From an uncultured Eubacteriales bacterium (GTDB lineage: Bacteria > Bacillota > Clostridia > TANB77 > UBA1234): a stretch of 64,000 nt of DNA. The notes below the pieces were generated by a model. It was not told where the DNA came from. It worked only from the letters and a program-made list of their open reading frames with translations, and searched no databases. Location: positions 644 to 64,643 of the forward strand of contig CAYNRR010000008.1 of the NCBI GenBank assembly GCA_964400015.1, in the 5' to 3' direction. This document shows positions 1 to 64,000 of the stretch, piece after piece (positions within the stretch are counted from its first letter, which is position 1; each line of letters begins with the position of its first letter). Position numbers and translations under genes: made by a program.

Positions 1-3000
1 TTAAACGTTGTTGCTGTCCTACCTGCTAAATTAAACATACCATACATATTTTCTACTTTTGATACGTTCCATTTACTTAAATCTCCTATATCAAATGTTG
101 TTGCATTCCAACCTAGGTCACAAAACATACCAGTCATGTCTGTTACTTTTGATACATCCCAATTGCTTAAACCTTTTATATTGAGCGTTGTAGTATCTTC
201 GCTTGCATATAAGAACATATATTTCATATCTATTACTTTTGAAGTATTAAGTTTCGTTAAGTCAAAAGCCTCACATTTTTTTAATCTTGCAAACCAGTAT
301 GCAGTGCTTGTTGGTACAATTTCATCTTTTACTATAACACTTATAATGTTATATCTATTTTCATACCATGGTACTGCAGATTCAGCTGTGTATCTTGCTG
401 TTTCAAGCCCTGTATACACTGCTGTTATTGTCTTTCCGTTGTATGTACTTCCTTGTGAGTATATTTTTCTGTCTTTTACAAATGTTAATGAACCATCTGA
501 TTCACAGTAAATTGCTTTTGCTATTTGTGGTGCTATTGATGTATATGTTGCTGCTGTGTTGTTTGGTATTTCTGATGGTGCGTAGCCTACATTTGTTGTT
601 TTGTTGTACCATAAGCCGTTTGCTCCTGTGATGTATTCTGCATATGGTGTTGGCAAATATCCATCTGTTCCTACAAATTTAAAGTTTTTACCTAAGCTAA
701 CTTCTTCTAATTTAAAACATGCTGTAAACATATCTGTCATTGTTGTTACACTACTTGTGTCCCAGCCACTTAAGTTTAGTTCTTTTAGTTTTCTACAGTT
801 GCAAAACATCTTGCTTGTGTCTGTTACGTTTGATGTTCTCCATACACCTAAGTCTCCGATATCAATTGTTTCTGCATTATAGCCTGCAGCTTCAAACATG
901 CAACTCATGTTTGTTACTTTCAATACGTTCCAATTGCTTAAATCTCCCACAGTCCATGTTGTTGCGTTATATCCTGATTTTTTTAGCATGCTATACATAT
1001 CCGTTACGTTTGAAACATTCCATTTTCCTATGTTGCCTATGTTAAATGTTGTAGCATTGTAACCTGAACTATAAAATATATATTTCATATTTGTAACATT
1101 CGACACATCCCAACTACTTAAATCTCCTATATTAAATGTTGTGGCAGTATACCCTGCATTGTAAAACATGCCATGCATATCTGTTACTTTTGATACGTTC
1201 CAATTGTTTAGATTTCCTATATTCCATTTTGTTGCACTATATCCTAATGCAGAAAACATGTATGACATATTTGTAACATTCGACACATCCCAACTACTTA
1301 AATCTCCTATATTAAATGTTGTGGCAGTATACCCTGCATTGTAAAACATGCCATGCATATCTGTTACTTTTGATACGTTCCAATTGTTTAGATTTCCTAT
1401 ATTCCATTTTGTTGCACTATATCCTAATGCAGAAAACATGTATGACATATTTGTAACATTCGACACATCCCAACTACTTAAATCTCCTATATTAAATGTT
1501 GTGGCAGTATACCCTGCATTCCAGAACATACTTTGCATTTCTGTTACTTTTGACACTTTCCAATCGTTTAGATTTCCTATATCAAATGTTGCTGCACTAT
1601 ATCCAGCTTCGTTAAACATTATAGCCATATTGCTTACATTTGATACATCCCAGTTACTCAAGTTACCTATATTCCACGTTGTAGCACTTTTACCTGCACT
1701 TAAAAATAAGCTATCCATATTAGTTACGTTTGAAACATTCCAATTATTTAAGTTTCCTATATCAAATTTTGTTGCATTAGTTCCTGCTCGTCGGAACATA
1801 TATTGCATATTAGTAACACTTGAAACGTCCCATTTGTCTAATTTACCTATATCAAACGTCGTTGCCGAATGTCCAGCATAATAAAATATTCCTTCCATAT
1901 CTTTTACGTTTGATGTATTCCAATCGTTTAAGCCACTTATTGTAAAAGTTTCAACATTTTTACCCGTGCTATAAAACATATATTTCATAGTTTCTACACT
2001 TACTGTATTAAGTTTTGTTAAATCAAGCGTTGCACAATTTTCAAATTCATAAAACCATCCTAATGTGCTTATAGGTGTAATTTCATCTACTACTACTACA
2101 CTTTTTATATTTTTTCTATTTTCATACCAAGGAACTTTAGTAGCATATCCATAATTTGTTTTTTCAAACCCTGTATATACTGCTGTTACTTCTTTATCGT
2201 TATACGTATCGCCTACTTTATATGGTGTAGCTTTTACAAACGTTAATGAACCATCTGATTCGCAGTAAATTGCTTGTGCTATTATTGGAGCAACTGCTGT
2301 GTATGTGGCTGCTGTGTTACTTGGTATTTCTGATGGTGCATAGCCTACATTTGTTGCTTTGTTGTACCATAAGCCATTTGCTCCTGCGATGTATTGGCTA
2401 TTTGGAGTTGGTAAATAGCTAGATGTATTTTTGAATTTAAAGTTCTTACCTAAAGTAATTTCTTGTAAGTTTTGGCAACCTGTAAACATATAATTCATAT
2501 CAGTTATTTTGCTTGTGTCCCAACCGCTTAAGTTTAGTTCTTTTAAATTTCTACAATTATAAAACATCATGTACATATTATTAGTACTCGAAGTATTCCA
2601 TACTCCTAAATCACCTATATTAAAGTTTGTTGCATTATACCCAGCATATGAAAATATATATCCCATATTTACTACTTTTGATACATCCCAACTATTTAAA
2701 TCACCTATGTACCACGTTGTTGCATTATATCCTGCTCTTTCAAACATTTGCATCATGCTTTTTACATTCGATACATTCCAGGTGCCTATATTTCCTATAT
2801 TAAATGTTTTTGTAGTGTAACCTGCATCTTGAAACATTCCTGCCATATTTATTACATTTGATACATTCCAATTGCTTAAATCACCTATGCTCCACGTTGT
2901 CGCACTATATCCTGCCTTTAAAAACATATTCATCATATTAGTTACGCTTGATACGTTCCATTTACTCAAATCACCTATATTCCATGTTTTCGCTTTTTGA

Positions 3001-6000
3001 CCTGCTCCATAAAACATATTGTCCATAGCTGTTACGTTCAGCACATTCCAATTATCTAAATTACCTATATCAAATGTTGCAGTATTATCTCCTGCCCATT
3101 GAAACATAAAAGACATACTTTTAACTTCGGATACATTCCAATTGCTTAAGTCTCCTATATCAAAGTTTTTGGCATTACTACCTGCATGATAAAACATATA
3201 AGTCATATAATTTACATTTGATACATCCCAATTTTCTAAACCAGTTATTTTTAATGTTGTTGCAGTATAGCCAGTTTCATAAAACATACCATACATATTT
3301 GTTACATTTGATGTGTTTAGTTTTGTCAAATCAAGTGTAGAACAATTAGTAAGTCCATAGAACCAAAACACTGTACTTATTGGTGCGATTTCATCTGCTA
3401 CTACAACACTTGTAATCTTTTCAATTTTAGCATGCCATGGAACTTTATCATATGCATATTCATTTGTTTCAAATCCCGTATATACTTCTGTTATTGTTTT
3501 TCCATTATATGTGTCACCTGATGTATATGGTGTAGCTTTTACAAACGTTAATGAACCGTCTGATTCACAGTAAATTGCTTGTGCTATTTCTGGTGGTATT
3601 GCTGTATACGTTGCTGCTGTGTTGTTTGGTATTTCTGATGGTGCATAGCCTACATTTGTTGTTTTGTTGTACCATAAACCATTTGCACCTGTGATGTATT
3701 GATTGCTTGGAGTTGGTAAATATCCGTCTGTACCAACAAATTTGAAATTTTTACCTAGTGTAACTTCTTGTAGGTTTATACAGCCACTAAACATATTTTT
3801 CATTGTTGTTACACTACTTGTGTCCCAGCCACTTAAGTTTAATTCTTTTAAATTCCAGCAATTATAAAACATGTAGTCCATTTCCTTAACATTCGATGTA
3901 TTCCATGCTCCTAAATCGCCTATATCCCACATCGTGGCTTTATGACCTGCACAAAAAAACATGCTATTCATATTTGTTACTTTTGATACATTCCAATTTT
4001 CTAAGTTACCTATATTCCACGTCGTTGCATTATAACCTGCAAATTGAAACATACTCGCCATTGTTGTTACTTTTGATACATTCCAATTTTCTAAGTTACC
4101 TATATTCCATGTCGTGGCATTATAACCCGCATATAAAAACATTCCACCCATACTCGTTACATTTGATACATCCCAGTTACTTAATTTTCCTATATTCCAT
4201 GTTGTAGCGTTATAACCTGCAAATTCAAACATACACGCCATTGTTGTTACTTTTGATACTTCCCAATTATCTAAGTTACCTATATTCCACGTCGTGGCAT
4301 TATAGCCCGCACCCAAAAACATATACTCCATTGTTGTTACTTTTGATACTTCCCAATTGCTTAAATCTCCTATGCTCCATGTCATCGCATTATAGCCTGC
4401 CATATAAAACATATACTTCATTGTTGTTACTTTTGATACATCCCAATTGCTTAAATCTCCTATGTTCCATGTCGTGGCATTATAACCTGCAAATTGAAAC
4501 ATATACTCCATTCTTGTTACTTTTGATACATTCCAATTGCTTAAATCTCCTATGTTCCACGTCGTGGCATTATAACCTGCACTATTAAACATATACTTCA
4601 TTGTTGTTACTTTTGATACATTCCAATTACTTAAGTTTCCTATATTCCACGTCGTGGCATTTTCCCCAGCAGCATAAAACATATATTCCATATATATTAC
4701 ATTTGATACATCCCAATTGCTTAAATCTCCTATATTCCACGTCGTGGCTTTACGACCGGGATACCTAAACATATACTCCATATTTGTTACTTTTGATACA
4801 TCCCAATTTTCTAAGTTACCTATATTAAACGTAGCTGCACTATAGCCTGCCCCCTCAAACATGCAGTTCATAATTGTTACTTTTGATACATCCCAGTTAC
4901 TTAAATCTCCTATATCAAATGTTTTTGCTTTATAACCTGCATACGCAAACATACAACCCATAGTTGTTACTTTTGATACATCCCAATTTTCTAAACCAGT
5001 TATTTTAAATGTTGTTGCATTATAACCTGCATGCCAAAACATACGACTTATACTTGTTACATTTGATGTGTTTAGTTTTGTCAAATCGAGTGTGGCACAG
5101 TCTTCAAATTCATAGAACCAATATGCTGTGCTTGTTGGTGCGATTTCATCTGCTACTACTACGTTTGTTATATTGGTTCTATTTTCGTACCATGGAATAT
5201 TATATTCTGTATAGTTGTCTTCCTCAAACCCCGTATACACTTCTGTTACTTCTTTATCGTTATACGTATCGCCTGCTTTGTAGTTTGTAAAGTTTTTCAC
5301 AAATGTTAGTGAGCCGTCTGTTTCTGAGTATATCGCTTTTGCTATTGCTTTTTCTTCTAGGTTACATCTACTGCATTTTCTTGTTTCTTTGCTTTCTACC
5401 CAGTTATGTCCTAATGCTGCTAGACTTCCTGTTCCTATTGTTGCCTTACATAGTGAACAGGTTTTTGTTGTACTGCCTTCTTCTGTACAGGTTGGCTCTT
5501 TTGTTGTGGTTGTTATTGTTGTGCCATAGTGTTTGCTTGTGTCTATTTCTATTTCTTCTGTTCTTATTTCTTGATTACATACTGAACATTTGTATACTTT
5601 TGTTCCTTTGTCTTTACATGTTGGTGTTTTGGTTATTTCAAATTTATCTTCTTTGTGTCCTAATGCTGCTATTTCTTCCGTTCTCATTTCTTTATTGCAG
5701 CCAAGGCATCTATATGTTTTTATTCCTTTTTCTGTACATGTTGGTTCTTTGGTTGTTTCTATTTTTTCTTCGTTGTGTTCTGTCTTTTCTATATTTTCTG
5801 TTCTAAGTACAACGTTACATGAAGAGCATTTATATATTTTTATTCCTTCTTCTACGCAAGTTGCTTCTTTTGTTATTTGCTCTAATTCTTTTCCGTGATG
5901 GTTTTCTGAGTTTATTGGTATGTCTGTGTTAAATTCTTTTCCACATCTTATACATTTTCTTTGTTCTATTCCTTTTTGTGTACAATTTGCTTCTTGTACA

Positions 6001-6803
6001 ATTTCTTTTTCGCCATAAGAGTGTCCTTTTGCTGAACCTACTACATATGTTGTTGTTCCTTTTTCTTCACAACTTATGCATTTGTAGTAATATCTCGATG
6101 GTTCTGTACATGTTGCTTCGTTGCATAAATATTGTTCTGTTGGCACTTTTGATGTGAATTTGTGTACGTGCTCTGATGGATCTTTTTTGTCTTCGTCGTC
6201 TGTTGGATCTTTTATATTGTCATCATCTTTTTTCATTGGTCCGTCCCAGTCTAGCAAAGTACCATCTTTATTGTCTATTTTTATTTCAAATTCTTCGTTT
6301 CCTACTTTTATTGTTGTCTGCATTTTGTCGTCTACTGTATCTTTTTCTGTTATGTAGAATTTGTCATCATAATCGTATGGTGGCCATGTGAATATTTGTC
6401 CTTCTTTTGTTACTGCATATTTGACATTTACTTTTGTACCTGTGCCTGATTCTACTTTCTTTTCTGGCAGTTCTATTCCTAGTTGGCCGTTGTTTTGAAT
6501 TATTGTATAGTTAGGAACTTCGTCTATTTTTAACATATCTTCCGTACCGTTTCCGTCTTTTGCGATATAGTTATAGATTTGTTCCATTTGATTTATTTGA
6601 CTTTCGCTTAAGAATTTGCCGTTTACGAGTTTAGCTGTTTCTTGAGCTGCCATTCTTACTTCGTCTATTCCACTTGTATATTTTGAATAGTCTGCACCTT
6701 CCATTGCTGTTTTTGAACCAACGAATGTTATCGCCGATAATATTATTATAACTATTATCGTTATAACTAACGATACCATTGAAACACCTTTTTGTTTTTT
6801 CAT
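1..6803 (-). CDS. Giant repeat-rich cell-surface protein, paralog A. The 3' end runs off the window start; ATG at 6803. Prepilin-like N-terminus MKKQKGVSMVSLVITIIVIIIL, Cys-rich CxxC repeat module, then at least four BspA/DUF285-type super-repeats.
   Basis: The reverse complement translates in one frame from ATG 6803 to the window edge. It contains NWDVSKVTxMxxMF 26-aa repeats and AQAIYCESDGSLTFVK module starts (plus-strand coords about 5349, 3598, 2290, 535). The N-terminal domain is homologous to the 46058 and 63319 genes. The plus-strand ORFs in the table here are antisense artefacts. Confidence 0.8.
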   Translation of the reverse strand, partial: MKKQKGVSMVSLVITIIVIIILSAITFVGSKTAMEGADYSKYTSGIDEVRMAAQETAKLVNGKFLSESQINQMEQIYNYIAKDGNGTEDMLKIDEVPNYTIIQNNGQLGIELPEKKVESGTGTKVNVKYAVTKEGQIFTWPPYDYDDKFYITEKDTVDDKMQTTIKVGNEEFEIKIDNKDGTLLDWDGPMKKDDDNIKDPTDDEDKKDPSEHVHKFTSKVPTEQYLCNEATCTEPSRYYYKCISCEEKGTTTYVVGSAKGHSYGEKEIVQEANCTQKGIEQRKCIRCGKEFNTDIPINSENHHGKELEQITKEATCVEEGIKIYKCSSCNVVLRTENIEKTEHNEEKIETTKEPTCTEKGIKTYRCLGCNKEMRTEEIAALGHKEDKFEITKTPTCKDKGTKVYKCSVCNQEIRTEEIEIDTSKHYGTTITTTTKEPTCTEEGSTTKTCSLCKATIGTGSLAALGHNWVESKETRKCSRCNLEEKAIAKAIYSETDGSLTFVKNFTNYKAGDTYNDKEVTEVYTGFEEDNYTEYNIPWYENRTNITNVVVADEIAPTSTAYWFYEFEDCATLDLTKLNTSNVTSISRMFWHAGYNATTFKITGLENWDVSKVTTMGCMFAYAGYKAKTFDIGDLSNWDVSKVTIMNCMFEGAGYSAATFNIGNLENWDVSKVTNMEYMFRYPGRKATTWNIGDLSNWDVSNVIYMEYMFYAAGENATTWNIGNLSNWNVSKVTTMKYMFNSAGYNATTWNIGDLSNWNVSKVTRMEYMFQFAGYNATTWNIGDLSNWDVSKVTTMKYMFYMAGYNAMTWSIGDLSNWEVSKVTTMEYMFLGAGYNATTWNIGNLDNWEVSKVTTMACMFEFAGYNATTWNIGKLSNWDVSNVTSMGGMFLYAGYNATTWNIGNLENWNVSKVTTMASMFQFAGYNATTWNIGNLENWNVSKVTNMNSMFFCAGHKATMWDIGDLGAWNTSNVKEMDYMFYNCWNLKELNLSGWDTSSVTTMKNMFSGCINLQEVTLGKNFKFVGTDGYLPTPSNQYITGANGLWYNKTTNVGYAPSEIPNNTAATYTAIPPEIAQAIYCESDGSLTFVKATPYTSGDTYNGKTITEVYTGFETNEYAYDKVPWHAKIEKITSVVVADEIAPISTVFWFYGLTNCSTLDLTKLNTSNVTNMYGMFYETGYTATTLKITGLENWDVSNVNYMTYMFYHAGSNAKNFDIGDLSNWNVSEVKSMSFMFQWAGDNTATFDIGNLDNWNVLNVTAMDNMFYGAGQKAKTWNIGDLSKWNVSSVTNMMNMFLKAGYSATTWSIGDLSNWNVSNVINMAGMFQDAGYTTKTFNIGNIGTWNVSNVKSMMQMFERAGYNATTWYIGDLNSWDVSKVVNMGYIFSYAGYNATNFNIGDLGVWNTSSTNNMYMMFYNCRNLKELNLSGWDTSKITDMNYMFTGCQNLQEITLGKNFKFKNTSSYLPTPNSQYIAGANGLWYNKATNVGYAPSEIPSNTAATYTAVAPIIAQAIYCESDGSLTFVKATPYKVGDTYNDKEVTAVYTGFEKTNYGYATKVPWYENRKNIKSVVVVDEITPISTLGWFYEFENCATLDLTKLNTVSVETMKYMFYSTGKNVETFTISGLNDWNTSNVKDMEGIFYYAGHSATTFDIGKLDKWDVSSVTNMQYMFRRAGTNATKFDIGNLNNWNVSNVTNMDSLFLSAGKSATTWNIGNLSNWDVSNVSNMAIMFNEAGYSAATFDIGNLNDWKVSKVTEMQSMFWNAGYTATTFNIGDLSSWDVSNVTNMSYMFSALGYSATKWNIGNLNNWNVSKVTDMHGMFYNAGYTATTFNIGDLSSWDVSNVTNMSYMFSALGYSATKWNIGNLNNWNVSKVTDMHGMFYNAGYTATTFNIGDLSSWDVSNVTNMKYIFYSSGYNATTFNIGNIGKWNVSNVTDMYSMLKKSGYNATTWTVGDLSNWNVLKVTNMSCMFEAAGYNAETIDIGDLGVWRTSNVTDTSKMFCNCRKLKELNLSGWDTSSVTTMTDMFTACFKLEEVSLGKNFKFVGTDGYLPTPYAEYITGANGLWYNKTTNVGYAPSEIPNNTAATYTSIAPQIAKAIYCESDGSLTFVKDRKIYSQGSTYNGKTITAVYTGLETARYTAESAVPWYENRYNIISVIVKDEIVPTSTAYWFARLKKCEAFDLTKLNTSKVIDMKYMFLYASEDTTTLNIKGLSNWDVSKVTDMTGMFCDLGWNATTFDIGDLSKWNVSKVENMYGMFNLAGRTATTF

Positions 6804-7190
6804 GTACTCATTCCTTTTCACGTTATTTTTGATTTTGTACTTATATACAAATCAGTTCTATCCATTAACACCATAACATGTTTAATAATTAAAAGCTAGC
6901 TATGGTGACTTGCACATTTTTTATTTTCTGTCCTGCCCTTACGGACCCTCATAACCCGTCTTTTTATTAAATTTATGTTACAAGAATGTGATAATCTGTT
7001 AAATATTACTTTTCACGTTGACTTTTAAAAAATTTATAAATATAATGCGACTGTACAACGTACAAAAACGAATTTTGAAAATATACTATATTATGATAAA
7101 TTTGCTAATTAACCCAAGTTTTTATCATTTTATTTTTTTACTTTAGACCGTATAATTTGATTGTACACTAAAGCGAAAGGAGGTATTCTT

Positions 7191-7829
7191 TTGAAAATTG
7201 AAAAATTAGCAGAAGATAAAATTAAAATTACTATTACTGTTGATGATTTGGAAGCTAGAAATATTGATTTAGATTCTTTTATTTATAATTCGCCTGCTTC
7301 GCAAGATTTATTTTGGGACCTTATGATTGAGGCTGAAAAGGAATATGGTTTTGATGTGAATGATTCTATGATTTATGTTGAAGCTTCTGCTTCTAATTCT
7401 GGCAATTTTACTTTTATTGTTACGAAAACAGAAGAAAAACCATCTTTTAAAATTAGTTCAACTAAACATTCAAAAGATTCCGTAAAGTTGAAAAGAAAGA
7501 AAATTCCTTATTTTTTGAAAAATGGAATTTATAAATTTGAAAATTTTGATGATGTTTGTGCTTTTTGTAAAAATGCGAATAATAAAAATGTTTTAGAAAC
7601 TTTGCTTTATTCTTATAATAACCATTATTATTTGAAAGCTGGTATGATTCCTGCTACGTCTATTCTTGAATATGCTGAAATGGTGAAGTCTACTTCACTT
7701 GTTGATTCTAGATTGAAGGAGTTTGGAAATTTAATTATTGATAGTGATGTTATTGATACTATAAATATGTATTTTAATAAAAATAAAAATAAAAAGAAAA
7801 AGAAAGCTGTAAAAAAGCAAGCAAGTTAA
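7191..7829 (+). CDS. mecA: Adaptor protein MecA (ClpC adaptor).
   Basis: MKIEKLAEDKIKITITVDDLEARNIDLD...DLFWDLMIEAEKEYGF...FTFIVTK matches the MecA N-terminal signature. A TTG start at 7191 sits 6 nt after the AAAGGAGGT SD; the table's 7161 start is probably too far upstream. Confidence 0.65.
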   Translation: MKIEKLAEDKIKITITVDDLEARNIDLDSFIYNSPASQDLFWDLMIEAEKEYGFDVNDSMIYVEASASNSGNFTFIVTKTEEKPSFKISSTKHSKDSVKLKRKKIPYFLKNGIYKFENFDDVCAFCKNANNKNVLETLLYSYNNHYYLKAGMIPATSILEYAEMVKSTSLVDSRLKEFGNLIIDSDVIDTINMYFNKNKNKKKKKAVKKQAS

Positions 7830-7837
7830 ATTAAAAT

Positions 7838-7877
7838 AGAGTCCTACTTTTTATTTGTAGGACTCTGTTTTTTATTT
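7838..7877. terminator. Bidirectional intrinsic terminator between mecA (+) and the convergent NAGPA-domain gene (-).
   Basis: AGAGTCCTAC...GTAGGACTCT 10-bp stem followed by a T-run. Confidence 0.7.
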
Positions 7878-10692
7878 AAAATATTTTTTTGTATTCATAA
7901 CTTAGTTCGTTTGTTTCTGATATTGTTATTTCTAAATATTTTTCTCCTTTTGCTACGTCTAATGGGTCTTCTTTATTTATTGCATCATTATTTATACTTA
8001 GATATTTTATTCCTCTTTCCATTGAGTAGTTTGAGTTTTCGCCTTGATGTAATACCCAAATGTTTTTAGTGCTTTCTCTTTTTATTTCACATAGCGTATC
8101 TATAAATAGTTGCTTTTCTTTTTTATCTGTGAAATCGTTTAGTGTTCCATTCATAATTATTATTATATTTTTTTGCTTTGATGTTTTAATTGTTTCCTCT
8201 AATTCTAACCATTGATTGTAGTCTGTAACTCTTAGTCCCCCTGATGATACGTCTATATTTATAAATAATGCGTTTTCTATTTCTTGTGTTTCATAACCTT
8301 TTGCATTTATTTTAGAGATTTTTATATCTTTTGTTTTTTCTTCGTTTTCTTGATTTGTAAATATGATAACATCTGCTTCACTGTTTGCTTTTTCTATTAT
8401 TTTCTTATTTTTTAATGAATCTAATAAAATTACTTCGTCTTCAATTTTATCATAAACCATTATTTTTAGTGAATCGCCACTTGTTAATTCTGTACTTTTT
8501 TGAAGCTCATCTATTCCTTTTTCATCTTCTGGAAGTGTTATGTTTGCTATTTTTGAAGAACTTTCGCTTATTATTTTTAAGTCATCAATATATACTGTTC
8601 CTTCGTTTTTTATTTCTGGATTATCTTGTGCTATATAGATATCTGTTAATGTCGCTGGTAATGAAATTGAGTTTAGATTATATTTTATTTCCGTCCATTT
8701 GTCTTTTGGAATTTCTTTGCTAGCCATTAGTAATTGTGTATTTCCTTTTGCATCAATGATTTTAAATTTTATATAATCGTTTAAGTATTCATTGCTGTAC
8801 ACTTTAAATGATATTTCTAGTGCTTCTGCATCTATTTCTATTGGCTCGTTAAATCTTAAGTAAGCTGCTCTTGTTGCATCTGTTTGTGTAAAGTCATATT
8901 CTAATTTTGCAGATTTTTTTAAGTCATAACTTTCTTCGTTTGAAACTTCTGCACTTCCTGTTACAGAAGTTGGATATGATACAAATTTGAATGTTTCTTT
9001 TTCAAAGCTTTCTACCGATTTTTCTTTTGATTCTCCAACACTAACCAATGCATATGCTTTCGCATTTCCTATTGATATAGCTATTATATGGTCTCCTTCT
9101 TTTGATGGTATAAATTTATTTTCTTCAAATTTGCCTGATCCACTTATCACTTCATATTCAAGTTCATCTTTTTCAAGTGTTGCAGTGTAACCATTTTTAT
9201 TTTTTGCTTTGAACGAATACTCAACACTTTCACCTAATGAGATTGCTGTTTTTTGTGGAGTAATTTCTATTTCATTTGGTGTGCTAAGTACATCTATTGA
9301 AATTGTTTTTGAAACTTTACCTTTTTTCACTTTGATAGTTGCTGTTCCAACTTCATCTGTCGAATAGATATATCCATCTTTTATTGTTACATTTGCTCCT
9401 GATACTTCAAAATCAAAGTCATCAAAATCAACTTCTACAGGATTGTAATATTTATCATATCCTAATATTTCAATTTTTCTTTTTGAATTTACGAATACGT
9501 TTTCTTCAGGTATTTTCACTACAATATTTGCTAGTGAACTTGTTTTTGATGTGTTAAAAATTCCAATGGCATTTGTGACCATTCGTAAAGTTGTGCCACT
9601 TGGAGAATTTAATGTTTTTATAGCAAACTCTCCAAGTTTTCTTCCTACCATTGTTGTAGAACCTCCACCATCTAAATTCATGGCGTTATACACGCCTTTT
9701 TCTTTTAGAAATTCTGCAAGTTCTGTTTGTGTCATTCCAATACTCGAAGATTGTCTGCCGTCTACTGTTATTAAGTATAAAGTTTCTCCATCTTTAGATG
9801 TTCCGATGGCTGTTCTTGGATTTAACCCAGTTATGTTTGCCGTGAATTTTTCTGGTATTTCACCATTTTCTAATAATAATGCTCCTCCTGAAACAGCCAT
9901 TTTTATTGCTTCAATGTCTAAATCCATTTCAACATCTAATTCAATTTTATTTCCTTTTTTAAAGTTTGAAATCATGTTTTTGGCTGTTTCTCCATAAGTT
10001 GCTACTACAAAACCATTCTCTGGTATTTCAAAAGGTTCTCCATTTTCTCTAATTTCTTTTACTTTATTATCTACAACAAGCATTTCTGTAAGTGATAACT
10101 TTGAACCATATGTTGTTTTTCCCCAATCACTTGTGTATAGCACCGGATATTCATAATTATTAGAAACTTTGTTATATTCTGCTATTGGAAGTTCACTTCC
10201 GTTTTTCTTATTTTTTAAAGTGATTTTATGTGTAAAATAATCAAACCATGCTTCATTTTCATCATTTAAAATAAAACTGGCAAAAGTATCTTTAGTTTCA
10301 TTTTCATAGTATGTTGTTGTAAGTAGCTTGCCGTCTTTAATAGATAGTCCTATTGTATTTCCATTAACTGATGTTCCATTAAAAAAATCTCCGTTTATAG
10401 CAGCAACTACATTTTCTTCTTTGCTAGCCATTTGATAAACAGTTTGAAATGTATTTAAACCGTTTTCAGAATTTAAAAGTCCTACTTCCGTATAAGCATC
10501 ATTTAAATCAACTTCAAGAATATTTATATTAAGCCAACCTTTTTCTGTAAATCTATCATAATTTTTTAAAACTACACCAGACGTCATTTGCTCAGTTGTA
10601 ACTTTTTCATCTATGGTTGTTAATGCGTATGATGTAGAAAATCTCGTAATAATAGCAACCGTTGCAATTGCTAAAAAAATCTTTTTCTTCAA
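7876..10692 (-). CDS. Secreted phosphodiester glycosidase (NAGPA/DUF2233) family protein with Ig-like (Big_2) and C-terminal domains.
   Basis: Signal peptide MKKKIFLAIATVAII. Hallmark NAGPA motifs AINGDFF and NLDGGGST. TTG start at 10692 preceded by AGGAGG. Confidence 0.7.
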   Translation of the reverse strand: MKKKIFLAIATVAIITRFSTSYALTTIDEKVTTEQMTSGVVLKNYDRFTEKGWLNINILEVDLNDAYTEVGLLNSENGLNTFQTVYQMASKEENVVAAINGDFFNGTSVNGNTIGLSIKDGKLLTTTYYENETKDTFASFILNDENEAWFDYFTHKITLKNKKNGSELPIAEYNKVSNNYEYPVLYTSDWGKTTYGSKLSLTEMLVVDNKVKEIRENGEPFEIPENGFVVATYGETAKNMISNFKKGNKIELDVEMDLDIEAIKMAVSGGALLLENGEIPEKFTANITGLNPRTAIGTSKDGETLYLITVDGRQSSSIGMTQTELAEFLKEKGVYNAMNLDGGGSTTMVGRKLGEFAIKTLNSPSGTTLRMVTNAIGIFNTSKTSSLANIVVKIPEENVFVNSKRKIEILGYDKYYNPVEVDFDDFDFEVSGANVTIKDGYIYSTDEVGTATIKVKKGKVSKTISIDVLSTPNEIEITPQKTAISLGESVEYSFKAKNKNGYTATLEKDELEYEVISGSGKFEENKFIPSKEGDHIIAISIGNAKAYALVSVGESKEKSVESFEKETFKFVSYPTSVTGSAEVSNEESYDLKKSAKLEYDFTQTDATRAAYLRFNEPIEIDAEALEISFKVYSNEYLNDYIKFKIIDAKGNTQLLMASKEIPKDKWTEIKYNLNSISLPATLTDIYIAQDNPEIKNEGTVYIDDLKIISESSSKIANITLPEDEKGIDELQKSTELTSGDSLKIMVYDKIEDEVILLDSLKNKKIIEKANSEADVIIFTNQENEEKTKDIKISKINAKGYETQEIENALFINIDVSSGGLRVTDYNQWLELEETIKTSKQKNIIIIMNGTLNDFTDKKEKQLFIDTLCEIKRESTKNIWVLHQGENSNYSMERGIKYLSINNDAINKEDPLDVAKGEKYLEITISETNELSYEYKKIF

Positions 10693-10695
10693 AAG

Positions 10696-11424
10696 CTATT
10701 CCTCCTTAGTCTTAAATTTTTCCCAACCTTTAATATTTGAACGTTCAATCGCACCAAATATACACGCTTTTAGACGTGGAATATATTTTGAAAGTTCCAA
10801 AATTATATTTTTCATAAATTCTCTTTTTGTGTTTCCATCTACAGCACAAGTTTTTTTCATTACAGGTATATTATTTCTTTTTGCAAAAGCTTTTATTTCT
10901 TTTTCTTCTATATAAATAAAAGGTCTTATAGTCGTTATATTACTTCTTGAAAGATATGTAACAGGCGAAAAAGTATGTATATTTCCTTCATAAAAAAGAC
11001 TTAAGAAAAATGTTTCAATTACGTCATCTTTATGATGTCCTAATGCAATCTTGTTGCAACCAATTCTTTTCGCCACATCATTAAGTGCTCCTCTTCTTAA
11101 ATTAGCACAAAGTGAGCAAGGATTTTTTTCCTTTCTTATATCAAAAACAACTTCTCTAATATTAGTTTTTTCTATTACATACTCTACTTCAATCTTCTTA
11201 CATAAATCCTCAAGTATTTTAGTATCAAATGTATTAGAACCTGGATCTATTGTAACAGCGACAATTTCAAATTTCTTTGGATAAAATATTTGCAAATTTT
11301 TAAGTGCTAAAAGTAAAGTCACGCTATCTTTGCCACCGGACAAACCAACAGCAATCTTATCGCCTTCTTCTATCATATTATAGTCTTCAATTGCTTTTCT
11401 CATAGGACTTAAAATCGCTTTCAT
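10696..11424 (-). CDS. ttcA: tRNA 2-thiocytidine biosynthesis protein TtcA (PP-loop ATPase).
   Basis: SGGKDS PP-loop, GDKIAVGLSGGKDS, CSLC motif, GHHKDD. The real start is probably the second ATG (MKAILSP...) after GGAGGA. Confidence 0.75.
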   Translation of the reverse strand: MKAILSPMRKAIEDYNMIEEGDKIAVGLSGGKDSVTLLLALKNLQIFYPKKFEIVAVTIDPGSNTFDTKILEDLCKKIEVEYVIEKTNIREVVFDIRKEKNPCSLCANLRRGALNDVAKRIGCNKIALGHHKDDVIETFFLSLFYEGNIHTFSPVTYLSRSNITTIRPFIYIEEKEIKAFAKRNNIPVMKKTCAVDGNTKREFMKNIILELSKYIPRLKACIFGAIERSNIKGWEKFKTKEE

Positions 11425-11438
11425 ATCTTCCTCCAAAA

Positions 11439-11879
11439 TTACTCTTTAAATTTTATATCTTCTACTCTTTCATATTTTCCAGTTAAATAATCTACAACAT
11501 ATGGTGCAGATAAACCTTTATATGCTGCTAAAGAATCATCTCCAACTTTATACCTAATATCGCCCAATTCTTCGTCTTCTTCTCCTCCTGGCACAAGATA
11601 ATAGCCTGTTCCATATTCTTTATCACCAGAACCAATAACAACCTTATCACCATCAACTAAAGCAATTCCAACCATTACATTTTTATCAACCATTGCTTGT
11701 GTTAGCAAAGAACGAATTATTTCATTGTCTGCATATATAGTAGCTTCTTTTTTAGCTTCTCCCGAATCATCTATCATTCTCAAAGAATATCTTGTTGCAA
11801 CTCCTGCTAATATAACCATTACTATAACCGTAATCGCAACTGTCATAAGCGAAAGGCCTGAATTTTTCTTGATTTTCAT
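11439..11879 (-). CDS. Small pilin-like (prepilin-type N-terminus) protein, 146 aa. First gene of a three-gene minus-strand unit with ttcA and the NAGPA protein.
   Basis: N-terminus MKIKKNSGLSLMTVAITVIVMVILAGVA: short basic n-region, then G, then about 22 hydrophobic residues with no AxA site. Same K-x-G-[ILV]-S-[LM] motif as the giant proteins. GAGGTG SD. Confidence 0.5.
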   Translation of the reverse strand: MKIKKNSGLSLMTVAITVIVMVILAGVATRYSLRMIDDSGEAKKEATIYADNEIIRSLLTQAMVDKNVMVGIALVDGDKVVIGSGDKEYGTGYYLVPGGEEDEELGDIRYKVGDDSLAAYKGLSAPYVVDYLTGKYERVEDIKFKE

Positions 11880-12066
11880 ATATTTTTACACCTCGTTATA
11901 TTTTATTTTCTAAGTATCCAAAGATATTATATTTCATACAAAAACTTTTGAAAAGAATAATATTGCCTATTTTTCAATATTTTACAATTGACTTATAAAT
12001 TTTTTATATTTTTTACAAATTTATGTTGCAAAAGAATCAAAATGATGTTATACTTACAACTTGTAA

Positions 12067-12142
12067 CGGGGTGTGGCTCAGTTGGTAGAGTACGTGGTTT
12101 GGGACCATGGGGCCGGAGGTTCGAGTCCTCTCACCCCGACCA
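12067..12142 (+). tRNA. tRNA-Pro (anticodon TGG).
   Basis: Manual cloverleaf: 7-bp acceptor CGGGGTG/CACCCCG, D-arm, anticodon loop TTTGGGA (UGG), T-arm GGTTCGAGTCC, CCA end. Confidence 0.9.
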
Positions 12143-12146
12143 GTTA

Positions 12147-12188
12147 AAGACTTGAAAGAGTAATCTTTCAAGTCTTTTTGTTTTTTAT
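12147..12188 (+). terminator. Intrinsic terminator after tRNA-Pro.
   Basis: AAAGACTTGAAAG/CTTTCAAGTCTTT perfect hairpin followed by a T-run. Confidence 0.8.
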
Positions 12189-12376
12189 TTTAAATCAGCA
12201 TTTTGAAGGTTAATTTGTTTTCAAAAATTCCCTTTCAGTCATTTCATTACTTAAAATTTCCTATTTTTTATTCATTTAACGAATATTTTAAGCATATTTT
12301 ACATATTATAATAAGCAGTAATACGTACTTGATTTTCTCCACAAATTATCGTATAACGATAAAAATAGGTGATAAT

Positions 12377-12765
12377 ATGATATTGACTAATGATATTATA
12401 AAGTTAAATTTACAAGGTTATTCGAATAAAGATACTAAAATATGTAGAGAAGTAAAAAATGAAAATTTAATAAACGGTTTATATGAAACTGATTCAACTA
12501 TAAACGGATATCTTCTAGCAGGAAGTATTTATGGACCGTCTTATTTATCATTTGATTTTGAATTGTCATATTATGGTATAATTCCTGAAAAAGTAACAGC
12601 TTTTACAAATGCTACTTATGATAAAAAGAAGAAAAAAATGTATAAAACCAATTCGGAGTATTTTTATATAGAGATATACCATCAAATGTTTATCCTTTAG
12701 GAATAAACATTATCGAAGAAAATGATGCTAAAGAAGATGTTATTGTTTTTTATAGAAATAACTAA
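12377..12765 (+). pseudogene. AbiEi-like (type IV TA antitoxin N-domain-like) remnant, frameshifted in an A-run and truncated. No AbiEii partner nearby.
   Basis: GPSYLSFDFELSYYGIIPEKVTAF resembles the AbiEi SLESALEYHGLIP motif. The ORF ends at 12700, but the +1 frame continues as ...PSNVYPLGINIIEENDAKEDVIVFYRNN to 12765. The table's 12203 start is an upstream extension. Confidence 0.3.
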
Positions 12766-12896
12766 AAATCTTAATGTAAAATAATATTTCTTTAAATTTT
12801 ATGTAAATCATGTTATAATACTGTTAACAAGTCATTTGTTTTTATCCCTAGGCTAGGCAACAGTGATTTGGCATCATTATATTGGAGGGATTTACT

Positions 12897-13145
12897 ATGT
12901 TCGGTAAGTCGAAAAAGTTCAAGGGTTCTACTAAGATTACGTGTGCTCACGCCCTTGTGGAATCGCTCATCCAGCTCAATCCCACGGTTGCGTTTGAGTA
13001 CGATGATACCTATGATTGGATCAAGGTATCTTGCTCTCCTTCCGACCTCCGGCTTCCGGAACCGTTCTATTACAATGAAAAGAACGGCATCACCAACAAG
13101 CATCAGACTGCTAACGGTATTTATTTTTCCGTGATCGTTATCTGA
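12897..13145 (+). CDS. GC-rich (about 46% GC) small ORF A, 82 aa, unknown function. Compositionally foreign mini-cistron.
   Basis: Extended -10 TGTTATAAT at 12811, GGAGGG SD 7 nt before ATG 12897, terminator right after the stop. GC3-rich codons (ttc, aag, atc, tac) unlike the host. Open in three frames because of the high GC. Confidence 0.45.
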   Translation: MFGKSKKFKGSTKITCAHALVESLIQLNPTVAFEYDDTYDWIKVSCSPSDLRLPEPFYYNEKNGITNKHQTANGIYFSVIVI

Positions 13146-13159
13146 TTCTTGTATTCAAC

Positions 13160-13198
13160 GTGCTATTCGCTTGCGAATGGCACGTTTTCTTGTTTATT
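13160..13198 (+). terminator. Intrinsic terminator after GC-rich ORF A.
   Basis: GTGCTATTCGC/GCGAATGGCAC stem (one G-U pair) then GTTTTCTTGTTTATTT. Confidence 0.6.
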
Positions 13199-13378
13199 TA
13201 TACATACTCGGCTTACATTCTTATATCATATATTTTCTCCGTTTTATCATCTAATTATTTTTCAGTACACAATATATTTAAAATATATTTGTTATTATTT
13301 ACAAAAAATTTTTTAAATGGTATATTTCAAATATACACCACTTTTACGAGTGTACTTTTTAAGGAGATGATATTATAT

Positions 13379-14426
13379 ATGATAAAACCTAAAAGACTCA
13401 AAGAAGGAGATACTATAGCTCTTGTTAGCTTATCTAGTGGACTAATTGGTGAAAGTGCATTCATCCACAAATATACTTTAGCTCAAAAAAGATTAAAAGA
13501 AATTTTTGGACTTAATTTGATTGCTATGCCAAATTCTCTAAAAGGAATAGAATATCTTTACGATCACCCTGAAAAACGTGCTGAAGATTTTATGAATGCT
13601 TTTAAAGATGAAAATATACAAGGAATTATTTGCGCAATAGGTGGCGAAGATACAATTCGATTACTTCCTTATATCGATTTTGAAGTAATAAAAAATAATC
13701 CTAAAATTTTTTTAGGATATTCGGATACTACAATAAATCATTTTATGATGTATAAAGCCGGCGTCACCTCTTTTTACGGTCCAAACATTATGTGTGATTT
13801 TGCTGAATATGGAAATATGTACGAATATACCGAAAATGCAATAAAAGAATTACTTTTCCTTGCTAATTCTAAGTACGAAATGAAAAAAAGTTCATATTGG
13901 GTTAATGATTTTATAGAATGGGATGCAAAAAATATTGATAAAGTTAAAGAAAGAATTACTGATACAACAGGTTACGAAATCTTACAAGGTAGTGGTAAAA
14001 TAATCCGGAAAATTATTAGGAGGGTGCATTGATGTTTTTCCAATGTTAATTGGTACAAGCATCTGGCCATCTCTTGATGAATGGAAAAATAAAGTTTTAT
14101 TTTTAGAAACAAGTGAAGAAGCTCTCAAACCTCAAATGTTAAAATATTACCTTAGAGGACTGGCTGCCCAAGGTATTTTAAATTCTATAAAAGGAATTAT
14201 TTTTGGAAAACCACAAGGAAATATTTATTATGAGGAATATAAAGCTATAATTAAAGAAGTACTTAAAGAATATAATTTAGAAAATTTACCTGTTATGTAC
14301 AATTTGAATTTTGGTCATAATCTTCCAATACGGAATAATTCCTTACGGAATAGACTGTGAATTAGATTTAGATAACAAAAAATTATACTTTTTAGAAAAT
14401 GTAGTTGAATAACTAAAGTTAGTTTT
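13379..14426 (+). pseudogene. S66 LD-carboxypeptidase (MccF/LdcA-like) with two frameshifts. Paralog of 19161..20168.
   Basis: MIKPKRLKEGDTIALVSL...IFLGYSDTT (catalytic Ser motif). Frame break about 14000-14010 (QGSGKII... versus SGKLLGGCIDVFPMLIGT in the +1 frame). Second break about 14330 inside a TACGGAATA direct duplication (NLPIRNNS versus IIPYGIDCELDLDNKKLYFLENVVE). Confidence 0.75.
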
Positions 14427-14449
14427 GAATTAAAAAAATTTTACAACAA

Positions 14450-14490
14450 AAAGCCATCCCTATAAAATTAGATAGGGATGGCTTTTATTA
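14450..14490. terminator. Bidirectional terminator between the LD-carboxypeptidase pseudogene (+) and the HisRS-like gene (-).
   Basis: AAAGCCATCCCTA...TAGGGATGGCTTT 13-bp stem with T-run. Confidence 0.7.
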
Positions 14491-15732
14491 AAGTATTGCT
14501 AAAACTTTCTTAATTGTCAGTTCATCATCAATTTTATTTGATCGAATATTGATACCTTTTGAATTAAAAAACATGGCTACGCTTTCTTTGTAAAATTCAG
14601 AAGAAAAGAATGCTTTAATATTAAACTTTTTGCACGGCAAAATACAAAATTGATAATCTTCATTTAAAGTCGAAGCATTCAATTTGCACATTAAATTGTT
14701 GATAGTACATAATTTTTCAAAATCGTATACTCCATCAAGAATCAAGTAAACTTTCTTTTTCTTTTGCTTATCTTCCTGCATAAGTTGAGCCATAACTTGA
14801 ACACCTATGCCCATACATACACCGGGTACATTCAAAGAATTATTAAAACAATTGGTAAGAAAATCAATTCTTCCACCGTCAATAAGTAAATATTCACAAC
14901 TATCTTTAGATGCATATATACGATAATTCATACCAGAATAATGATTTGTACCACCAAGATTGCTAAGCGAAAAGCGAATTGGAATGCTGATTTTAAAAAT
15001 ATTTTGTAGTATTTCATACAATTCAATCGACTTTTTAATTTCTTCTACAACTCTGAAATCAGAAATCTTTTTTGAAATTTCCTCAAGTTCATCAAATGAA
15101 ATATTATTTTTCAAGTAAAGTTCTCTTAAAATAAGATAATCACTATGTTTTTCAAGTAATGTTTCTATGACAGTGATATCATTAAATCTAACCTTGCTAG
15201 CAATATCTTCTCCTAAAACATTAAGAAGATTTTGATTTGAAATTTGTAGATATTCATTATCAAAGCATTGAAGTTTTGATAACATTTCAATACATATGGA
15301 TATAAGTTCTGCATCAGCATAAAGTGACGTGGTCCCCCAAATTCCTAATAAAATTTGTTTAAAATTTTTTCTGTATCCTGGCAAATTGGGAATTCTGTCT
15401 CTATATAAATCATCCATTTGAATGAATTTATGTGTTATAGAAGCTGAATTAGGTAAATCTGCTATAAATCTACTCATCGACATCGCAAGATCTGATTTTA
15501 ATAAAAAGATTGATTTTTGTTTAGATCGTACAACTTCAAAAATTTTGCTAAAATGGACTTTTGTTGCTTTAAGATACCTTTCTTTTTCTTCAAAAGGAGC
15601 AGTTTGAAGTTTTAAAAAACCATTAGCATCTGCAATGTTGGAAATAATATCGTATATATATTCAATACATGCGATTTCTTCCCCATAAACATCATACACC
15701 TGTGAAATTTTACTCTCCGAACTCATAAACAC
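14488..15732 (-). CDS. Divergent class II aaRS paralog, HisRS/HisZ-like (414 aa).
   Basis: Motif-2-like LYRDRIPNLPGYRKNFKQILLGIWG (compare FRYERPQKGRYRQF.Q.G). HisRS motif-3-like LIDGGRIDFL (compare GGRYD.L). VCMGIGVQV (compare GFAIGLER). A C-terminal alpha/beta segment. Strongly diverged from a canonical HisS. Confidence 0.55.
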   Translation of the reverse strand: MFMSSESKISQVYDVYGEEIACIEYIYDIISNIADANGFLKLQTAPFEEKERYLKATKVHFSKIFEVVRSKQKSIFLLKSDLAMSMSRFIADLPNSASITHKFIQMDDLYRDRIPNLPGYRKNFKQILLGIWGTTSLYADAELISICIEMLSKLQCFDNEYLQISNQNLLNVLGEDIASKVRFNDITVIETLLEKHSDYLILRELYLKNNISFDELEEISKKISDFRVVEEIKKSIELYEILQNIFKISIPIRFSLSNLGGTNHYSGMNYRIYASKDSCEYLLIDGGRIDFLTNCFNNSLNVPGVCMGIGVQVMAQLMQEDKQKKKKVYLILDGVYDFEKLCTINNLMCKLNASTLNEDYQFCILPCKKFNIKAFFSSEFYKESVAMFFNSKGINIRSNKIDDELTIKKVLAIL

Positions 15733-15760
15733 TCACCGCCTTTTAAGGTAGTATTATGAA

Positions 15761-16639
15761 TTAAACCTTTCCTACAATAAAAATCTGGTTACCTCTTGCT
15801 GCAATATCATCTGCATAAAAAAGTTTTTTCTCAATTTCAAAAACTTTATCAAAAATATCCTTCTTTTCAAGAATATCTTCCAATACCTCAGTAGAACCAT
15901 GAAGTTGAGTTTCAGCATAACCAGGATAAATAACGTTAGGAAAACCAGAAACTCTTTCTACTGTGATTTCAGCTACATCATACATATTACGAATTTTAGT
16001 AGGAGTATACATATGCATAAAAGGCATATTATCAGTGAATTTCGACATTTCATCGTGCATAGCTGTTTCAACATATTTAAAATTGTTTACCGAAATATTG
16101 AAAAATAAATTATGATAAAGATTTGGAACCAGCGAAACAACATAGCCACCAGGCTTAGTTACTCGGGATAACTCATTTAGTGCAACTTGTGGATATTGAA
16201 CAAACCCCAAAACATTGTGAAAATTAAAGCTTACATCAACTATATTAGATGCATATTCCAAATGTTCAATGTTACCTTCAGAAATGCAAAGCCTACTTGA
16301 ATATTCCGGCAATACAAATTTCTTCTTTGCTTCAGCAAGCATATCGACAGATAAATCAACAAGATATCCTCTTGAATTCGGATATTCTTCAAGAATTTTC
16401 TTAGTCCACCGTCCTGTTCCTCCACCTGCATCAAGGAAAACAAAATTAGGTGGAAGTTTATTTAAGACTTCATTCTTAAAAAAGTACCAAAGTAACTTAT
16501 CTGATAAAACCCAGTAAATCTGATTTTCGACATCATCATATGCCGAAGCTTTCTGAGCAAAATAGCTCTGCACACCTGTAATAGTTGTTGCCATGAAATT
16601 TCCTCCTTTATTAAATGGTTGGGAATACTTATAAGCCAT
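15761..16639 (-). CDS. Class I SAM-dependent methyltransferase.
   Basis: Motif I LDAGGGTGRWT, post-I acidic YLVDLS, motif II/III region. The start may be the internal Met (MATTITG...). In an operon with the HisRS-like gene. Confidence 0.7.
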   Translation of the reverse strand: MAYKYSQPFNKGGNFMATTITGVQSYFAQKASAYDDVENQIYWVLSDKLLWYFFKNEVLNKLPPNFVFLDAGGGTGRWTKKILEEYPNSRGYLVDLSVDMLAEAKKKFVLPEYSSRLCISEGNIEHLEYASNIVDVSFNFHNVLGFVQYPQVALNELSRVTKPGGYVVSLVPNLYHNLFFNISVNNFKYVETAMHDEMSKFTDNMPFMHMYTPTKIRNMYDVAEITVERVSGFPNVIYPGYAETQLHGSTEVLEDILEKKDIFDKVFEIEKKLFYADDIAARGNQIFIVGKV

Positions 16640-16675
16640 TCAGACACCAGAATTCTAGCACACATTATTTTTACT

Positions 16676-16718
16676 GTCAACGTTTTTTGTTGACTTATTT
16701 CGAAAATGATGGTAGAAT
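16676..16718 (+). promoter_or_regulatory. SigA-type promoter (TTGACT-17-TAGAAT) for the aaRS-paralog operon. A GTCAAC-N7-GTTGAC palindrome overlaps the -35.
   Basis: TTGACT 16690-16695, TAGAAT 16713-16718, spacing 17. Inverted repeat 16676-16681/16689-16694. AAAGGAGGT SD at 16742. Confidence 0.55.
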
Positions 16719-16757
16719 TCTAACGAAAATTCAAACTATTTAAAGGAGGTTCGTACT

Positions 16758-17792
16758 ATGAAAAACAACCCTAATGTCCCTGATTTTCGCGAATATCCCG
16801 AAAGTTATTATCTCAACATCATATCATCCAAATGGTATATTACCCTCACAAAGTTACACGATGTTATTTCTAGAGCAACAATGGCTTTTTGGTCTAGTAG
16901 AAATGTGAAAACGCTTTACCTTCCTATCACCACTTCATCTATTTCAAGTCCTATGGGATTAGGAAGTGATTCTTCTCCTGTTAGTGTTAATCTCTTCGGT
17001 ATTCAAACATATCTTGCAGATTCTATGCAATTCATGCTTGAATACGGTTGCAGATTTTTAAATGATGGCTGCTATTATATTATGCCTTCATTTCGTGGAG
17101 AAAATGCTGATGAACGCCATTTATGCCAATTTTATCATAGTGAAGCTGAACTTCCTTGTGATTTAAATGGTATCATTTCTGTTGTTGAAGACTATCTGCT
17201 TCATATAACTCATGCGATTTATGTAGAAATGAAAAAAGATCTTGAAGAAATCGTACCGTCTCTATCACACATCGAAGAATTTCTTTCTCAAGGTAAAAAA
17301 ATTTTCAAGCGCATTACTTTTGAAGAAGCAATCGAACTATTAAAGTCTTATCATAAAGACATCGAAAAATATGTGCAATTCAACGAAGGATATCGGGTAA
17401 TCAACTCCGCTGGCGAACTTGAAATTTTAAAGATTCTCGGAGATTTTGTTTGGATTACTAATTATGATATTCTCAGCGTGCCTTTTTATCAAATGACTGA
17501 TCCTTGCGCAACTACTACAACCAAAAATGCTGATCTTCTTTTTGGCATAGGTGAAGTAGTTGGCTCTGGTGAACGTCATGAAACTTCCGATCAGGTAATT
17601 GAAAGTCTTAATAAAAGAAATGTTGATTCTAAACCCTACGAATGGTACATTACTATGAAGAATCAATTTCCTCTTAAGACTTCTGGTTTTGGTATGGGAA
17701 TCGAACGCTATCTTATGTGGCTCTTGCAACATAATGATATTCGTGATATGCAAATTTGTCTACGTTATAATGGTCTCACTATGATTCCATAA
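16758..17792 (+). CDS. Class II aaRS catalytic-core-only protein (AsnRS/AspRS-like, AsnA-type). No anticodon-binding domain.
   Basis: Motif 2 SFRGENADERHLCQFYHSEAE (fRxE..RHl.EF...E). Motif 3 GFGMGIERYLMWLL. 344 aa with no N-terminal OB fold. Only about 100 nt of leader, too short for a T-box. Confidence 0.6.
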   Translation: MKNNPNVPDFREYPESYYLNIISSKWYITLTKLHDVISRATMAFWSSRNVKTLYLPITTSSISSPMGLGSDSSPVSVNLFGIQTYLADSMQFMLEYGCRFLNDGCYYIMPSFRGENADERHLCQFYHSEAELPCDLNGIISVVEDYLLHITHAIYVEMKKDLEEIVPSLSHIEEFLSQGKKIFKRITFEEAIELLKSYHKDIEKYVQFNEGYRVINSAGELEILKILGDFVWITNYDILSVPFYQMTDPCATTTTKNADLLFGIGEVVGSGERHETSDQVIESLNKRNVDSKPYEWYITMKNQFPLKTSGFGMGIERYLMWLLQHNDIRDMQICLRYNGLTMIP

Positions 17793-17812
17793 AAGATAAG
17801 GAGATAAGTATT

Positions 17813-19075
17813 ATGTTAATGTCTAAAAGTGCCTATATTTCTCGAAGAATTGAAAAACTCGACGAAATGTTCCCAGCTCAAGATATTCTTGAGCAAACAG
17901 GGCAAATTGTTAAATTCGAAAGTGGTCTTTGGGGATTCAGTACAATTCCTTCAAAGGTCATGAGAAATGTATCAAATATCATTCGTGAAGAACTTGATTC
18001 TATTGGATGTATTGAAGTTTCTCTACCGATTCTTCAACCGTCTAATATTTGGAAGGCTTCTGGACGCTGGGAAAAATACGTAAAGTCTGATGCGATGTTC
18101 ACTATTTCTAATAAAATCGGTGAATATTGTCTCGCACCTACAGGTGAAGAAGCAATGACTACTTTCATCAATCAATATTCCAAATCTTATCGCACACTTC
18201 CATTCACATATTATCAAATTGGTCAAAAGTATCGTAACGAACTTCGTACTCGTGGCTACATGATTCGTTGTAAAAGTTTTGAAATGATGGACGCATATAC
18301 TTTTGCTAAATCTAACGAGGAAGTTGTTGAAAGTTATAACAAAATTCGTGAAGCTTATTTTCGCATTTTTGCAAGATTAGGATTTGAAGTTATTCCAATT
18401 GCTGCAAACAATGCTGAATTCGGTGGCAAAAAATCTGAAGAATTCATGATTCTTTCAAAATATGGCGATGATAAAATACTGGTTAATCTCGAAAAGAAAA
18501 TTGGTTTTAATACCGAAATTCTCGAACGTGCTGATGCTTCTGAATATCTTTCACAAGAGTTTGGAATTGATGATATCAATTCTTTAAAGCAAGTTCGTGG
18601 TGTTGAAATTGGGCATATTTTTCAACTCGGCACATCGTATTCTAAAAACATGAATATCATGTACACCGATTCTGCCGGTCAAAAACAGCCCTATCATATG
18701 GGATGCTTTGGCATTGGAATTAGCAGAATTGTTGCCATGATTTATGAGATGAACACGCTTGTTTATAATAATAAAACTGTTGGTTTTTCTCTACCGGAAG
18801 AAATCGCTCCTTATAAATACTACATTGTAGCTTTTAATAAAGATTCTGAAAAATTCACACAAGCCTTTAAGTTGTATGAATGTTTGCGTAAAAAAGGCAT
18901 CTCTGCTATTCTAGACGATAGAGATGAACGAATTGGTGTAAAAATGAATGATTGCAAAGCTATGGGAATCCCTAACGCAATCATCATAGGAACAAAAACT
19001 CCTTCAGGGGTTGCTGAACTCGAAAATATTCGAACTGGTGAAAAAAAACTCGTGGCATTTGACGAATTTATTTAA
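17813..19075 (+). CDS. ProRS-like class II aaRS (420 aa, no editing INS domain), probably a paralog.
   Basis: LAPTGEE. Motif 2 YQIGQKYRNELRTRGYMIRCKSFEMMDAYTF. Motif 3 GCFGIGISRIV. C-terminal anticodon-binding domain. 20 nt downstream of the aaRS-core gene with an AAGGAGA SD. Confidence 0.75.
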   Translation: MLMSKSAYISRRIEKLDEMFPAQDILEQTGQIVKFESGLWGFSTIPSKVMRNVSNIIREELDSIGCIEVSLPILQPSNIWKASGRWEKYVKSDAMFTISNKIGEYCLAPTGEEAMTTFINQYSKSYRTLPFTYYQIGQKYRNELRTRGYMIRCKSFEMMDAYTFAKSNEEVVESYNKIREAYFRIFARLGFEVIPIAANNAEFGGKKSEEFMILSKYGDDKILVNLEKKIGFNTEILERADASEYLSQEFGIDDINSLKQVRGVEIGHIFQLGTSYSKNMNIMYTDSAGQKQPYHMGCFGIGISRIVAMIYEMNTLVYNNKTVGFSLPEEIAPYKYYIVAFNKDSEKFTQAFKLYECLRKKGISAILDDRDERIGVKMNDCKAMGIPNAIIIGTKTPSGVAELENIRTGEKKLVAFDEFI

Positions 19076-19093
19076 CAAAATATAATATTTTAT

Positions 19094-19133
19094 GGAGCAA
19101 CTGTCATTATAACAGTTGCTCCTTTTTTATTTT
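19094..19133 (+). terminator. Intrinsic terminator after the ProRS-like gene.
   Basis: GGAGCAACTG...CAGTTGCTCC 10-bp stem then TTTTTTATTTT. Confidence 0.7.
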
Positions 19134-19160
19134 GAAAATTAACTGTAAGGAGATATTTTT

Positions 19161-20168
19161 ATGGTTATTCCACCTAAACTCAAACCTGGGGATGAAATTA
19201 GAATATTAGCTCCAGCTCAAACTCTACGCATTGTAAGTGATTCTGTAATCGAAATTGCAATGAAACGTCTTAACGATCTTGGATTCAAAGTATCTTTTGG
19301 AAATTTTGTTTGGGAAACCGATAATCTTTTGAACAACGCACCTTATACGCATCGGATTAAAGATATTAACGATGCCTTTAATGACCAAAATGTAAAATGT
19401 ATTTTAAGTGCTATAGGTGGATACTCATCTATAGACGTTATAGATGGAATTGACTACTCTGTAATAGAGAAAAATCCAAAAATCTTCTGTGGATTTTCTG
19501 ATATTACAATAATTGAAAATGCCATTACATCTCAAACTGGATTATTAACTTACTATGGACCACATTTTTCAAGTTTCGGTATGCTTGAAGGATTTGAATA
19601 TACAGAGTTAAACTTTATGAAAATGCTTTCTACAACTTCCCTTACTCATAAAATTTATCCTGCACAATATTGGAGTGATGATTCTTGGTTCATCAATCAA
19701 AAAGATAGAAAATATATTGCTAATAAAGGATTTTTTACAATCAATGAGGGAGAAGTTTGTGGCGAAATTATTGGTGGTAACATAACGTCTCTGTGTACAC
19801 TAATGGCAACAAAATATGCACCTGATCTTTCTAACAAAATTCTTTTTATCGAAGATGTATGTGAAGACTCATCTACTTTTTATAGAACATTTGATATGAA
19901 ATTAGAGACCTTACTTTTAAATCCAACATTTATAAAAGTTAAAGGACTAGTAATTGGCAGGCTTCCTGGTATATTACCAGAACCTATAAAAAATATCGTT
20001 AAAATTGTGAAGAATAAGAAAGAACTAAATAATATTCCTGTTTTATATGGGGTTGATTTTGGTCATACGACACCAATACTTACAATCCCGATTGGCGGTT
20101 ACTGCCATATAAAATGTGATAAACAAAATCCTTCAATTGAGATTTCTGAATTTCCGATTTACTTATAA
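19161..20168 (+). CDS. S66 LD-carboxypeptidase (MccF/LdcA-like), intact.
   Basis: IFCGFSDITII (Ser nucleophile motif), ...VDFGHTTPILTIPIGG (His region). 335 aa. Paralogous to the 13379 pseudogene. Confidence 0.8.
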   Translation: MVIPPKLKPGDEIRILAPAQTLRIVSDSVIEIAMKRLNDLGFKVSFGNFVWETDNLLNNAPYTHRIKDINDAFNDQNVKCILSAIGGYSSIDVIDGIDYSVIEKNPKIFCGFSDITIIENAITSQTGLLTYYGPHFSSFGMLEGFEYTELNFMKMLSTTSLTHKIYPAQYWSDDSWFINQKDRKYIANKGFFTINEGEVCGEIIGGNITSLCTLMATKYAPDLSNKILFIEDVCEDSSTFYRTFDMKLETLLLNPTFIKVKGLVIGRLPGILPEPIKNIVKIVKNKKELNNIPVLYGVDFGHTTPILTIPIGGYCHIKCDKQNPSIEISEFPIYL

Positions 20169-20215
20169 CTATATCATTCATATGATTCTCTGTATCCTTC
20201 ATACTTTTCTCACAC

Positions 20216-20244
20216 TTGACATAATTTTAATAAAATGCTACAAT
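20216..20244 (+). promoter_or_regulatory. Consensus SigA promoter TTGACA-17-TACAAT driving GC-rich ORF B.
   Basis: TTGACA 20216-20221, TACAAT 20239-20244. Confidence 0.55.
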
Positions 20245-20287
20245 AATCTTGGCATCAAAATTTATTATGTATGGAGGTACACCAGAG

Positions 20288-20635
20288 ATGTCTTATATTG
20301 ACATAAGTGCAGAAAAGGACGGAGACGCTTACCTGAAAATGCTTGAGGGTGTCGACAACGATACTTTAACTCTTAAAAGTCATTTTCCTGATGTCCAAGC
20401 CGATTCCCACGCATTAGCAGAGCTGACAATCTCTTCTCCCAATGGTTCGCCCATTACGTGTATTGTTTCGAGCAGGGAAAGTTGCATTATATACAATCCC
20501 GGCAAAATGCAAATCAGCACTGCTTCTCCCATTGGCAAGTTTGTTTCCGACAACAGGCACAACCTCAAACCGGGTATGACTTTACCCAACGGCTCTACAA
20601 TTTTGAACGTCGCGTACGTTAATATTGAAGAGTAA
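20288..20635 (+). CDS. GC-rich (about 45% GC) small ORF B, about 115 aa, unknown function. Its own promoter, SD and terminator.
   Basis: GGAGGT SD 9 nt before ATG 20288 (alternative start 20249). Composition is very different from its neighbours. Followed at once by a strong terminator. Confidence 0.45.
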   Translation: MSYIDISAEKDGDAYLKMLEGVDNDTLTLKSHFPDVQADSHALAELTISSPNGSPITCIVSSRESCIIYNPGKMQISTASPIGKFVSDNRHNLKPGMTLPNGSTILNVAYVNIEE

Positions 20636-20642
20636 AACAATT

Positions 20643-20680
20643 AACCCCTGTTTCAACTCGAAACAGGGGTTTCCCTTTTA
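20643..20680. terminator. Bidirectional intrinsic terminator shared by ORF B (+) and the phosphohexomutase gene (-).
   Basis: AACCCCTGTTTC...GAAACAGGGGTT 12-bp stem flanked by T/A runs. Confidence 0.8.
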
Positions 20681-22057
20681 TATATTTAATTTTTCAATTT
20701 CTTCATTTATGTATTTCTTTATTTGTTCAATTATTTCATTGGCTGCTTCTGGTGTTGTTGATTCTGCCTTTATTGTAAGATTTGGTCCAGTATTTGAATA
20801 TCTTACAAGTCCCCATCCGTGACCTACTATGACTCTAGCACCGTCTACACCTATAACTTTATATCCTTCTGAAATATATCTGTTCTTTACATTTTCAACT
20901 ATTTGAGCTTTGGTGTCGTCTGTAACTTTTACGATAATTTCTGGTGTTCCAGCGTATCTTGGCAATCCCTCTGAAAGCTCTGACATTTTTTTGTCTGTAT
21001 TTGATAAGATTCTTAATAATCTTGCTCCTGCATACATTGCATCATCATAACCATAATGCTCATCATTAAAATATATATGACCAGCATATTCTCCTGCAAA
21101 AATTAAATTTTCTTCTCTTATTTTTGCTTTAATTAAAGAACTTCCTACTTTACAAAATTCAGGTATTCCTCCTAATTTTTCAATTTCTTCATACAATGCT
21201 TGTGTACATTTTACATCAAGAATTCCTTTTGAACCTGGATATTTTGGCATCAAGTCTCTCCAAATTAAAGCCATATATTCATCACCAAATAATATTTTTC
21301 CATTTTCATCAAATGCAATTACTCTATCTGCATCTCCGTCAAATCCTAATCCTATATCACATTTATTATCTACAACAAATTTTTCAAAATCTAGCATATT
21401 TTTTTCTTGTGATGGATCTGGATGATGTATTGGAAAATCTCCATCAGATTCGCAACATACTGGTAAAACTTCGCAACCAAGTTTAGTGAAAATTTCTTTT
21501 GCAAATAGTGAACCTACACCATTTCCACAATCAATAGCCACTTTGAGTTTTCTATCGCCTAACTTCACTTTATTTACAATATAATTTATATATTCTTCTC
21601 TAATATCTTTATGTTCAACAGTTCCCTTTATATCAGATTGTGCAAATTCACCTTTTTCAATAAATTTTCTTAAATCTTGAATTGTTTCACCATATATAGT
21701 ATCAGTTCCTAATGCACATATTTTAAATCCATTGTATTCTTTAGGATTATGGCTGGCTGTAATCATTATTGAAGGTTTTATTCCTAGTAATTCTCTCGCA
21801 AAATAAGACATTGGTGTAACACAAAATCCAATATCTACAATGTTCATACCTGTTTCAAGTATTCCTTCTACAAGACCGTCATGTAAATCTTCATAAGATT
21901 TTCTATTGTCATGTCCTACTATTATTTTTGTTTCTCCCTCGTTTTTCATCCAAGTTGCAAATCCTAATCCTATTTTTCTTGCAACTTCTCTATCAATTTC
22001 ACTAGGATATATTCCTCTTATATCGTATCCTCTAAAAATATTCTTTGGTATTTCCAT
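20678..22057 (-). CDS. Phosphomannomutase/phosphoglucomutase (alpha-D-phosphohexomutase family).
   Basis: Active-site ITASHNPKEYNGFK, metal loop GFDGDADR, sugar-binding GEYAGH. Confidence 0.85.
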   Translation of the reverse strand: MEIPKNIFRGYDIRGIYPSEIDREVARKIGLGFATWMKNEGETKIIVGHDNRKSYEDLHDGLVEGILETGMNIVDIGFCVTPMSYFARELLGIKPSIMITASHNPKEYNGFKICALGTDTIYGETIQDLRKFIEKGEFAQSDIKGTVEHKDIREEYINYIVNKVKLGDRKLKVAIDCGNGVGSLFAKEIFTKLGCEVLPVCCESDGDFPIHHPDPSQEKNMLDFEKFVVDNKCDIGLGFDGDADRVIAFDENGKILFGDEYMALIWRDLMPKYPGSKGILDVKCTQALYEEIEKLGGIPEFCKVGSSLIKAKIREENLIFAGEYAGHIYFNDEHYGYDDAMYAGARLLRILSNTDKKMSELSEGLPRYAGTPEIIVKVTDDTKAQIVENVKNRYISEGYKVIGVDGARVIVGHGWGLVRYSNTGPNLTIKAESTTPEAANEIIEQIKKYINEEIEKLNI

Positions 22058-22210
22058 AACTTTTTTTTGCTTCGCACAAAATGCAAAGCTCTCCTTTCTT
22101 TGCTTATCGTAAAATAAAAGTCATCTAAAATCTAGCCGTGTATGAAATAATACATATTAGCAAATTTTAAATGACTTTATTTCTTTTCACTTTATATTTA
22201 AATTTAATAA

Positions 22211-24154
<1,944 letters not shown>

Positions 24155-24172
24155 CTAATATATTGCTAAATT

Positions 24173-24439
24173 TTAAATATTTTTTTCACCAGGGAAAAAA
24201 GTATAAACATTTGTACTAAGTCTTTTTCTTAAAGTTGAAACAGCAATATTAGTAAAAATTCTTTCTTCTTTATCCCCTTTTTGAACTATTATAACTGATT
24301 GATCTGCAGGATTATTACGTGACTTCATTTCGTTTATTATTCTTAAATTTTGTCTACTCTCGCAAATTTTAGCTAAATCTAAAATTGCAATAATGTCATC
24401 TCTATTCAAAATTTCATCATTTCCAATATGAACGTACAT
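24173..24439 (-). CDS. remB: DUF370 protein (RemB/YaaB-like) between recF and gyrB.
   Basis: 88-aa protein in the conserved Firmicutes position. Confidence 0.55.
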   Translation of the reverse strand: MYVHIGNDEILNRDDIIAILDLAKICESRQNLRIINEMKSRNNPADQSVIIVQKGDKEERIFTNIAVSTLRKRLSTNVYTFFPGEKNI

Positions 24440-24467
24440 AAACCTACCTCAAAAATCAAATTAGCAA

Positions 24468-25540
24468 TTACGTTTCCAAATTACCATCAATTATTTTATA
24501 CAATTTTATATTTTTTGTCAAACCTTCTAAATTTCTTACAATATTGGCATCCGTACAGGTTATTAACACTTGATAGCCACTAATTTTATCAAAAATTAAG
24601 CTAATTCTTTCAAGATCTAATTCTGATGTAATATCATCTAAAAGCAAAATTGGTTTTTCTCCAACTTCCTCTTTTATGATTTCCATCTCAGCAAATTTAA
24701 GTGCTAAAACTGCAGTACGATGCTGGCCTTGAGAACCATATAAATTAAGTTCACGCTCATTAACAAAAAGTTCAAAATCATCTCTATGAATTCCAACACT
24801 AGTGAAACCTCTTATCGAATCAATCTTAAAATTTCTTTTTAGATGTTCGATAAAATCTTTTTTAACATTAAATTGAGTTTTGTATTTAATTGTTAACATT
24901 TCTTTATCATTTGTTAAATTCGGAGATATTTTTTTTATATTTTGTGAAATCTTATCTATATATTCTTTTCTATATTCATAAATTTTTTCTGCATAAGTTG
25001 CAAGCTGTTCATCCCAAATATCGATGCCATCGTGCTTTTGAGATTTTAAAATTGCATTTCTATTATCTAAAATTTTGTTGTACTCACTTAATATATGAGC
25101 ATACCTTGGTCTAAGTTGACTAATTAAAATATCTAAAAATTTTCTTCTAGAAGCTGGTGATTCTTTTAGAATTATACTGTCATCTGGCGAAAAAATAACC
25201 AAATTCATATTTCCTAAAAGCTCACTGTTTTTATTTATTTTAATTCCATTAACTTTAATCTGCTTTTTTGTTTTTTTTCCAATAACAATTTCAATTTTTT
25301 TATCTCTATCTGATTTATTAAACTCGACAACAATTTTAGAATTTTCTGCGTCGAAATTTATAAGCTCTGCATCTTTATGTGTTCTAAAAGATCTTCCTAA
25401 AGCACAAAAGTACAGAGCTTCTAATATGTTCGTTTTTCCTTGAGCATTATTTCCATAAAAAACGTTTATATTGTCTTCTAACTTAATCTCTTGTGCTTTA
25501 TAATTTCTAAAGTTTTCTAAATATATACTTTTTACAATCA
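24468..25540 (-). CDS. recF: DNA replication and repair protein RecF.
   Basis: MIVKSIYLENFRNY, Walker A GNNAQGKTN, signature and Walker B LLLDDITSELD. The table start is extended; the real ATG is at 25540. Confidence 0.9.
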
Positions 25541-25620
25541 TATGTACCTCATTTTCAAAATAGAAAACATTTAACACTTTTCTATTTTTGAAAGTGGATA
25601 AACTAACATATCCACATCGT

Positions 25621-26739
25621 TTATTCTTTCAATCTTACTGGCAATACCATGTATGTATATTTATTATCAACAATAGGTCTGATAATACATGGAGAAATGC
25701 TACTTCCAAAATCTAAATAAACTTCATCATCTTCAATAACTTTCAAAGCATCTAATAAATATTTATGATTAAATCCAATTTCAAGTTCTTTACCAGTAGT
25801 TTCAACTAAAACTTCTTCTTTAGCATCTCCAACTTGCGATGTACAAGAAATAATAACACTACCAAGACTTACAAACATCTTAATAGGATATTTCTTTTCT
25901 TTTTCTGCAGATGAACTAGAGAAAATTGCAGCTCTTTCTATTGCATTTTGAAGAGCAACTTTGTTAACTTTTATTCTTGTTTCTCTCTCAGCAGGAATTA
26001 CACTATTATAATTTAAGAATTCTCCTTCTAATAATCTAGAAACAATTTTACAATTTTTTAGTTCAAATAAAGCTTGATTTTTAGAAATTCCAATTTCTAT
26101 AATTTCATCTATATCTTGTAAATTCTTAACAATTTCATTTAAATATTTACCAGGAACAATTGCATTGAATTTTTCAATACCAGGACCCATAGGTAATTTT
26201 CTTAAAGCTAATCTGTAACCATCTACAGCAACTACATTTAGTTCATCATCTTTAACCTCTATTAAACATCCTGTAAAAATAGGTCTATTCTCTTCAACGC
26301 TAACAGCAAATATTGTTTTCTTAATCATTTCCTTTAAAGCACCTTGAGAAAGAGATATTTTCTTTTCAACATCAATTTGTGGTAAAACAGGAAATTCATC
26401 TGCATTCATTGTAGAAAGTTTGTATACAGAACCTTCACATTCTATTACAAGTAAATTTTTATCGTTTATAAAGAATGTAATTCTTTCATTAGGAAGTTTT
26501 CTTATAATTTCACCAAACATTTTACAATCAATTACAGCTTTTCCTTCTTCTATTGTTTCAACATCTTCTAATGTATATTCCATTCCTATATCTAAATCGT
26601 TAGTTGTAAGAATTACTACATTCTTTTTAACATTTATAAATATTCCTTCTAAGATTGGTGTAGTTGTTCTTCCTACGGAAGTACGACTTACAGAGTTTAA
26701 ACCAATCAATAATTTGTCTTTTTCGCATATAAATTTCAT
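25621..26739 (-). CDS. dnaN: DNA polymerase III beta sliding clamp.
   Basis: MKFICEKDKLL..., three-domain clamp, about 370 aa, downstream of dnaA. Confidence 0.95.
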   Translation of the reverse strand: MKFICEKDKLLIGLNSVSRTSVGRTTTPILEGIFINVKKNVVILTTNDLDIGMEYTLEDVETIEEGKAVIDCKMFGEIIRKLPNERITFFINDKNLLVIECEGSVYKLSTMNADEFPVLPQIDVEKKISLSQGALKEMIKKTIFAVSVEENRPIFTGCLIEVKDDELNVVAVDGYRLALRKLPMGPGIEKFNAIVPGKYLNEIVKNLQDIDEIIEIGISKNQALFELKNCKIVSRLLEGEFLNYNSVIPAERETRIKVNKVALQNAIERAAIFSSSSAEKEKKYPIKMFVSLGSVIISCTSQVGDAKEEVLVETTGKELEIGFNHKYLLDALKVIEDDEVYLDFGSSISPCIIRPIVDNKYTYMVLPVRLKE

Positions 26740-27230
26740 AATTAAAACCTCGTCTTTCTTTAACTCATTCTTTTCTATATAAATTTAAATATCTTTAGTA
26801 AAAATAAATAAAATTTTATATAAGTAAAAATTAAAAAGTATCGTTTATAAAAAATCCTTTTTATAAATATAATATAAATAATAATAATTAGTAGTAGTAG
26901 TAGTAGTGTATGTTAGTAATGTGGATAAGTGGTCAAAATCGTTGTGCCGTAAGGTCGAAGCTATGTGGATAACGTGTGGAAATTCAACAACAATAATCCA
27001 CAGTAACTAACAACATTTTGTGGAAAACGATTTATTAACAGGTTACTGACATACTTTTAACAATTGAATGTTAATATCTCTTAAGATTGTTTAACCTCTA
27101 AGATTCGACTTTGTTTTACAAAAAATTCTAAATTGATTAAACTATTGAAAAATAAATAAACAAAGTTATTAACATCATTCCACAAAATGTGGATAACTAC
27201 TTCCGTAGGGTTTGCACTTGTTAACACTAT
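26740..27230. promoter_or_regulatory. oriC part 1 (dnaA-dnaN spacer) with a DnaA-box cluster and a (TAG)6 microsatellite.
   Basis: Perfect TGTGGATAA boxes at 26920, 26965 and 27189. Near-boxes at 26975, 26994 (TAATCCACA) and 27022. TAG x6 at 26889-26906. Confidence 0.8.
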
Positions 27231-28586
27231 CTAATTTATAATCATTTTTCTTATATTATCAACTATTGTTCTAGTATTAGGATCAGTTTTTATAATTGAC
27301 TCGATTTTGTTAATTGCATAAATAACGGTTGTATGATCTCTACCACCGAATGACTTCCCTATTTCAACTAAAGGTTGACCTGTTAATTGTTTAGACAAGT
27401 ACATTGCTATTTGTCTTGGAAATGCAATATCTCCAGAACGTCTTTGTACTTTGAAGTCAGCTTTATCTATATTATAGTATTTTGCAACAACGCTTTGTAT
27501 ATAATCAACTGTTATCACTTTTTCTTTAGAATGTTGCAAATCTCCAAGTGCTCTTTCTGCAAGTGACATTGTTATAGGCATATTAGTAAGTGATGCCATT
27601 GCAACAATCTTATTTAAAGTACCTTCCAATTCACGAATGTTAGACTCAACTTTATTGGCTATAAGTGAAAGAATCTCTTCATCAATTATAATTTTGTCCG
27701 ATTCAATCTTTTTTCTAAGAATTGCGTATCTCGTTTCATAATCTGGTTTACTAAGATCAGTAATTAGTCCCCATTCAAAACGTGAACGAAGTCTTTCTTC
27801 CAATGGATTAAGATCTTTAGGTGGTCTATCACTAGAAATAACAATTTGTTTATTATTTTCATAAAGTTCATTAAAAGTATGGAAAAATTCTTCTTGGCTT
27901 CTCTCTTTTCCACTTATAAATTGAATATCATCTACTAATAATAAATCTATATTTCTATATTTAGCTCTAAAATCTTCATTTTTATTAGATTGAATAGAAA
28001 AAACTAGTTCATTTGTAAATTTTTCACCGGTTATATAAAGTACTCTAGCACTTCTATTTTGCGATAATACATAATTCCCAACAGCTTGCATCAAATGAGT
28101 TTTTCCAAGTCCCACTCCTCCATATAGAAAAAGTGGATTATATGCTTTACCTGGATTTTCAGCAGTTGCAAGTGCTGCAGCGTGCGCAAGTTCATTACTT
28201 TTACCTATAACGAAAGAATCAAAAGTGTACTTTGGATTTAAGACACCATTGTTTGCTGCTTTACCAGTTTGACTTTGAGTTATAGGTAAACTTGTTATAT
28301 TTTCTTCTTCATTTTCTTTTTCTTTGGCAAGTTCTTCTTCACAAATAATTTCTATATTTAAATCTTTTTCTGTAACAAGCAATAAAGCTTCTTTTAATAA
28401 ATCTGCACAATACTGTTCCATAATCTTATTTTTTTGATAAAGTGTCTGAACTTTCAGACAAACGTTCGTATCTGTGAGAGAAATTATTTCAATAGGCTTG
28501 ATTGTTGTATTGTATCTTAGTGGTGTTATTTCCTCGCGTATAAGCTCTTTAGCCCTAGCCAATACGTCATTCATCTCTTCTTGCAT
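27231..28586 (-). CDS. dnaA: Chromosomal replication initiator DnaA.
   Basis: AAA+ Walker A GGVGLGKTHL, box VII, C-terminal HTH domain. 451 aa. Confidence 0.95.
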   Translation of the reverse strand: MQEEMNDVLARAKELIREEITPLRYNTTIKPIEIISLTDTNVCLKVQTLYQKNKIMEQYCADLLKEALLLVTEKDLNIEIICEEELAKEKENEEENITSLPITQSQTGKAANNGVLNPKYTFDSFVIGKSNELAHAAALATAENPGKAYNPLFLYGGVGLGKTHLMQAVGNYVLSQNRSARVLYITGEKFTNELVFSIQSNKNEDFRAKYRNIDLLLVDDIQFISGKERSQEEFFHTFNELYENNKQIVISSDRPPKDLNPLEERLRSRFEWGLITDLSKPDYETRYAILRKKIESDKIIIDEEILSLIANKVESNIRELEGTLNKIVAMASLTNMPITMSLAERALGDLQHSKEKVITVDYIQSVVAKYYNIDKADFKVQRRSGDIAFPRQIAMYLSKQLTGQPLVEIGKSFGGRDHTTVIYAINKIESIIKTDPNTRTIVDNIRKMIIN

Positions 28587-29250
28587 ACCTGCCTCCTAAC
28601 AAAATTTACAAAGTTACTAACATTTTATTCACAAATGTTAATAATTTTGTGGATAACTCTTAAAAATATCTTCAAAGTGGCTATTTCCCCAACAAAAAGA
28701 ATGTTAGTAACTACTAATGATTTAAAAGTGTTGATAACAGTAGCTTTTTTAAAAAAAGCTTGTTTTTAACATAAAAATAATGCGAACATACATTTGAAAG
28801 CTTATATTATTTTTATGTTTACAACACATAATTTTAATTATGTGAATATACTTTACAAATACTGATATATCAATAATTTTCAGAGTTATCCACATTATAT
28901 ATGTTTGTTAAAATAAAAGCAAGAATTTATATAAAAAAACCCAAACGACTATTTCCGTAAACGTTCTTAATGTAAATAATGAATTAACATAAAAAAGATA
29001 ATTACTTATTATTTATTTATATAGATACCCTTTTAAGAGTCTATGTGTAAATTATGTTTTCTTTTTGGTGATAAAATTCAATAAAATCTTTTAAAATCGA
29101 TTTTTAGCCTTAAATATTAAAATATGTGAAATGTATTGAACCAAAACTAAAAAATGCAAATATGACGATCCTCGTGCTTCAAAATTAAATCTAAATTGAT
29201 AATAGACAAAAAAGATAAAAATATTAGTCGTAATATTTATAATAAAATAG
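28587..29250. promoter_or_regulatory. oriC part 2 (dnaA upstream): DnaA boxes plus an AT-rich unwinding region.
   Basis: Perfect boxes TGTGGATAA at 28648-28656 and TTATCCACA at 28886-28894. A strongly AT-rich stretch from 28700 to 29250. Confidence 0.7.
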
Positions 29251-29280
29251 TTGACAAAAATACAGTTCATATTGTAAAAT
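29251..29280 (+). promoter_or_regulatory. Putative rpmH promoter TTGACA-18-TAAAAT.
   Basis: TTGACA 29251-29256, TAAAAT 29275-29280. Confidence 0.45.
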
Positions 29281-29357
29281 ATCAACTGCTATAAGTCTTG
29301 AGGGTATTATTAAATAATACTAAAATAGATAAATCAAAATATCGGAGGTGCAATAAC

Positions 29358-29492
29358 ATGAAAAGAACATTCCAACCAAAAAATAGACAAGAAAAAAGAG
29401 AACATGGTTTTAGAGCAAGAATGAAAACAGCTAACGGTAGAAAAGTATTAAAAAGAAGAATGTTAAAAGGTAGAAAGAAACTTTCTGCATAA
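29358..29492 (+). CDS. rpmH: 50S ribosomal protein L34.
   Basis: [42 protein letters not shown]. The table start is an upstream extension. Confidence 0.95.
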
Positions 29493-29564
29493 TTTTAACC
29501 ATGTATAGTCGGGCCCCAAGAGGGCCTTTTTACTTATCTAGAAAGAAATTGGGAGGTGACGCCT

Positions 29565-29903
29565 GTGAATATAATAAAGGAAAATTCTGAATTTCAAAAA
29601 GTACTTAAATCTGGAAAATGGTTTAGTTCTGAATGTTTAGTTATATATGTAAGTGAAAACGAAAAAGATGAAAATAGAGTAGGCGTTGCAGTAGGGAAAA
29701 AGGCAGGAAAAAGCGTTGTTAGGAATCGAATTAAACGTCTAATTAGGGAAGCATATAGATTAAACGAGGAAAAATTAGAAAAAAGTTTTGATATAATTAT
29801 TCTTTGGAGAAGCAGCACTAGTATAGATAATACAAATTTTGATAATGTACAAAAAAGTCTTTTAAAATGCCTTGGTAAAGCAAATTTAATTAAAAAGGCA
29901 TAG
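29565..29903 (+). CDS. rnpA: RNase P protein component.
   Basis: KKAGKSVVRNRIKRLIREAYR RNR motif. GTG start 11 nt after GGGAGGT (the 29556 GTG is too close to the SD). A small GC hairpin plus T-run attenuator at 29510-29527. Confidence 0.85.
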   Translation: MNIIKENSEFQKVLKSGKWFSSECLVIYVSENEKDENRVGVAVGKKAGKSVVRNRIKRLIREAYRLNEEKLEKSFDIIILWRSSTSIDNTNFDNVQKSLLKCLGKANLIKKA

Positions 29904-29915
29904 AGGAGGATTATT

Positions 29916-31019
29916 ATGTTGAATTTTGTTGCAGGACTTTGTGGATATCTAATGAGTTTTATATGTTCAATAGTTGAAAATTATGGAATAGCAATTATTG
30001 TTTTTACAGTTTTAGTAAAAGCACTTTTAATACCATTGTCACACAAACAACAAAAATCATTAGAAAAAGCACAAAAAATGCAAACTATAATGCAAGAATT
30101 GCAAAAAAAGTATGCAAATGATCAAGAAAGATTTATGATTGAATATCAAAAAGCTCTTAAAGAAAATGATATGTCAATGCTTACAGGGATGGGCTGTTCA
30201 GGTTGTTTGATAAATTTGATACAGTTACCAATTTTATTAGGTATGTTTTATATGATGGTAAGTCCACTTACACATATCATGAAAATGGACCAAGATGAGA
30301 TATTAAAATATAAGAATGAAATAATTGCAAATAGAAAGCAAGAGGCAATTGAAGAAGTTTATGAAATAAGTGGTGATATTCTAACAGAAGAAGAGCTAAA
30401 TCTTGCGATAGCTGAAATAGAAAGTGGAGATGATTCACTATATATCGATCCAAGATATTATGAAATAGATATTATCAAAGAAAATAATCTTATGAATTTA
30501 GAATTCTTCTCAATAAATTTAGGAGATGTAGCATCTAAAAACAAAGACAATAAATTATTGCTAGTAATTCCAGTATTATCAATGATTTTCACTTATATTT
30601 CGTTGGCAATAAATAATATAATTAACAAGAAAAAGGGAATTGTTCAACCAAAACCAGAAGATATGGAAATTCCAATGCCAGATATGAGAGTTGTAAATAT
30701 AATGATGCCACTAATGCTTGGATATGTTGCGTATTCTATACCACAAGGTGTTGGTTTGTATTGGGCTTTAAGTAATTTTATTGGTGTTGTTCAAACTGTA
30801 TTTCAAAGAATCGTATTTGACCCAGAAATAAGAAATGGTCAAGTTTTAAAACTAGAAAGCAAAGAAATTATTGAAGTAAAACCAATAGAGGCAGAAACAG
30901 AAGTATTAGAAGAAACTCAAAAGGCAGAAGAAGTAAAAAAAGTAAAGAAAAATAATCAAAAACAAAACCAAAACAATAAGTCTAAAAAGAATAAAAATAA
31001 AAGCAAAAAGAAAAAATAG
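29916..31019 (+). CDS. yidC: YidC/Oxa1-family membrane insertase with a Lys-rich C-terminal tail.
   Basis: GIAIIVFTVLVKALLIPL...QKSLEKAQKMQ...GCLINLIQLPILLGMF conserved insertase core. Confidence 0.85.
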   Translation: MLNFVAGLCGYLMSFICSIVENYGIAIIVFTVLVKALLIPLSHKQQKSLEKAQKMQTIMQELQKKYANDQERFMIEYQKALKENDMSMLTGMGCSGCLINLIQLPILLGMFYMMVSPLTHIMKMDQDEILKYKNEIIANRKQEAIEEVYEISGDILTEEELNLAIAEIESGDDSLYIDPRYYEIDIIKENNLMNLEFFSINLGDVASKNKDNKLLLVIPVLSMIFTYISLAINNIINKKKGIVQPKPEDMEIPMPDMRVVNIMMPLMLGYVAYSIPQGVGLYWALSNFIGVVQTVFQRIVFDPEIRNGQVLKLESKEIIEVKPIEAETEVLEETQKAEEVKKVKKNNQKQNQNNKSKKNKNKSKKKK

Positions 31020-31118
31020 TTGAAATCTTTTATAAATCATATAAAATAAGTCGTAGATTGATAATATATGGAACATCATAAAATATGGTGTTCCATTAAA
31101 AATAAAGGAGGTTTTTAA

Positions 31119-31817
31119 ATGGCTAAAGTTGCTGAAGGTATTGGGAAAAACTTTGATGATGCAGTTATAGATGCATTAAATAAAATCGGATTAACAAAAG
31201 AGCAAGTTTCTGTTGAAATTATCGAAGAACCTAAAAAAAGAATTTTTAGTATTTTAGATCCAAAGCAAGTAAAAGTTAGAGTTACAGAGATCGAACAAAC
31301 TGCTGAAAAAGTTGAGCAAAAGTCAGTAGAAAGAAAAAGAGAAATTAAGGAATTTACAGAAGAAGATGCTAATATTGTAAAAGAAAGAGTAATTAAATTC
31401 CTAAACGATTATTTTTCAAAATTGGGATTAACACTAGATATAAAAAGTTATGTTGAAGATAATATGTTAAAATTTGATGTGACTGGTGAAAATGCTGGTA
31501 TTGTAATAGGATACAGAGGCGAAACAATGGAAGCTTTACAAATGATAGCAGCTACAATAGGAAATAAAAATGTTAAAAATTATGTTAGAATAATAATAGA
31601 TATCGAAGGATATAGAAAAAAGAGAATTAAAGCATTAGAAGAATTAGCTTTAAAGAAAGCCAATATAGTTGTAGCAAAGAAAAAGAGCATTCCTTTGGAA
31701 CCAATGAATCCATTTGAAAGAAAAGCAATACACAACGCACTTCAAAATCATCCAAAGGTAAAAACAGCAAGTACAGGAGAAGAACCTTATAGAAAAGTAA
31801 TAATTTCATTAAAATAA
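31119..31817 (+). CDS. khpB: RNA-binding protein Jag/KhpB (KH + R3H).
   Basis: Jag N-domain, KH-like IIGYRGETMEAL, R3H MNPFERKAIHNAL. Confidence 0.85.
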   Translation: MAKVAEGIGKNFDDAVIDALNKIGLTKEQVSVEIIEEPKKRIFSILDPKQVKVRVTEIEQTAEKVEQKSVERKREIKEFTEEDANIVKERVIKFLNDYFSKLGLTLDIKSYVEDNMLKFDVTGENAGIVIGYRGETMEALQMIAATIGNKNVKNYVRIIIDIEGYRKKRIKALEELALKKANIVVAKKKSIPLEPMNPFERKAIHNALQNHPKVKTASTGEEPYRKVIISLK

Positions 31818-31827
31818 GAAAAATACG

Positions 31828-31859
31828 CTACTTGAGAGCAATCTCAAGTAGTTTTTTTA
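31828..31859 (+). terminator. Intrinsic terminator after jag.
   Basis: CTACTTGAGA...TCTCAAGTAG then a T-run. Confidence 0.7.
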
Positions 31860-31942
31860 TTATAGAACTAAAATTATGTAAATGGTTGAAAAAAAAGGTA
31901 AAAAATAGTATAATATTGTGAGTTTTTAAGAGAGGTGAAAAA

Positions 31943-33292
31943 ATGAAAACAATCGCTGCAATAGCTACTTCAATAGGAAGTGGAGGAATAGGAATTATAA
32001 GAATAAGTGGAAATGATGCACTAAATATAATAAATAAAATATTTGTTCCAGTAAAAAAAGGCGAAATAAAGCCATTTACATTGAAATTAGGAAATATAAT
32101 TGATGAGAACGGAAATGCTGTGGATCAAGTACTTGTTTCGTACTTTAAGGCACCAAAATCGTATACTGGAGAAGATGTTTGTGAAATAAATTGTCATGGT
32201 GGAAATATAGCATTAAATAGAGTATTAGAGATAGTTTTACAAAATGGTGCAACACTTGCAGAAGGTGGAGAGTTTACAAAGAGAGCATTTTTAAACGGAA
32301 AACTAGATTTAACACAAGCAGAAGCTGTAATAGATTTGATAAACAGCAAAAGTGAAAGAGAAGGCAAGGCTTCTATAAAGCAATTAGAAGGCAAATTGGG
32401 AAACGAAATAAGAAATATAAAAGATGATATTATAGGCTTACTAGCAGATATTGAAGCAAATATAGATTATCCTGAATATGAAGATATCGAAGATGTGAGA
32501 AGAGAAAGAATTGAAGGATTACTAGAAAAACAAATACAAAAATTACAGCAACTAGAAGAGTCTTTTAAGAGTGGAAAAATATTAAAAGATGGTATAATGA
32601 CTGCGATTGTAGGAAAACCAAATGTTGGCAAATCATCGTTATTAAATAATTTATTAAAAGAAGAAAGAGCAATAGTAACAGAAATAGCAGGTACAACAAG
32701 AGATACAATAGAAGAAAGTGTTACTATAAAGGGAATTACACTAAGACTTATAGATACAGCAGGTATAAGAGAAACAGAAGACGTAGTTGAAAATATAGGC
32801 GTAGAAAAGAGTAAAAATGTACTAAAAAATGCAGAACTAGTTCTATTTTTAGTAGATGGAACTAAAGGCTTTTCATCTGAAGATGAAGAAATATTAAGAG
32901 AAATATCTGATAAGAACTATATCATATTAGTAAATAAAATTGATTTAAAAAACGAGAATATCAATATAGATGATAAAAATATCATTAGAATTTCTGCTAA
33001 AACTGGCGAAGGAATACAAGAATTAGAAAACAAAATAGAAGAAATGTTCAATTTAAAAGGGCTAGAAACAGAAAACGAATTTATTATAACTAATATAAGA
33101 CATAGAGATTTAATAAATAAAACTAAAGAAGGTTTGAAACAAGCTAAAATCACAGTAGAAACTGGATTGCCAATAGATATGATTTCTATAAATATTAAAA
33201 CAGCAATAGAAAGTTTAGGCGAAATTTTAGGCGAATCGGTTTCAGAAGATGTACTTAATAAAATATTTGAAAAGTTTTGCGTGGGAAAATAG
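31943..33292 (+). CDS. mnmE: tRNA modification GTPase MnmE.
   Basis: G domain GKPNVGKSSLLN, DTAGIRE, C-terminal CVGK. Confidence 0.95.
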   Translation: MKTIAAIATSIGSGGIGIIRISGNDALNIINKIFVPVKKGEIKPFTLKLGNIIDENGNAVDQVLVSYFKAPKSYTGEDVCEINCHGGNIALNRVLEIVLQNGATLAEGGEFTKRAFLNGKLDLTQAEAVIDLINSKSEREGKASIKQLEGKLGNEIRNIKDDIIGLLADIEANIDYPEYEDIEDVRRERIEGLLEKQIQKLQQLEESFKSGKILKDGIMTAIVGKPNVGKSSLLNNLLKEERAIVTEIAGTTRDTIEESVTIKGITLRLIDTAGIRETEDVVENIGVEKSKNVLKNAELVLFLVDGTKGFSSEDEEILREISDKNYIILVNKIDLKNENINIDDKNIIRISAKTGEGIQELENKIEEMFNLKGLETENEFIITNIRHRDLINKTKEGLKQAKITVETGLPIDMISINIKTAIESLGEILGESVSEDVLNKIFEKFCVGK

Positions 33293-33325
33293 TCAAATGC
33301 TTACCAATAAAGCTTTTTATAAAAA

Positions 33326-33341
33326 AGTTTCATGTGAAACA
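33326..33341. promoter_or_regulatory. Degenerate parS-like site (14/16).
   Basis: AGTTTCATGTGAAACA versus the TGTTNCACGTGAAACA consensus. Confidence 0.35.
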
Positions 33342-33363
33342 ATAAAAAAGTGAGGAGAAAAAT

Positions 33364-35241
33364 ATGGAATATAATGCTGGAAAATATGATGTTATAGTAA
33401 TTGGTGCTGGACATGCAGGATGCGAGGCTGCACTTGCTTCTGCACGTTTGGGCATGAAAACATGTATTTTTACAATAAATGCAGATAGTATAGCTAATAT
33501 GCCTTGTAATCCTAATATCGGGGGAACTTCAAAAGGACATTTAGTAAGAGAAATAGACGCGCTTGGTGGCGAAATGGGAAAGAATATAGATAAAACTTTT
33601 ATTCAGTCAAAAATGTTGAATAGATCTAAAGGACCAGCTGTATATTCTTTAAGAGCACAAGCAGATAGAAAAAAATATCATGAAACGATGAAACATGTAC
33701 TAGAACTTCAAGAAAACTTGGATGTAAAACAAGCTGAAATTGTTGAATATATTGTTGAAAACAATGAAGTAAAAGGGGTAAAAACTCACATTGGTGCAAT
33801 TTATAATGCAAAAGCTGTGATTTTATGCTCTGGTACATATCTAAAAGGAAAAATCCATATAGGTGAAGTAAATTACGAAAGTGGGCCAGATGGCATATTC
33901 CCAGCTAGATATTTAACAGAAAGTCTTAATAAAATAGGAATAAAAACAAGAAGATTCAAGACAGGAACTCCTGCTAGGGTTAATAGAAGAAGTATTGATT
34001 TTTCAAAAATGGAAATTCAAAATGGTGATGATGAAATAGTACCTTTTTCTTTTGAAAACAAGGATTTAAGCATTGAACAAGTACCATGCTATTTGACTTA
34101 CACAAACGAAAAAACGCATGAAATAATAAGAAATAACTTATATCGTTCACCATTATTTTCTGGGGTAATAGAAGGAACAGGACCAAGATATTGTCCATCA
34201 ATAGAAGATAAAGTTGTAAGATTTGCAGAAAAAGAAAGACATCAAATATTTATTGAACCGATGGGATTAAATACAGAAGAAATGTATGTTCAAGGTATGT
34301 CAAGCAGCTTACCAGAAGACGTTCAGATTGCTATGTATAGAACAATACCAGGGCTTGAAAATGTTGAATTTACTAGACCTGCGTACGCAATAGAATATGA
34401 TTGTATAGATTCAACAGAGTTAAAATTATCTTTAGAATCAAAGCTAATTAGTGGCATATTTTTTGCAGGACAAGTAAATGGTTCTTCTGGGTACGAAGAA
34501 GCTGCTGCACAAGGCTTAATTGCAGGTATAAATGCGGCTCAAAAAATAAAAGGAAAAGAACCACTAATACTTGATAGATCAGATGCTTATATAGGCGTAC
34601 TTATTGATGATTTAGTAACAAAAGGAACTAATGAACCTTACAGAATGATGACTTCTAGAGCAGAATATAGATTGATGTTAAGACAGGACAATAGTGATAA
34701 GAGATTAACGCCTATAGGCTACAAAATAGGCTTGATTTCAAAAGAAAGATACAATAAATTCTTGAAAAAATATGAAAATATAGAAAACGAAATAAGAAGA
34801 GTAAAGAATACAAATATAAAACCAACAGAAAAACTCAACGAAATTCTTAGAAATGCTGGCACAACTGAAGTTAACACAGGTTTTAAATTGGTTGATTTGA
34901 TTAGAAGAACAGAACTAAACTATGATATGTTAGCACCAATAGATGCAGAAAGACCAGAATTAACCAAAGAAGAAAGAGAAGAAGTTAACATAGAATTAAA
35001 ATATGAAGGATATATAAATCTACAATTGGAACAAATAGCAGAATTTAAAAAATTGGAAAAGAAACTTATTCCAGAAGATATTGATTATAACAAAGTACAA
35101 GGTATAAGAATTGAAGCAAGACAAAAGCTAGAAAAATTAAGACCTCATTCGATTGGACAAGCATCAAGAATATCTGGAGTATCACCTGCTGATATAAATG
35201 TTTTGTTAATATATATGAACATGGAAAACGAAAATAATTAA
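33364..35241 (+). CDS. mnmG: tRNA uridine 5-carboxymethylaminomethyl modification enzyme MnmG (GidA).
   Basis: FAD-binding [14 protein letters not shown]. 625 aa. Confidence 0.95.
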
Positions 35242-35366
35242 AGCACAAAAATACCTTTAAAACGAATTTTAAAACTAAAAACGTATTCTTTTATGATTGA
35301 AGATAAAAATGCTTTATAAACGAAATATGAAACAAATAAAATATAAGTAAACCAAAAGGAGAAATT

Positions 35367-36071
35367 ATGGAAACTCTACTTAAAAATTTGGCAAATGAAA
35401 TGAATATAAATTTAACTGATAAAATGATAGAGCAATTTTTTACATACAAAAAGATGTTACTTGAATGGAATGAAAAGATAAATTTAACAGCAATAACAGA
35501 TGAAAAAGAAATAATAATAAAACATTTTATCGATTCTTTAACTATAGAAAAATATATTCCTCAAAATGCTAAAATAATTGATGTTGGCACTGGTGCTGGT
35601 TTTCCAGGCATACCAATAAAAATAGTTAGGTCTGATGTGGAAGTAGTTCTTTTAGATTCTTTAAATAAAAGAATAAACTTTTTGAATGAAGTTATAAGAG
35701 AATGCGATTTAAACAATATAAGCACTATACATGGTAGAGCAGAAGATGTAGCACATAATCTTCAATATAGAGAAAAGTTTGACATAGCAACAGCACGTGC
35801 TGTTGCCAATATATCAACACTTTCAGAGTTATGTACCCCATTTCTAAAAATTAGTGGTGAATTTGTATGCATGAAAGCTGATGCTACAGAAGAAATGAAA
35901 AATGCAAAAACAGCTTTAAAAATATTAGGAATGAAAGAAATAAAAATTGATAATATTGTTTTACCAGAGATAAATGCTGAAAGAACAATTATCATATATG
36001 AAAAAGAAAAACAAACACCTAAAATATATCCTAGAAAGGCTGGAACGCCAAGTAAAACACCATTATCATAA
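35367..36071 (+). CDS. rsmG: 16S rRNA m7G527 methyltransferase RsmG (GidB).
   Basis: SAM motif DVGTGAGFPGIPI. Conserved position. Confidence 0.9.
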   Translation: METLLKNLANEMNINLTDKMIEQFFTYKKMLLEWNEKINLTAITDEKEIIIKHFIDSLTIEKYIPQNAKIIDVGTGAGFPGIPIKIVRSDVEVVLLDSLNKRINFLNEVIRECDLNNISTIHGRAEDVAHNLQYREKFDIATARAVANISTLSELCTPFLKISGEFVCMKADATEEMKNAKTALKILGMKEIKIDNIVLPEINAERTIIIYEKEKQTPKIYPRKAGTPSKTPLS

Positions 36072-36078
36072 CTGATGT

Positions 36079-36094
36079 TGTTTCACGTGAAACT
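36079..36094. promoter_or_regulatory. parS centromere site (15/16 match).
   Basis: TGTTTCACGTGAAACT. Upstream of soj. Confidence 0.75.
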
Positions 36095-36204
36095 TAAAGA
36101 TAAATGTATTAAAAATACATTTATTTTTTTACGCATTTTTGTATACAAAAATAAATTTTATAGATATAATATTTTTGGTAATGGAAGAAAAAATGAAAAT
36201 ATAA

Positions 36205-36220
36205 TGTTTCACATGAAACA
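36205..36220. promoter_or_regulatory. parS-like site (15/16).
   Basis: TGTTTCACATGAAACA, immediately upstream of the soj SD. Confidence 0.65.
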
Positions 36221-36234
36221 AAACGGAGGTAAAA

Positions 36235-37005
36235 ATGGGAAAAATTATATCAATTGCAAATCAAAAGGGAGGAGTTGGAAAAACTACTACTTCAGTTAAT
36301 ATAAGTGCTTGCCTTGCCCTTGCTGGCAAGAAAGTTTTACTAATTGATGCCGATCCTCAAGGAAATGCAACAAGTGGTGTTGGTGGTAAAAAAGATGTTG
36401 AAAAGTCTACATATGACTTAATAGTTCATCAAGAAGAGTTAAAGAATGTGATACAAACTTCTGCTGTTACAAATTTAGATTTATGTGCTTCAAACATAAA
36501 TCTTGCAGGTGCAGAAGTAGAGCTTGTTTCACAAATTTCAAGAGAAACAAAATTAAAAGAAGTGCTAGAACCTGCTAAATCAGAATATGATTATATTATT
36601 ATAGATTGTCCACCATCTTTAGGATTGGTAACTTTAAATGCTTTGACGGCTTCTGATTCAGTATTGGTGCCTATTCAATGCGAATATTATGCACTAGAGG
36701 GATTAGGACAATTGATGAGCACTATTGATTTAGTACAAAGACATCTTAATAAAAAACTTGATATTGAAGGTGTTGTACTTACAATGTATGATGCTAGAAC
36801 AAATCTTTCAAGACAAGTAATTGAAGAAGTTAAAAAATACTTTAAAAACAAAGTATATAAAACAATTATACCTAGAAACGTTAAACTTAGTGAAGCTCCA
36901 AGTTATGGACTTCCTATAAATATGTATGATAAAAAATCAGAGGGGGCCAGAGCATATACAGCTCTTGCAAATGAAATTATAAGACAAAATAAAATAAGAA
37001 ATTAA
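36235..37005 (+). CDS. soj: ParA/Soj chromosome partitioning ATPase.
   Basis: Deviant Walker A KGGVGKTTT. 256 aa. Confidence 0.9.
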   Translation: MGKIISIANQKGGVGKTTTSVNISACLALAGKKVLLIDADPQGNATSGVGGKKDVEKSTYDLIVHQEELKNVIQTSAVTNLDLCASNINLAGAEVELVSQISRETKLKEVLEPAKSEYDYIIIDCPPSLGLVTLNALTASDSVLVPIQCEYYALEGLGQLMSTIDLVQRHLNKKLDIEGVVLTMYDARTNLSRQVIEEVKKYFKNKVYKTIIPRNVKLSEAPSYGLPINMYDKKSEGARAYTALANEIIRQNKIRN

Positions 37006-37016
37006 GGAGGTAAATC

Positions 37017-37901
37017 ATGGCTTTAGGTAAGAGTGGACTTGGAAAAGGCTTAGACGCTTTATTTCCATCAAATGTAGATGTTGATTCGTTAGGTGGTATT
37101 CCTTCAACAAATAATGAAAAAATTGTAGAAATGAAAATTACAGAAATAGAACCAGATACTAATCAACCAAGAAAAAAATTTAATGAAGAAAAATTGGTAG
37201 AACTTGCAGATTCTATAAAAGAACATGGTGTTTTACAACCAATTATAGTTGCTAAAAAAGATGATTATTATCAAATAATAGCAGGTGAAAGAAGATGGAG
37301 AGCTTCTAAAATAGCAGGATTAAAAACAATTCCTACAATAGTAAGAGATTATGATGAAAAGAAAATTAGAGAAGTTTCTTTGATTGAAAATATACAAAGA
37401 GAAAATTTAAATCCGATAGAAACAGCACAAGCTATAAAAGAATTGATGGAAGAACATAATTTAACACAAGAACAATTGGCTAAAACACTTGGAAAAAGTA
37501 GAAGTGCAATAGCAAACACGGTTAGAATATTAAACTTAGATGAAAGAGTAATTGAGCTAGTAAATGAAGGCAAATTAACTGAAGGACATGCAAGAAGTTT
37601 AGTAGCAATTTCTAATCAACAAAAACAATATAAATTGGCAATGGATATTGTTAATTTAGATATGAGCGTTAGAGACGCTGAAACATTGGTAAAAGAAGAA
37701 AAAAACAATAAAGACAAGAGCCAAAAGAAAAATACTTCAGAAAAACTAGAAATAATTTATAAAGATTTTGAAAATAGATTAAAAAATTCTTTAGGAACTA
37801 AAGTAGCGTTTAGACCTCAAACAAAATCAAAAGGTAAAATAATAATTGAATACTTTAATTCTGATGAATTAGAAAGACTATTAGAAAAATTTGAAAAATA
37901 G
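37017..37901 (+). CDS. spo0J: ParB/Spo0J (parS-binding, CTPase).
   Basis: ParB box GERRWRA, HTH, C-terminal dimerisation domain. Confidence 0.9.
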   Translation: MALGKSGLGKGLDALFPSNVDVDSLGGIPSTNNEKIVEMKITEIEPDTNQPRKKFNEEKLVELADSIKEHGVLQPIIVAKKDDYYQIIAGERRWRASKIAGLKTIPTIVRDYDEKKIREVSLIENIQRENLNPIETAQAIKELMEEHNLTQEQLAKTLGKSRSAIANTVRILNLDERVIELVNEGKLTEGHARSLVAISNQQKQYKLAMDIVNLDMSVRDAETLVKEEKNNKDKSQKKNTSEKLEIIYKDFENRLKNSLGTKVAFRPQTKSKGKIIIEYFNSDELERLLEKFEK

Positions 37902-37933
37902 ATTATAAAAAAGCATAGCAAGGGGATGGTAAT

Positions 37934-38476
37934 TTGAAAATATTATTAGAATCAAAAGAATTGCTTATTCTTACAATTGCAGTATTTGCAATGCTTTTAA
38001 TAAATTTTACACTATTGATATACAATATGAATACGACAAGAATGTTGAAAAAGAAATATAATGAATTTATGACTCGTTTGGGAAAAGGCGAGGACATAAC
38101 AGATATGCTAAGTAAATATATTCAAGATGTAATAAATGTAAGTGAAGAAAATCAAAATTTAAAGAAATATTGCAAAGAATTAGAAAAAAATATGAATAAG
38201 TGCATTCAAAAAGTTGGAATGGTAAGATACAATCCATATCAACATACAGGAAGCGATTTGTGTTTTGCGTTGGCACTACTTGATTTTGAAGATAACGGAG
38301 TAGTTATAAATGGAATTTATTCGCGTGATAACACTACAAATACATATGCTAAACCAATAGAACGAGGCACTTCAAAATACACCTTAGTCAAGGAAGAAGA
38401 AGAAGCTTTGAATATTGCAAAGCAAAGTGGATATAAATATTTTATGACAGTTAATAGTGAAAACACAAAAAAATAA
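37934..38476 (+). CDS. DUF4446-family protein, the conserved gene after parB in Clostridia.
   Basis: N-terminal TM helix, coiled region. Conserved position. TTG start after AAGGGGA. Confidence 0.6.
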   Translation: MKILLESKELLILTIAVFAMLLINFTLLIYNMNTTRMLKKKYNEFMTRLGKGEDITDMLSKYIQDVINVSEENQNLKKYCKELEKNMNKCIQKVGMVRYNPYQHTGSDLCFALALLDFEDNGVVINGIYSRDNTTNTYAKPIERGTSKYTLVKEEEEALNIAKQSGYKYFMTVNSENTKK

Positions 38477-38494
38477 GTATGAAATTGAAAGTGA

Positions 38495-39232
38495 GTGAGT
38501 ATACTGAAGATAAATTTTTTGAATAAGAAACATCTGTTATTTATTATAATAGCGATAATAGTGGTGATGATATTTTGTGTGGTATATTTTTGGAATAAGA
38601 AAAATAAAGATAGTGAGAATACAGAAGTTATCAGATTCACAAATGTATATGCAAATACCTCTACATCATCGATCAAAGGATATGAAGATGGCGTAGAAGA
38701 ATTTTTAAAATTGGCAAAAGAAAACTTGATTGAGTTTGAATCGGAACTTGAAGAAAATTGTTATAATATTACACCTGATTTTGTAAAAGAAAATTCAGAT
38801 TATAAAATCTTCAAATTCAATGATACAGCAGAAACATATATTGTTTATGAAAAAAATATATACAAAATAGGAAATAACAAAAGAGAAAGGGGAACAACAA
38901 GTTTTGGACTTGCAGATATAAACAATGATGGAATATTAGAACTTTTCTATACGTATATGTGGAAAGTATCAGGTGTTTCACGTACTAATGTATCATACTT
39001 CGATCCGATAACTAAAAAAGAAGTAGGTATAAATGAAAACTATGTTGAAAATAGTGCAGTTTTAATCAAAAAAGACAATGACCTAGTAATATATGATGGA
39101 ACAATATCAAATGAAAAAGATTATACAAATTTCAATGTGACTTCAAGATCAGAAAATGGAATCTTAATAAATGATAAGGGGACAGTAAAAGTTATAAAGC
39201 GATTTATGTTTGATGAAATTTTTCCTGAATAA
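38495..39232 (+). CDS. Membrane-anchored hypothetical protein with an FG-GAP/VCBS-like DINNDG motif.
   Basis: N-terminal TM LLFIIIAIIVVMIFCVVYF. GLADINNDGILELFY. Confidence 0.45.
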   Translation: MSILKINFLNKKHLLFIIIAIIVVMIFCVVYFWNKKNKDSENTEVIRFTNVYANTSTSSIKGYEDGVEEFLKLAKENLIEFESELEENCYNITPDFVKENSDYKIFKFNDTAETYIVYEKNIYKIGNNKRERGTTSFGLADINNDGILELFYTYMWKVSGVSRTNVSYFDPITKKEVGINENYVENSAVLIKKDNDLVIYDGTISNEKDYTNFNVTSRSENGILINDKGTVKVIKRFMFDEIFPE

Positions 39233-39233
39233 A

Positions 39234-39292
39234 ATTTTAATAATACTGTTGACAAGAAATATTTTAGATGTTAATATATTTCTTGTCGACAG
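39234..39292 (+). promoter_or_regulatory. tRNA-Ser promoter TTGACA-17-TAATAT, embedded in a 15-bp inverted repeat.
   Basis: TTGACA 39249-39254, TAATAT 39272-39277. GTTGACAAGAAATAT / ATATTTCTTGTCGAC arms flank the -10. Confidence 0.55.
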
Positions 39293-39305
39293 CGATAGGT
39301 CACAT

Positions 39306-39396
<91 letters not shown>

Positions 39397-39404
39397 AACA
39401 ATTT

Positions 39405-39496
39405 GGAGACATACCCAAGCCGGTCGAAGGGGACAGTTTGCTAAACTGTTAGGGTTCGCAAGGGCCGCGAGAGTTCGAATCTCTCTGTCTCCGCCA
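39405..39496 (+). tRNA. tRNA-Ser (anticodon GCT).
   Basis: GGAGACA acceptor, anticodon loop TTGCTAA, long variable arm, GGTTCGAATC T-arm, CCA. Confidence 0.9.
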
Positions 39497-39497
39497 A

Positions 39498-39527
39498 AAG
39501 GACAACTTTGGGTTGTCTTTTTTTTTA
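39498..39527 (+). terminator. Intrinsic terminator after the tRNA-Ser pair.
   Basis: GGACAAC/GTTGTC stem then T9. Confidence 0.7.
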
Positions 39528-39633
39528 TGCTCAAAAATACGGAAATCTAGTCATAAGTAAGTTTTTAAGACTTGATATAAAATAAAAATGATGTATAATG
39601 AGGTATGAAAAAATACAGTTGGAGGGGAGTTTT

Positions 39634-40209
39634 ATGAAAATAATTTTGGCTTCAAAATCGCCTAGAAGAAAGGAATTACTATCATATATAACTAATAAAT
39701 TTGAAGTGGTTGTAAGTGCGGCAGATGAAATTGTAGACAATACGTTAACACCAGAAGAGCAAGTAAAAGAGATAGCATTGCAAAAGGCAAATGATGTAGC
39801 TTCAAAATATGATGAAGATTGCATTATCATTGGAAGTGACACAATAGTTGTGTGTAAAGACAATGAAATATTAGGCAAACCTAAAAATGAAGAAGACGCA
39901 AAAAGAATGCTAAGAAAATTGTCAGGAGATGTACATCAAGTAATGACAGGATTGGCAATTATAATAAAAAACGGAAACACTGTAAACACAGATGTAAGCG
40001 TTGATATAGCTGATGTTTACGTGAATGAATTATCAGAAGAAGAAATACAATCATGGCTTGACACAGGCAATGCTTGGGATAAAGCAGGGGCATATGCAAT
40101 CCAGCAAGAATTTGCAGTACATATAAACAAAATAAATGGAAGTTATGCAACAGTTATGGGATTACCAATACACAAAGTTTATCAAGTAATAAAAAATTAT
40201 TTAAAATAA
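39634..40209 (+). CDS. maf: Maf-like nucleoside triphosphate pyrophosphatase.
   Basis: MKIILASKSPRRKELL... Maf signature. The start is at 39634 after GGAGGGG. Confidence 0.85.
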   Translation: MKIILASKSPRRKELLSYITNKFEVVVSAADEIVDNTLTPEEQVKEIALQKANDVASKYDEDCIIIGSDTIVVCKDNEILGKPKNEEDAKRMLRKLSGDVHQVMTGLAIIIKNGNTVNTDVSVDIADVYVNELSEEEIQSWLDTGNAWDKAGAYAIQQEFAVHINKINGSYATVMGLPIHKVYQVIKNYLK

Positions 40210-40224
40210 ACGGAGGATTTACAA

Positions 40225-41184
40225 ATGAAAAAGAAAAGAAAAAACACGAAGTCGAATCAAAGAATCATTGAAATCATTCTTTCAGTAGTTATTATCGTTG
40301 CTTTAATTTATTTTGAACCTCTTTTGTCGTCTGATGTTCCAGATGATGTGACTATACCATTTGAAACAAATCAAACGACAGCAACGGATAAACTTGAAAG
40401 TATGCCAACTATTCAAAATGGCGAATTAAAAGTTTATCTATTTGATGTTGGACAAGCTGATTGTATATTGGTATCATGCAATGATTCTTATATGATGATA
40501 GATGCTGGAAATAACCCAGATGGCAAGCTTATAGTCAAACAGTTAAACGAAATGGGAATAACTCGTCTGGATTATTTGGTGGGCACACACACACATGAAG
40601 ATCATATAGGTGGACTTGATAATGTAATCGAAAACTTTGATATAGGTGTGCTATACATGCCAGATGTTACTTACAGTTCAGCAACATACAGAGATGTCGT
40701 AGAAGCTGCAGAAAGTAAAAACGTAGAAAAAATTGCACCAGAGATAGGATATGTATTTTATCTAGGTGATGCAAAATGCGAGATAATGGGAATTGACAAT
40801 GAAGATAAGGACCCTAACATTAACTCAATCATAATCGAAGTGACATATGGAAACAACAAATTTCTATTTACTGGTGATGCAGAAATCGAAAACGAAGAAA
40901 GACGTTTATGGAACGATGTAGATGTCTTAAAAGTAGCACATCATGGTTCAAGCACAAGTTCTTCAGAAGACTTTATGGAACAAGTAAAACCTGAAATAGC
41001 ACTTATTTCAGTTGGTACAGATAATTCGTATGGTCATCCACACAAAGAAGTAATGGAACTTCTAGAATCGTATGATCTAGAAATATACAGAACAGATCTT
41101 TTAGGAACAATCGTAGTCACCAGCAATGGTAGCGAATGCACAGTAGAAACATTTGAATCAATTGATTTAGATGGTAACAAATAA
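40225..41184 (+). CDS. Membrane-anchored MBL-fold metallo-hydrolase (ComEC C-terminal-domain-like).
   Basis: N-terminal TM. HTHEDHIGG (HxHxDH). Downstream His/Asp ligands. Confidence 0.7.
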   Translation: MKKKRKNTKSNQRIIEIILSVVIIVALIYFEPLLSSDVPDDVTIPFETNQTTATDKLESMPTIQNGELKVYLFDVGQADCILVSCNDSYMMIDAGNNPDGKLIVKQLNEMGITRLDYLVGTHTHEDHIGGLDNVIENFDIGVLYMPDVTYSSATYRDVVEAAESKNVEKIAPEIGYVFYLGDAKCEIMGIDNEDKDPNINSIIIEVTYGNNKFLFTGDAEIENEERRLWNDVDVLKVAHHGSSTSSSEDFMEQVKPEIALISVGTDNSYGHPHKEVMELLESYDLEIYRTDLLGTIVVTSNGSECTVETFESIDLDGNK

Positions 41185-41191
41185 AAAAAGA

Positions 41192-41226
41192 GCCAATGGG
41201 TTGAAAAATCCATTGGCATTTTTTTA
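41192..41226. terminator. Bidirectional terminator between the MBL hydrolase (+) and the SLH protein (-).
   Basis: GCCAATGG...CCATTGGC stem with flanking A/T runs. Confidence 0.7.
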
Positions 41227-41227
41227 T

Positions 41228-42334
41228 CTATTTTAAATCACCAGAATTACTATTCAAACTATTTGTTTCAATTTGTTTTAATAGCTTATAACATAGTTCA
41301 GCAGCTTCTCCACGAGTTGTTGTTCTACCTGTATTTATCGCGTTATTTGAATCACCTTGAATTATTTTGTATGCTGTAAGATTAGAAATAGCTTTTAAAG
41401 CCCAAGAAGGAATATTATCTGCATCAGTGTAATTCAATCTACTGCTAGTGTTTGAAGAATTTGTTTTCATTAGCAAAGCATTATTTATCATCACAAAAGC
41501 TTCACCTCTAGTAATCAAATCATTAGGATGGAAATAGATAGTTCCACTATCAGATACACCACTTATAATTTTCATGTTGTATGCTAAAGTTACCTTTTCT
41601 AATAACCAGCTTGGCATATCTTTTTCATCAGCAAACTTGATTTCCATATTTTCGCCAGAATAATCAGTATCGTTAGCATCAACTATTGATAAAACAAACA
41701 ATAAAAATTCAGCACGTGTCATATCCTTATCAGGACAAAAATAAAAATCATCATTTATTTCTTCACCAATAATCATGCCACGAGCAGCTAAATGAGAAGC
41801 AGAAAAGTTAGCCCAATGATCTTGCATATCTTCATAGTAAAAAGGAATTATAGGTTCTGAAACGCCTCTTACTGTAATAGAAATAGTACCAACATTAGAA
41901 TATAAATCACCAGATTCTAATCTAAAAGTAAACGTATCAGTACCTGTGAAATCCATAACAGGTTGGTATGTGAATAAAGGTTCACTTATTGTTTCTTGTG
42001 AAACAATACCATGAGAAGGTTCTGTAACTACAACAAAATTGAAAGTTTCATCACCAGAAACAATTGCTTCAAAAGCAGCTTCTAAAGAATCATTTTTATC
42101 AATAGTAAAATCTGAATCTACAGCAGTACTGTCTAACACATTTGAAAAACTATTATCAATATCTCCACTAATTGAATCTCCGCTTAATGTAGGCTCTTCA
42201 GTTGAAACATCACCACTAGTTATAGTATCACCAGAAACATCTCCTGATGGCAATTGACTAGTAGCTAATGCAAAACTAGAACCAAGAATTATAAATAGCG
42301 AAGTAATCACTAAAAATTTTTTCTTGAAATTCAT
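41228..42334 (-). CDS. S-layer-homology (SLH) domain surface protein.
   Basis: Signal peptide MNFKKKFLVITSLFIILGSSFALA. C-terminal SLH-type repeats (..TRAEFLLFVL.., ..ITRGEAFVMI.., ..TTRGEAAELCYKLL). Confidence 0.65.
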   Translation of the reverse strand: MNFKKKFLVITSLFIILGSSFALATSQLPSGDVSGDTITSGDVSTEEPTLSGDSISGDIDNSFSNVLDSTAVDSDFTIDKNDSLEAAFEAIVSGDETFNFVVVTEPSHGIVSQETISEPLFTYQPVMDFTGTDTFTFRLESGDLYSNVGTISITVRGVSEPIIPFYYEDMQDHWANFSASHLAARGMIIGEEINDDFYFCPDKDMTRAEFLLFVLSIVDANDTDYSGENMEIKFADEKDMPSWLLEKVTLAYNMKIISGVSDSGTIYFHPNDLITRGEAFVMINNALLMKTNSSNTSSRLNYTDADNIPSWALKAISNLTAYKIIQGDSNNAINTGRTTTRGEAAELCYKLLKQIETNSLNSNSGDLK

Positions 42335-42556
42335 AAAAATACCTCCATAAAATATTTAAATATTTTGTGTCACTAGTATTGTTGACGTTTCATAACTTAA
42401 ATATAACAGACAAAATATGGTAAAATCATTCTAAAAAATGTAAAAACAAGGTAAAAAATAGAAAATAATACTAAAATTTGCATAAAAATTTGACAAGAGT
42501 GAAAAATAGTAGTAGAATGCGATACGTTCGACGTTATATCAAGGAAGGAGTATTTA

Positions 42557-43321
42557 ATGGAAGAACAAGGCAGTATAGTCTTACAAAAGAAAAATATATT
42601 AGCAGTATTTACAATTATTTTTACATTAACATCAATTTTTTATGTGATGGTAAATCAGCAAAATAGTTCAAAAATAGTAGCTGTTGCAAACGATAATGAA
42701 GTGGAAGAAATCGAAAGTGATATTGTATTGATCGAACAAATTGAGTATGCAACTGCAGAAACTATTGATGAAACTATAGAAGAAATTAGTGAAGAAGAAG
42801 AAACACTATTGCTAGCAAATAGAGCAAACAGAATAAATAAGAGTGAAACAGCAGTATCAAGAAAAGCTACAAGAGAAGATATTAGAGAAGAAATAACTTC
42901 TATCGAAAATGAAGAAGAACAAACAGTTAATAAAGCACAATACATTTCGTATAGAGATTTAGCAGAAGACAATCCACCAGCTGAATATAAAGAAGTCATG
43001 CAAGCGACTGCAACAGCATATTGCTTATGCAAAAAATGTTGTGGAAAATTGCCATCAGATCCTAATTATGGATGTACAGCATCAGGAATAAAAATCGTTC
43101 CAGGAACAGGAATGAAAGTAATAGCAGTTGATCCTAAAGTAATACCACTAGGAACAAAAGTATATGTAGATGGATTAAATGGAGCATGGGATTATGGATA
43201 CGCTATAGCAGCAGACACAGGTAGTGCAATCAAAAACTTAAAAATAGATTTATACATGGATACGCATGAAGATGCTTTAAGTTGGGGAAGAAGAAGCGTA
43301 AATATATACGTAGTTGAATAA
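42557..43321 (+). CDS. 3D-domain protein (MltA/YuiC-like), membrane-anchored.
   Basis: C-terminal 3D motif region: IAVDPKVIPLGTKVYVDG...AIAADTGSAIKNLKIDLY. Confidence 0.7.
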   Translation: MEEQGSIVLQKKNILAVFTIIFTLTSIFYVMVNQQNSSKIVAVANDNEVEEIESDIVLIEQIEYATAETIDETIEEISEEEETLLLANRANRINKSETAVSRKATREDIREEITSIENEEEQTVNKAQYISYRDLAEDNPPAEYKEVMQATATAYCLCKKCCGKLPSDPNYGCTASGIKIVPGTGMKVIAVDPKVIPLGTKVYVDGLNGAWDYGYAIAADTGSAIKNLKIDLYMDTHEDALSWGRRSVNIYVVE

Positions 43322-43326
43322 TAGGT

Positions 43327-43358
43327 AACCAGTGGGCGAAACTCACTGGTTTTTTATT
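43327..43358 (+). terminator. Intrinsic terminator after the 3D-domain gene.
   Basis: AACCAGTG...CACTGGTT then T-run. Confidence 0.7.
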
Positions 43359-43414
43359 TCATGAAATAGTTGCAAGTGCTAACTTTAAAAAGTATAATTA
43401 GTGTGAGGTGTAAT

Positions 43415-44242
43415 ATGAACTTACAAACAGAAACAGAGTTTTTATTAAAAAAATATAATCTAAAAGCTAATAAAAAGTTAGGACAAAACTTTTTAATAAG
43501 CGATGAAATAGTAAATAGAATAATTCAAGAAGCAGATGTTACAGCAGAGGACACAATAATTGAAATTGGTCCTGGATTAGGAGCATTAACTGCTAAACTT
43601 GCAGAGAATGCAAAAGAAGTATTTGCAATTGAATTAGATGAAAACATGATAAACGTTTTAACAGAAAGATTTTCGTTGTACCAAAATGTAAAAATAATTC
43701 ATGGAGATGTACTTAAAGTAAATTTAAGAGAACTAATTTCAGAAAAAACAAATGTAAAAGTTGTTGCAAATTTACCGTATTACATAACGACGCCAATAGT
43801 CATGAAACTACTTGAAGAAAAATTAAATATCGATCAAATAACAGTAATGGTACAGAAAGAAGTAGGAGAAAGGTTTACAGCCACTCCAAATGGAAAAGAA
43901 TATGGAGCAATAACAGTTAGCATAAATTATTATGCAGAACCAACAATAGTTATAGACGTTCCAAGAAACAATTTTAATCCAGTTCCTGATGTAGATTCTT
44001 GCGTAGTAAACTTAAAAATAAAAAAAGAACATATAGCAATAAAAGATGAAAAAACATTTTTTAAAGTTATAAAAGCAGCTTTCTCACAAAGAAGAAAAAA
44101 CATAGGAAACTCGCTAACAGGAATCGGAAAATCAAAACAAGAGATAAAAGAAATGCTAGACAAACTTGAAATAGATTCAAACTTAAGAGCAGAAAATTTA
44201 TCTATTGAAACATTTGCACAAATTGCAGATTACATAGCGTAA
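43415..44242 (+). CDS. rsmA: 16S rRNA A1518/A1519 dimethyltransferase RsmA/KsgA.
   Basis: KKLGQNFL, IEIGPGLGALT, NLPY motifs. Start at 43415 after GAGGTG. Confidence 0.9.
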   Translation: MNLQTETEFLLKKYNLKANKKLGQNFLISDEIVNRIIQEADVTAEDTIIEIGPGLGALTAKLAENAKEVFAIELDENMINVLTERFSLYQNVKIIHGDVLKVNLRELISEKTNVKVVANLPYYITTPIVMKLLEEKLNIDQITVMVQKEVGERFTATPNGKEYGAITVSINYYAEPTIVIDVPRNNFNPVPDVDSCVVNLKIKKEHIAIKDEKTFFKVIKAAFSQRRKNIGNSLTGIGKSKQEIKEMLDKLEIDSNLRAENLSIETFAQIADYIA

Positions 44243-44266
44243 ATTTTTAGAAAGAGGTACGAATAT

Positions 44267-45229
44267 ATGATCAATACAAATTATGTTGTTTTAATTGCAG
44301 ACGATGAAAACATATGGGAAACATTATGCAAGCTATTTGAACGTGAAGGAAACAAATATCAAATAACAAAAGTATCATCAGCGACCAAAAATGTTAAAGA
44401 AGCAATGCTTACAGTCCCAGACTTAGTAATAATAGATGAAGACTCATTAAAAAACAATGATATCAATACATTGATATCACTACTAAGAAAAAAATCAGAG
44501 TACGCAATAGCACCGATTGTTTTAATTTCAGAGCAAAGAGAAAAAGTACATAAACTAGAAATACTAAAAAAGGGAATAGAATTTTATATAAAAAAGCCAA
44601 TAGATGCAGACTTTTTCTTATTCACAATAAAAAATATTTCAAGACTAATAAGTGCAAATAGATGTATAAGTGCATTAACAGGTTTGCCTGGAAATATTCA
44701 AATTGAAAACGAATTGAAAAGAAGAATTGCCTCTAAAAAAACTTATGCTGTTCTATACATGGACTTAGATAATTTCAAAGCATACAACGATAAGTATGGC
44801 TTTACAAACGGTGACGATGTTATAAAATTTACAAGTGATATCATTCAAGATGCAATACAAATGTATGGTAAAAAAGGTGACTTTTTAGGTCATATAGGTG
44901 GCGACGACTTTGTAGCAGTAGTCGATTATGAAAATGCTAGAAAAATTGCAAAAGCTATAGTTGAGCAATTCGATAATGGAATAAAGAGATATTACACAGA
45001 GGAAGACGTAGAAAAAGGTTGGATAAAAGTAGCTAACAGAAAAGGCAAACTTGAAAAATATCCACTTATGACAATAACAGTAGCAATGATTAGTAACAAA
45101 TACAAAAAATATACAACAACAATAGAAATAGGTGAAGACGGAGCAAACGTAAAGAAAAAAGCAAAAACAATTCCAGGAAGTACATTCTTAGAAGACAAAA
45201 GAAGAATAACAAAAACAAATGAAAAGTAG
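44267..45229 (+). CDS. Response-regulator receiver plus GGDEF domain with a degenerate GGDDF active-site motif.
   Basis: REC Asp in LVIIDED. GGDEF-family LTGLPGN...YMDLDNFKAYND...GHIGGDDFVAV. Confidence 0.8.
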   Translation: MINTNYVVLIADDENIWETLCKLFEREGNKYQITKVSSATKNVKEAMLTVPDLVIIDEDSLKNNDINTLISLLRKKSEYAIAPIVLISEQREKVHKLEILKKGIEFYIKKPIDADFFLFTIKNISRLISANRCISALTGLPGNIQIENELKRRIASKKTYAVLYMDLDNFKAYNDKYGFTNGDDVIKFTSDIIQDAIQMYGKKGDFLGHIGGDDFVAVVDYENARKIAKAIVEQFDNGIKRYYTEEDVEKGWIKVANRKGKLEKYPLMTITVAMISNKYKKYTTTIEIGEDGANVKKKAKTIPGSTFLEDKRRITKTNEK

Positions 45230-45241
45230 GAGGAAATGTTA

Positions 45242-45796
45242 ATGAACAAAAGAAAAATAACGGCAATCGTTGGATGTTCAATTGCTTTAGTTTTAATAAT
45301 CTTATTGATAGTTATAAAAACAAAAACAACTTCGGATATACCTAAAGACGATATAACAAATAAAAATGATTTAATAGAAAACAATATACAAGAAGAACAA
45401 ACAATAAAATACACTAGTCCCAAAGGATACGAAATAGAATACGTTGCAGAAAAAATTCAGTTAACAATAGAAGATCAAAAAGATAAATATGTGTATATTG
45501 CAAGTGAAGATGAAGATAGCGAGAATGAGATTTATTTTGCAGTAACAATACTTGAAAACGAAAACAATACAGAAATAAAAAACAACTTAATTGCTACAGC
45601 AGATATGACAGGAGATTGCAAAATAACGCAAGCTAATTTAGAAGGCGTATATACAGAAAAAGAAAACGGAAAGTTAGTTATTCAAAACTTAATATTTGAA
45701 TTAGACGAAAACAAAATGGTACTTATCGAGATAAGCAAGGAAAAAGAAGAAAACAATTATATAAAAAATATGATAAAAACATTTAAAATAAACTAA
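45242..45796 (+). CDS. Membrane-anchored hypothetical protein.
   Basis: N-terminal TM ITAIVGCSIALVLIILLIVI. The ATG at 45242 is 9 nt after AGGAGGA (the 45236 ATG is too close). Confidence 0.45.
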   Translation: MNKRKITAIVGCSIALVLIILLIVIKTKTTSDIPKDDITNKNDLIENNIQEEQTIKYTSPKGYEIEYVAEKIQLTIEDQKDKYVYIASEDEDSENEIYFAVTILENENNTEIKNNLIATADMTGDCKITQANLEGVYTEKENGKLVIQNLIFELDENKMVLIEISKEKEENNYIKNMIKTFKIN

Positions 45797-45811
45797 AACT
45801 TGAAATGCTTG

Positions 45812-45852
45812 AATGCCTAGGAAAAGAAAAACATTCCTAGGCATTTTTATTT
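45812..45852 (+). terminator. Intrinsic terminator.
   Basis: AATGCCTAGG...CCTAGGCATT 10-bp stem then a T-run. Confidence 0.7.
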
Positions 45853-45944
45853 CCTTTGAAATCATTTTTAATATTTTGAAATATTTGAGAAAAATAAATG
45901 TAATAAAAACTTAATAAAACACTTAAAAGATACTTCCGTAAAAG

Positions 45945-45960
45945 GTTTTCACGTGAAACA
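45945..45960. promoter_or_regulatory. parS-like site (14/16), 100 bp upstream of the giant gene.
   Basis: GTTTTCACGTGAAACA. The core TTTCACGTGAAAC is perfect. Confidence 0.4.
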
Positions 45961-46057
45961 AAATTCGGAAAATCTAACCACTAGATTCTAATTTATATAA
46001 GAGGTATTATGATAGCGAATAGTAGTAGCTATTAGTTTTCAAGGAGGTATCGTACAT

Positions 46058-49000
46058 ATGAGAAAACAAAAAGGTATTTCTATGGTTTCGTTAGTTATAA
46101 CAATCGTAGTCTTATTCATATTGCTTGGAATAGGTTTTTCGTATTCCAATAATTCAATAAAACAAGCTGGTAGAGGAGTGTTTGTCAGAGAACTTTCACT
46201 TGTTCAACAAGCAGCTAACGAAAAGAAATTAGATAACCAGATTGAAGGTAGTTCAGAAGAAATAAAGTTTAAAGGCTTTTATAAAACGAAAATAAAAAAT
46301 CCTCCTGTAAGTTTTGCGAGCTTTAGTGAAGATGAAATCTATGGATATGTAATAGACCTAGAATACGTTCATACAGAAGATGCAGACAGAGGACATGATT
46401 ACAAACGTTTTGCTAAAGACATAGAAAATAACGTTGTCGAATTCGGAAAAGACGATGTATATGTATGCGATAAAGACGGAAATGTATTTTATGCAAAAGG
46501 TTATCAAACGGATGAAGGAACATACTATTCAAAAAATGAAATAGAAGGACTAGGACCAGAATTCGTATCGATAGATAAAATAATATCATCAGATGCAAAG
46601 AGTGCAATAATAAGAGTCGTAGTAAAGAAAAGCAATAGTGGAGATCTAAGCTTAAAAGTAGACGATGAAGATGCAACAAAAATAGGAACATCAGATGATG
46701 GCACGATGGATACATTTGAAAAAGAAGTGTTTGAAAACAAAACATACAAACTAACAGCAGCAGAAGAAAAAGATGGAACAATAGGAAAAACAACATCATC
46801 AGTAGAAGTAACAGAACTAGACGTAATCACATACGTAATGAAATACGATGCAAACGGTGGAACAGATGCACCAGCATCACACTTGAAAACAGAAAATATA
46901 ATAGCAAGATTATCAACGCAAATTCCAAATAGAGATGGCTACACATTTTTAGGATGGAACGAAAATCCATCAGCAACAATAGCAACATACAAACCAGGTG
47001 GTGAGTATGTATTCGATAGAGACATAACATTCTTCGCAGTATGGAAAGAAGGAAAAGTAAGAACATACAATGTAACATATAATGCAAATGGTGGTACAAA
47101 TGGACCACTATCACAAGAAAACTTAAGTGGAGATTATACAATATCAAACATAACTCCAACTAGAGATGGATATGGCTTCTTAGGTTGGAACGAAGATTCA
47201 AGAGCAACAACAGCCACATACAATCCAGGCGACACAATCACACTTACAAAAAATTTAGCATTATATGCAATATGGGCAAAAGGAACATACACAGTAACAC
47301 TATCAACAAATCCAGAAGGAGCAGGAACAGTAACAGGTAGCACGGCAAAAGTAGATGGAGTTGAAACATACATATCAACAATAGCAAATCCAGGATACAT
47401 ATTTAAAAATTGGACAGTAAAATCAGGAAGCATAAACTTAAAAAATTCAGCATCAACAACAACATCATTCATAATGCCAAAAGAAAATGTAGAAATAGTA
47501 GCAAATTATGAAGTTGGAGATTTAACAGTAAAATACAATGCTAATAAAGGAAAAGGTGCACCATCAGAAGAATCAGCAAAATACGGCGACACAATAATAA
47601 TAAGTCCTAAAATTCCAACAAGGGCAGGATATGACTTCGTAGGTTGGTCATTAAAACAAACAGCAACAGAAGGAACATACTTTGCAGGACAAACATATAC
47701 AGTAAAAGAAAACGTAACATTTTATGCAATATGGAAAGAAAACATTCCAACATACACATTAACATTCAACTTGAATGGTGGATATGGAAACAAAGCAGGA
47801 GAAATAGGAAAATTTGCATCAATAACAAAAGTAAAAGGTGGAAAAATAACAATCCCAGTAGGTGGTGCAGACGAACCATATAGAAAAGATTATGTATTCA
47901 AAGGCTGGGCATTAAATCCAGACTCAAAAGAAGTAGTTTTAAATCCAGGAGACATATATTCAAAAGATGCAGACATAGAAATATATGCAGTATGGAAAGA
48001 TGAAACACCACCAACATTAGTATTAACACCAAAACAAGAAGAAGGTTCAAGCGAAGTAAAAATTATAGCAACAGCACATGACGAAGGAAGCCTTGCTGGA
48101 TATGCTTGGACAAAAACAAACGTAGAACCAACAATATGGGAAACAGAAGAAATAAAAGGAACAGACCTAACAGTAGAAAAAACAATAAAAGAAAAAGGAG
48201 AACACTACTTTTGGGTAAAAGACACAGCAGGAAACGTAGTATCAGAATCAATAAAAGCATACGAAATAAAATATGATGCAAACGGTGGAACAAATGCACC
48301 AGAAACACAATATCAACTAGAAAACGTAGACTTAAGGTTATCAACACAAAAACCAAAATTAGAACAATATACATTCTTAGGATGGTCAACATCAGCAGCA
48401 CCAGGCAATACAGAAAGTGACGTAAACTTTAAAAGTGGAGCAATATTAAATATAAACTCAGACATCACACTAAAAGCAGTATGGGGTGAAGCAGGCTTCA
48501 AGCTAAGCACGAAAAATGTGACAACACAAATAGATGGACCAAGTGTAACAGTAACAGTAACAAAAAGTTCATACACAGGAAACATAACAGTATCAAGTGC
48601 AGACACAGAAAAAGCTACAGCAACAATAAAAGACAACACAATAACAATAACACCAGGAACAAAAATCGGTGATGTAGAAATAACAGTAACAGAAGATGCA
48701 GAAGGAACAACAGAAAAAATACTAGTAATAGTAAATAGAGGAATAAGAAAAATAACATTAGACAAAACAGAAACAGAATTCACATATGGAGACTCAAGTG
48801 AAAAAATAGGATTCACATATAACGGAAAATCAACAACATTATCAACACAAACAAGCAACTCAGAAGTTGCAACAGCAACAGCAACAGACAAAACACTTAC
48901 AATAAAACCAAAAAATACAGGAACAGCAACAATAACATTAGTGTTAGCTCAAGACGATCAATACTTAGAACAAACAGCAAAAGTAGAAGTAACAATAACA

Positions 49001-52000
49001 AAGAGAAAAATAATAGTTACACCAGACGCAAATCAAAACAAAGAATATGACGGAACAGCGTTAACACCAACAATAACATACACATACACAGGCAACAAAG
49101 GAAGCGAAACACCAAAATTCACAGGAGAACTAGCAAGAGAAATAGGAAGTGAAATAGGGGAATATGTAATAACAATAGGAACATTAGCATTAGCAGACAA
49201 CGGAGACTTCAAAGCATCAAACTACACATTAGAACTATCAACAACAAAAATATATTTCACAATAACAGCAAAAAAAATAGCAGTACCATCAGCAATAACA
49301 CCACAAGAATATGATGGAACAACAAAATACGGTGTAGCAGAAGGCGAATACTATATAAGAGGTGGAGAATATCAAAAAATAAATGCAGGCAAATACACAG
49401 CAACAGTAACACTAAAAGACATCAAAAACTATGTATGGGAAGACACAAACACAACAACAGCCAAAAACATAAAATGGGAAATCACCAGATATAATCTATC
49501 AAATGCAGATATTACCGTAGAAACAATACCAAATAAAGAATACACAGGAACTGAAATAACACCAATTCCAGTAGTAAAAAAAGGCGAAACAACATTAGAA
49601 AACGGAAACGATTATACATTAACATACAAAAACAACGTAAATGTAGGAACAGCAACAATAACAATAGAAGGAAAAGGCAACTATGAAGGAACATTAACAA
49701 CAACATTTGAAATAACATCAGCAACAATGCAAGTAGACGCATCAGGATATACAGGAATGTATGACAATGCAAATCACTCAATAAAAGTAACACCAATATG
49801 GCCAACAGCAGGATACACAATATACTACTCAACAATAGAACTAACGCAAGCAAACTACAAAACAGACGGAACAACAACAAATCCAACATACAAAGATGTA
49901 GGAACAACAACAGTGTACTACTACATAGTAGCGTCAAACTTCAAAGACTACACAGGAAACGAAACAATAAAAATAACATCAAAAGATATATCAGGAAACT
50001 TAACAATATCAGGAATCGTAGACAAAACATATACAGGTAGTCAAATAACACAAACAATAACAGTAAAAGATAATGATCAAAATAGAAACCTAGAAGAAGG
50101 AAAAGAATACACAGTAACATATAAAGACAACATAAAAGTAGGAACAGCAACAATAACAATAGAAGGAAAAGGCAACTACGCAGGAACAATAACAAAAACA
50201 TTCAAAATACTAGGAGACACAATCACAATAGCAAAAGACACAGAAGCAGTAGTAGAAAAGCTAGAAATAACAATAACAAGAACACTAACACCAGGAAAAC
50301 TACAATACAAAATAAACAATGGAGAATGGAAAGACTACAGAGGACCATTTGAAATAACAGAAGACTGTACAATTTATGCACGTTCAATAGATGGAGAAAA
50401 CATACTAGGAACAAACGAACTACAAATAACAAACATATGTGAGCACGAATACACAGAAGTAACATGTACAGAAGACTCAGTATGTAAATATTGTGGAAAA
50501 CTAAACAAAGAAAAACTAGGACATGACTTCACATCAAAAACACCAACAGTAGCATATCAATGCACAGCAACAACATGTACAGAAAAAGCAACATACTACT
50601 ACAAATGTACAAGATGTACAGAAAAAGGAACAGAAACATATGAATATGGCGAAGCACTAGGCCATGACTTCACATCAAAAACAGCAACAGCAACATATCT
50701 ATGTACACCAGCAACATGTACAGAAAAAGCGACATACTACTACAAATGTACAAGATGTGCCGCAAAAGGGACAGAAACATACGAATACGGAGAACCAGAC
50801 GGCCACGACTTCACTTCAAAAACACAAACACAAGAATACTGGAAATCAGACGCAACATGTACAGTAGCAACAACATACTACTACAAATGTACAAAATGTG
50901 AAGCAAAAGGAACAGCAACATACACAGTAGGAAGTCCACTAGGACATGACTTCACAGAAAAAATAATAAACGACACATACATCTGCACAACAGCAACATG
51001 TACAAAACCAGCAACATACTATTACAAATGTTCAAGATGTAACGAAAAAAGCACAGAAACATATGAATACGGTGAACCACTAGGACATAGTTATGGAGAA
51101 TATGTAGAAAAACAAGCTGCAACATGTGTAACAGAAGGAATAGAAGAAGCAACATGTATAAGATGTGGAACCACAACAACAAGAACAACAGCAACAAATC
51201 CAGAAAACCACGAAGGCACAATACAAGAAATAGAAATAACAGCCGCAACATGTACAACAACAGGAAGAAAGAAATACGTATGCTCAGCATGTAACGGTAT
51301 AATAAGATACGAAACAATAGCAGCACTAGGCCACGACTGGGATGCAGAAGAGCCACCAAGAGAATGTAGAAGATGTGGCTTAAGAGAAGAATACGTAGCA
51401 CAAGCAATCTACTGCGAATCAGACGGCTCATTAACATTTATAAAGAGTTTAACAGAATACCAAGCAGGCGATACATATGATGGAAAAATAGTAACAGTAG
51501 TGTATAAGGGGTTTGAGACAGAGGAATATTCGAGTGGAACAGCTGTACCTTGGTATGAAAATAGAGAAAAAATCACAAGTGTTAGAGTAACAGATAGTAT
51601 CGAACCAATAAGTACAGCATATTGGTTTAAAAATTTTGAAAATTGTGGATCGTTCGATTTAGGAAAGCTTATTACAGACAATGTAATAGATATGAAATAT
51701 ATGTTTAGTCGAGCAGGATATAATGCAGAAAGAGTAGAAATTGCTGGACCACGTTCATGGGATACATCAAAAGTAACAGATATGAGTTTCATGTTTGAAT
51801 ATACAGCATGTACTTCTGAGATATTTACTCTAGACTATTTAGATAATTTAGATGTTTCTAGTGTAACCAATATGCAAGGTATGTTTAATACTACAGCTAT
51901 TAGCACTACAACATGGAGTATAGGTAACTTAAGTAATTGGAATGTATCGAACGTAATAGATATGTCAAGCATGTTTGCATGTGCAGGATATTATTCTACA

Positions 52001-55000
52001 GTATGGAGCGTTGGTGACTTGAGTGATTGGAACGTATCGAATGTGATAAATATGAGTGGTATGTTTGATTGTGCAGGTTATAATACAAAATTATTTAAGA
52101 TTGGAGACATAGGCAAATGGGATGTGCTAAACGTAACTAATATGTCGAATATGTTTCATTGTGCAGGACATAATGCATCTGAATTATGGAGTATAGGAGA
52201 TTTAAGCAACTGGGATGTATCCAATGTAACTAACATGAAAGAATTGTTTATGGCAGCAGGTTTTCTAGCTACTAATTGGGACATAGGAGATTTAAGCAAC
52301 TGGGACGTATCGAGTGTAACTAATATGGACTCAATGTTTACATACATAGGTGGTAAATCGAGAGATTTAGATATAGGAAAACTAAATAACTGGAATGTTT
52401 CAAATGTAACTAATATGCATGGAATGTTTTGTTATGCTGGTAGTGAAAAAGCCCTTACATTTGATATAGGAAATTTAGATGCCTGGAATGTCTCAAACGT
52501 AACAGATATGAGTTTGATGTTTGCTGGTGCTGGAAACAGTGCACAAAAATGGAATATAGGAGATTTAGGTGCATGGAATACATCGAAGGTTGCAGATATG
52601 CGACAAATGTTCTATGTGTGTAGAAATCTAAAAGAACTAAACTTAAGTGGATGGGATACAAGCAATGTAACAACAATGGAAGAAATGTTCTATGGATGTT
52701 ATAAATTAGAAGAGATTAGCTTAGGCAAAAATTTCAAATTTGTTGGAACAAACGGTTACTTACCAGCCCCAAGTAGCACACACATCACAGGAGCAAACGG
52801 CTTATGGTACAACAAAGCAACAGGAATTGGCTATGCACCGGAAGATATACCAAATAACACAGCAGCAACGTATACAGCATTTCCACCGAAAACAGCACAA
52901 GCAATCTACTGCGAATCAGACGGTTCATTAACATTTATAAAAGATACGCCGTATACGGTTGGTGGAACGTATAATGGAAAAACAATAACAGCAGTGTATA
53001 CAGGATTTGAAACAGAGGAATATTTTACAGATACAGATATACCTTGGTACGAAAACAGAAACAACATTACAAGTGTTGTATTTAAAGATAAAATAACTCC
53101 TCTTAGAACAGCATATTGGTTCTATAAGTTTGAAAATTGTGCAAATTTTGATGTAACTAATTTAGATACTTCTAATGTTAGTTCGATGACTTATATGTTT
53201 GGATTAGCAGGTTTTGAATCAAGTAGTACAACATTTAAAATTATTGGAATGGATAGTTGGAATACAAGTAATGTACAGAGTATGTATAGAATGTTTAGAT
53301 ATGCTGGCACCAAAGCCATAACATTTGATATAGGTGATTTGAGTAACTGGGATACTTCCTTAGTACATGATATGAGCGGTATGTTTTATAGTACAGCAGA
53401 TAGAGCGACAACGTTTGACATTGGTGATATAGGTAAATGGGATGTATCAAATGTATGGGAAATGGACAGTATGTTTAATAATACTGCTGGTGAATGTCAA
53501 ACGTTTAATATAGGCGATTTAAGTAATTGGAATGTATCAAAAGTAACTACTATGTCAAACATGTTTAGTAATATTGGTGGTTTTTATTGTACAACATTTG
53601 ATATTGGTGATATAGGTAAATGGAATGTATCAAGCGTAACAGACATGTCATATATGTTCTATTCTGTTATATGTAATAAAGGTACAACGTTTAATATAGG
53701 CGATTTAAGTAATTGGAATGTGTCAAATGTAACAGATATGTCATATATGTTTGCGGTTTGTGCTAATAATAAAGCATCTAAATTTAATATAGGCGATTTA
53801 AGTAATTGGGATGTATCAAACGTAACTAATATGGCGGGAATGTTTTCTTATTTAGGTGCTAGTGCCACAACGTTGAGTATAGGAGACTTAAGTAATTGGA
53901 AAGTATCAAATGTAACGAATATGCATGGTATGTTTGAATCAGCAGGTCAGAATGCTGCAACATTTAACATTGGTAATATAGGCAAATGGGATGTATCAAA
54001 AGTTACAGATATGTATGGTATGTTTGATTCTACAGCTAATAGTGCCACAACATTTAATATAGGAGACTTAAGTAACTGGAATGTGTCAAACGTGACAGAT
54101 ATGGGAAGGATGTTTACTGCTGTTGCAGAAAATGTGACTGAACTTAATATAGGAGATTTAGGATCTTGGAATACTTCAAAAGTAACCAATATGTCAGAGA
54201 TGTTCAGAGGATGTACTAAATTAAAAACACTAAACCTAAGTGGATGGGACACAAGCAATGTAACCAAAATGTCAAATATGTTCTATCATTGTTATAACTT
54301 ACAAGAAGTTACACTAGGTAAAAAATTCAGCTTTGTAGGAACAGATGGCTACTTACCAGTACCAAGTGGTACATATATTACAGATGCAACTGGTCTATGG
54401 TACAACAAGGCAACGAAAGTTGGTTATGCACCAGAAGATATACCAAATAAGACAGCAGCAACATACGTAGCATATCCTGTAAAAACAGCGCAAGCAATCT
54501 ACTGTTCATCAGATAATTCATTAACATTTGTAAATAGTACAACACTATATTCAGTAGGTGGTAAATATAGCAATAAAACAATAACAGCAGTATACACAGG
54601 GTTTGAAGATGAAGAATATTCATGGAACAATAATGTACCTTGGTATAACTACAGAGAAAGTATAAAGAGTGTTACAGTAAAAGATACAATAACACCAAAA
54701 AGTACAGCATACTGGTTTGAAGAATTCAAAAACTGTAGTACGTTTACTGTAACAAATTTAGACGTATCCAAAGTAAAAAATATGACAAGCATGTTCAGTA
54801 ATGCAGGTTTAAAATCTACATCATACAAAATAACTGGAATGAATAACTGGGACGTATCAAATGTAACAGATATGAGTTATATGTTTGCATATTCACAATC
54901 TTGGTCAGCTGATGGAGGTCCACAATGGACATCATTTAATATAGGTGACTTAAGTAAATGGAATACAAGCAAAGTTACAGATATGTCAAATATGTTTACA

Positions 55001-58000
55001 GCATTTGGATCAAAAGTTAAAACTTTAAATCTAAGCACTATCAAATTTAACAGTTGGGATGTATCAAATGTAACAGATATGAGCAGTATGTTTTATAGTA
55101 CAGGTTACAATTCTACAAGTTTCACATTAGACATAAGCGGATGGGACACATCAAATGTAACAAATATGACCATGATGTTTGATGAAACTGCGTATAGTGC
55201 AACAACAATAAACATTACTGGTTTAAATACATTAAACACATCAAAAGTAACTTCGATGACGGCTATGTTTAATAAATTCGGATACAAAATAAAATCTCTA
55301 ACCATAGGAGATTTAAGTGGTTGGGATGTATCAAATGTAACAAGTATGTATAATATGTTTGCATCTGCAGGATATACAGCAACAACATTTAAAATAGTAG
55401 GATTAGATAACTGGGACGTATCAAAAGTTGAGACTATGGCTGGAATGCTCCAAACTGCAGGCTATAGTGCAACAACATGGAATATAGGAAACTTAAGTAA
55501 TTGGAATGTATCAAAAGTTACTAAATTTGGTGATTTATTAAATGATTTAGTAATTGATGGAGACACAATAACTTATACAGGTACAGGAATGTTTGCATTT
55601 GCAGGATACAATGCCACGGCATGGGATGTAGGCGATTTAAGTAGCTGGGATGTATCAAATGCAGACGATATGGCAGGAATGTTCTGTAGTGCAGCTAATA
55701 AAGCTACAACATTTAACATAGGAGATATTGGAGGATGGAATACAGCAAAAGTCACAGATATGAGAGCAATGTTCGCAACAGCAGGAAAAAATGCAACAAC
55801 ATGGAATATAGGTGATTTAGGAGCATGGAAAACATCAAACGTAACAAACCTTTCACACATGTTCTGGGGTTGTGATAAGATAAAAGAACTAAACCTAAGT
55901 GGATGGGATACAAGTAGAGTAACAGCAATGTCAAACATATTTGCTGGTTGCTATAACTTACAAGAAGTTTCATTAGGCAAAAACTTCAAATTCGTTGGAA
56001 CAGATGGCTATTTACCAGTGCCAAGTAATACATATATTACAGACGCAAACGGCTTATGGTATAACAAAGCAACAGGAATAGGTTATGCACCATCTGCTAT
56101 ACCAAACAACACAGCAGCAACATATACAGCAGTTGCGCCAAAAGTAATAAGAGCAATCTATTGCGAATCAGACGGTTCGTTAACATTCATAAATCAATCA
56201 ACACTATATTCAGTAGGCGATACATATGATGGAAAAACAATAACAGCAATATATACAGGATTTGAAAATGTTGAATACGCATGGAACAAAAATCCGGTTT
56301 GGTATGCTAATAGAGAAAACATAAAGAGTGTTGTAGTAAAAGACACAATAACACCAATAAGTACAGCATATTGGTTCTATGAATTCAAAAATTGTAGTAC
56401 ATTTGATGTAACAAATTTAGATGTATCAAATACAACAACAATGTCAAGAATGTTCTGGGATGCAGCTGTAAATTGTACATCATATACTATAACAGGAATG
56501 AATAATTGGGATGTAAGTAATGTAACGAACATGAGTCATTTATTTGGCTACACACCAACTTATGTAGACGGAGGTCCACAATGGACAAAATTCAGTTTTG
56601 GTAGTTTAAGCAAATGGAACACAAGCAAAGTAACAGATATGTCAAATATGTTTTTTACTTTTGGAAGTAAACTTACAACTTTCGATTTAAGTTCTATTGG
56701 AATTAACAGTTGGGATGTATCAAATGTAACCGACATGAGTAGTATGTTTTATGAAGCAGGATATTATTCTACAACATTTAAACTAGATATAAGCAACTGG
56801 AAAACATCAAGTGTTACAGACATGAGTATGATGTTTTTTGGTGCAGCGTATAGTGCAACAAGCATGACTCTAAAAGGAATAAATACATTAGATACATCAA
56901 AAGTAACTTCAATGTCCACGATGTTTGCTGATTTTGGATACAGCATCAAATCTTGGACTATAGGAAATTTAAGTAATTGGGATGTGTCAAATGTAACAAG
57001 TATGTACAGAATGTTTGATAATGCAGGACATACTGCAACAACATTTAAATTAGAAGGATTAAATAATTGGAATGTATCAAATGTAGTAACTATGTATAAG
57101 ATGTTTTATGATACAGGACTTAATGCTACAACGTGGAGTATAGGAGATTTAACAAACTGGAACGTATCGAATGTAACAGATATGGAAGATATGTTTTATC
57201 TAGCAGGCGCTACTGCCAAAACATTTAACATAGGTAATTTAGATAATTGGAATGTATCAAAAGTAACAAATATGTCTGGAATGTTTCATGCTGCAGGTAC
57301 AAGTGCTACCACATGGAATATAGGTGACTTAAGTAATTGGGATGTATCAAAAGTAACTAACTTTGGTAAGTCTTGGAAAAGTCCAGTGATAGATGGAAAT
57401 AAAATAACTGTTTATGCAACTGGGATGTTTTTAAACGCTGGATACAAAGCAACCACATGGAATATAGGTGACTTAAGTAATTGGGATGTATCGAGTGCAG
57501 AAAGCATGTCATCAATGTTCTTTGGAGCAGGTTATAGTGCGACAACATTCAATATAGGAGACATTGGAGGATGGAATACATCTAAAGTAACAGATATGAG
57601 CACTATGTTTGCAGTTGCAGGTGAAAATGCTACCACATGGAATATAGGCGATTTAGGAGCGTGGAGAACATCAAATGTAACAAACCTTTCAAGTATGTTT
57701 TGGGGTTGTAATGAAATAAAAGAACTAAATTTAAGTGGATGGGACACAAGTAGTGTAACAACAATGTCAAACATGTTTGATGGTTGCGTAAAACTAGAAG
57801 AAGTTTCATTAGGCAAAAACTTCAAATTTGTAGGAACAGACGGCTACTTGCCAGAACAAAGTAGTACATATATTACAGGAGCAAATGGCTTCTGGTATAA
57901 CAAATCAACAAAAGTAGGATATGCACCAGCATACATACCAAACAACACAGCAGCAACATACGTAGCATATCCACCAAAAACAGCACAAGCAATCTACTGT

Positions 58001-59629
58001 GCATCAGACGGATCACTAACATTTATAAATCAATCAACATTGTACGCAGCAGGAAGTACATACAATGGAAAGACAGTAACAGCAGTGTATACAGGATTTG
58101 ATACTGATATATATTGGTCATATAGTCAACTTCCTTGGTATGATTATGTAGAAGCTATAAAAAGTGTAGTAGTAAGTGATGAAATAAAACCAATATCTAC
58201 TGCACGTTGGTTCCAAGGTATGGAAAATTGCAAAAAGTTCGATTTAACTAAACTTAATACATCACAAGTAAAATATATGCATTATATGTTCAAATATGCT
58301 GCATATCAGCCAACAAGCATTACATTAACTGGTTTAGATAGTTGGGATACTTCAAATGTTACTATGATGTATAGTATGTTTGAGTACTTTGGAAATAAAG
58401 TAAAAACATTAAATTTAGATTTAAGTAATTGGGACACATCAAAGATTACAGATATGGAGCGAATGTTTGACGGAACTGGAGCTAGTTCTACCACTTTGAC
58501 AATTACTCTTAGTAATTGGGATACATCAAATGTAAAATATATGAAAGAGATGTTTAGCTGTGCGGGTTGCAATGCGACGACAGTAAAAATTCTTGGGCTT
58601 ACTAATTGGGATGTATCAAATGTTGAAGAAATGAAATGGATGTTTAAACAAACTGGTGAAAGTGCCACAACATTCAAAATAGAAAGTCTTACTAATTGGA
58701 AAACATCAAAAGTTGTGGATATGGAAAATATGTTAGGCGATGCGGGTATGTCGGCAACAACATGGAGTATAGGAGATTTAAGTAATTGGGATGTATCAAA
58801 TGTTGAAAATATGCATTGGTTGTTTTCTTTTGCAGGAAGAAGTTGTACAAGTTGGAGCATAGGAGACTTAAGTAATTGGGATGTATCAAATGTAACTAAT
58901 ATGAGTCGAATGTTCCAATACGCAGGTGAAAGTGCTAAATCATGGAGCATAGGAGACTTAAGTGATTGGGATGTATCAAATGTAGAAAACATGGATGGTA
59001 TGTTTGAATACGCTGGATATTCATCAACTACATTTAAATTGGTAGGTTTAGATAGTTGGGATGTATCAAATGTAACAGATATGTCTAGTATGTTTGATAG
59101 TACAGGATATAAAGCTACAACATGGAGTATAGGCAATTTAAGTAATTGGGACGTATCGAATGTAACAGATATGAGTGGTATGTTTAGTCACGCTGGTTAT
59201 ACAACAACAAACTGGAGTATAGGAGATTTAAGTAACTGGAATGTATCAAATGTAATAAGCTTTGGATATGCATGGGATGAGCCAGAAGTTAGTGGAAGCA
59301 CAATATCATTCTATGGTGTAGGAATGTTCTTAAATGCGGGAGCTAAAGGCAAAACATTTAATATAGGCGACTTAAGTGGCTGGAACGTATCAAAAGCCGA
59401 AGAAATGGCAGGAATGTTCTTTGGAGCAGGAAGTAGTGCAACAACATTTAAGATAGGAAACATCAGTAGTTGGAACACATCAAAAGTAACAGACATGCGA
59501 GCAATGTTTGCATGCACCGGAACAAAAGCATCATACAAATTAAACTTATCCGGCTGGAATGTAAGCAACGTTGAATATTCAACATACTTCAATTGGGGTT
59601 CAACCTCAAAAGTCACCTCCCCATTCTAG
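46058..59629 (+). CDS. Giant (4523 aa) repeat-rich cell-surface protein, paralog B. Prepilin-like N-terminus, conserved N-domain, Listeria-Bacteroides (Flg_new) repeats, MBG/Ig-like repeats, 5x Cys-rich repeats, and six BspA/DUF285-type super-repeats.
   Basis: One ORF with an AAGGAGGT SD. Flg_new repeats (DGYTFLGWNENPSATIATYKPG...FFAVW). MBG-like (GTATITIEGKGNYEGT). 26-aa repeats (NWDVSNVTDMSSMFxxAG). The minus-strand ORFs listed inside are antisense artefacts. Confidence 0.9.
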   Translation: MRKQKGISMVSLVITIVVLFILLGIGFSYSNNSIKQAGRGVFVRELSLVQQAANEKKLDNQIEGSSEEIKFKGFYKTKIKNPPVSFASFSEDEIYGYVIDLEYVHTEDADRGHDYKRFAKDIENNVVEFGKDDVYVCDKDGNVFYAKGYQTDEGTYYSKNEIEGLGPEFVSIDKIISSDAKSAIIRVVVKKSNSGDLSLKVDDEDATKIGTSDDGTMDTFEKEVFENKTYKLTAAEEKDGTIGKTTSSVEVTELDVITYVMKYDANGGTDAPASHLKTENIIARLSTQIPNRDGYTFLGWNENPSATIATYKPGGEYVFDRDITFFAVWKEGKVRTYNVTYNANGGTNGPLSQENLSGDYTISNITPTRDGYGFLGWNEDSRATTATYNPGDTITLTKNLALYAIWAKGTYTVTLSTNPEGAGTVTGSTAKVDGVETYISTIANPGYIFKNWTVKSGSINLKNSASTTTSFIMPKENVEIVANYEVGDLTVKYNANKGKGAPSEESAKYGDTIIISPKIPTRAGYDFVGWSLKQTATEGTYFAGQTYTVKENVTFYAIWKENIPTYTLTFNLNGGYGNKAGEIGKFASITKVKGGKITIPVGGADEPYRKDYVFKGWALNPDSKEVVLNPGDIYSKDADIEIYAVWKDETPPTLVLTPKQEEGSSEVKIIATAHDEGSLAGYAWTKTNVEPTIWETEEIKGTDLTVEKTIKEKGEHYFWVKDTAGNVVSESIKAYEIKYDANGGTNAPETQYQLENVDLRLSTQKPKLEQYTFLGWSTSAAPGNTESDVNFKSGAILNINSDITLKAVWGEAGFKLSTKNVTTQIDGPSVTVTVTKSSYTGNITVSSADTEKATATIKDNTITITPGTKIGDVEITVTEDAEGTTEKILVIVNRGIRKITLDKTETEFTYGDSSEKIGFTYNGKSTTLSTQTSNSEVATATATDKTLTIKPKNTGTATITLVLAQDDQYLEQTAKVEVTITKRKIIVTPDANQNKEYDGTALTPTITYTYTGNKGSETPKFTGELAREIGSEIGEYVITIGTLALADNGDFKASNYTLELSTTKIYFTITAKKIAVPSAITPQEYDGTTKYGVAEGEYYIRGGEYQKINAGKYTATVTLKDIKNYVWEDTNTTTAKNIKWEITRYNLSNADITVETIPNKEYTGTEITPIPVVKKGETTLENGNDYTLTYKNNVNVGTATITIEGKGNYEGTLTTTFEITSATMQVDASGYTGMYDNANHSIKVTPIWPTAGYTIYYSTIELTQANYKTDGTTTNPTYKDVGTTTVYYYIVASNFKDYTGNETIKITSKDISGNLTISGIVDKTYTGSQITQTITVKDNDQNRNLEEGKEYTVTYKDNIKVGTATITIEGKGNYAGTITKTFKILGDTITIAKDTEAVVEKLEITITRTLTPGKLQYKINNGEWKDYRGPFEITEDCTIYARSIDGENILGTNELQITNICEHEYTEVTCTEDSVCKYCGKLNKEKLGHDFTSKTPTVAYQCTATTCTEKATYYYKCTRCTEKGTETYEYGEALGHDFTSKTATATYLCTPATCTEKATYYYKCTRCAAKGTETYEYGEPDGHDFTSKTQTQEYWKSDATCTVATTYYYKCTKCEAKGTATYTVGSPLGHDFTEKIINDTYICTTATCTKPATYYYKCSRCNEKSTETYEYGEPLGHSYGEYVEKQAATCVTEGIEEATCIRCGTTTTRTTATNPENHEGTIQEIEITAATCTTTGRKKYVCSACNGIIRYETIAALGHDWDAEEPPRECRRCGLREEYVAQAIYCESDGSLTFIKSLTEYQAGDTYDGKIVTVVYKGFETEEYSSGTAVPWYENREKITSVRVTDSIEPISTAYWFKNFENCGSFDLGKLITDNVIDMKYMFSRAGYNAERVEIAGPRSWDTSKVTDMSFMFEYTACTSEIFTLDYLDNLDVSSVTNMQGMFNTTAISTTTWSIGNLSNWNVSNVIDMSSMFACAGYYSTVWSVGDLSDWNVSNVINMSGMFDCAGYNTKLFKIGDIGKWDVLNVTNMSNMFHCAGHNASELWSIGDLSNWDVSNVTNMKELFMAAGFLATNWDIGDLSNWDVSSVTNMDSMFTYIGGKSRDLDIGKLNNWNVSNVTNMHGMFCYAGSEKALTFDIGNLDAWNVSNVTDMSLMFAGAGNSAQKWNIGDLGAWNTSKVADMRQMFYVCRNLKELNLSGWDTSNVTTMEEMFYGCYKLEEISLGKNFKFVGTNGYLPAPSSTHITGANGLWYNKATGIGYAPEDIPNNTAATYTAFPPKTAQAIYCESDGSLTFIKDTPYTVGGTYNGKTITAVYTGFETEEYFTDTDIPWYENRNNITSVVFKDKITPLRTAYWFYKFENCANFDVTNLDTSNVSSMTYMFGLAGFESSSTTFKIIGMDSWNTSNVQSMYRMFRYAGTKAITFDIGDLSNWDTSLVHDMSGMFYSTADRATTFDIGDIGKWDVSNVWEMDSMFNNTAGECQTFNIGDLSNWNVSKVTTMSNMFSNIGGFYCTTFDIGDIGKWNVSSVTDMSYMFYSVICNKGTTFNIGDLSNWNVSNVTDMSYMFAVCANNKASKFNIGDLSNWDVSNVTNMAGMFSYLGASATTLSIGDLSNWKVSNVTNMHGMFESAGQNAATFNIGNIGKWDVSKVTDMYGMFDSTANSATTFNIGDLSNWNVSNVTDMGRMFTAVAENVTELNIGDLGSWNTSKVTNMSEMFRGCTKLKTLNLSGWDTSNVTKMSNMFYHCYNLQEVTLGKKFSFVGTDGYLPVPSGTYITDATGLWYNKATKVGYAPEDIPNKTAATYVAYPVKTAQAIYCSSDNSLTFVNSTTLYSVGGKYSNKTITAVYTGFEDEEYSWNNNVPWYNYRESIKSVTVKDTITPKSTAYWFEEFKNCSTFTVTNLDVSKVKNMTSMFSNAGLKSTSYKITGMNNWDVSNVTDMSYMFAYSQSWSADGGPQWTSFNIGDLSKWNTSKVTDMSNMFTAFGSKVKTLNLSTIKFNSWDVSNVTDMSSMFYSTGYNSTSFTLDISGWDTSNVTNMTMMFDETAYSATTINITGLNTLNTSKVTSMTAMFNKFGYKIKSLTIGDLSGWDVSNVTSMYNMFASAGYTATTFKIVGLDNWDVSKVETMAGMLQTAGYSATTWNIGNLSNWNVSKVTKFGDLLNDLVIDGDTITYTGTGMFAFAGYNATAWDVGDLSSWDVSNADDMAGMFCSAANKATTFNIGDIGGWNTAKVTDMRAMFATAGKNATTWNIGDLGAWKTSNVTNLSHMFWGCDKIKELNLSGWDTSRVTAMSNIFAGCYNLQEVSLGKNFKFVGTDGYLPVPSNTYITDANGLWYNKATGIGYAPSAIPNNTAATYTAVAPKVIRAIYCESDGSLTFINQSTLYSVGDTYDGKTITAIYTGFENVEYAWNKNPVWYANRENIKSVVVKDTITPISTAYWFYEFKNCSTFDVTNLDVSNTTTMSRMFWDAAVNCTSYTITGMNNWDVSNVTNMSHLFGYTPTYVDGGPQWTKFSFGSLSKWNTSKVTDMSNMFFTFGSKLTTFDLSSIGINSWDVSNVTDMSSMFYEAGYYSTTFKLDISNWKTSSVTDMSMMFFGAAYSATSMTLKGINTLDTSKVTSMSTMFADFGYSIKSWTIGNLSNWDVSNVTSMYRMFDNAGHTATTFKLEGLNNWNVSNVVTMYKMFYDTGLNATTWSIGDLTNWNVSNVTDMEDMFYLAGATAKTFNIGNLDNWNVSKVTNMSGMFHAAGTSATTWNIGDLSNWDVSKVTNFGKSWKSPVIDGNKITVYATGMFLNAGYKATTWNIGDLSNWDVSSAESMSSMFFGAGYSATTFNIGDIGGWNTSKVTDMSTMFAVAGENATTWNIGDLGAWRTSNVTNLSSMFWGCNEIKELNLSGWDTSSVTTMSNMFDGCVKLEEVSLGKNFKFVGTDGYLPEQSSTYITGANGFWYNKSTKVGYAPAYIPNNTAATYVAYPPKTAQAIYCASDGSLTFINQSTLYAAGSTYNGKTVTAVYTGFDTDIYWSYSQLPWYDYVEAIKSVVVSDEIKPISTARWFQGMENCKKFDLTKLNTSQVKYMHYMFKYAAYQPTSITLTGLDSWDTSNVTMMYSMFEYFGNKVKTLNLDLSNWDTSKITDMERMFDGTGASSTTLTITLSNWDTSNVKYMKEMFSCAGCNATTVKILGLTNWDVSNVEEMKWMFKQTGESATTFKIESLTNWKTSKVVDMENMLGDAGMSATTWSIGDLSNWDVSNVENMHWLFSFAGRSCTSWSIGDLSNWDVSNVTNMSRMFQYAGESAKSWSIGDLSDWDVSNVENMDGMFEYAGYSSTTFKLVGLDSWDVSNVTDMSSMFDSTGYKATTWSIGNLSNWDVSNVTDMSGMFSHAGYTTTNWSIGDLSNWNVSNVISFGYAWDEPEVSGSTISFYGVGMFLNAGAKGKTFNIGDLSGWNVSKAEEMAGMFFGAGSSATTFKIGNISSWNTSKVTDMRAMFACTGTKASYKLNLSGWNVSNVEYSTYFNWGSTSKVTSPF
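50438..51390 (+). repeat. Tandem Cys-rich module inside the giant gene: five copies of an about 46-aa repeat (LGHDFTSKT..Y.CT.ATCTEKATYYYKCTRC..KGTETYEYGE), then CxxC/zinc-ribbon-like units.
   Basis: Read directly from the translation. A paralogous module lies in gene A at about 5350-6180 (minus strand). Confidence 0.8.
51398..59629 (+). repeat. Six super-repeats of about 1.5-1.8 kb (about 500-600 aa each). Each runs AQAIYCESDGSLTF...PWYENR...STAYWF..F.NC, then tandem 26-aa DUF285/BspA repeats, then LNLSGWDTSNVT...LGKNFKFVGTDGYLP...GLWYNKAT.GYAP..IPN.TAATY.
   Basis: Module starts near 51398, 52896, 54489, 56150 and 57984, with high DNA identity at the boundaries. Confidence 0.85.
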
Positions 59630-60147
59630 AGGGACGTCCGTTAAATGTGTCACCAATCTTTTAAATGCTTGCAGTGAAAGAAAAAGGCGAAAAATAAATA
59701 GCAAAAAAGTGAGACACTTTAGCAGTGAGAAAAAGTTATTTGTAACGAGAAAAATTATTTTAATTGACAAGTATCAAAAAACAATTTAATATAAAGTCGG
59801 TTGAAGAAAATGTACTGAATAAAAAATGGACAGTATAAAAACTTTAGCCGACTTTATTTTTATACGAAAATTGCATAATAAAGTTTCAACCACAAAACGC
59901 AATAAACTAATTTTCGTATAAAACCAATTCTAATTCGCAAAATTCTTTGCGAAAATTTCCAAATTTTAAAATTCAAATATAAAAAGGACTGATGCCTATG
60001 CACACGTAAGGCTTTTTGCGTATAATTCAATATTAGAACGTAGTATAAATGGTGGCAAAATTAAATTATTTCACTATTATACTGCTTTATTTTCATACTC
60101 AAAATTTGCAAAATCCCCCACAAAAACCATTTAAGAAAGGAACACAC

Positions 60148-61062
60148 ATGATACTAAAAGAAGAAATATTAAGCAAGATCACGCCTAAAAATGACGTTAT
60201 CTTTAAAAAGATTTTCGGAGCGAGAGGAAACGAAGGAATCTTAAAAAGCTTCCTTGAAAGCATATTAGACATAGAAATTGAATCACTAGTAGTAGACTTA
60301 GGGACCGAACTATTGCCAGACTTCTACGACGGCAAACTCTCAAGACTAGATGTAAGAGCAACTTTAAATGACGGCACAATTGTAAACATTGAAGTGCAAA
60401 CAAATATGCATGACTACACTGATAAAAGAAGTCTAGCATATTGGAGCAAAGTTTATTTGGAACAATTCAAGCAAGGACAAAACTATAAGAATGCCAATAA
60501 AACAATTTGCATATGGATACTAGACGGGCAAGTATACGACTTTCCGGAATACCATTCAAAATGGAAAGTTGCTGAAGTAACAAACGGCCAAACAAAATAC
60601 TTTGATGACTTTGAAATACACGTAATAGAGTTGCAAAAATTCAGGAAACTAGATATAATTGAACCGAAGAAAAAAGAATTTTGGCTATGGTTCATCGACC
60701 ATACCAAAAAGGAGATGGTCGAGATGTCAAGTTATACACTAGAAGAAATAAAGAAAGCCAAAGCAGAATACGAAAAAATGATAGCCGAAGAACCAGAACT
60801 ACAACATTTCCTAATGCGTGAAGAATTCGCAGCAATGGATAGAGCACAAGAACTAAGCGATGCAAGAGAGAAAGGTATAAAAGAAGGCAAAGAGGAAGGT
60901 TTAAAAGAAGGACTAGAAGCTGGCAAAAAAGAAGGCTTGCAAGTTGGCAAAAAAGAAGAAAAACTAGAAACAGCTAAGAAAATGCTGGAAAAAGGTATTG
61001 ACATAAAAACAATCGCAGAGATAACAGGCCTTACCGAAGAAGAGATTAGGGACGTCCGTTAA
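60148..61062 (+). CDS. Rpn-family recombination-promoting nuclease/putative transposase (PDDEXK_7, YhgA-like), copy 1.
   Basis: NDVIFKKIFG, RLDVRA...VNIEVQ (PD-(D/E)xK core), C-terminal EKG/KEG low-complexity region. Start aligned to copy 2 (GAAAGGAACACAC ATG); the table's 60049 start is an extension. Confidence 0.75.
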   Translation: MILKEEILSKITPKNDVIFKKIFGARGNEGILKSFLESILDIEIESLVVDLGTELLPDFYDGKLSRLDVRATLNDGTIVNIEVQTNMHDYTDKRSLAYWSKVYLEQFKQGQNYKNANKTICIWILDGQVYDFPEYHSKWKVAEVTNGQTKYFDDFEIHVIELQKFRKLDIIEPKKKEFWLWFIDHTKKEMVEMSSYTLEEIKKAKAEYEKMIAEEPELQHFLMREEFAAMDRAQELSDAREKGIKEGKEEGLKEGLEAGKKEGLQVGKKEEKLETAKKMLEKGIDIKTIAEITGLTEEEIRDVR

Positions 61063-61469
61063 ATGTGTCACGAATCTTTCTAATGCTTGCAATGAAAGAA
61101 AAAGATGAAAAATAAACTGCGAAAAAGTGAGACACTTTAGCAATTAGAAAAATTATTTTAATTGACAAGTATCAAAAAACAATTTAATATAAAGTCGGTT
61201 GAAGAAAATGTACTGAATAAAAAATGGACAGTATAAAAACTTTAGCCGACTTTATTTTTTATACGAAAATTGCGTACCAAAGTTTAACCACAAAATGCAC
61301 AAAATTTTTTCGTATAAACCTAATTCTAATTCGCAAAATCCTTTGCGAAGATTTTCCTAATTTTAAAATTTAAAAATAAAAAGGACTGATGCCTATGCAC
61401 ACGTAAGGCTTTATTTTCATACTCAAAATTCGCAAAATCCCCAAAAAACTATTTAAGAAAGGAAAACAC

Positions 61470-62348
61470 ATGACATTAAAAGAGGAAATATTAAGCAAGA
61501 TCACACCTAAAAATGACGTTATATTCAAGAAAATATTCGGAGCGAGAGGAAATGAAGGAATCTTAAAAAGCTTCCTTGAAAGCATACTAGATATTGAAAT
61601 CGAATCGCTAGTAGTAGACTTAGGGACCGAACTATTGCCAGACTTCTACGACGGTAAACTCTCAAGATTAGATGTAAGAGCAACTTTAAACAATGGCACA
61701 ATTGTAAACATCGAAGTGCAAACAAATATGCACGACTATACCGATAAAAGAAGCTTAGCATACTGGAGCAAAGTCTACTTAGAACAATTCAAACAAGGAC
61801 AAAACTACAAGAATGCCAATAAAACAATTTGCATATGGATACTAGACGGACAAGTATACGACTTTCCGGAATACCATTCAAAATGGAAAGTTGCTGAAGT
61901 AACAAACGGCCAAACAAAATACTTTGATGACTTTGAAATACACGTAATAGAGTTGCAAAAATTCAGGAAACTAGATATAATTGAGCCAAAGAAAAAAGAA
62001 TTTTGGCTATGGTTTATCGACCATACCAAAAAGGAGATGGTCGAGATGTCAAGTTACACACTAGAAGAAATAAAGAAAGCCAAGGCAGAATATGAAAAAA
62101 TGATAGCCGAAGAACCAGAACTACAACACTTCCTAATGCGTGAAGAATTCGCAGCAATGGACAGAGCACAAGAACTAAGCGATGCAAGAGAGAAAGGACT
62201 AGAGGAAGGTAAAAAAGAAGGAATAGCAACTGGCAGAAAAGAAGAAAAACTAGAAACAGCCAAGAAAATGCTAGAAAAAGGCATCGACATAAAAACAATC
62301 TCAGAAGTAACAGGTCTTACCGAAGAAGAGATTAGGGACGTCCGTTAA
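61470..62348 (+). CDS. Rpn-family recombination-promoting nuclease/putative transposase, copy 2 (about 95% identical to copy 1, with a shorter EKG tract).
   Basis: Same motifs. Antisense ORFs at 61525-62298 are artefacts. Confidence 0.75.
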   Translation: MTLKEEILSKITPKNDVIFKKIFGARGNEGILKSFLESILDIEIESLVVDLGTELLPDFYDGKLSRLDVRATLNNGTIVNIEVQTNMHDYTDKRSLAYWSKVYLEQFKQGQNYKNANKTICIWILDGQVYDFPEYHSKWKVAEVTNGQTKYFDDFEIHVIELQKFRKLDIIEPKKKEFWLWFIDHTKKEMVEMSSYTLEEIKKAKAEYEKMIAEEPELQHFLMREEFAAMDRAQELSDAREKGLEEGKKEGIATGRKEEKLETAKKMLEKGIDIKTISEVTGLTEEEIRDVR

Positions 62349-62520
62349 ATGTATCGTGAACATTGCAAACGCTTGCAGCAGAAGGAATAGAAAAAGCAGA
62401 AAATAAATCAAATCACACAAATGAAAAAGCCAGAAGAAATAAAAAATCGAAAAACAATTAAATCACACAAATACATAAACCTCTTTTTATTTCATATATT
62501 GAAATAAGGGAGGTTTCTTT

Positions 62521-63249
62521 ATGCTTATAATTACTAAAAAAGACATATTGTTTTATTTGCTTACATTGTTGTGCTTTTTCTTTGTGTTAACCATGCCACT
62601 TAATTTAAAAGAAAACCAAAAAAGCCAAACTATATCCCAAAATATTCAAAATCAAAAAGAAATAAAAATTGTAATTGACGCAGGACATGGAGAACCAGAT
62701 GGCGGAGCAGTTTCTGCAAGTGGAATAAAAGAAAGTGAATTGAATTTGCAGATCGCTCAAAAATTAAAAAACAAATTGGAAGAAATAGAAAACGTAAAAG
62801 TTATCATGACGAGAGAAGACGAAAATAATATTGCATCAAATTCAAATGAGCAAATGACGATAAAACAATTGAAAACAAATGATTTAAACAATCGAGTAAA
62901 GATTGCAAACGAAAGTGGAGCAGTAATAATGGTTTCGATACATATGAACAAATTTGAAAATCCTAAATATAGAGGTTGGCAAACTTTTTATTCAAAAACT
63001 TCTGAAGAAGGCAAAAAACTAGCCGAAGAAATTCAATCTTCAATAGGTGAAAGTATAAACATAGAAAACAATCGAACAGCTTTAAAAATTGAAGGAATAA
63101 AAATAATCGACAAAACTCAAATTCCAACAGTGATAGTCGAATGTGGATTTTTGTCAAATGTAGAAGAATGTCAATTATTGCAGGACGAAGAGTATCAGGA
63201 AAAAATGGCAGAAGGCATAAAAAATGGCATACAAAAGTATTTGTTTTGA
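62521..63249 (+). CDS. cwlD: N-acetylmuramoyl-L-alanine amidase (Amidase_3, CwlD-like), membrane-anchored.
   Basis: IVIDAGHGEPDGGAVSASG...ESGAVIMVSIHMN motifs. N-terminal TM. AAGGGAGGT SD. Confidence 0.75.
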   Translation: MLIITKKDILFYLLTLLCFFFVLTMPLNLKENQKSQTISQNIQNQKEIKIVIDAGHGEPDGGAVSASGIKESELNLQIAQKLKNKLEEIENVKVIMTREDENNIASNSNEQMTIKQLKTNDLNNRVKIANESGAVIMVSIHMNKFENPKYRGWQTFYSKTSEEGKKLAEEIQSSIGESINIENNRTALKIEGIKIIDKTQIPTVIVECGFLSNVEECQLLQDEEYQEKMAEGIKNGIQKYLF

Positions 63250-63318
63250 TAGTATAAGAATGTTATAATATATATAAGTATGTATAAAACAATCGAATGA
63301 TGAGAGGGCGTGATAGAT

Positions 63319-64000
63319 ATGAAAAACAAAAAAGGAATATCAATGCTGTCAGTTGTAATTACTGTAATAGTAATTATCATATTATCTACAATCGTAATAA
63401 CAAGTTCTTCAAACTCGATATATCAAGCTGGTGAAAACAAAATAATTCAAGAGTTGGCAGAAGTTAAAAAAGGTGTAGATTCTGTGAGATTGACCAATGC
63501 CAAAACAGGAAAAACAGATGAAGAAACTATCAATAAAGGATTTATAAAAGTTAGAGTAGAAAATCCACCGGAAAATTTCGTGAGCTTTGATGAGGACAAA
63601 TCAACAGGCTACGTTGTGGATTTATCAGTAATAGATTATGAAAAATTAAAAACAGGTCGAGGTTATTTAACGCTAATGAAAGACGATATCGTAACATTCG
63701 ATGAAGATGATGTTTATTTGTATGATAATGCTGGAAAAGTTTATTATGCAAAAGGATATCAAATAGGCGAAGATGACGTATCTTATACAGCAGATAACGA
63801 TAAAAGAAAAGAAGGCCCTATAATTGAAGTTATAAGTACGAGCGATGGAGTAATCAAAGTAAAAGTAACTCCAATATACGGTGGAACAATTTCAAGTGTA
63901 ATGATAGGCACGAAGAGAGCAACAACATCAGATGGACTAAACTTTGAATTACCAGTAAATAAAAACGGCTCGTACAAAATAATAGCAACTGAAGAAGGTG
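63319..64000 (+). CDS. Third giant surface-protein paralog (paralog C). N-terminal 227 codons only; continues past the window end.
   Basis: MKNKKGISMLSVVITVIVIIIL... The N-domain aligns with 46058 and gene A (ENPPENFVSFDEDKSTGYVVDLS, DDVYLYDNAGKVYYAKGYQ). Extended -10 TGTTATAAT at 63261. Confidence 0.75.
   Translation, partial: MKNKKGISMLSVVITVIVIIILSTIVITSSSNSIYQAGENKIIQELAEVKKGVDSVRLTNAKTGKTDEETINKGFIKVRVENPPENFVSFDEDKSTGYVVDLSVIDYEKLKTGRGYLTLMKDDIVTFDEDDVYLYDNAGKVYYAKGYQIGEDDVSYTADNDKRKEGPIIEVISTSDGVIKVKVTPIYGGTISSVMIGTKRATTSDGLNFELPVNKNGSYKIIATEEG

Follow-up and report, generated by a model that had tools for sequence, protein, structure and literature searches.

The 64,000-nucleotide window analysed here, from an uncultured Eubacteriales bacterium, includes at 12.1–20.7 kb a strain-variable region which, with a probability of roughly 0.6, was acquired horizontally as an island at a hot-spot between tRNA-Pro and the phosphoglucomutase (PGM) gene, with a functional core (14488–20168) representing a compact agn-like biosynthesis and immunity cluster. 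We infer that the product is a prolyl-adenylate mimic, that an extra prolyl-tRNA synthetase (ProRS) confers self-resistance and that an S66 protein provides MccF-type immunity or is possibly biosynthetic. The spare ProRS points to a proline-mimicking type, so far undescribed, within a hidden family of much larger size. The region carries the following features:

12067–12142, plus strand: tRNA-Pro(UGG), left edge of the variable region (ARAGORN; Rfam tRNA, 64 bits)
12377–12700, plus strand: AbiEi-type antitoxin remnant, N-terminal half only (PADLOC AbiEi, E 3.8e-24)
12897–13145, plus strand: 82-aa ORF, 45–50% GC in surroundings of about 20%, equipped with a promoter-like site of its own (12791–12819), an RBS and a terminator (13157–13186)
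13379–14411, plus strand: second S66 gene (LD-carboxypeptidase/MccF family), a pseudogene whose N- and C-terminal S66 domains (Pfam) are split between two ORFs
14488–15732, minus strand: HisZL, a 414-aa HisRS-fold, two-domain class II aaRS-like protein (PF13393, 51 bits)
15761–16639, minus strand: class I SAM-dependent methyltransferase of the "MTb" type (Pfam Methyltransf_11/25/31)
16652–16718, both strands: divergent promoter region (TTGACA-17-TAGAAT, minus; TTGACT-17-TAGAAT, plus)
16758–17792, plus strand: 344-aa AgnA-type enzyme, an AsnRS catalytic core (PF00152, residues 31–331)
17813–19075, plus strand: 420-aa bacterial-type ProRS with an HGTP anticodon-binding domain (TIGR00409, matched in two stretches, 367 bits, cut-off 307)
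19161–20168, plus strand: intact S66 serine peptidase of the MccF-like branch, 335 aa (Pfam S66 and S66C)
20288–20635, plus strand: 115-aa ORF, GC-rich, preceded by a promoter-like site of its own (20216–20244) and followed by a bidirectional terminator (20643–20671)

All the elements that an initial annotation of this DNA had listed for the island, including the two GC-rich mini-cistrons, were recovered at or near their places (Pfam, NCBIfam, PADLOC and reading of the DNA).

Judged by its sequence, the 344-aa protein belongs to the AgnA family of truncated AsnRS and is the signature enzyme of the cluster. Its identity to AgnA of pAgK84 is 39.6% across 96% of the protein (E 9e-70, tblastn; 1.65e-81, blastp), as compared with about 25% to true AsnRS. 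It keeps class II motifs 2 and 3, and the top Foldseek match of the AF2 model is AsnRS (1x54). The OB anticodon-binding domain is missing from this protein and the INS editing domain from the ProRS; both absences had been pointed out in the initial annotation and are borne out by Pfam and PDB alignments.

Agrocin 84 is a "Trojan-horse" antibiotic which mimics an activated amino acid. In its annotated order, the agn operon of pAgK84 starts with agnA, a SAM methyltransferase gene and agnB2 ("Agrocin 84-resistant leucyl-tRNA synthetase"), with agnC5 ("MccF-like protein") further along. The agnA product, a truncated AsnRS without an anticodon domain, has been proposed to form the phosphoramide bond, and the sensitivity of AgnB2 to the toxic moiety is lowered about 1000-fold (PMC4392301; PMC8323819), while the biosynthetic pathway itself has been described as "unknown" (PMC8323819). 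Agrocin 84 is the only family member with a measured product, activity or resistance.

The island and agn share a core composed of a truncated AsnRS, a SAM methyltransferase, an extra aaRS and an MccF-like S66 protein, and the methyltransferase and extra aaRS genes lie directly beside the AgnA-like gene in the island, as do agnB1 and agnB2 in agn. They differ in the extra aaRS, which is a ProRS in the island and the LeuRS AgnB2 in agn, and the island methyltransferase is only a distant relative of the AgnB1 family (hhalign probability 99%, E 6e-18, only 18% identity). The island lacks AgnC1/C0 as well as the tailoring enzymes AgnC2-4, C6 and C7, and HisZL in turn has no counterpart in agn. The island also carries neither exporter nor uptake-moiety genes, in contrast to agn with its ABC pump and agnD-F, and to a Streptococcus suis relative with an MFS exporter. 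The initial view of an accessory locus that may make or resist an aminoacyl-adenylate-type metabolite, in which S66 would provide MccF-like immunity and the aaRS-core proteins would act as biosynthetic ligases, is considerably strengthened by the AgnA homology, the MccF-side S66 and the absence of the island from relatives. Its description as "not a known cluster type" is wrong, since the core logic is that of agn; for actinobacteria, a 2021 review had predicted agn-like clusters that include an additional MetRS (PMC8323819).

The association of AgnA-like genes with S66, methyltransferase and aaRS genes recurs across phyla with different types of aaRS. Among 80 species-level loci with AgnA-like genes, whose neighbours were scored within 9 kb, 53 include an S66 gene and 53 a methyltransferase gene (both in 41), and 34 include an extra canonical aaRS, for Met, Pro, Phe, Gly, Leu, Tyr, His or Asp, often as a duplicate, Streptomyces included. 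Counterparts of AgnB1, AgnC4, AgnC3, AgnC7 and AgnB2 are also present in the surveyed loci. MTa and MTb methyltransferase types alternate beside AgnA-like genes, and in several loci genes for RimL/MccE-type GNATs adjoin S66.

The ProRS gene starts 20 nt downstream of the AgnA-like gene, occupies the place that AgnB2 has in agn, and is followed by a terminator-like hairpin (19094–19122). In alignments with long ProRS structures from the PDB, the two matched stretches flank the missing INS domain. The use of this absence as an argument in the initial annotation is weak, because the INS-less state is normal for the nearest ProRS relatives in housekeeping contexts, and is that of the housekeeping enzyme in at least one related lineage. 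All five island-type ProRS copies carry changes at 26 of 174 otherwise invariant positions, motif-2 loop included, and in a crude NJ tree the island ProRS branches separately from those of other agn-like clusters. By analogy with AgnB2, it is predicted to be a self-resistance copy of the target enzyme.

Sequence comparison shows that the intact S66 protein is an AgnC5 homolog (27.5% identity, full length, E 2.5e-32) and that it sits within the family on the side of MccF. Its catalytic GxSD, E and GH motifs align, and the scores obtained with PDB sequences (315 bits for Bacillus anthracis BA_5613 "MccF-like", 128–150 for MccF and 39–78 for LdcA) agree with the MccF-like rather than LdcA-like character proposed initially, as does the AgnC5 homology; on the LdcA model it reaches only 107 bits against a cut-off of 378. 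The enzyme is predicted to hydrolyse acyl-N-P(nucleotide) bonds, as immunity or as biosynthetic trimming. The second S66 gene, which shares only some 32% identity with the intact one (tblastn), was also correctly described as carrying two frameshifts, which inactivate it near 14025 and near 14325.

The 414-aa protein had been called HisRS/HisZ-like, but is neither in function: it scores 80 bits on TIGR00442/TIGR00443 against cut-offs of 272–287, and the His-specific residues are replaced. The fold is that of HisRS (AF2 pLDDT 89.7; full-length Foldseek match to HisRS 1wu7, E 3.6e-25), the active-site skeleton is invariant within the family, and a hisG partner is lacking. This patchy family has only 56 members, which sources mis-name HisZ and which occur in BGC or mobile contexts, such as methyltransferase–AgnA-like–ATP-grasp–S66–HisZL–MFS in S. 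suis and HisZL–PCP–NRPS in Streptomyces. We predict that HisZL is a biosynthetic amino-acid-activating ligase. The adjacent methyltransferase gene probably starts at 16594, where an RBS and an ATG are found in the DNA.

Some of these observations could be accommodated if the product were an amino-acid-derived small molecule other than a nucleotide, a possible but unlikely alternative. The AgnA-like protein would then be a true AsnA-type amide synthetase, joining an acyl-adenylate to an amine or ammonia, with the HisRS-like protein and ProRS as sources of the activated amino acids, or of the Pro-tRNA, that a tRNA-dependent step would consume, the methyltransferase capping the product and S66 trimming or recycling it. 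Public models do name the family "asparagine synthetase A", and one member passes the NF005053 cut-off, but this label is non-discriminating since AgnA itself gives the same sub-threshold scores. Isoaspartyl-dipeptidase-like genes, which replace S66 beside the AgnA-like gene in six loci, would fit beta-aspartyl amide products; ATP-grasp ligases are present in several clusters, and in Streptomyces a HisZL homolog is linked to a carrier protein and an NRPS. However, AgnA, the sole genetically defined member, belongs to a nucleotide-phosphoramidate pathway, and the recurrent duplicated full-length aaRS of eight specificities, together with MccF-like S66 and MccE-type GNATs, is the signature of aaRS-targeting toxins.

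In the agn-like pathway that we favour, the AgnA-like enzyme would use ATP to form an N-acyl-phosphoramidate (or closely related) adenosine nucleotide, whose amino-acid-like acyl part would be supplied or activated by the HisRS-fold ligase. The methyltransferase would decorate the product, one possibility being phosphoramidate methylation as in phosmidosine, a natural prolyl-AMP mimic with a methylated phosphoramidate. The product would mimic prolyl-adenylate and inhibit ProRS; the co-transcribed, diverged, INS-less ProRS would keep the producer's tRNA-Pro charged, just as AgnB2 does with tRNA-Leu, and the separately promoted S66 would cleave the acyl-N bond of cytoplasmic toxin in the manner of MccF. 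Within the same framework, S66 might instead have a biosynthetic role: the carboxamide nitrogen of asparagine would be adenylylated by AgnA, and removal of aspartate by S66 would leave adenosine 5'-phosphoramidate, which would then be acylated.

Relatives with 86–88% identical flanks do not carry the island, an outcome of the synteny comparison suggested initially, and homology with them ends exactly at the PGM stop codon; their ProRS must therefore be encoded elsewhere. In an 80%-identical relative (L001) the same five genes are found together at a different chromosomal site, so their grouping is more than chance. The 82-aa and 115-aa ORFs, which match no known family, are both conserved in two 91.7%-identical relatives (L002 and L003) which also share the S66 pseudogene split; the 115-aa ORF, the final gene ahead of the island boundary (20677/20678), is absent from L001. 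At the left edge, a terminator-like hairpin (12146–12177) directly follows tRNA-Pro. The AbiEi gene is truncated, because its PADLOC match spans profile positions 4–108 of 192; it gave no match in the Pfam search and is debris of an earlier mobile or defence element at the hot-spot. This remnant aside, no defence-system match was obtained.

Such mobility bears on whether these are simply housekeeping genes (proS, asparagine synthetase, hisZ and a murein LD-carboxypeptidase) adjacent by chance. The ProRS does pass the proS model, INS-less enzymes have housekeeping roles in a related lineage, and tblastn found no second proS within the 64-kb window. This explanation is nonetheless highly improbable and already largely refuted by the absence of the island from relatives with the same flanks, the joint relocation of the five genes, the AgnA homology, the S66 scores and the properties of the HisZL family. 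The gene orientation and regulation also argue against it: GC skew changes sign near 29 kb, and the plus-strand island genes are therefore head-on to replication, and the whole 64-kb window is devoid of T-boxes and other riboswitches, both in agreement with the initial annotation.

The shared promoter/operator region that it had proposed is likewise recognizable as diverging promoter-like sites (16680–16652, minus; 16690–16718, plus) whose -35 boxes are both spanned by a 19-nt palindrome, GTCAACGTTTTTTGTTGAC (16676–16694), a candidate operator. The intact S66 gene has its own promoter-like site (19059–19086) and follows a terminator, which, with the lack of an exporter and the local decay visible in the S66 pseudogene and AbiEi remnant, would suit an island that is resistance-only or a decaying remnant, its spare ProRS and S66 guarding against prolyl-adenylate-type or microcin-C-type toxins of neighbours. 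Resistance can come from stand-alone MccF homologs, and these are common (PMC8323819). This scenario is nevertheless quite improbable given that the three putative biosynthetic genes (AgnA-like, methyltransferase and HisRS-like) are all intact, have strong consensus promoter-like sites and the shared palindrome, keep 76–91% protein identity in relatives and recur as a unit at a second locus.

The missing exporter would also be expected if the mimic were an endogenous growth-control nucleotide, throttling the cell's own ProRS to induce a stringent-response or persistence-like state with S66 as antidote in a toxin-antitoxin manner. We consider this very doubtful: self-inhibition would be nullified by the resistant target enzyme that the same operon encodes, the relative that has been characterised is an antibiotic that is exported, and MFS or ABC exporters are encoded in the S. 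suis and actinobacterial relatives. Its other support comes from about 16 gut Bacilli loci in which the AgnA-like gene directly follows rel (RelA/SpoT) and overlaps its stop codon, with NUDIX, Ham1 and HAD house-cleaning genes, and no mobile genes, nearby. At such rel-adjacent sites the role of the AgnA-like gene might be physiological instead of antibiotic.

The genes located between a tRNA-Pro(UGG) and the phosphoglucomutase (PGM) gene are classed here with the agrocin 84-type system, known from the agn cluster of plasmid pAgK84, as a reduced variant of it that is linked to ProRS. The island and its borders include the following features.

Features of the agn-like island (window coordinates; strand where assigned)
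12067-12142: tRNA-Pro(UGG), left border of the gene set
12377-12697: truncated AbiEi antitoxin, N-terminal half only (PADLOC E 3.8e-24; no Pfam match)
12897-13145: 82-aa ORF, 45-50% GC, promoter-like and terminator-like sites of its own
13379-14411: S66 peptidase gene with two frameshifts, split identically in two 91.7%-identical relatives
14488-15732, minus: gene for a 414-aa HisRS-like protein (HisZL)
15761-16639, minus: class I SAM methyltransferase
16640-16757: divergent promoter region of 118 bp, with near-consensus -35/-10 pairs on both strands and a 19-nt palindrome across both -35 boxes
16758-17792, plus: 344-aa AsnRS-type catalytic core without anticodon-binding domain (AgnA-like enzyme)
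17813-19075, plus: 420-aa ProRS without INS domain, terminator-like hairpin 3' of the gene
19161-20168, plus: intact S66 peptidase (335 aa) that has a separate promoter-like site
20288-20635: 115-aa GC-rich ORF
20678-22057, minus: PGM gene, right border of the gene set

The initial annotation had described these contents accurately, all the elements it listed being found between the two borders, and had correctly noted the lack of a T-box leader: Rfam searches (at gathering thresholds and at E ≤ 1) retrieved only tRNAs, and no T-box or other riboswitch, from the 64-kb window. No further aaRS gene occurs within the 64 kb. The window has a low GC content (26-36%) and carries a replication origin near 29 kb, where the GC skew changes sign and dnaA, dnaN, recF and gyrB lie alongside. 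Because of this position, plus-strand genes to the left of 29 kb are head-on to replication. The 82-aa and 115-aa ORFs, which bracket the agn-like genes, are far GC-richer than their surroundings, and each carries a consensus promoter-like site of its own and a strong terminator. They are kept in the two 91.7%-identical relatives (L002 and L003), are missing from a relative with ~80% identity (L001) and have no match in Pfam, PADLOC or PHROGs. They may serve in immunity or regulation, or be cargo without relation to the cluster.

The 344-aa protein matches AgnA with 39.6% identity over 96% of its length (tblastn against plasmids, E 9e-70; blastp, 1.65e-81). The agnA gene, found by tblastn of plasmids, is annotated on pAgK84 as 'Agrocin84-synthetase'. 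True AsnRS genes share just ~25% identity with the window protein, and its bit scores are 243 against AgnA, 93 against AsnRS cores and 32 against the Pyrococcus asparagine synthetase AS-AR. PF00152 is its sole domain, without an OB anticodon-binding domain. The alignment with AsnRS extends to class II motifs 2 and 3 and to the Mg/ATP residues, 110 columns are invariant among 16 members of the AgnA-like family, and an AlphaFold model (pLDDT 77.6) has AsnRS cores as its best structural matches. AgnA itself is a truncated AsnRS which retains the catalytic domain and has lost the anticodon-binding domain; it has been proposed to link an amide moiety to AMP via a phosphoramide bond, while agnB2 encodes a self-immunity LeuRS, ~1000-fold less sensitive to the toxic moiety, and the agrocin 84 pathway itself is called unknown (PMC4392301; PMC8323819).

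AgnA-like proteins form a family of ~340-aa members with >2000 database matches at E ≤ 1e-10, labelled 'asparagine synthetase A'. The window protein misses every corresponding NCBIfam cut-off (236 vs 322 bits for NF005053; 216 vs 389 for NF005055). This name does not discriminate between functions, since AgnA fails alike (191 and 199 bits, respectively) and a streptococcal cluster member passes one of the cut-offs. The archaeal-type asparagine synthetase A (AS-AR; PDB 3p8t, 1nnh) is likewise an AsnRS core minus the anticodon-binding domain, but the window gene, in contrast to AS-AR, has an accessory, mobile context. The best matches of the curated NF005053 and NF005055 models are AgnA and AgnA-like proteins in antibiotic-type clusters (L091, 15920-16981; L098, 5765-6769). 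This name and that of 'ATP phosphoribosyltransferase regulatory subunit' given to HisZL are probably misleading over-annotations.

The annotated agn operon comprises agnA, a SAM methyltransferase gene (agnB1), agnB2, agnC1 and, further along, agnC5 ('MccF-like protein') and agnC7 (radical SAM); NUDIX genes and an ABC pump lie in its vicinity. The island shares with it an AgnA-type enzyme, an adjoining SAM methyltransferase, an extra full-length aaRS immediately downstream and an MccF-like S66 peptidase, and both are located on mobile or variable DNA. The extra aaRS of agn is AgnB2, a proven resistant LeuRS, whereas that of the island is a ProRS. The two also differ in gene number (5 against 17) and in host, a low-GC Firmicute for the island and a rhizobium (Rhizobium rhizogenes K84) for agn. 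The methyltransferase, which adjoins the AgnA-like gene, belongs to another subfamily than AgnB1: BLAST gives no significant match and hhalign aligns only the Rossmann core (probability 99%, 18% identity). Of the two, only the island has a HisRS-fold ligase, and only agn has AgnC0/C1, the tailoring proteins AgnC2-C4, C6 and C7, AgnD-F (opine-like uptake moiety) and the pump AgnG, which match no protein of the window. As neither the AgnC1/C0 pair nor the pump or the tailoring genes were found in it, the island is not counted as a full agn member. That it is nevertheless an agn-like biosynthesis and immunity module is, in our judgement, quite probable. The initial annotation, which proposed an undescribed aminoacyl-adenylate-type biosynthesis/immunity system, was right in substance, its idea being supported by the AgnA homology and the MccF-like S66 peptidase, but it was wrong in taking the cluster type, that of agn, for an unknown one.

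The intact S66 peptidase includes the Ser, Glu and His catalytic motifs (GFSDIT, LFIED and FGHT), which align with those of B. anthracis BA_5613. Its scores (315 bits against the 'MccF-like' BA_5613 and 128-150 against MccF, compared to 39-78 against LdcA) place it closer to MccF than to LdcA, in agreement with the initial annotation, and it obtains 107 bits with the NCBIfam LdcA model (cut-off 378). AgnC5 aligns with it from end to end (27.5% identity, E 2.5e-32). Its nearest solved relatives, BA_5613 and Lmo1638, have no assigned substrate. The two S66 copies of the window did not arise by recent duplication since they are just ~32% identical to each other. A split S66 gene (ORFs of 209 and 129 aa) is also present in L048, a ProRS-type cluster of a Clostridia MAG (~11-13 kb); this and the split copy of the window at 13379-14411 could reflect recurrent decay or a shared slippery site.

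Similarities also extend to microcin C (mcc), a non-hydrolysable aminoacyl-adenylate toxin whose linkage is an N-acyl phosphoramidate, as proposed below for the island product. Immunity to microcin C is provided by the S66 serine peptidase MccF, and RimL/MccE-type GNAT genes, another mcc component, also occur in loci related to the island, where they adjoin the S66 gene in several cases. In mcc, however, a peptidyl-adenylate is made by the ThiF/E1-like MccB, with a precursor peptide, MccA, ending in Asn, whereas the putative adenylating enzyme of the island is an AsnRS paralog; no ThiF-like protein was detected among island ORFs of at least 50 aa using Pfam, NCBIfam and PADLOC. The target of mcc is AspRS and mcc has no resistant target copy, while the island has its extra ProRS.

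The ProRS gene begins 20 nt after the end of the AgnA-like gene, with a terminator behind it; agnB2 has this position in agn. The protein passes TIGR00409 (367 vs 307 bits) and scores below PRK09194 and PRK12325. As it passes the former, has an anticodon-binding domain and retains intact motifs, it should, judging from its sequence, charge tRNA. The initial annotation had used the missing INS domain as a supporting argument for an accessory function. This argument is weak, and we rejected the missing domain as proof of paralogy: the closest non-island relatives (50-54% identity), one of which is in a housekeeping context, also lack INS. Of 174 positions with 95% conservation or more across 115 relatives, 26, those of the motif-2 loop among them, carry replacements in each of the five island-type copies, a pattern which is typical of a diverged paralog and falls short of proof of resistance. 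Six of these replacements remove a tyrosine (Y20F, Y35F, Y42F, Y250F and Y299F to Phe, and Y242A to Ala), a systematic loss of tyrosine hydroxyl groups in the island ProRS. A monophyletic clade of cluster-associated ProRS is not supported by a crude NJ tree, which does not join the island ProRS to the ProRS genes of other agn-like clusters.

HisZL has just 56 relatives among 5.8 billion proteins. They are named HisZ by their sources and occur in Clostridia MAGs, E. faecium, B. thuringiensis/cereus, S. suis, S. pyogenes, Paludifilum and Streptomyces. A truncated homolog of 319 aa (P0198) occurs in 314 S. pyogenes-type sequences. The HisZL model (pLDDT 89.7) shows a complete two-domain HisRS/HisZ fold at 13-19% identity, and the protein obtains 80 bits with the hisZ and hisS models, whose cut-offs are 272 and 287; the island includes no hisG partner gene. 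The ATP-site skeleton is invariant across the family, and the positions aligned with E83, T85, E131 and R259 of E. coli HisRS, which we take to be the His-binding residues, are replaced. One Streptomyces homolog shows translational coupling to a carrier protein and an NRPS. We conclude that HisZL is a predicted active amino-acid-activating ligase. The possibility that it is a resistant HisRS was rejected in view of its low identity, the replaced His-binding residues and the carrier-protein-coupled homolog. It was also rejected as an AgnC1 analogue by homology (no BLAST match; hhalign E 0.54). It shows a weak local match (E 1e-3) to HisL2, the HisRS-like ligases of other sub-families. The Streptomyces locus (L100, Streptomyces sp. 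NBC_00820, CP108882.1, 1-18674) couples the HisZL homolog to a carrier protein, an adenylation enzyme, a C-A-T-R NRPS and a FemAB-like protein, beside genes for GTP cyclohydrolase I, PTPS, a QueE-like radical-SAM enzyme, IMPDH and a phosphoribosyltransferase, and may be a deazapurine-peptide hybrid cluster.

A synteny comparison, suggested in the initial annotation, found the island to be absent from two related contigs which share the dnaA to gyrB-PGM backbone with 86-88% nucleotide identity. Homology ends precisely with the stop codon of PGM, at window 20677/20678. On the far side, these contigs have a phage-type integrase, an excisionase-like HTH protein and genes for defence (RT, MmeI, Schlafen-like), and aaRS-like genes are missing there. 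Among named sequences, those closest to the island proteins come from 'Clostridia bacterium' MAGs. The 91.7%-identical relatives have the same island at the same site, whereas L001, whose proteins are ~80% identical, carries the five-gene core alone (HisRS-like, methyltransferase, AsnRS core, ProRS and S66 genes) at a different site beside sua5. A search for att-type direct repeats of the tRNA-Pro 3' end gave short, chance-level repeats only, and the island of the window has no integrase. Since island-free relatives exist, ProRS should be encoded elsewhere in the lineage, and we therefore infer that the island ProRS is most likely a second, accessory copy. A function of the core in anti-phage defence was rejected on the PADLOC and PHROG results: its five proteins have no match in either, save a generic PADLOC methyltransferase match, and the flanking AbiEi remnant is the only PADLOC match nearby.

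To place the island in the wider family, 210 relatives of the AgnA-like enzyme (45-56% identical) were collected from species-representative genomes (one per species) and 80 loci were retained for a neighbourhood survey. Their hosts include Firmicutes (gut Bacilli and Clostridia MAGs, Anaerobacterium, Virgibacillus, Robertmurraya), many Streptomyces, Kitasatospora, Nonomuraea, Catenulispora, Pseudoalteromonas, a deltaproteobacterium, a CPR bacterium, Coxiellaceae and Herpetosiphonaceae. Plasmid-borne copies are found in Pantoea, Bacillus pseudomycoides, Peribacillus, Exiguobacterium, Xenorhabdus and Streptomyces. The distribution is patchy and HGT-like. Around members with just ~54% identity, neighbours of the same kinds recur, namely SAM methyltransferase, S66 peptidase and additional aaRS genes, the aaRS type varying from locus to locus (MetRS twice, GlyRS twice, and others). 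The frequencies in the full survey are given below, MTa being the AgnB1-like methyltransferase type and MTb that of the window.

Genes detected by tblastn within 9 kb of the AgnA-like gene (80 loci)
S66 peptidase: 53/80
MTa or MTb methyltransferase: 53/80
S66 peptidase and methyltransferase together: 41/80
Canonical aaRS: 34/80
HisL2 HisRS-like ligase: 9/80
HisZL, the window-type HisRS-like protein: 3/80

The aaRS types are Met (8), Pro (7), Phe (7), Gly (4), Leu (3), Tyr (3), His (2) and Asp (1). With ~22 aaRS genes per genome, we estimate a chance adjacency of ~0.05-0.3 per 18-kb neighbourhood. The association is well beyond this, given the frequent same-aaRS duplicates and the PheRS alpha/beta pairs in 8-Mb Streptomyces genomes. 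MTa and MTb take turns across the loci, counterparts of AgnB1, AgnC3, AgnC4, AgnC7 and AgnB2 are present in subsets of them, and MFS or ABC exporters and B12-radical-SAM enzymes are recurrent. Clusters with Agn homologs and an extra MetRS have been predicted in Actinobacteria and Ensifer sp. ENS09, and from these a second aaRS copy was taken to indicate an agrocin-like compound with another target (Travin, Severinov and Dubiley 2021, PMC8323819), the same inference as that made here. AgnC1, the protein that led to those clusters, is missing from the window; MetRS-type agn-like loci were recovered in our survey (L047, L054, L065, L068 and L069). In the full-text literature searched, mostly without subscription journals, agn-like clusters of Firmicutes, or linked to Pro-, Gly-, Phe-, Tyr- or HisRS, are not reported.

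Several loci of the wider family have arrangements of their own. In L098 and L099 (Streptococcus suis GCA_000940715.1 and GCA_013268615.1; 3787-11462), a mobile element with a relaxase and three serine recombinases carries an operon under an Rgg regulator which includes methyltransferase, AgnA-like, ATP-grasp, S66, HisRS-like and MFS genes. This is a tractable, exporter-containing relative of the window cluster in a cultured pathogen. In L092, represented by six P. agglomerans plasmids (e.g. NZ_CP141611.1, 70565-73076), the AgnA-like domain, 50% identical to that of the window, lies within a 427-aa protein annotated only as a GNAT acetyltransferase, an apparent fusion, and an MFS transporter follows it. 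In L011, L012, L015, L022, L030 and L032, an isoaspartyl-dipeptidase-like amidohydrolase rather than S66 follows the AgnA-like gene, often beside a PurD-like GAR synthetase and a 220-aa protein, which hints at beta-aspartyl or purine-linked chemistry. Finally, a rel gene (HD/RelA_SpoT/TGS) lies directly 5' of the AgnA-like gene in loci from gut Bacilli MAGs (L007-L009, L013, L014, L020, L028, L030, L036, L037, L040 and L043), overlapping it by 4 nt in L007-L009. The surroundings are rich in NUDIX, Ham1, HAD, PNP and GNAT 'house-cleaning' genes, which suggests that these clusters are tied to stringent-response or nucleotide-detoxification functions.

The explanation that we prefer, with a probability of roughly 60%, is a reduced agn-like island with a prolyl-adenylate mimic as product, ProRS resistance and S66 immunity. 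The AgnA-like enzyme and the HisRS-like ligase would build an aminoacyl-adenylate mimic using ATP, in the simplest case an N-acyl phosphoramidate as in agrocin 84. The methyltransferase would modify the mimic, and the S66 peptidase would strip the acyl group from stray toxin in the manner of MccF. ProRS is the candidate target because the operon has a ProRS where agn has its resistant LeuRS; we put the odds that the product acts on ProRS at about even. A prolyl phosphoramidate-type molecule does exist in nature, since phosmidosine, a natural prolyl-AMP mimic from Streptomyces, is the N-prolyl O-methyl phosphoramidate of 8-oxoadenosine (PMC6429109). By analogy, this is the kind of molecule that might be expected from an AgnA-like enzyme, a methyltransferase and a ProRS copy; the likeness is one of chemistry, a phosmidosine gene cluster not being described in the full-text literature searched. 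The antibiotic model is weakened by the lack of an exporter in the island and by the tight linkage of rel to the AgnA-like gene in small-genome gut Bacilli.

Alternatively, the S66 peptidase could be biosynthetic, converting N-adenylyl-asparagine made by AgnA into adenosine 5'-phosphoramidate, to be acylated later. This role is considered because S66 is as conserved with AgnA as is the methyltransferase, and the known MccF reaction is the release of aspartate from aspartyl-N-P-adenosine (PMC8323819). In its most general form, which we regard as unlikely, the AgnA-like enzyme, S66 and methyltransferase would be a universal cassette for producing (methyl-)adenosine 5'-phosphoramidate from Asn. 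AgnA would adenylylate the Asn carboxamide nitrogen and the MccF-like S66 peptidase would then cut off aspartate. Swappable class II-type ligases (HisRS-like, AgnC1, ATP-grasp, truncated MetRS or GlyRS) would perform the acylation, and each mimic would be paired with a resistant aaRS copy. This would be a modular platform against at least eight aaRSs, widespread in gut Firmicutes and Streptomyces, with the island as its prolyl member. The glutamine-derived phosphoramidate route of Campylobacter capsule MeOPN provides an analogy.

Agrocin 84 is a commercial biocontrol agent and ProRS is a validated drug target. Under the preferred explanation, in which S66 provides immunity, the island is a five-gene minimal version of agn in a low-GC Firmicute. 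If correct, it would offer a compact, tractable model for AsnRS-derived enzymes making aaRS-inhibiting nucleotides and would predict a natural proline-specific ProRS inhibitor together with its resistance determinant. The family as a whole would represent a big unmined store of target-labelled aaRS inhibitors in gut bacteria, streptococcal mobile elements and Streptomyces.

Elsewhere, the window includes two giant ORFs, one of >2283 aa cut by the window start (1-~6850, minus strand) and one of 4523 aa (46058-59629, plus strand). Their N-termini are prepilin-type (MKKQKGVSMVSLVITIIV... and MRKQKGISMVSLVITIVV...) and their bodies are rich in Thr, Ser, Gly and Asn with extreme AT skew. Together with a 146-aa pilin-like gene nearby (11439-11879, minus strand), they look like giant pseudopilin-anchored surface proteins.

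Follow-up and report, generated by a model that had tools for sequence, protein, structure and literature searches.

Two GC-rich mini-genes bordering a variable region of an AT-rich Clostridia chromosome are probably unrelated small-protein genes on moron-like cassettes

The window analyzed here, a stretch of 64,000 nucleotides from an uncultured, AT-rich member of the Clostridia, holds two short GC-rich open reading frames, ORF1 and ORF2, and raises the question of what these mini-genes encode, whether they serve the genes beside them, and how their composition arose. An earlier note made from the sequence alone had described two GC-rich short ORFs in an AT-rich background, each with its own promoter, GGAGG ribosome binding site (RBS), and terminator, and with codon usage unlike that of the host, and measurement bears this description out. 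ORF1 is 45.4% GC and ORF2 is 43.4% GC against a window mean of 31.2% and local flanks of 21-29%; scanned in 200-nt steps of sequence, the segments reach maxima of 0.485 and 0.48, respectively, about 3.7 SD over the mean, and are exceeded only by a tRNA-Ser pair at 39.3 kb. The excess sits in third codon positions, with GC3 values of 0.58 for ORF1 and 0.47 for ORF2 compared to 0.20 +/- 0.07 for 36 window ORFs, placing the two genes 5.4 and 3.8 SD above host genes. A consensus scan found matches to the described signals at both ORFs (Table 1), including a near-consensus sigma-A promoter in each case, the promoters and terminators being predictions by consensus matching. It is probable, in our judgment, that ORF1 and ORF2 are unrelated, genuine small-protein genes on autonomous moron-like cassettes that border a variable region, and that their GC-richness is a codon-level property.

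Table 1. Predicted features of the ORF1 and ORF2 units and the left border of the variable region (window coordinates)
Feature	Position	Strand	Basis or detail
tRNA-Pro(UGG), left border of the variable region	12067-12142	+	same tRNA upstream of ORF1-type cassette in L015 and L069
ORF1 promoter, TTTAAA-17-TATAAT, TG-extended -10	12791-12819	+	consensus scan; conserved in L004-L006
ORF1 5' leader	12820-12896	+	TTGGCATCA at 12868-12876; GGAGGG RBS at 12884-12889
ORF1 CDS, 82 aa, predicted stand-alone copy of the LNP…FYYNEKNGITNKH domain	12897-13145	+	homology; codon-position pattern
Hairpin inside ORF1 CDS, CCGTTCT(N12)AGAACGG, over PFYY..KNG	13062-13087	+	7-gene codon alignment
ORF1 intrinsic terminator	13157-13196	+	scan hit at 13157-13186; 13-bp stem followed by T run; conserved in L004-L006
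ORF2 promoter, TTGACA-17-TACAAT, TG-extended	20216-20244	+	consensus scan; identical promoter in L001 and L070
ORF2 leader	20245-20287	+	TTGGCATCA at 20249-20257; GGAGG at 20273-20277
ORF2 CDS, 115 aa, apparent lineage-restricted orphan protein	20288-20635	+	dN/dS; alleles
Bidirectional terminator, ORF2 (+) / PGM (-)	20643-20680	both	scored on each strand

The patterns of substitution indicate that both ORFs encode genuine proteins and not structured RNAs. Strain-level loci (L004-L006) span both ORFs at about 92% DNA identity, and the 12 differences between ORF1 and its counterpart in L004 are distributed 2/0/10 by codon position (p = 5e-4) with no indels; the ORF1 start codon is GTG in L006. 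At the within-species level, dN/dS comes to 0.05 for ORF1 and, measured against L004, to 0.024 for ORF2, and the ORF2 homolog P0009, at 68% identity, gives a dN/dS of 0.13 with differences distributed 28/18/54 by codon position, such that all ORF1 and ORF2 comparisons fall at 0.02-0.13. The suggestion that these segments are structured RNAs masquerading as ORFs, for which an Rfam scan had been proposed as a check, is thus at odds with a clear coding signature, and Rfam searches of the window and four homologous loci, conducted at the gathering threshold and at E <= 10, returned tRNAs only, with no match to the ORF1 or ORF2 segments on the relevant strand even at the looser cutoff. ORF1 is missing from the protein collection and is uncalled on every Logan contig, evidently because of its codon usage, and a word-index protein search with ORF1 was empty because the gene is uncalled everywhere.

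Searches at the protein level place ORF1 in a large family. An exhaustive HMMER search yielded 142 cluster representatives at E <= 1e-3 and a profile search yielded 156 clusters, every one of them unnamed or annotated as "hypothetical". ORF1 therefore appears, from these alignments, to be a stand-alone copy of a widespread and undescribed domain of approximately 65 aa that carries the motif LNPxV…LxLPxGFYYNEKNGITNKHNTxxGxY. Stand-alone members match ORF1 at E values of 1e-17 to 1e-10 and 45-55% identity, LNP and KNGITNKH motifs included, and the conserved residues of the family are N28, P54, N67, K68, G74, and Y76. The domain occurs singly in proteins of 70-140 aa and is also repeated, with two to three copies in those read, in proteins of 375 to >1,300 aa, most of which carry a membrane segment at the C terminus and lack a signal peptide. 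Three of these tail-anchored proteins (L019, L024, and L034) share the LNP…KNGITNKH domain of about 65 aa with ORF1 but contain at least two repeats in the same size range, a C-terminal membrane segment, and ordinary host codons with a GC3 of about 0.11, where ORF1 has a single domain and GC-rich third positions. Matches to CBM_14, SprB, and Lysis_col in the large homologs are likely spurious low-complexity hits, leaving no informative Pfam domain, and a Desulfobacteraceae MmgE/PrpD-like ORF recovered in a scan of genome contigs was set aside as a lone chance match.

The earlier note had allowed that homologs might reveal a conserved small protein unrelated to the adjoining genes, and this is essentially what the protein searches found for ORF1. 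The weak shared motifs that had hinted at kinship between ORF1 and ORF2, on the other hand, do not survive comparison, with a BLASTP E value of 0.07 over 18 residues and an hhalign probability of 0.2%. HMMs from Pfam, NCBIfam, PHROG, and PADLOC did not match ORF1, ORF2, or their homologs. An AlphaFold model of ORF1 built on a 32-sequence alignment (pLDDT 87) consists of one helix followed by five short strands; this model has no match among PDB and BFVD folds, and a sequence search of the PDB was likewise without a hit. A literature search found the ORF1 domain motif absent from papers, and no relatives were found in viral contigs (IMG/VR), 50,697 phage records, plasmid records, or BFVD. Thus, a gene missed by every caller proves real. 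Its family comprises more than 150 clusters, and large membrane-anchored proteins from Firmicutes and Mollicutes of the gut and rumen contain the domain in repeated form. In eight homologs from rumen metagenomes (L016-L018, L021, L022, L027, L033, and L038), in-frame TGA codons occur at conserved Trp-like positions, suggesting hosts that use genetic code 4 and pointing to Mollicutes.

ORF2, by comparison of its alleles, appears to be a narrow, lineage-restricted orphan. Three alleles are known, those of the window, P0009, and a gene in L070 that is 46% identical, and they share the conserved blocks ALAExTISS, ITCxVS, and MQISxxSPxGxF. The structure model of ORF2 is weak (pLDDT 61), and neither the model nor the sequence had a structural match, the PDB sequence search again being empty. 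Divergence of the ORF2 alleles is out of step with that of their hosts: identity is only 46% in L070, where the phosphoglucomutase (PGM) falls in the same 90%-identity cluster as that of the window and DNA identity to the window across the PGM-to-dnaA block is 88%, while it reaches 68% in L001, where PGM identity is 88% for the protein and 84% for the DNA. Vertical inheritance can therefore not be assumed; the comparison of L070 and L001 indicates that allele replacement by transfer happens and makes repeated import a serious rival in explaining the composition of these genes, as considered below. A single hairpin at 20643-20671 scores as a terminator both ways and appears to be shared by ORF2 and the convergent PGM gene.

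The arrangement of the two mini-genes around the MccF-like (S66 family LD-carboxypeptidase) genes is as had been reported, with ORF1 immediately upstream of a split MccF gene (13379-14032 and 14043-14360) and ORF2 immediately downstream of an intact one (19161-20168). This adjacency is what recommends the proposal that ORF1 and ORF2 are immunity or accessory proteins of MccF or of the tRNA-synthetase-like island between them, a proposal that we now regard as very improbable. Two loci, L006 and L007, lack the sequence corresponding to 14438-20198, and with it the island core and the intact MccF, yet retain ORF1, the split MccF, and ORF2, followed by PGM, with both mini-genes kept under purifying selection; only two remnants of the island persist, matching 14557-14616 and 15738-15778. 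Elsewhere, the ORF2 homolog in L001 adjoins a SHOCT-domain gene and the ORF2 allele in L070 is followed by an integrase, a reverse transcriptase (RT), and an MmeI-type enzyme, with neither an MccF nor a tRNA-synthetase-like neighbor in either case, and all ORF1-family loci outside this lineage are also without such neighbors. Clustering of neighbor families across about 60 ORF1-family loci gave no recurrent partner, and conserved co-occurrence with S66/MccF genes was not found at loci of either family. The pairing with LD-carboxypeptidase genes is thus positional only, and an immunity or accessory role for the neighboring genes is contradicted by the losses in L006 and L007 and by the MccF-free loci. 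Microcin C-type clusters with MccF self-immunity resemble this locus in that S66/MccF genes are adjacent, but MccA-E are unlike ORF1 or ORF2, and the MccF co-occurrence tested here was not found. A tempting but mistaken connection of the small genes to the MccF/tRNA-synthetase-like island is thereby set aside.

The island itself, at 14488-20168, contains three class-II aminoacyl-tRNA-synthetase paralogs (HisRS-, Asp/AsnRS-, and ProRS-like), a SAM methyltransferase, and the intact MccF, and it might provide for an aminoacyl-nucleotide antibiotic together with immunity to it. L004, L005, and L006 have the MccF-like gene upstream in an identically split form, and the measured N-terminal part has a dN/dS of about 0.12-0.18; it may still function as a two-part or recoded gene and not be a dead pseudogene.

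Comparison of these loci places ORF1 and ORF2 at the edges of an integration hot spot, a variable slot lying between tRNA-Pro and a PGM-gyrB-dnaA block. Its cargo varies, being the tRNA-synthetase-like/MccF island in the window and an integrase/RT/MmeI island in L070. In L015 and L069, from a relative with a core gene at 77% DNA identity, tRNA-Pro likewise precedes an ORF1-type cassette (49% amino-acid identity). The adjacent tRNA is an ordinary tRNA-Pro(UGG), which disposes of the idea of a rare-codon tRNA. Between it and the ORF1 cassette, the segment 12143-12788 holds an ORF (12203-12700) encoding an AbiEi antitoxin-like fragment (PADLOC E = 9e-24) that is present in the window strain only, with other DNA at this position in L004 and L006. 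In L070, a close relative, the corresponding slot beside the ORF2 allele (14039-21380) looks like a defense island: besides an integrase and an HTH gene it contains genes of the SLFN/AlbA type, a reverse transcriptase, and a restriction-modification enzyme of the MmeI type.

Each mini-gene unit measures about 400-460 bp and consists of a predicted promoter, a short leader with GGAGG, the ORF, and an intrinsic terminator, and all stand-alone ORF1 relatives examined are monocistronic with an anatomy like that of ORF1. The boundaries of homology coincide with those of the unit. L014 and L015 share 398 bp only, at 87% identity and in unrelated flanks, and the shared unit begins 2 bases ahead of the -35 box and stops where the terminator does; similarly, homology to the strain loci starts at 12789, just upstream of the ORF1 -35 box, and homology of ORF2 to L001 starts at 20214, at the -35 box. 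No terminal repeats or target duplications were seen at the cassette ends. Neighbors of ORF1-family members are often tRNA-Pro, tRNA-Gly, tmRNA, integrase, resolvase, TnpV, or KilA-N genes. One member directly follows a tmRNA gene (L073, 4508-5426), and in L046 (36-1409) a tRNA-Gly gene precedes the family member by about 1 kb; tmRNA and tRNA-Gly genes are classic integration sites. The description of these genes as acquired cargo, which the earlier note had offered as one possibility, is a fair account of how such cassettes spread.

In these respects ORF1 and ORF2 behave like moron-type autonomous cassettes with their own predicted promoter and terminator, although for the window's own two genes the part that varies is the flanking cargo only. 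Morons are defined by their own promoter and terminator and by a deviant GC content (PMC3594210). As in the phage morons of the Juhala/Hendrix concept (PMC3594210), a single gene with its own promoter and terminator and a composition unlike that of its neighbors is found inserted between unrelated genes in varied contexts. Unlike phage morons, ORF1 and ORF2 lie outside a prophage with no phage genes adjacent, and they are GC-richer than their host, with a composition that appears to persist and not to fade.

This composition may be maintained or may be a residue of import. When 12 GC-rich mini-genes were pooled and compared to 17 host genes, A in third positions fell from 0.48 in the host genes to 0.15 in the mini-genes while T changed little (0.37 to 0.33), with rises in C (0.07 to 0.31) and G (0.08 to 0.21). 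The drop in A with T nearly unchanged indicates avoidance of A-ending codons and not a uniform shift toward GC. The same GC-richness is seen in at least 10 distinct stand-alone relatives, which are 41-49% GC inside flanks of 25-33% GC. Other members have near-host or intermediate GC, namely L063, L073, L055-61, and the L070 ORF2 allele, a pattern that could equally reflect amelioration after import; the code-4 copies and all large repeat proteins are near host composition as well.

A fading scar of recent and repeated acquisition from donors of 45-50% GC, with nothing maintaining the composition, is accordingly a reading we take seriously while leaning against it. It would account for the single cassette in unrelated flanks, the frequency of family members next to tRNA, tmRNA, and integrase genes, the continuous range of GC3 (0.68 to 0.13), and the incongruence of allele and host divergence, and the codons AAG, CAG, CTC/CTG, CCG/CCC, and ATC resemble the usage of mid-GC Firmicutes. 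It fits less well with the distribution of about 25 distinct stand-alone loci: every GC-rich copy found has flanks of <=33% GC, and L040, the only stand-alone copy with mid-GC flanks (41%), has a higher AT content than the DNA around it. Nor does it predict that T-ending codons be kept while A-ending codons are purged, which is no simple GC shift. Polarized synonymous changes among three strains show a net excess of GC->AT over AT->GC (26 vs 15), as a fading scar would, but this ratio is indistinguishable from 1:1 and far from the neutral expectation of about 5:1 (p = 0.002), the latter being a rough calculation from host GC3. Over longer times, ORF2 GC3 stays at 0.45-0.48 across lineages at dS of 0.6-1.6, compared to 0.09-0.14 for the neighboring PGM. 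From these observations we infer that the GC-rich composition is held near steady state.

The codon pattern might instead reflect very high expression, with translational selection for C-ending codons in two-fold boxes and T-ending codons in four-fold boxes; the pattern would then go together with the consensus promoter, perfect RBS, and strong terminator. CGT, GGT, ACT, TCT, GTT, ATC, TAC, AAC, CAC, and TTC are indeed raised relative to host genes, those of the window being outside the ribosomal and other highly expressed classes, and the quality of the promoter and RBS is high. However, AAG (73%), CAG (83%), CTC, CCC, CCG, and CGG are raised as well, none of which is known to be an optimal codon in low-GC Firmicutes, and the multi-repeat paralogs use ordinary host codons. 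We therefore consider translational selection unlikely as the explanation. Returning to the reading that we prefer, each cassette would produce a small cytoplasmic protein independently of the adjoining genes, and GC-richness would be a codon-level trait in which codons ending in A become scarce and those ending in C or G more frequent while T-ending codons hold their share, common to stand-alone relatives in other AT-rich hosts and accompanied by mRNA folding above that of synonymous shuffles. The repeated association of this family with A-avoiding codons, in hosts that are themselves 25-33% GC, is unusual and makes it a clean test case for the question of whether selection acting on the mRNA, through its stability, its folding, or its avoidance of nucleases, can keep composition from yielding to strong AT mutation pressure.

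The folding of these mRNAs was compared to that of synonymous codon shuffles within each CDS. MFE z-scores were -2.6 for ORF1, -1.2 for ORF2, and -2.3, -3.6, -5.4, and -7.9 for relatives, and the mean over 11 lineages was -2.0 compared to -0.5 (minimum -1.8) for 20 host segments (Mann-Whitney p = 0.005), with the reservation that GC-rich codons clustering locally could inflate such scores. The sole element conserved when seven ORF1-type genes are aligned by codon is the hairpin listed in Table 1, which lies under the most conserved peptide motif of the family. Its third-position pairs are complementary in 13/13 and 11/13 copies, including AT-rich paralogs (CCATTTT/AAAATGG) and the mixed-pair L063. 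These observations are suggestive, though they were made post hoc.

The leaders also show a common element. The 9-mer TTGGCATCA is present in three copies in the window where 0.81 are expected, and two of the three sit 20-30 nt upstream of the ORF1 and ORF2 RBSs. In a different assembly, an ORF1-family gene (L009, 5967-5992) has a leader reading TTGGCATCAAA…GGAGGTACACC, which is almost the leader of ORF2. Occurrence of this element before ORF1, ORF2, and the L009 gene suggests that unrelated ORFs share an expression module. Inspection of the TTGGCATCA region by eye for an alternative sigma factor or sigma-54 gave no convincing match.

Folding beyond synonymous shuffles in ORF1 and most strongly in two of its relatives, a hairpin with complementary third positions, a leader 9-mer common to two unrelated ORFs, and a gene left uncalled by the callers of every source are all features that could be expected of a structured or dual-function RNA, acting beside or instead of the protein. 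We consider such a role improbable, since the coding signature is strong and the protein family deep, Rfam provides no match, the conserved structure across the ORF1 family amounts to one hairpin, and the z-score of ORF2 lies inside the control range.

Taking these genes as protein-coding cassettes, our best guess as to their nature is that they encode abundant, constitutively produced cytoplasmic proteins on mobile accessory cassettes whose composition is held in part by selection on the mRNA. That expression is high and constitutive and that the composition is actively maintained are inferences, as would be any biochemical role. A bolder reading, and one we offer as a long shot, is that AT-rich Clostridia carry a class of self-expressing chromosomal cassettes of about 400 bp in fixed slots, with a shared TTGGCATCA…GGAGG leader and mRNAs that are actively kept A3-depleted, GC-rich, and highly folded. 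Such cassettes would occupy slots beside tRNA and tmRNA genes at the borders of integration hot spots, where divergent alleles would be swapped, and the ORF1 domain would be a new small-protein fold with a role related to conflict or mobile elements. If true, the shared leader module would imply common post-transcriptional control or a reusable expression scaffold.

Surveys of GC-rich intergenic regions (GC-IGRs) have encountered unannotated ORFs in GC-rich "intergenic" regions of AT-rich genomes (PMC6429828). As with ORF1, a GC-rich segment that looks like an ncRNA proves in those cases to be an uncalled coding region; the surveys treat such cases as annotation noise (PMC6429828), whereas in the ORF1 family GC-richness recurs across many hosts. 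The practical warning is that a GC-rich peak in the "intergenic" DNA of an AT-rich genome can turn out to be an overlooked protein and not an ncRNA. Elsewhere in the window, an ORF of 4,523 aa occupies 46058-59629, and two PD-(D/E)XK-family transposase genes at 60049-62348 have GC3 raised to 0.33-0.35.

Follow-up and report, generated by a model that had tools for sequence, protein, structure and literature searches.

The open reading frame at positions 46058-59629 (plus strand) of the window, as we call the whole stretch of 64,000 nucleotides from an uncultured Eubacteriales bacterium that was analysed here, is best explained, together with its paralogs, as encoding giant type IV pilins of modular build that belong to a non-canonical, Glu5-less lineage, a reading to which we assign a probability of about 0.6. 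The reading frame is intact and specifies 4523 aa, and a strong Shine-Dalgarno sequence (AGGAGG, 46042-46047, plus strand) lies 10 nt 5' of its ATG at 46058. A sequence-only reading of this DNA had proposed that the N-terminus of these giant adhesins is prepilin-like but non-canonical, with a class III signal layout; in-register profile matches, the AlphaFold prediction and the presence of family members in pil operons all agree with that proposal and support it.

The first ~165 residues of the giant form a pilin module, made up of a 6-residue leader that runs to a Gly, an alpha-1 helix of ~55 residues and a small predicted beta-domain. The leader, MRKQKG (aa 1-6, 46058-46075), is short and basic and ends at Gly(-1), with a predicted prepilin-peptidase cleavage site, G|I, behind it. 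The helix (aa 7-61, 46076-46240), placed by AlphaFold and by profile matches, comprises a hydrophobic alpha1N, ISMVSLVITIVVLFILLGIGF, and an amphipathic alpha1C, with Ile at +1, Ser at +5 in the place of Glu5, and Thr at +9. The globular beta-domain (aa 62-165, 46241-46552), delimited by two alignments (A2 and A3), the AlphaFold strands and a globular-only HMM, is of the type designated subfamily a and follows the pattern NPPxxFxSF...GYVxDL...DDVYVxD..G.VFYAKG. Thus, the giant has the basic leader to Gly(-1), the ~20 or more hydrophobic residues and the similarity to solved pilins that characterise type IV pilins, while two other characters are missing: Glu at +5, found in 0 of 123 family members, and a match to N_methyl/IPR012902 above threshold. 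Glu5 is normally needed for pilin polymerisation.

The profile A2, a 22-sequence alignment, was searched against the PDB sequences and matched Geopilin (9egp, E=2.8e-4), 7tgg (E=1.4e-3), S. sanguinis PilE1 (8pfb, E=2.9e-3) and 8tob (E=6e-3). Pilins or pseudopilins account for 12 of the 13 matches at E<=1, and each of these is in register on alpha-1, to which the similarity is confined. In the HMM alignments, the G|I site of the family aligns with KG|FTLIE of the solved pilins, and ISMVSLVITIVVLFILLGIGF runs in the same register as FTLIELLIVVAIIGILAAIA. AlphaFold, when given the 22-sequence alignment, predicts a helix over residues 9-61 (53 residues) and a small beta-domain with a pLDDT of 85, its strands exceeding 90, so that the overall shape is a helix-plus-beta-domain "lollipop"; a prediction from an earlier 6-sequence alignment (pLDDT 37) was discarded. 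A Foldseek search found no pilin. Pfam N_methyl (PF07963) scores 16.6 bits on the giant, under its gathering cutoff of 21.2; it is the most frequent match among the 22 members (7/22, all sub-threshold, best E=0.0024), and the archaeal Pilin_N gives sub-threshold matches in 3/22. The alpha1N segments encoded in the window have 9-18 of 25 residues in common with operon-encoded pilins, versus 4-8 of 25 with canonical pilins.

The N-terminus defines a family of its own. Word-seeded protein searches gave 2 and 22 unnamed metagenome proteins, and it was an exhaustive HMM search that exposed the full family, with 201 cluster representatives at E<=1e-10 that range from 105 to 5654 aa. All of these come from metagenomes and MAGs of gut and rumen Clostridia, and the family has neither a Pfam domain nor a name in any source. 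A scan of viral contigs contained no relatives, and a phage origin was rejected on that ground. Among 123 members, position -1 holds Gly (118), Ala (4) or Ser (1), and it is preceded by K/N/Q-rich leaders of mostly 4-13 residues. At +1 there are 62 Val and 57 Ile but no Phe; +2 is Ser in 117/123; +5 is Ser (47), Ala (45), Thr (27) or Val (4) and never Glu; +9 is Thr in 105/123 and is followed by IIVIIILAAIAF. Since a family of 201 representatives displays such strong position-specific conservation, the N-terminal motif is no chance match. The non-Phe +1 and non-Glu +5, which had been remarked on in the window, turn out to be the rule of a whole pilin lineage, as seen in the 123 members and in operon pilins, and no oddity of one genome.

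These findings bear on whether the N-terminus could be an ordinary Sec signal peptide or a generic signal-anchor whose likeness to pilins is coincidental. The sub-threshold scores of N_methyl and of the pilin NCBIfam models fit such a view, as does the Foldseek result, but the hydrophobic stretch of ~22 residues or longer carries no A-x-A site for signal peptidase I on inspection, the profile gives a significant, in-register match to solved pilins, Gly occupies -1 in 118/123 members, and members of the family lie inside pilD-pilB-pilC operons. We therefore disfavour this explanation and regard it as very improbable. A lipoprotein signal is likewise absent, as the first ~130 residues of the giant contain no Cys and no L-x-x-C lipobox, and the N-terminus is class-III-like; inspection of the translation revealed no other anchor, neither a lipobox nor an LPXTG motif nor a TM segment at the C-terminus. 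Where the giant has no A-x-A site, the adhesins of one of the metagenome loci described below (L018) have clear AYA|A sites.

In a six-frame scan of the 64 kb, the N-terminal motif occurs at exactly four ORF starts and nowhere else. Translation and scan together confirm the earlier observation that the motif is shared by the giant, by gene A and by the ORF at 63319. Gene A (1-6803, minus strand; >2267 aa) runs off the window edge and opens with the module MKKQKG|VSMVSLVITIIV...QIYNYIAKDG...KYAVTKEGQIFTWPPY, which is followed by Cys-rich repeats and PARCEL super-repeats. Its globular part matches the HMM of a second subfamily, b, at E=1e-63, and its C-terminal part and the giant are identical at 48-52% of positions. 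The third paralog (63319-64000, plus strand), which also runs off the window, begins with a subfamily-a module, MKNKKG|ISMLSVVITVIV..., and matches NF007862 (PpdD pilin, E=7.6e-5) and GspG (E=0.002), both sub-threshold; it is 54-55% identical to stand-alone proteins of 151-153 aa in the metagenome loci L015 and L018. The small protein at 11439-11879 (minus strand; 146 aa, pilin-sized) had been counted among the carriers of the same motif, and the motif scan does pick it up; however, its class-III-like N-terminus, MKIKKNSG|LSLMTVAITVIVMVILAG, is divergent (KKNSG|LSLMT), and its globular part matches the HMM of neither subfamily a nor subfamily b. The neighbours of the family genes in the window are rsmA, an RR-GGDEF gene, PDDEXK_2 genes and an amidase. 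The last (62521-63249, plus strand) is an N-acetylmuramoyl-L-alanine amidase (Amidase_3, Pfam E=3e-48) that is kept beside family genes in L003, L004 and L014-L018 and may be a wall-remodelling accessory.

The pilin module of the giant belongs to a family whose stand-alone members, along with pilins of the same helix, lie in pilMNO-pilD-pilB-(pilT)-pilC operons. One of these, L025, encodes pilMN-like and pilO-like proteins, PilD (A24_N_bact, E=1.5e-31), a canonical G|YSLIE pilin, PilB (T2SSE, E=1e-103) and PilC (T2SSF, E=4e-30), after which comes a stand-alone member of the gene A subfamily (b) of 195 aa that is 45% identical to the gene A module over 153 aa. Independently, L026 has PilB, PilC and then a subfamily-b member. 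Furthermore, in 20 of 80 metagenome loci, PilD/PilB/PilT/PilC are encoded beside pilins with the same helix, G|ITLIALVITIIV, that are without Glu5, and the same-helix pilins found beside PilD by a generic class III scan likewise lack it. NCBI names these operon pilins "type II secretion system GspH family protein"; those of L053 score 20.3-20.4 bits with N_methyl (cutoff 21.2). A shared assembly and 4-5x coverage are all that speaks for a common genome of L021 and L023-L025; the tetranucleotide correlation is 0.96-0.99 for every low-GC Clostridia locus, so it offers no evidence for it.

This operon linkage is limited to subfamily b and to pilins that share only the helix. PilB, PilC, PilD and PilT are all absent from the 64-kb window; no pilus machinery lies within 10 kb of the ~27 loci that carry a module of the giant's own subfamily, a; and the 13 MAG loci drawn from alignment A3 are all without it. 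The globular-only HMM of subfamily a matches 20 external loci plus two ORFs of the window, and the beta-domains of subfamilies a and b have no detectable homology, as hhalign aligns only alpha1C (68% probability). Hence, the operon linkage of subfamily b is not simply transferable to subfamily a. Genes of subfamily a are found in conserved housekeeping slots, namely gyrB-pgm-X and rsmA-GGDEF-X.

Several observations thus stand against the pilin reading: the lack of machinery near subfamily a, the sub-threshold N_methyl scores, the absence of Glu5, and beta-domains of the two subfamilies that are not detectably homologous. In addition, a membrane anchor alone, with no pilus, could suffice to bring an ectodomain of 4,500 aa to the surface. 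The N-terminus could accordingly be a pilin-derived membrane anchor that forms no filament, with the adhesin tethered by alpha1N, a stalk that crosses the wall, and an optional cut by prepilin peptidase. That no machinery lies near any subfamily-a locus, that these genes sit in housekeeping slots outside pilus operons and that Glu5 is missing from all members are in keeping with an anchor; so is the stalk of ~1,600 aa that precedes the PARCEL modules and could cross the wall unaided, and the conserved Amidase_3 neighbour would suit a bulky protein, anchored in the membrane, for which the wall is remodelled locally. A precedent exists in Sulfolobus, where class III signals are described on non-filament proteins (PMC3047682), and archaeal sugar-binding proteins with class III signals (the "bindosome") are a comparable case. 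Nevertheless, conservation is very strong along the whole TM helix (Ser2, Thr9 and I-L at 15-16), which is typical of helix-helix packing in a filament core rather than of a generic anchor; the stand-alone members of 150-200 aa would be buried beneath the wall, with no obvious use as anchored monomers; and subfamily-b members occupy the pilin slot of pilus operons. We consider such an anchor a serious alternative, though an unlikely one, and retain the reading of the giants as modular pilins.

A different arrangement is seen in L015 and L018, in which a stand-alone pilin-like gene is followed by a gene for a ~245-aa membrane protein and by one for an adhesin of 1,200-1,500 aa with an ordinary Sec signal; L018 has three copies of this triad, and neither an ATPase nor a platform gene accompanies the triads. 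On one reading, the modules, especially the stand-alone ones of ~150 aa, might form a short pseudopilus similar to that of the T2SS, which pushes or escorts large Sec-exported adhesins across the thick wall, and escort and cargo would have become fused in the lineage of the window. The split adhesins share MBG-type and Cys-rich modules with the giant, related operon pilins carry the NCBI label of the T2SS GspH family, and a type IV pilus set of Clostridium perfringens is proposed to act in secretion (bioRxiv 10.1101/2024.11.04.621531). However, the homology of the split adhesins to the giant is limited to stretches of about 100-430 aa at 24-38% identity, the triads lack the ATPase and platform genes, and a cargo covalently joined to its own piston is mechanistically awkward, which together make a role in assisting secretion improbable.

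Downstream of its pilin module (aa 1-165), whose end is marked by a collapse of pLDDT at 164-170 that denotes a linker, the giant carries Flg_new, Flg_new_2, DUF285 and LRR_5 matches. This architecture, with an N-terminal pilin module, a linker and then domains that are not pilus-specific, is that of a modular pilin. The first of the appended regions consists of Listeria-Bacteroides (Flg_new/InlB B-repeat-like) repeats with interspersed Ig-like segments at ~aa 256-815 (46823-48502, boundaries approximate). It matches Pfam Flg_new in 5 stretches (E=2.8e-40), Flg_new_2 (E=7e-13) and TIGR02543, and the motif Y.V.Y[DN]ANGG recurs along its translation. It is followed by a Thr-rich stalk of MBG/Big-like repeats at ~aa 816-1484 (48503-50509), recognised by composition (18-22% Thr); the stalk is 31-38% identical to MBG_2-containing proteins of L015 and L018, and repeats of this MBG type are also present in L023 and L024. 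Thr makes up 12.9% of the giant overall and 18-22% of aa 750-1750, which bears out its earlier description as Thr-rich. Four tandem Cys-rich repeats of 47 aa, GHDFTSKT..C..TCTEKATYYYKCTRC, occupy 50510-51073, as located by a repeat search and by Cys counts per region, and their copies (repeat family D11) are 72-87% identical in nucleotides.

The C-terminal 2,740 aa of the giant are formed by five PARCEL/DUF285 (BspA-like LRR) super-repeats (51404-59626) that start at aa 1783, 2282, 2813, 3366 and 3978 (nt 51404, 52901, 54494, 56153 and 57989) and are 499-612 aa long each. The assignment of these modules to the DUF285/PARCEL repeats, made at first from the sequence alone, is corroborated by Pfam DUF285 (PF03382; E=0, 27 stretches), TIGR02167 (E=6e-183, 46 stretches) and NF045896 (Mbov_0838_LP; 521.6 bits against a cutoff of 500). 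Other parts of that description need correction. Each super-repeat is built from units of ~30 aa, ~61 in all, with a period of 90 nt, where a unit of 26 aa had been given; and the super-repeats, which had been called near-identical, have pairwise identities of just 50-70% as protein and of 75-78% at most as DNA. The view that they are well suited to size and antigenic variation does not follow, therefore, as copies that are not near-identical give no ground for easy recombinational change. A recent exchange of cassettes, or a high potential for recombination, was likewise rejected, given intragenic repeats of at most 75-78% DNA identity and the 67-70% between gene A and the giant; the present data speak for divergence between species only.

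Among known systems, the giants resemble the modular pilins PilB and PilC of S. sanguinis (Raynaud et al. 2021, PMC8179133), which have an N-terminal pilin module, a short linker and C-terminal adhesive modules. Modular pilins of the adhesive kind are located at the tip of the pilus (PMC8179133); a tip location is expected of the giants as well, and both occur in monoderm Firmicutes. PilB and PilC, however, have a canonical class III signal with Glu5 and are found by IPR012902, while the giants have no Glu5 and a sub-threshold N_methyl match, so that surveys of the IPR012902 type would miss their family. The size also differs: PilB and PilC are ~50 kDa and the extreme multi-domain example of the published survey is 860 aa (PMC8179133), whereas the protein of the window has 4,523 aa and members of the family have up to 5,654 aa. 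Finally, the PilB and PilC genes lie in the pil operon, whereas those of the giants are dispersed on the chromosome.

The Glu5-less minor pilins GspK/PilX ("K") and S. sanguinis PilA offer a second likeness, as they have a degenerate class III signal that standard tools miss (PMC9934059) and are, like the giants, bulky subunits that can only fit at the filament tip. Indeed, GspK and S. sanguinis PilA are without Glu5 and yet are processed and located at the tip (PMC9934059). In those systems, the absence of Glu5 is limited to one subunit and the major pilin retains it, whereas in the giants' lineage the same-helix pilins beside PilD are also without it. Moreover, the extra domain of GspK is inserted in the pilin beta-sheet, while the modules of the giants are appended at the C-terminus with no insertion, and no HIJK-type (gspHIJK-like) operon surrounds the genes of the window; a large inserted domain and such an operon are marks of tip minor pilins of the GspK/PilX type.

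In their repeats, the giants resemble the PARCEL/DUF285 surface proteins of Mollicutes and Listeria (TIGR02167, PF03382, Mbov_0838), which belong to the same tandem repeat family. Those proteins (the Mbov_0838 family, Listeria lipo_26) are lipoproteins or Sec-secreted, in contrast to the giant, which has no lipobox, a pilin module as its anchor, and five super-repeats of 500-600 aa with a 30-aa period. In their signals, the giants resemble the archaeal class III proteins (pilins, archaellins and bindosome substrates), with a basic leader to Gly/Ala/Ser, no Glu5, and small or hydrophobic residues at +1/+2; archaea also place such signals on large non-filament proteins. Unlike the archaeal systems, the host here is bacterial, the linked peptidase is of the bacterial PilD type with A24_N_bact, and Pilin_N remains sub-threshold. 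Lastly, the Tad-type cluster of the gut order TANB77 (PMC11680825) also occurs in uncultured low-GC gut Clostridia and includes small and large (up to 621 aa) unannotated pilin-like proteins with a single TMH, of which "pilin 938" was considered as a possible relative. Its machinery is of the Tad type (CpaB, TadZ, CpaE, TadA, TadBC) and not PilD/PilB/PilC.

If the giants are modular pilins, they would be inserted by SRP/Sec as bitopic proteins, N-in and C-out. A prepilin peptidase of the PilD type would then cut after Gly6, which would leave Ile7 as the new and possibly N-methylated N-terminus, and alpha1N would dock the pilin module into a type IV filament. The module would most likely take its place at the filament tip or in a priming complex, because an appendage of >4,300 residues would not fit in the filament body. 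As pilins of this lineage have no Glu5, the N-terminus would have to be neutralised in another way during packing, as in archaeal type IV filaments. Composed of Listeria-Bacteroides repeats, a Thr-rich stalk of the MBG type, Cys-rich repeats and five solenoids of the PARCEL/LRR kind, the appendage would extend across the wall and S-layer and serve as a long, multivalent adhesin.

Taken together, these observations lead us to put forward a broader reading, tentatively and at less than even odds. There may be, in Clostridia of the gut and rumen, an unstudied lineage of type IV filaments whose pilins all lack Glu5 and Phe1, conform to G|[IV][ST][LM][IV]xLVITIIV, and have repeatedly been fused to adhesin arrays of several thousand residues. 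The giants, at 4,523 aa for the one in the window and as much as 5,654 aa among its relatives, would then be the largest pilins known and true tip subunits of such filaments, so that a retractile pilus deploys, and possibly reels in, a PARCEL/LRR adhesin of >100 nm, with an archaeal-like packing driven by a bacterial PilD/PilB/PilT/PilC machine.

For type IV pili, modular pilins are a way of gaining functions that has been recognised only recently, and surveys of them rely on the N_methyl/IPR012902 signature. If the pilin reading is true, the giants, surface adhesins of 2,000-4,500 residues, would be by far the largest modular pilins seen, would stretch the size range of pilin-borne adhesins about five-fold, and point to an unstudied pilus lineage in gut bacteria. 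The family, hidden below the N_methyl threshold, counts hundreds of proteins, and their hosts are abundant Clostridia of gut and rumen that have not been cultured; the motif G|[IV]S[LM][IV]xLVITI[IV]V provides a simple handle for their annotation. The Glu5-less operon pilins challenge the textbook need for Glu5 in the assembly of bacterial type IV filaments, and their operons constitute a bacterial system in which to ask how such filaments pack. For the uncultured gut commensals themselves, proteins of this family are probably major surface and host-interaction antigens.

The 4523-aa ORF at 46058-59629 (plus strand; the giant) is intact, carries a strong AGGAGG ribosome-binding site 10 nt 5' of its ATG, and begins MRKQKG/ISMVSLVITIVVLFILLG, where the slash marks the predicted prepilin-peptidase cut. 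The sequence-only reading had grouped this N-terminus with those of three further ORFs, and a six-frame scan for the motif, with a second scan for a more general class-III pattern, found it at exactly these four starts and at no other ORF start in the window. The other three are gene A (1-6803, minus strand, cut by the window edge; MKKQKG/VSMVSLVITIIVIIILS), the plus-strand ORF at 63319, which also runs off the edge (MKNKKG/ISMLSVVITVIVIIILS), and a 146-aa ORF at 11439-11879 (minus strand; MKIKKNSG/LSLMTVAITVIVMVILAG). The last of these abuts a PP-loop/TilS-like ATPase gene (10696-11436) on the same strand, alongside which 7876-10692, again on that strand, encodes a NAGPA phosphodiester-glycosidase-domain protein of 938 aa; the three genes (7876-11879) look like one operon.

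The DUF285 repeats claimed for the giant's C-terminus are present, with PARCEL/DUF285 sequence extending over the last 2,740 residues (Pfam DUF285, E=0, 27 stretches; TIGR02167, 46 stretches). However, their period is 90 nt, or 30 aa, instead of 26 aa, and the super-repeats that had been called near-identical are five units of 499-612 aa with 50-70% protein identity and no more than ~75-78% DNA identity. The N-terminal module is separated from the PARCEL part by Listeria-Bacteroides (Flg_new) repeats, a Thr-rich stalk and Cys-rich repeats; the Thr richness noted earlier holds, at 18-22% Thr in aa 750-1750. The Cys-rich repeats are four tandem units of 47 aa (50510-51073; GHDFTSKT...C..TCTEKATYYYKCTRC) with 72-87% nucleotide identity and no Pfam match, and may be a metal- or disulfide-stabilised module. 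Similar Cys/His-rich segments also occur in gene A and in Sec-signal adhesins of the related loci L015 and L018. Gene A and the giant have their C-terminal architecture in common at only 48-52% identity and are old paralogs.

An exhaustive HMM search queried with the first ~190 residues returned 201 cluster representatives at E<=1e-10 (42 at E<=1e-30), with members of 105 to 5654 aa; of 152 proteins retrieved, 25 have fewer than 200 aa and 27 more than 2000 aa. Among homologs with readable source records, all are metagenomic, and names and precomputed Pfam domains are lacking throughout. For the family, 13 genomic loci were recovered, every one from uncultured Clostridia MAGs (guts of human, sheep, roe-deer and rabbit), and no relatives were found in viral contigs. 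In the 123 members with complete N-termini, position -1 is Gly in 118, Ala in 4 and Ser in 1; the regular expression that placed the motif demanded G, A or S here, and the preference for Gly among these three is still informative. Position +1 is Val (62) or Ile (57) in most, +2 is Ser in 117, +3 is Leu or Met, +5 is Ser (47), Ala (45), Thr (27) or Val (4) and never Glu, and +9 is Thr in 105; from +10 the motif reads IIVIIILAAIAF. The giant and the 63319 ORF belong to subfamily a and gene A to subfamily b, which have the helix in common and differ in their beta-domains; past the hydrophobic stretch, the only part that hhalign aligns between them is the helix's amphipathic half. Pilins usually pair a conserved alpha-1 helix with a variable head.

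When a six-sequence profile was compared with the PDB, the best matches were all type IV pilins, at E-values that were not significant. With a profile of 22 subfamily-a sequences the matches to pilins become significant and are in register (Geopilin 9egp, E=2.8e-4; 7tgg, E=1.4e-3; S. sanguinis PilE1, E=2.9e-3; 8tob, E=6e-3), and 12 of the 13 PDB matches at E<=1 are pilins or pseudopilins. Pfam N_methyl, the commonest match, is found in 7 of the 22 members and stays under its threshold (16.6 bits for the giant, cutoff 21.2), as do matches to the PpdD and GspG NCBIfam models. AlphaFold gives a confident model from the 22 sequences (pLDDT 85, pTM 0.71), in which residues 9-61 form a helix, a small beta-domain is present and a linker that starts at residue 164 is disordered. 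The giant's first ~165 residues constitute a pilin module from a lineage without Glu at +5 (Glu5), and no other anchor is present in the protein.

Scanning metagenomes with the helix pattern as seed yielded 80 loci, 20 of which contain PilD (prepilin peptidase), PilB or PilT (ATPases) or PilC (platform). L025 holds a complete operon of pilM/N-like and pilO-like genes, PilD (A24_N_bact, 1.5e-31; Peptidase_A24, 9e-7), a canonical G/YSLIE pilin, a second pilin-like gene, PilB (T2SSE, 1e-103) and PilC (T2SSF, 4e-30); the pilM/N-like and pilO-like labels are from size and position, because neither has a Pfam match. Directly after PilC stands a 195-aa stand-alone subfamily-b member, 45% identical to the gene A module over 153 aa, and the order PilB, PilC, subfamily-b member recurs independently in L026. 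The unnamed cluster of these stand-alone subfamily-b pilins comprises 25 members and is seen on up to 59 contigs. L021, L023, L024 and L025, from one human-gut assembly at 3.8-5.1x coverage, fit a single genome that has both the operon and dispersed large subfamily-b members bearing Thr-rich MBG stalks; composition gave no confirmation.

In L053, three tandem pilins (MKKQKG/ITLVSLVITIIVLLILVG; MCX4303659-61, 'type II secretion system GspH family protein' in the NCBI pipeline) lie directly upstream of PilD, PilB, PilT and PilC. The pilins next to PilD all lack Glu5 (11 machinery loci with pilins in the class-III scan). The hydrophobic N-terminal helix half (alpha1N) of the window's proteins has 9-18 of 25 residues in common with operon pilins, versus 4-8 of 25 with canonical pilins. 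The lineage without Glu5 is tied genetically to PilD/PilB/PilC machines, directly so only for subfamily b and the helix-sharing pilins. Type IV pilus operons from gut metagenomes were seen at L053:9550-17153, L030, L033, L040, L056, L063, L087 and L094, each with PilD, PilB, PilT and PilC (a PilN-domain protein was confirmed in L053); in L040, L053, L056, L063 and L087, every pilin that the class-III scan detected beside PilD has neither Glu5 nor Phe1 and reads G/ITLIALVITIIVLLILAG.

The window itself encodes no PilB/GspE-type ATPase, PilC/GspF platform or A24 prepilin peptidase anywhere in its 64 kb, and no pilus machinery lies within 10 kb of any of the ~27 loci that carry a subfamily-a module, the giant's own type. 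This absence around subfamily-a genes, like their conserved amidase neighbour, fits the main rival explanation, namely that the module is a membrane anchor only and the long stalk spans the wall. However, the helix is strongly conserved along its entire length and stand-alone members of 150-200 aa exist, and we consider a mere anchor unlikely; a pseudopilus-escort role and a coincidental resemblance jointly take up the small remainder. We favour the reading of the giant as a pilin that joins a filament, with a probability of about 0.6. The giant would then be inserted by Sec/SRP and cut by PilD after Gly6, and its alpha1N helix would dock into a type IV filament, whose tip or priming complex is the only place where the appendage of >4,300 aa could fit. 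Such a position has been argued for PilB and PilC, modular pilins of S. sanguinis (PMC8179133), and for GspK and PilA, which likewise lack Glu5 (PMC9934059).

Subfamily-a genes occupy two conserved chromosomal slots. One runs rsmA, RR-GGDEF gene, family gene, with an Amidase_3 gene adjoining, and is syntenic among the window, L003/L004 and L014-L017, the amidase being on the opposite side of the family gene in L014-L017; the other runs gyrB, pgm, family gene. The Amidase_3 gene (N-acetylmuramoyl-L-alanine amidase) is a conserved neighbour in several genomes (window 62521-63249; L003:9704-10432; L004:9708-10304; also L014-L018) and may take part in local wall remodelling for bulky surface proteins. 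Between the giant and the amidase, two tandem PDDEXK_2 genes (PD-(D/E)XK nuclease-family, transposase-like; 60049-61062 and 61470-62348) look like an insertion, since the syntenic L003 and L004 lack the pair at that position. Elsewhere, small pilin-like genes stand in tandem directly after truB (L011:8433-11047, L012:9983-12659, L013:9047-11637, of ~155, 350 and 350 aa; L009:9500-11899, two genes of ~160 and 630 aa). In L011-L013 the next gene is a family-2 glycosyltransferase; none of the four loci has an ATPase nearby, and the layout resembles a minor-pilin operon.

The host is a low-GC (~31%) Firmicute in the class Clostridia, and the window is its replication-origin region, with dnaA, dnaN, recF and gyrB on the minus strand and rnpA, yidC, jag, mnmE, mnmG, rsmG, parA and parB on the plus strand; MecA, an SLH-domain protein and DUF4446 are consistent with Clostridia. 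The GC skew changes sign near 28 kb, and oriC likely lies at 27231-29903, between dnaA and rnpA. An LD-carboxypeptidase is split over two adjoining ORFs (13160-14032, Peptidase_S66 N-domain; 14043-14360, S66C C-domain), probably a frameshift or pseudogene, and an intact paralog is at 19161-20168. A cluster of aminoacyl-tRNA-synthetase-like paralogs (14488-19075) comprises a 414-aa HisZ/HisRS-like protein scoring far under family cutoffs, a 344-aa AsnA/AsnRS-core-like protein and a short, 420-aa ProRS, which apparently lacks the insertion domain because bacterial models match it in two stretches.

Modular pilins are known and widespread; a published survey was based on IPR012902 and cites, as its most extreme multi-domain example, a protein of 860 aa (PMC8179133). 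The present family is missed by IPR012902 and reaches 4,523-5,654 aa. Known pilins without Glu5 are single tip subunits, whereas here every pilin beside PilD lacks it; neither operons of this kind nor the helix motif were found in the literature searched. The gut order TANB77 has a Tad-type cluster with unannotated pilin-like proteins (PMC11680825), whose machinery, as described, differs from that of the present operons. A lineage of bacterial type IV pili in which the apparent major pilins are without Glu5 seems undescribed so far.

The slot filled by the giant in the window contains, in L014-L017, three separate genes. They encode a 151-aa pilin-like protein 55% identical to the 63319 ORF module, a membrane protein of ~250 aa, and a protein of 1,500 aa that has an ordinary Sec signal and carries Cys-rich and MBG_2 modules related to giant aa 900-1300. 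One complete triad is at L015:10001-15906 (151-aa pilin-like protein, 257-aa TM protein, 1,500-aa Cys-rich/MBG adhesin). On the separate contig L018, where the only housekeeping neighbour in view is the Amidase_3 gene, a pair of a ~240-aa TM protein and a ~1,200-aa Sec-signal adhesin is present three times (644-14974), and before the third pair stands a pilin-like gene of 153 aa whose product shows 54% identity to the 63319 module. The ~245-aa membrane protein of L015 and L018 has no Pfam match and no counterpart in the giant. These split arrangements lend modest support to the proposition that pilin module and adhesin are functional partners; in the window's lineage the partnership would have become a fusion.
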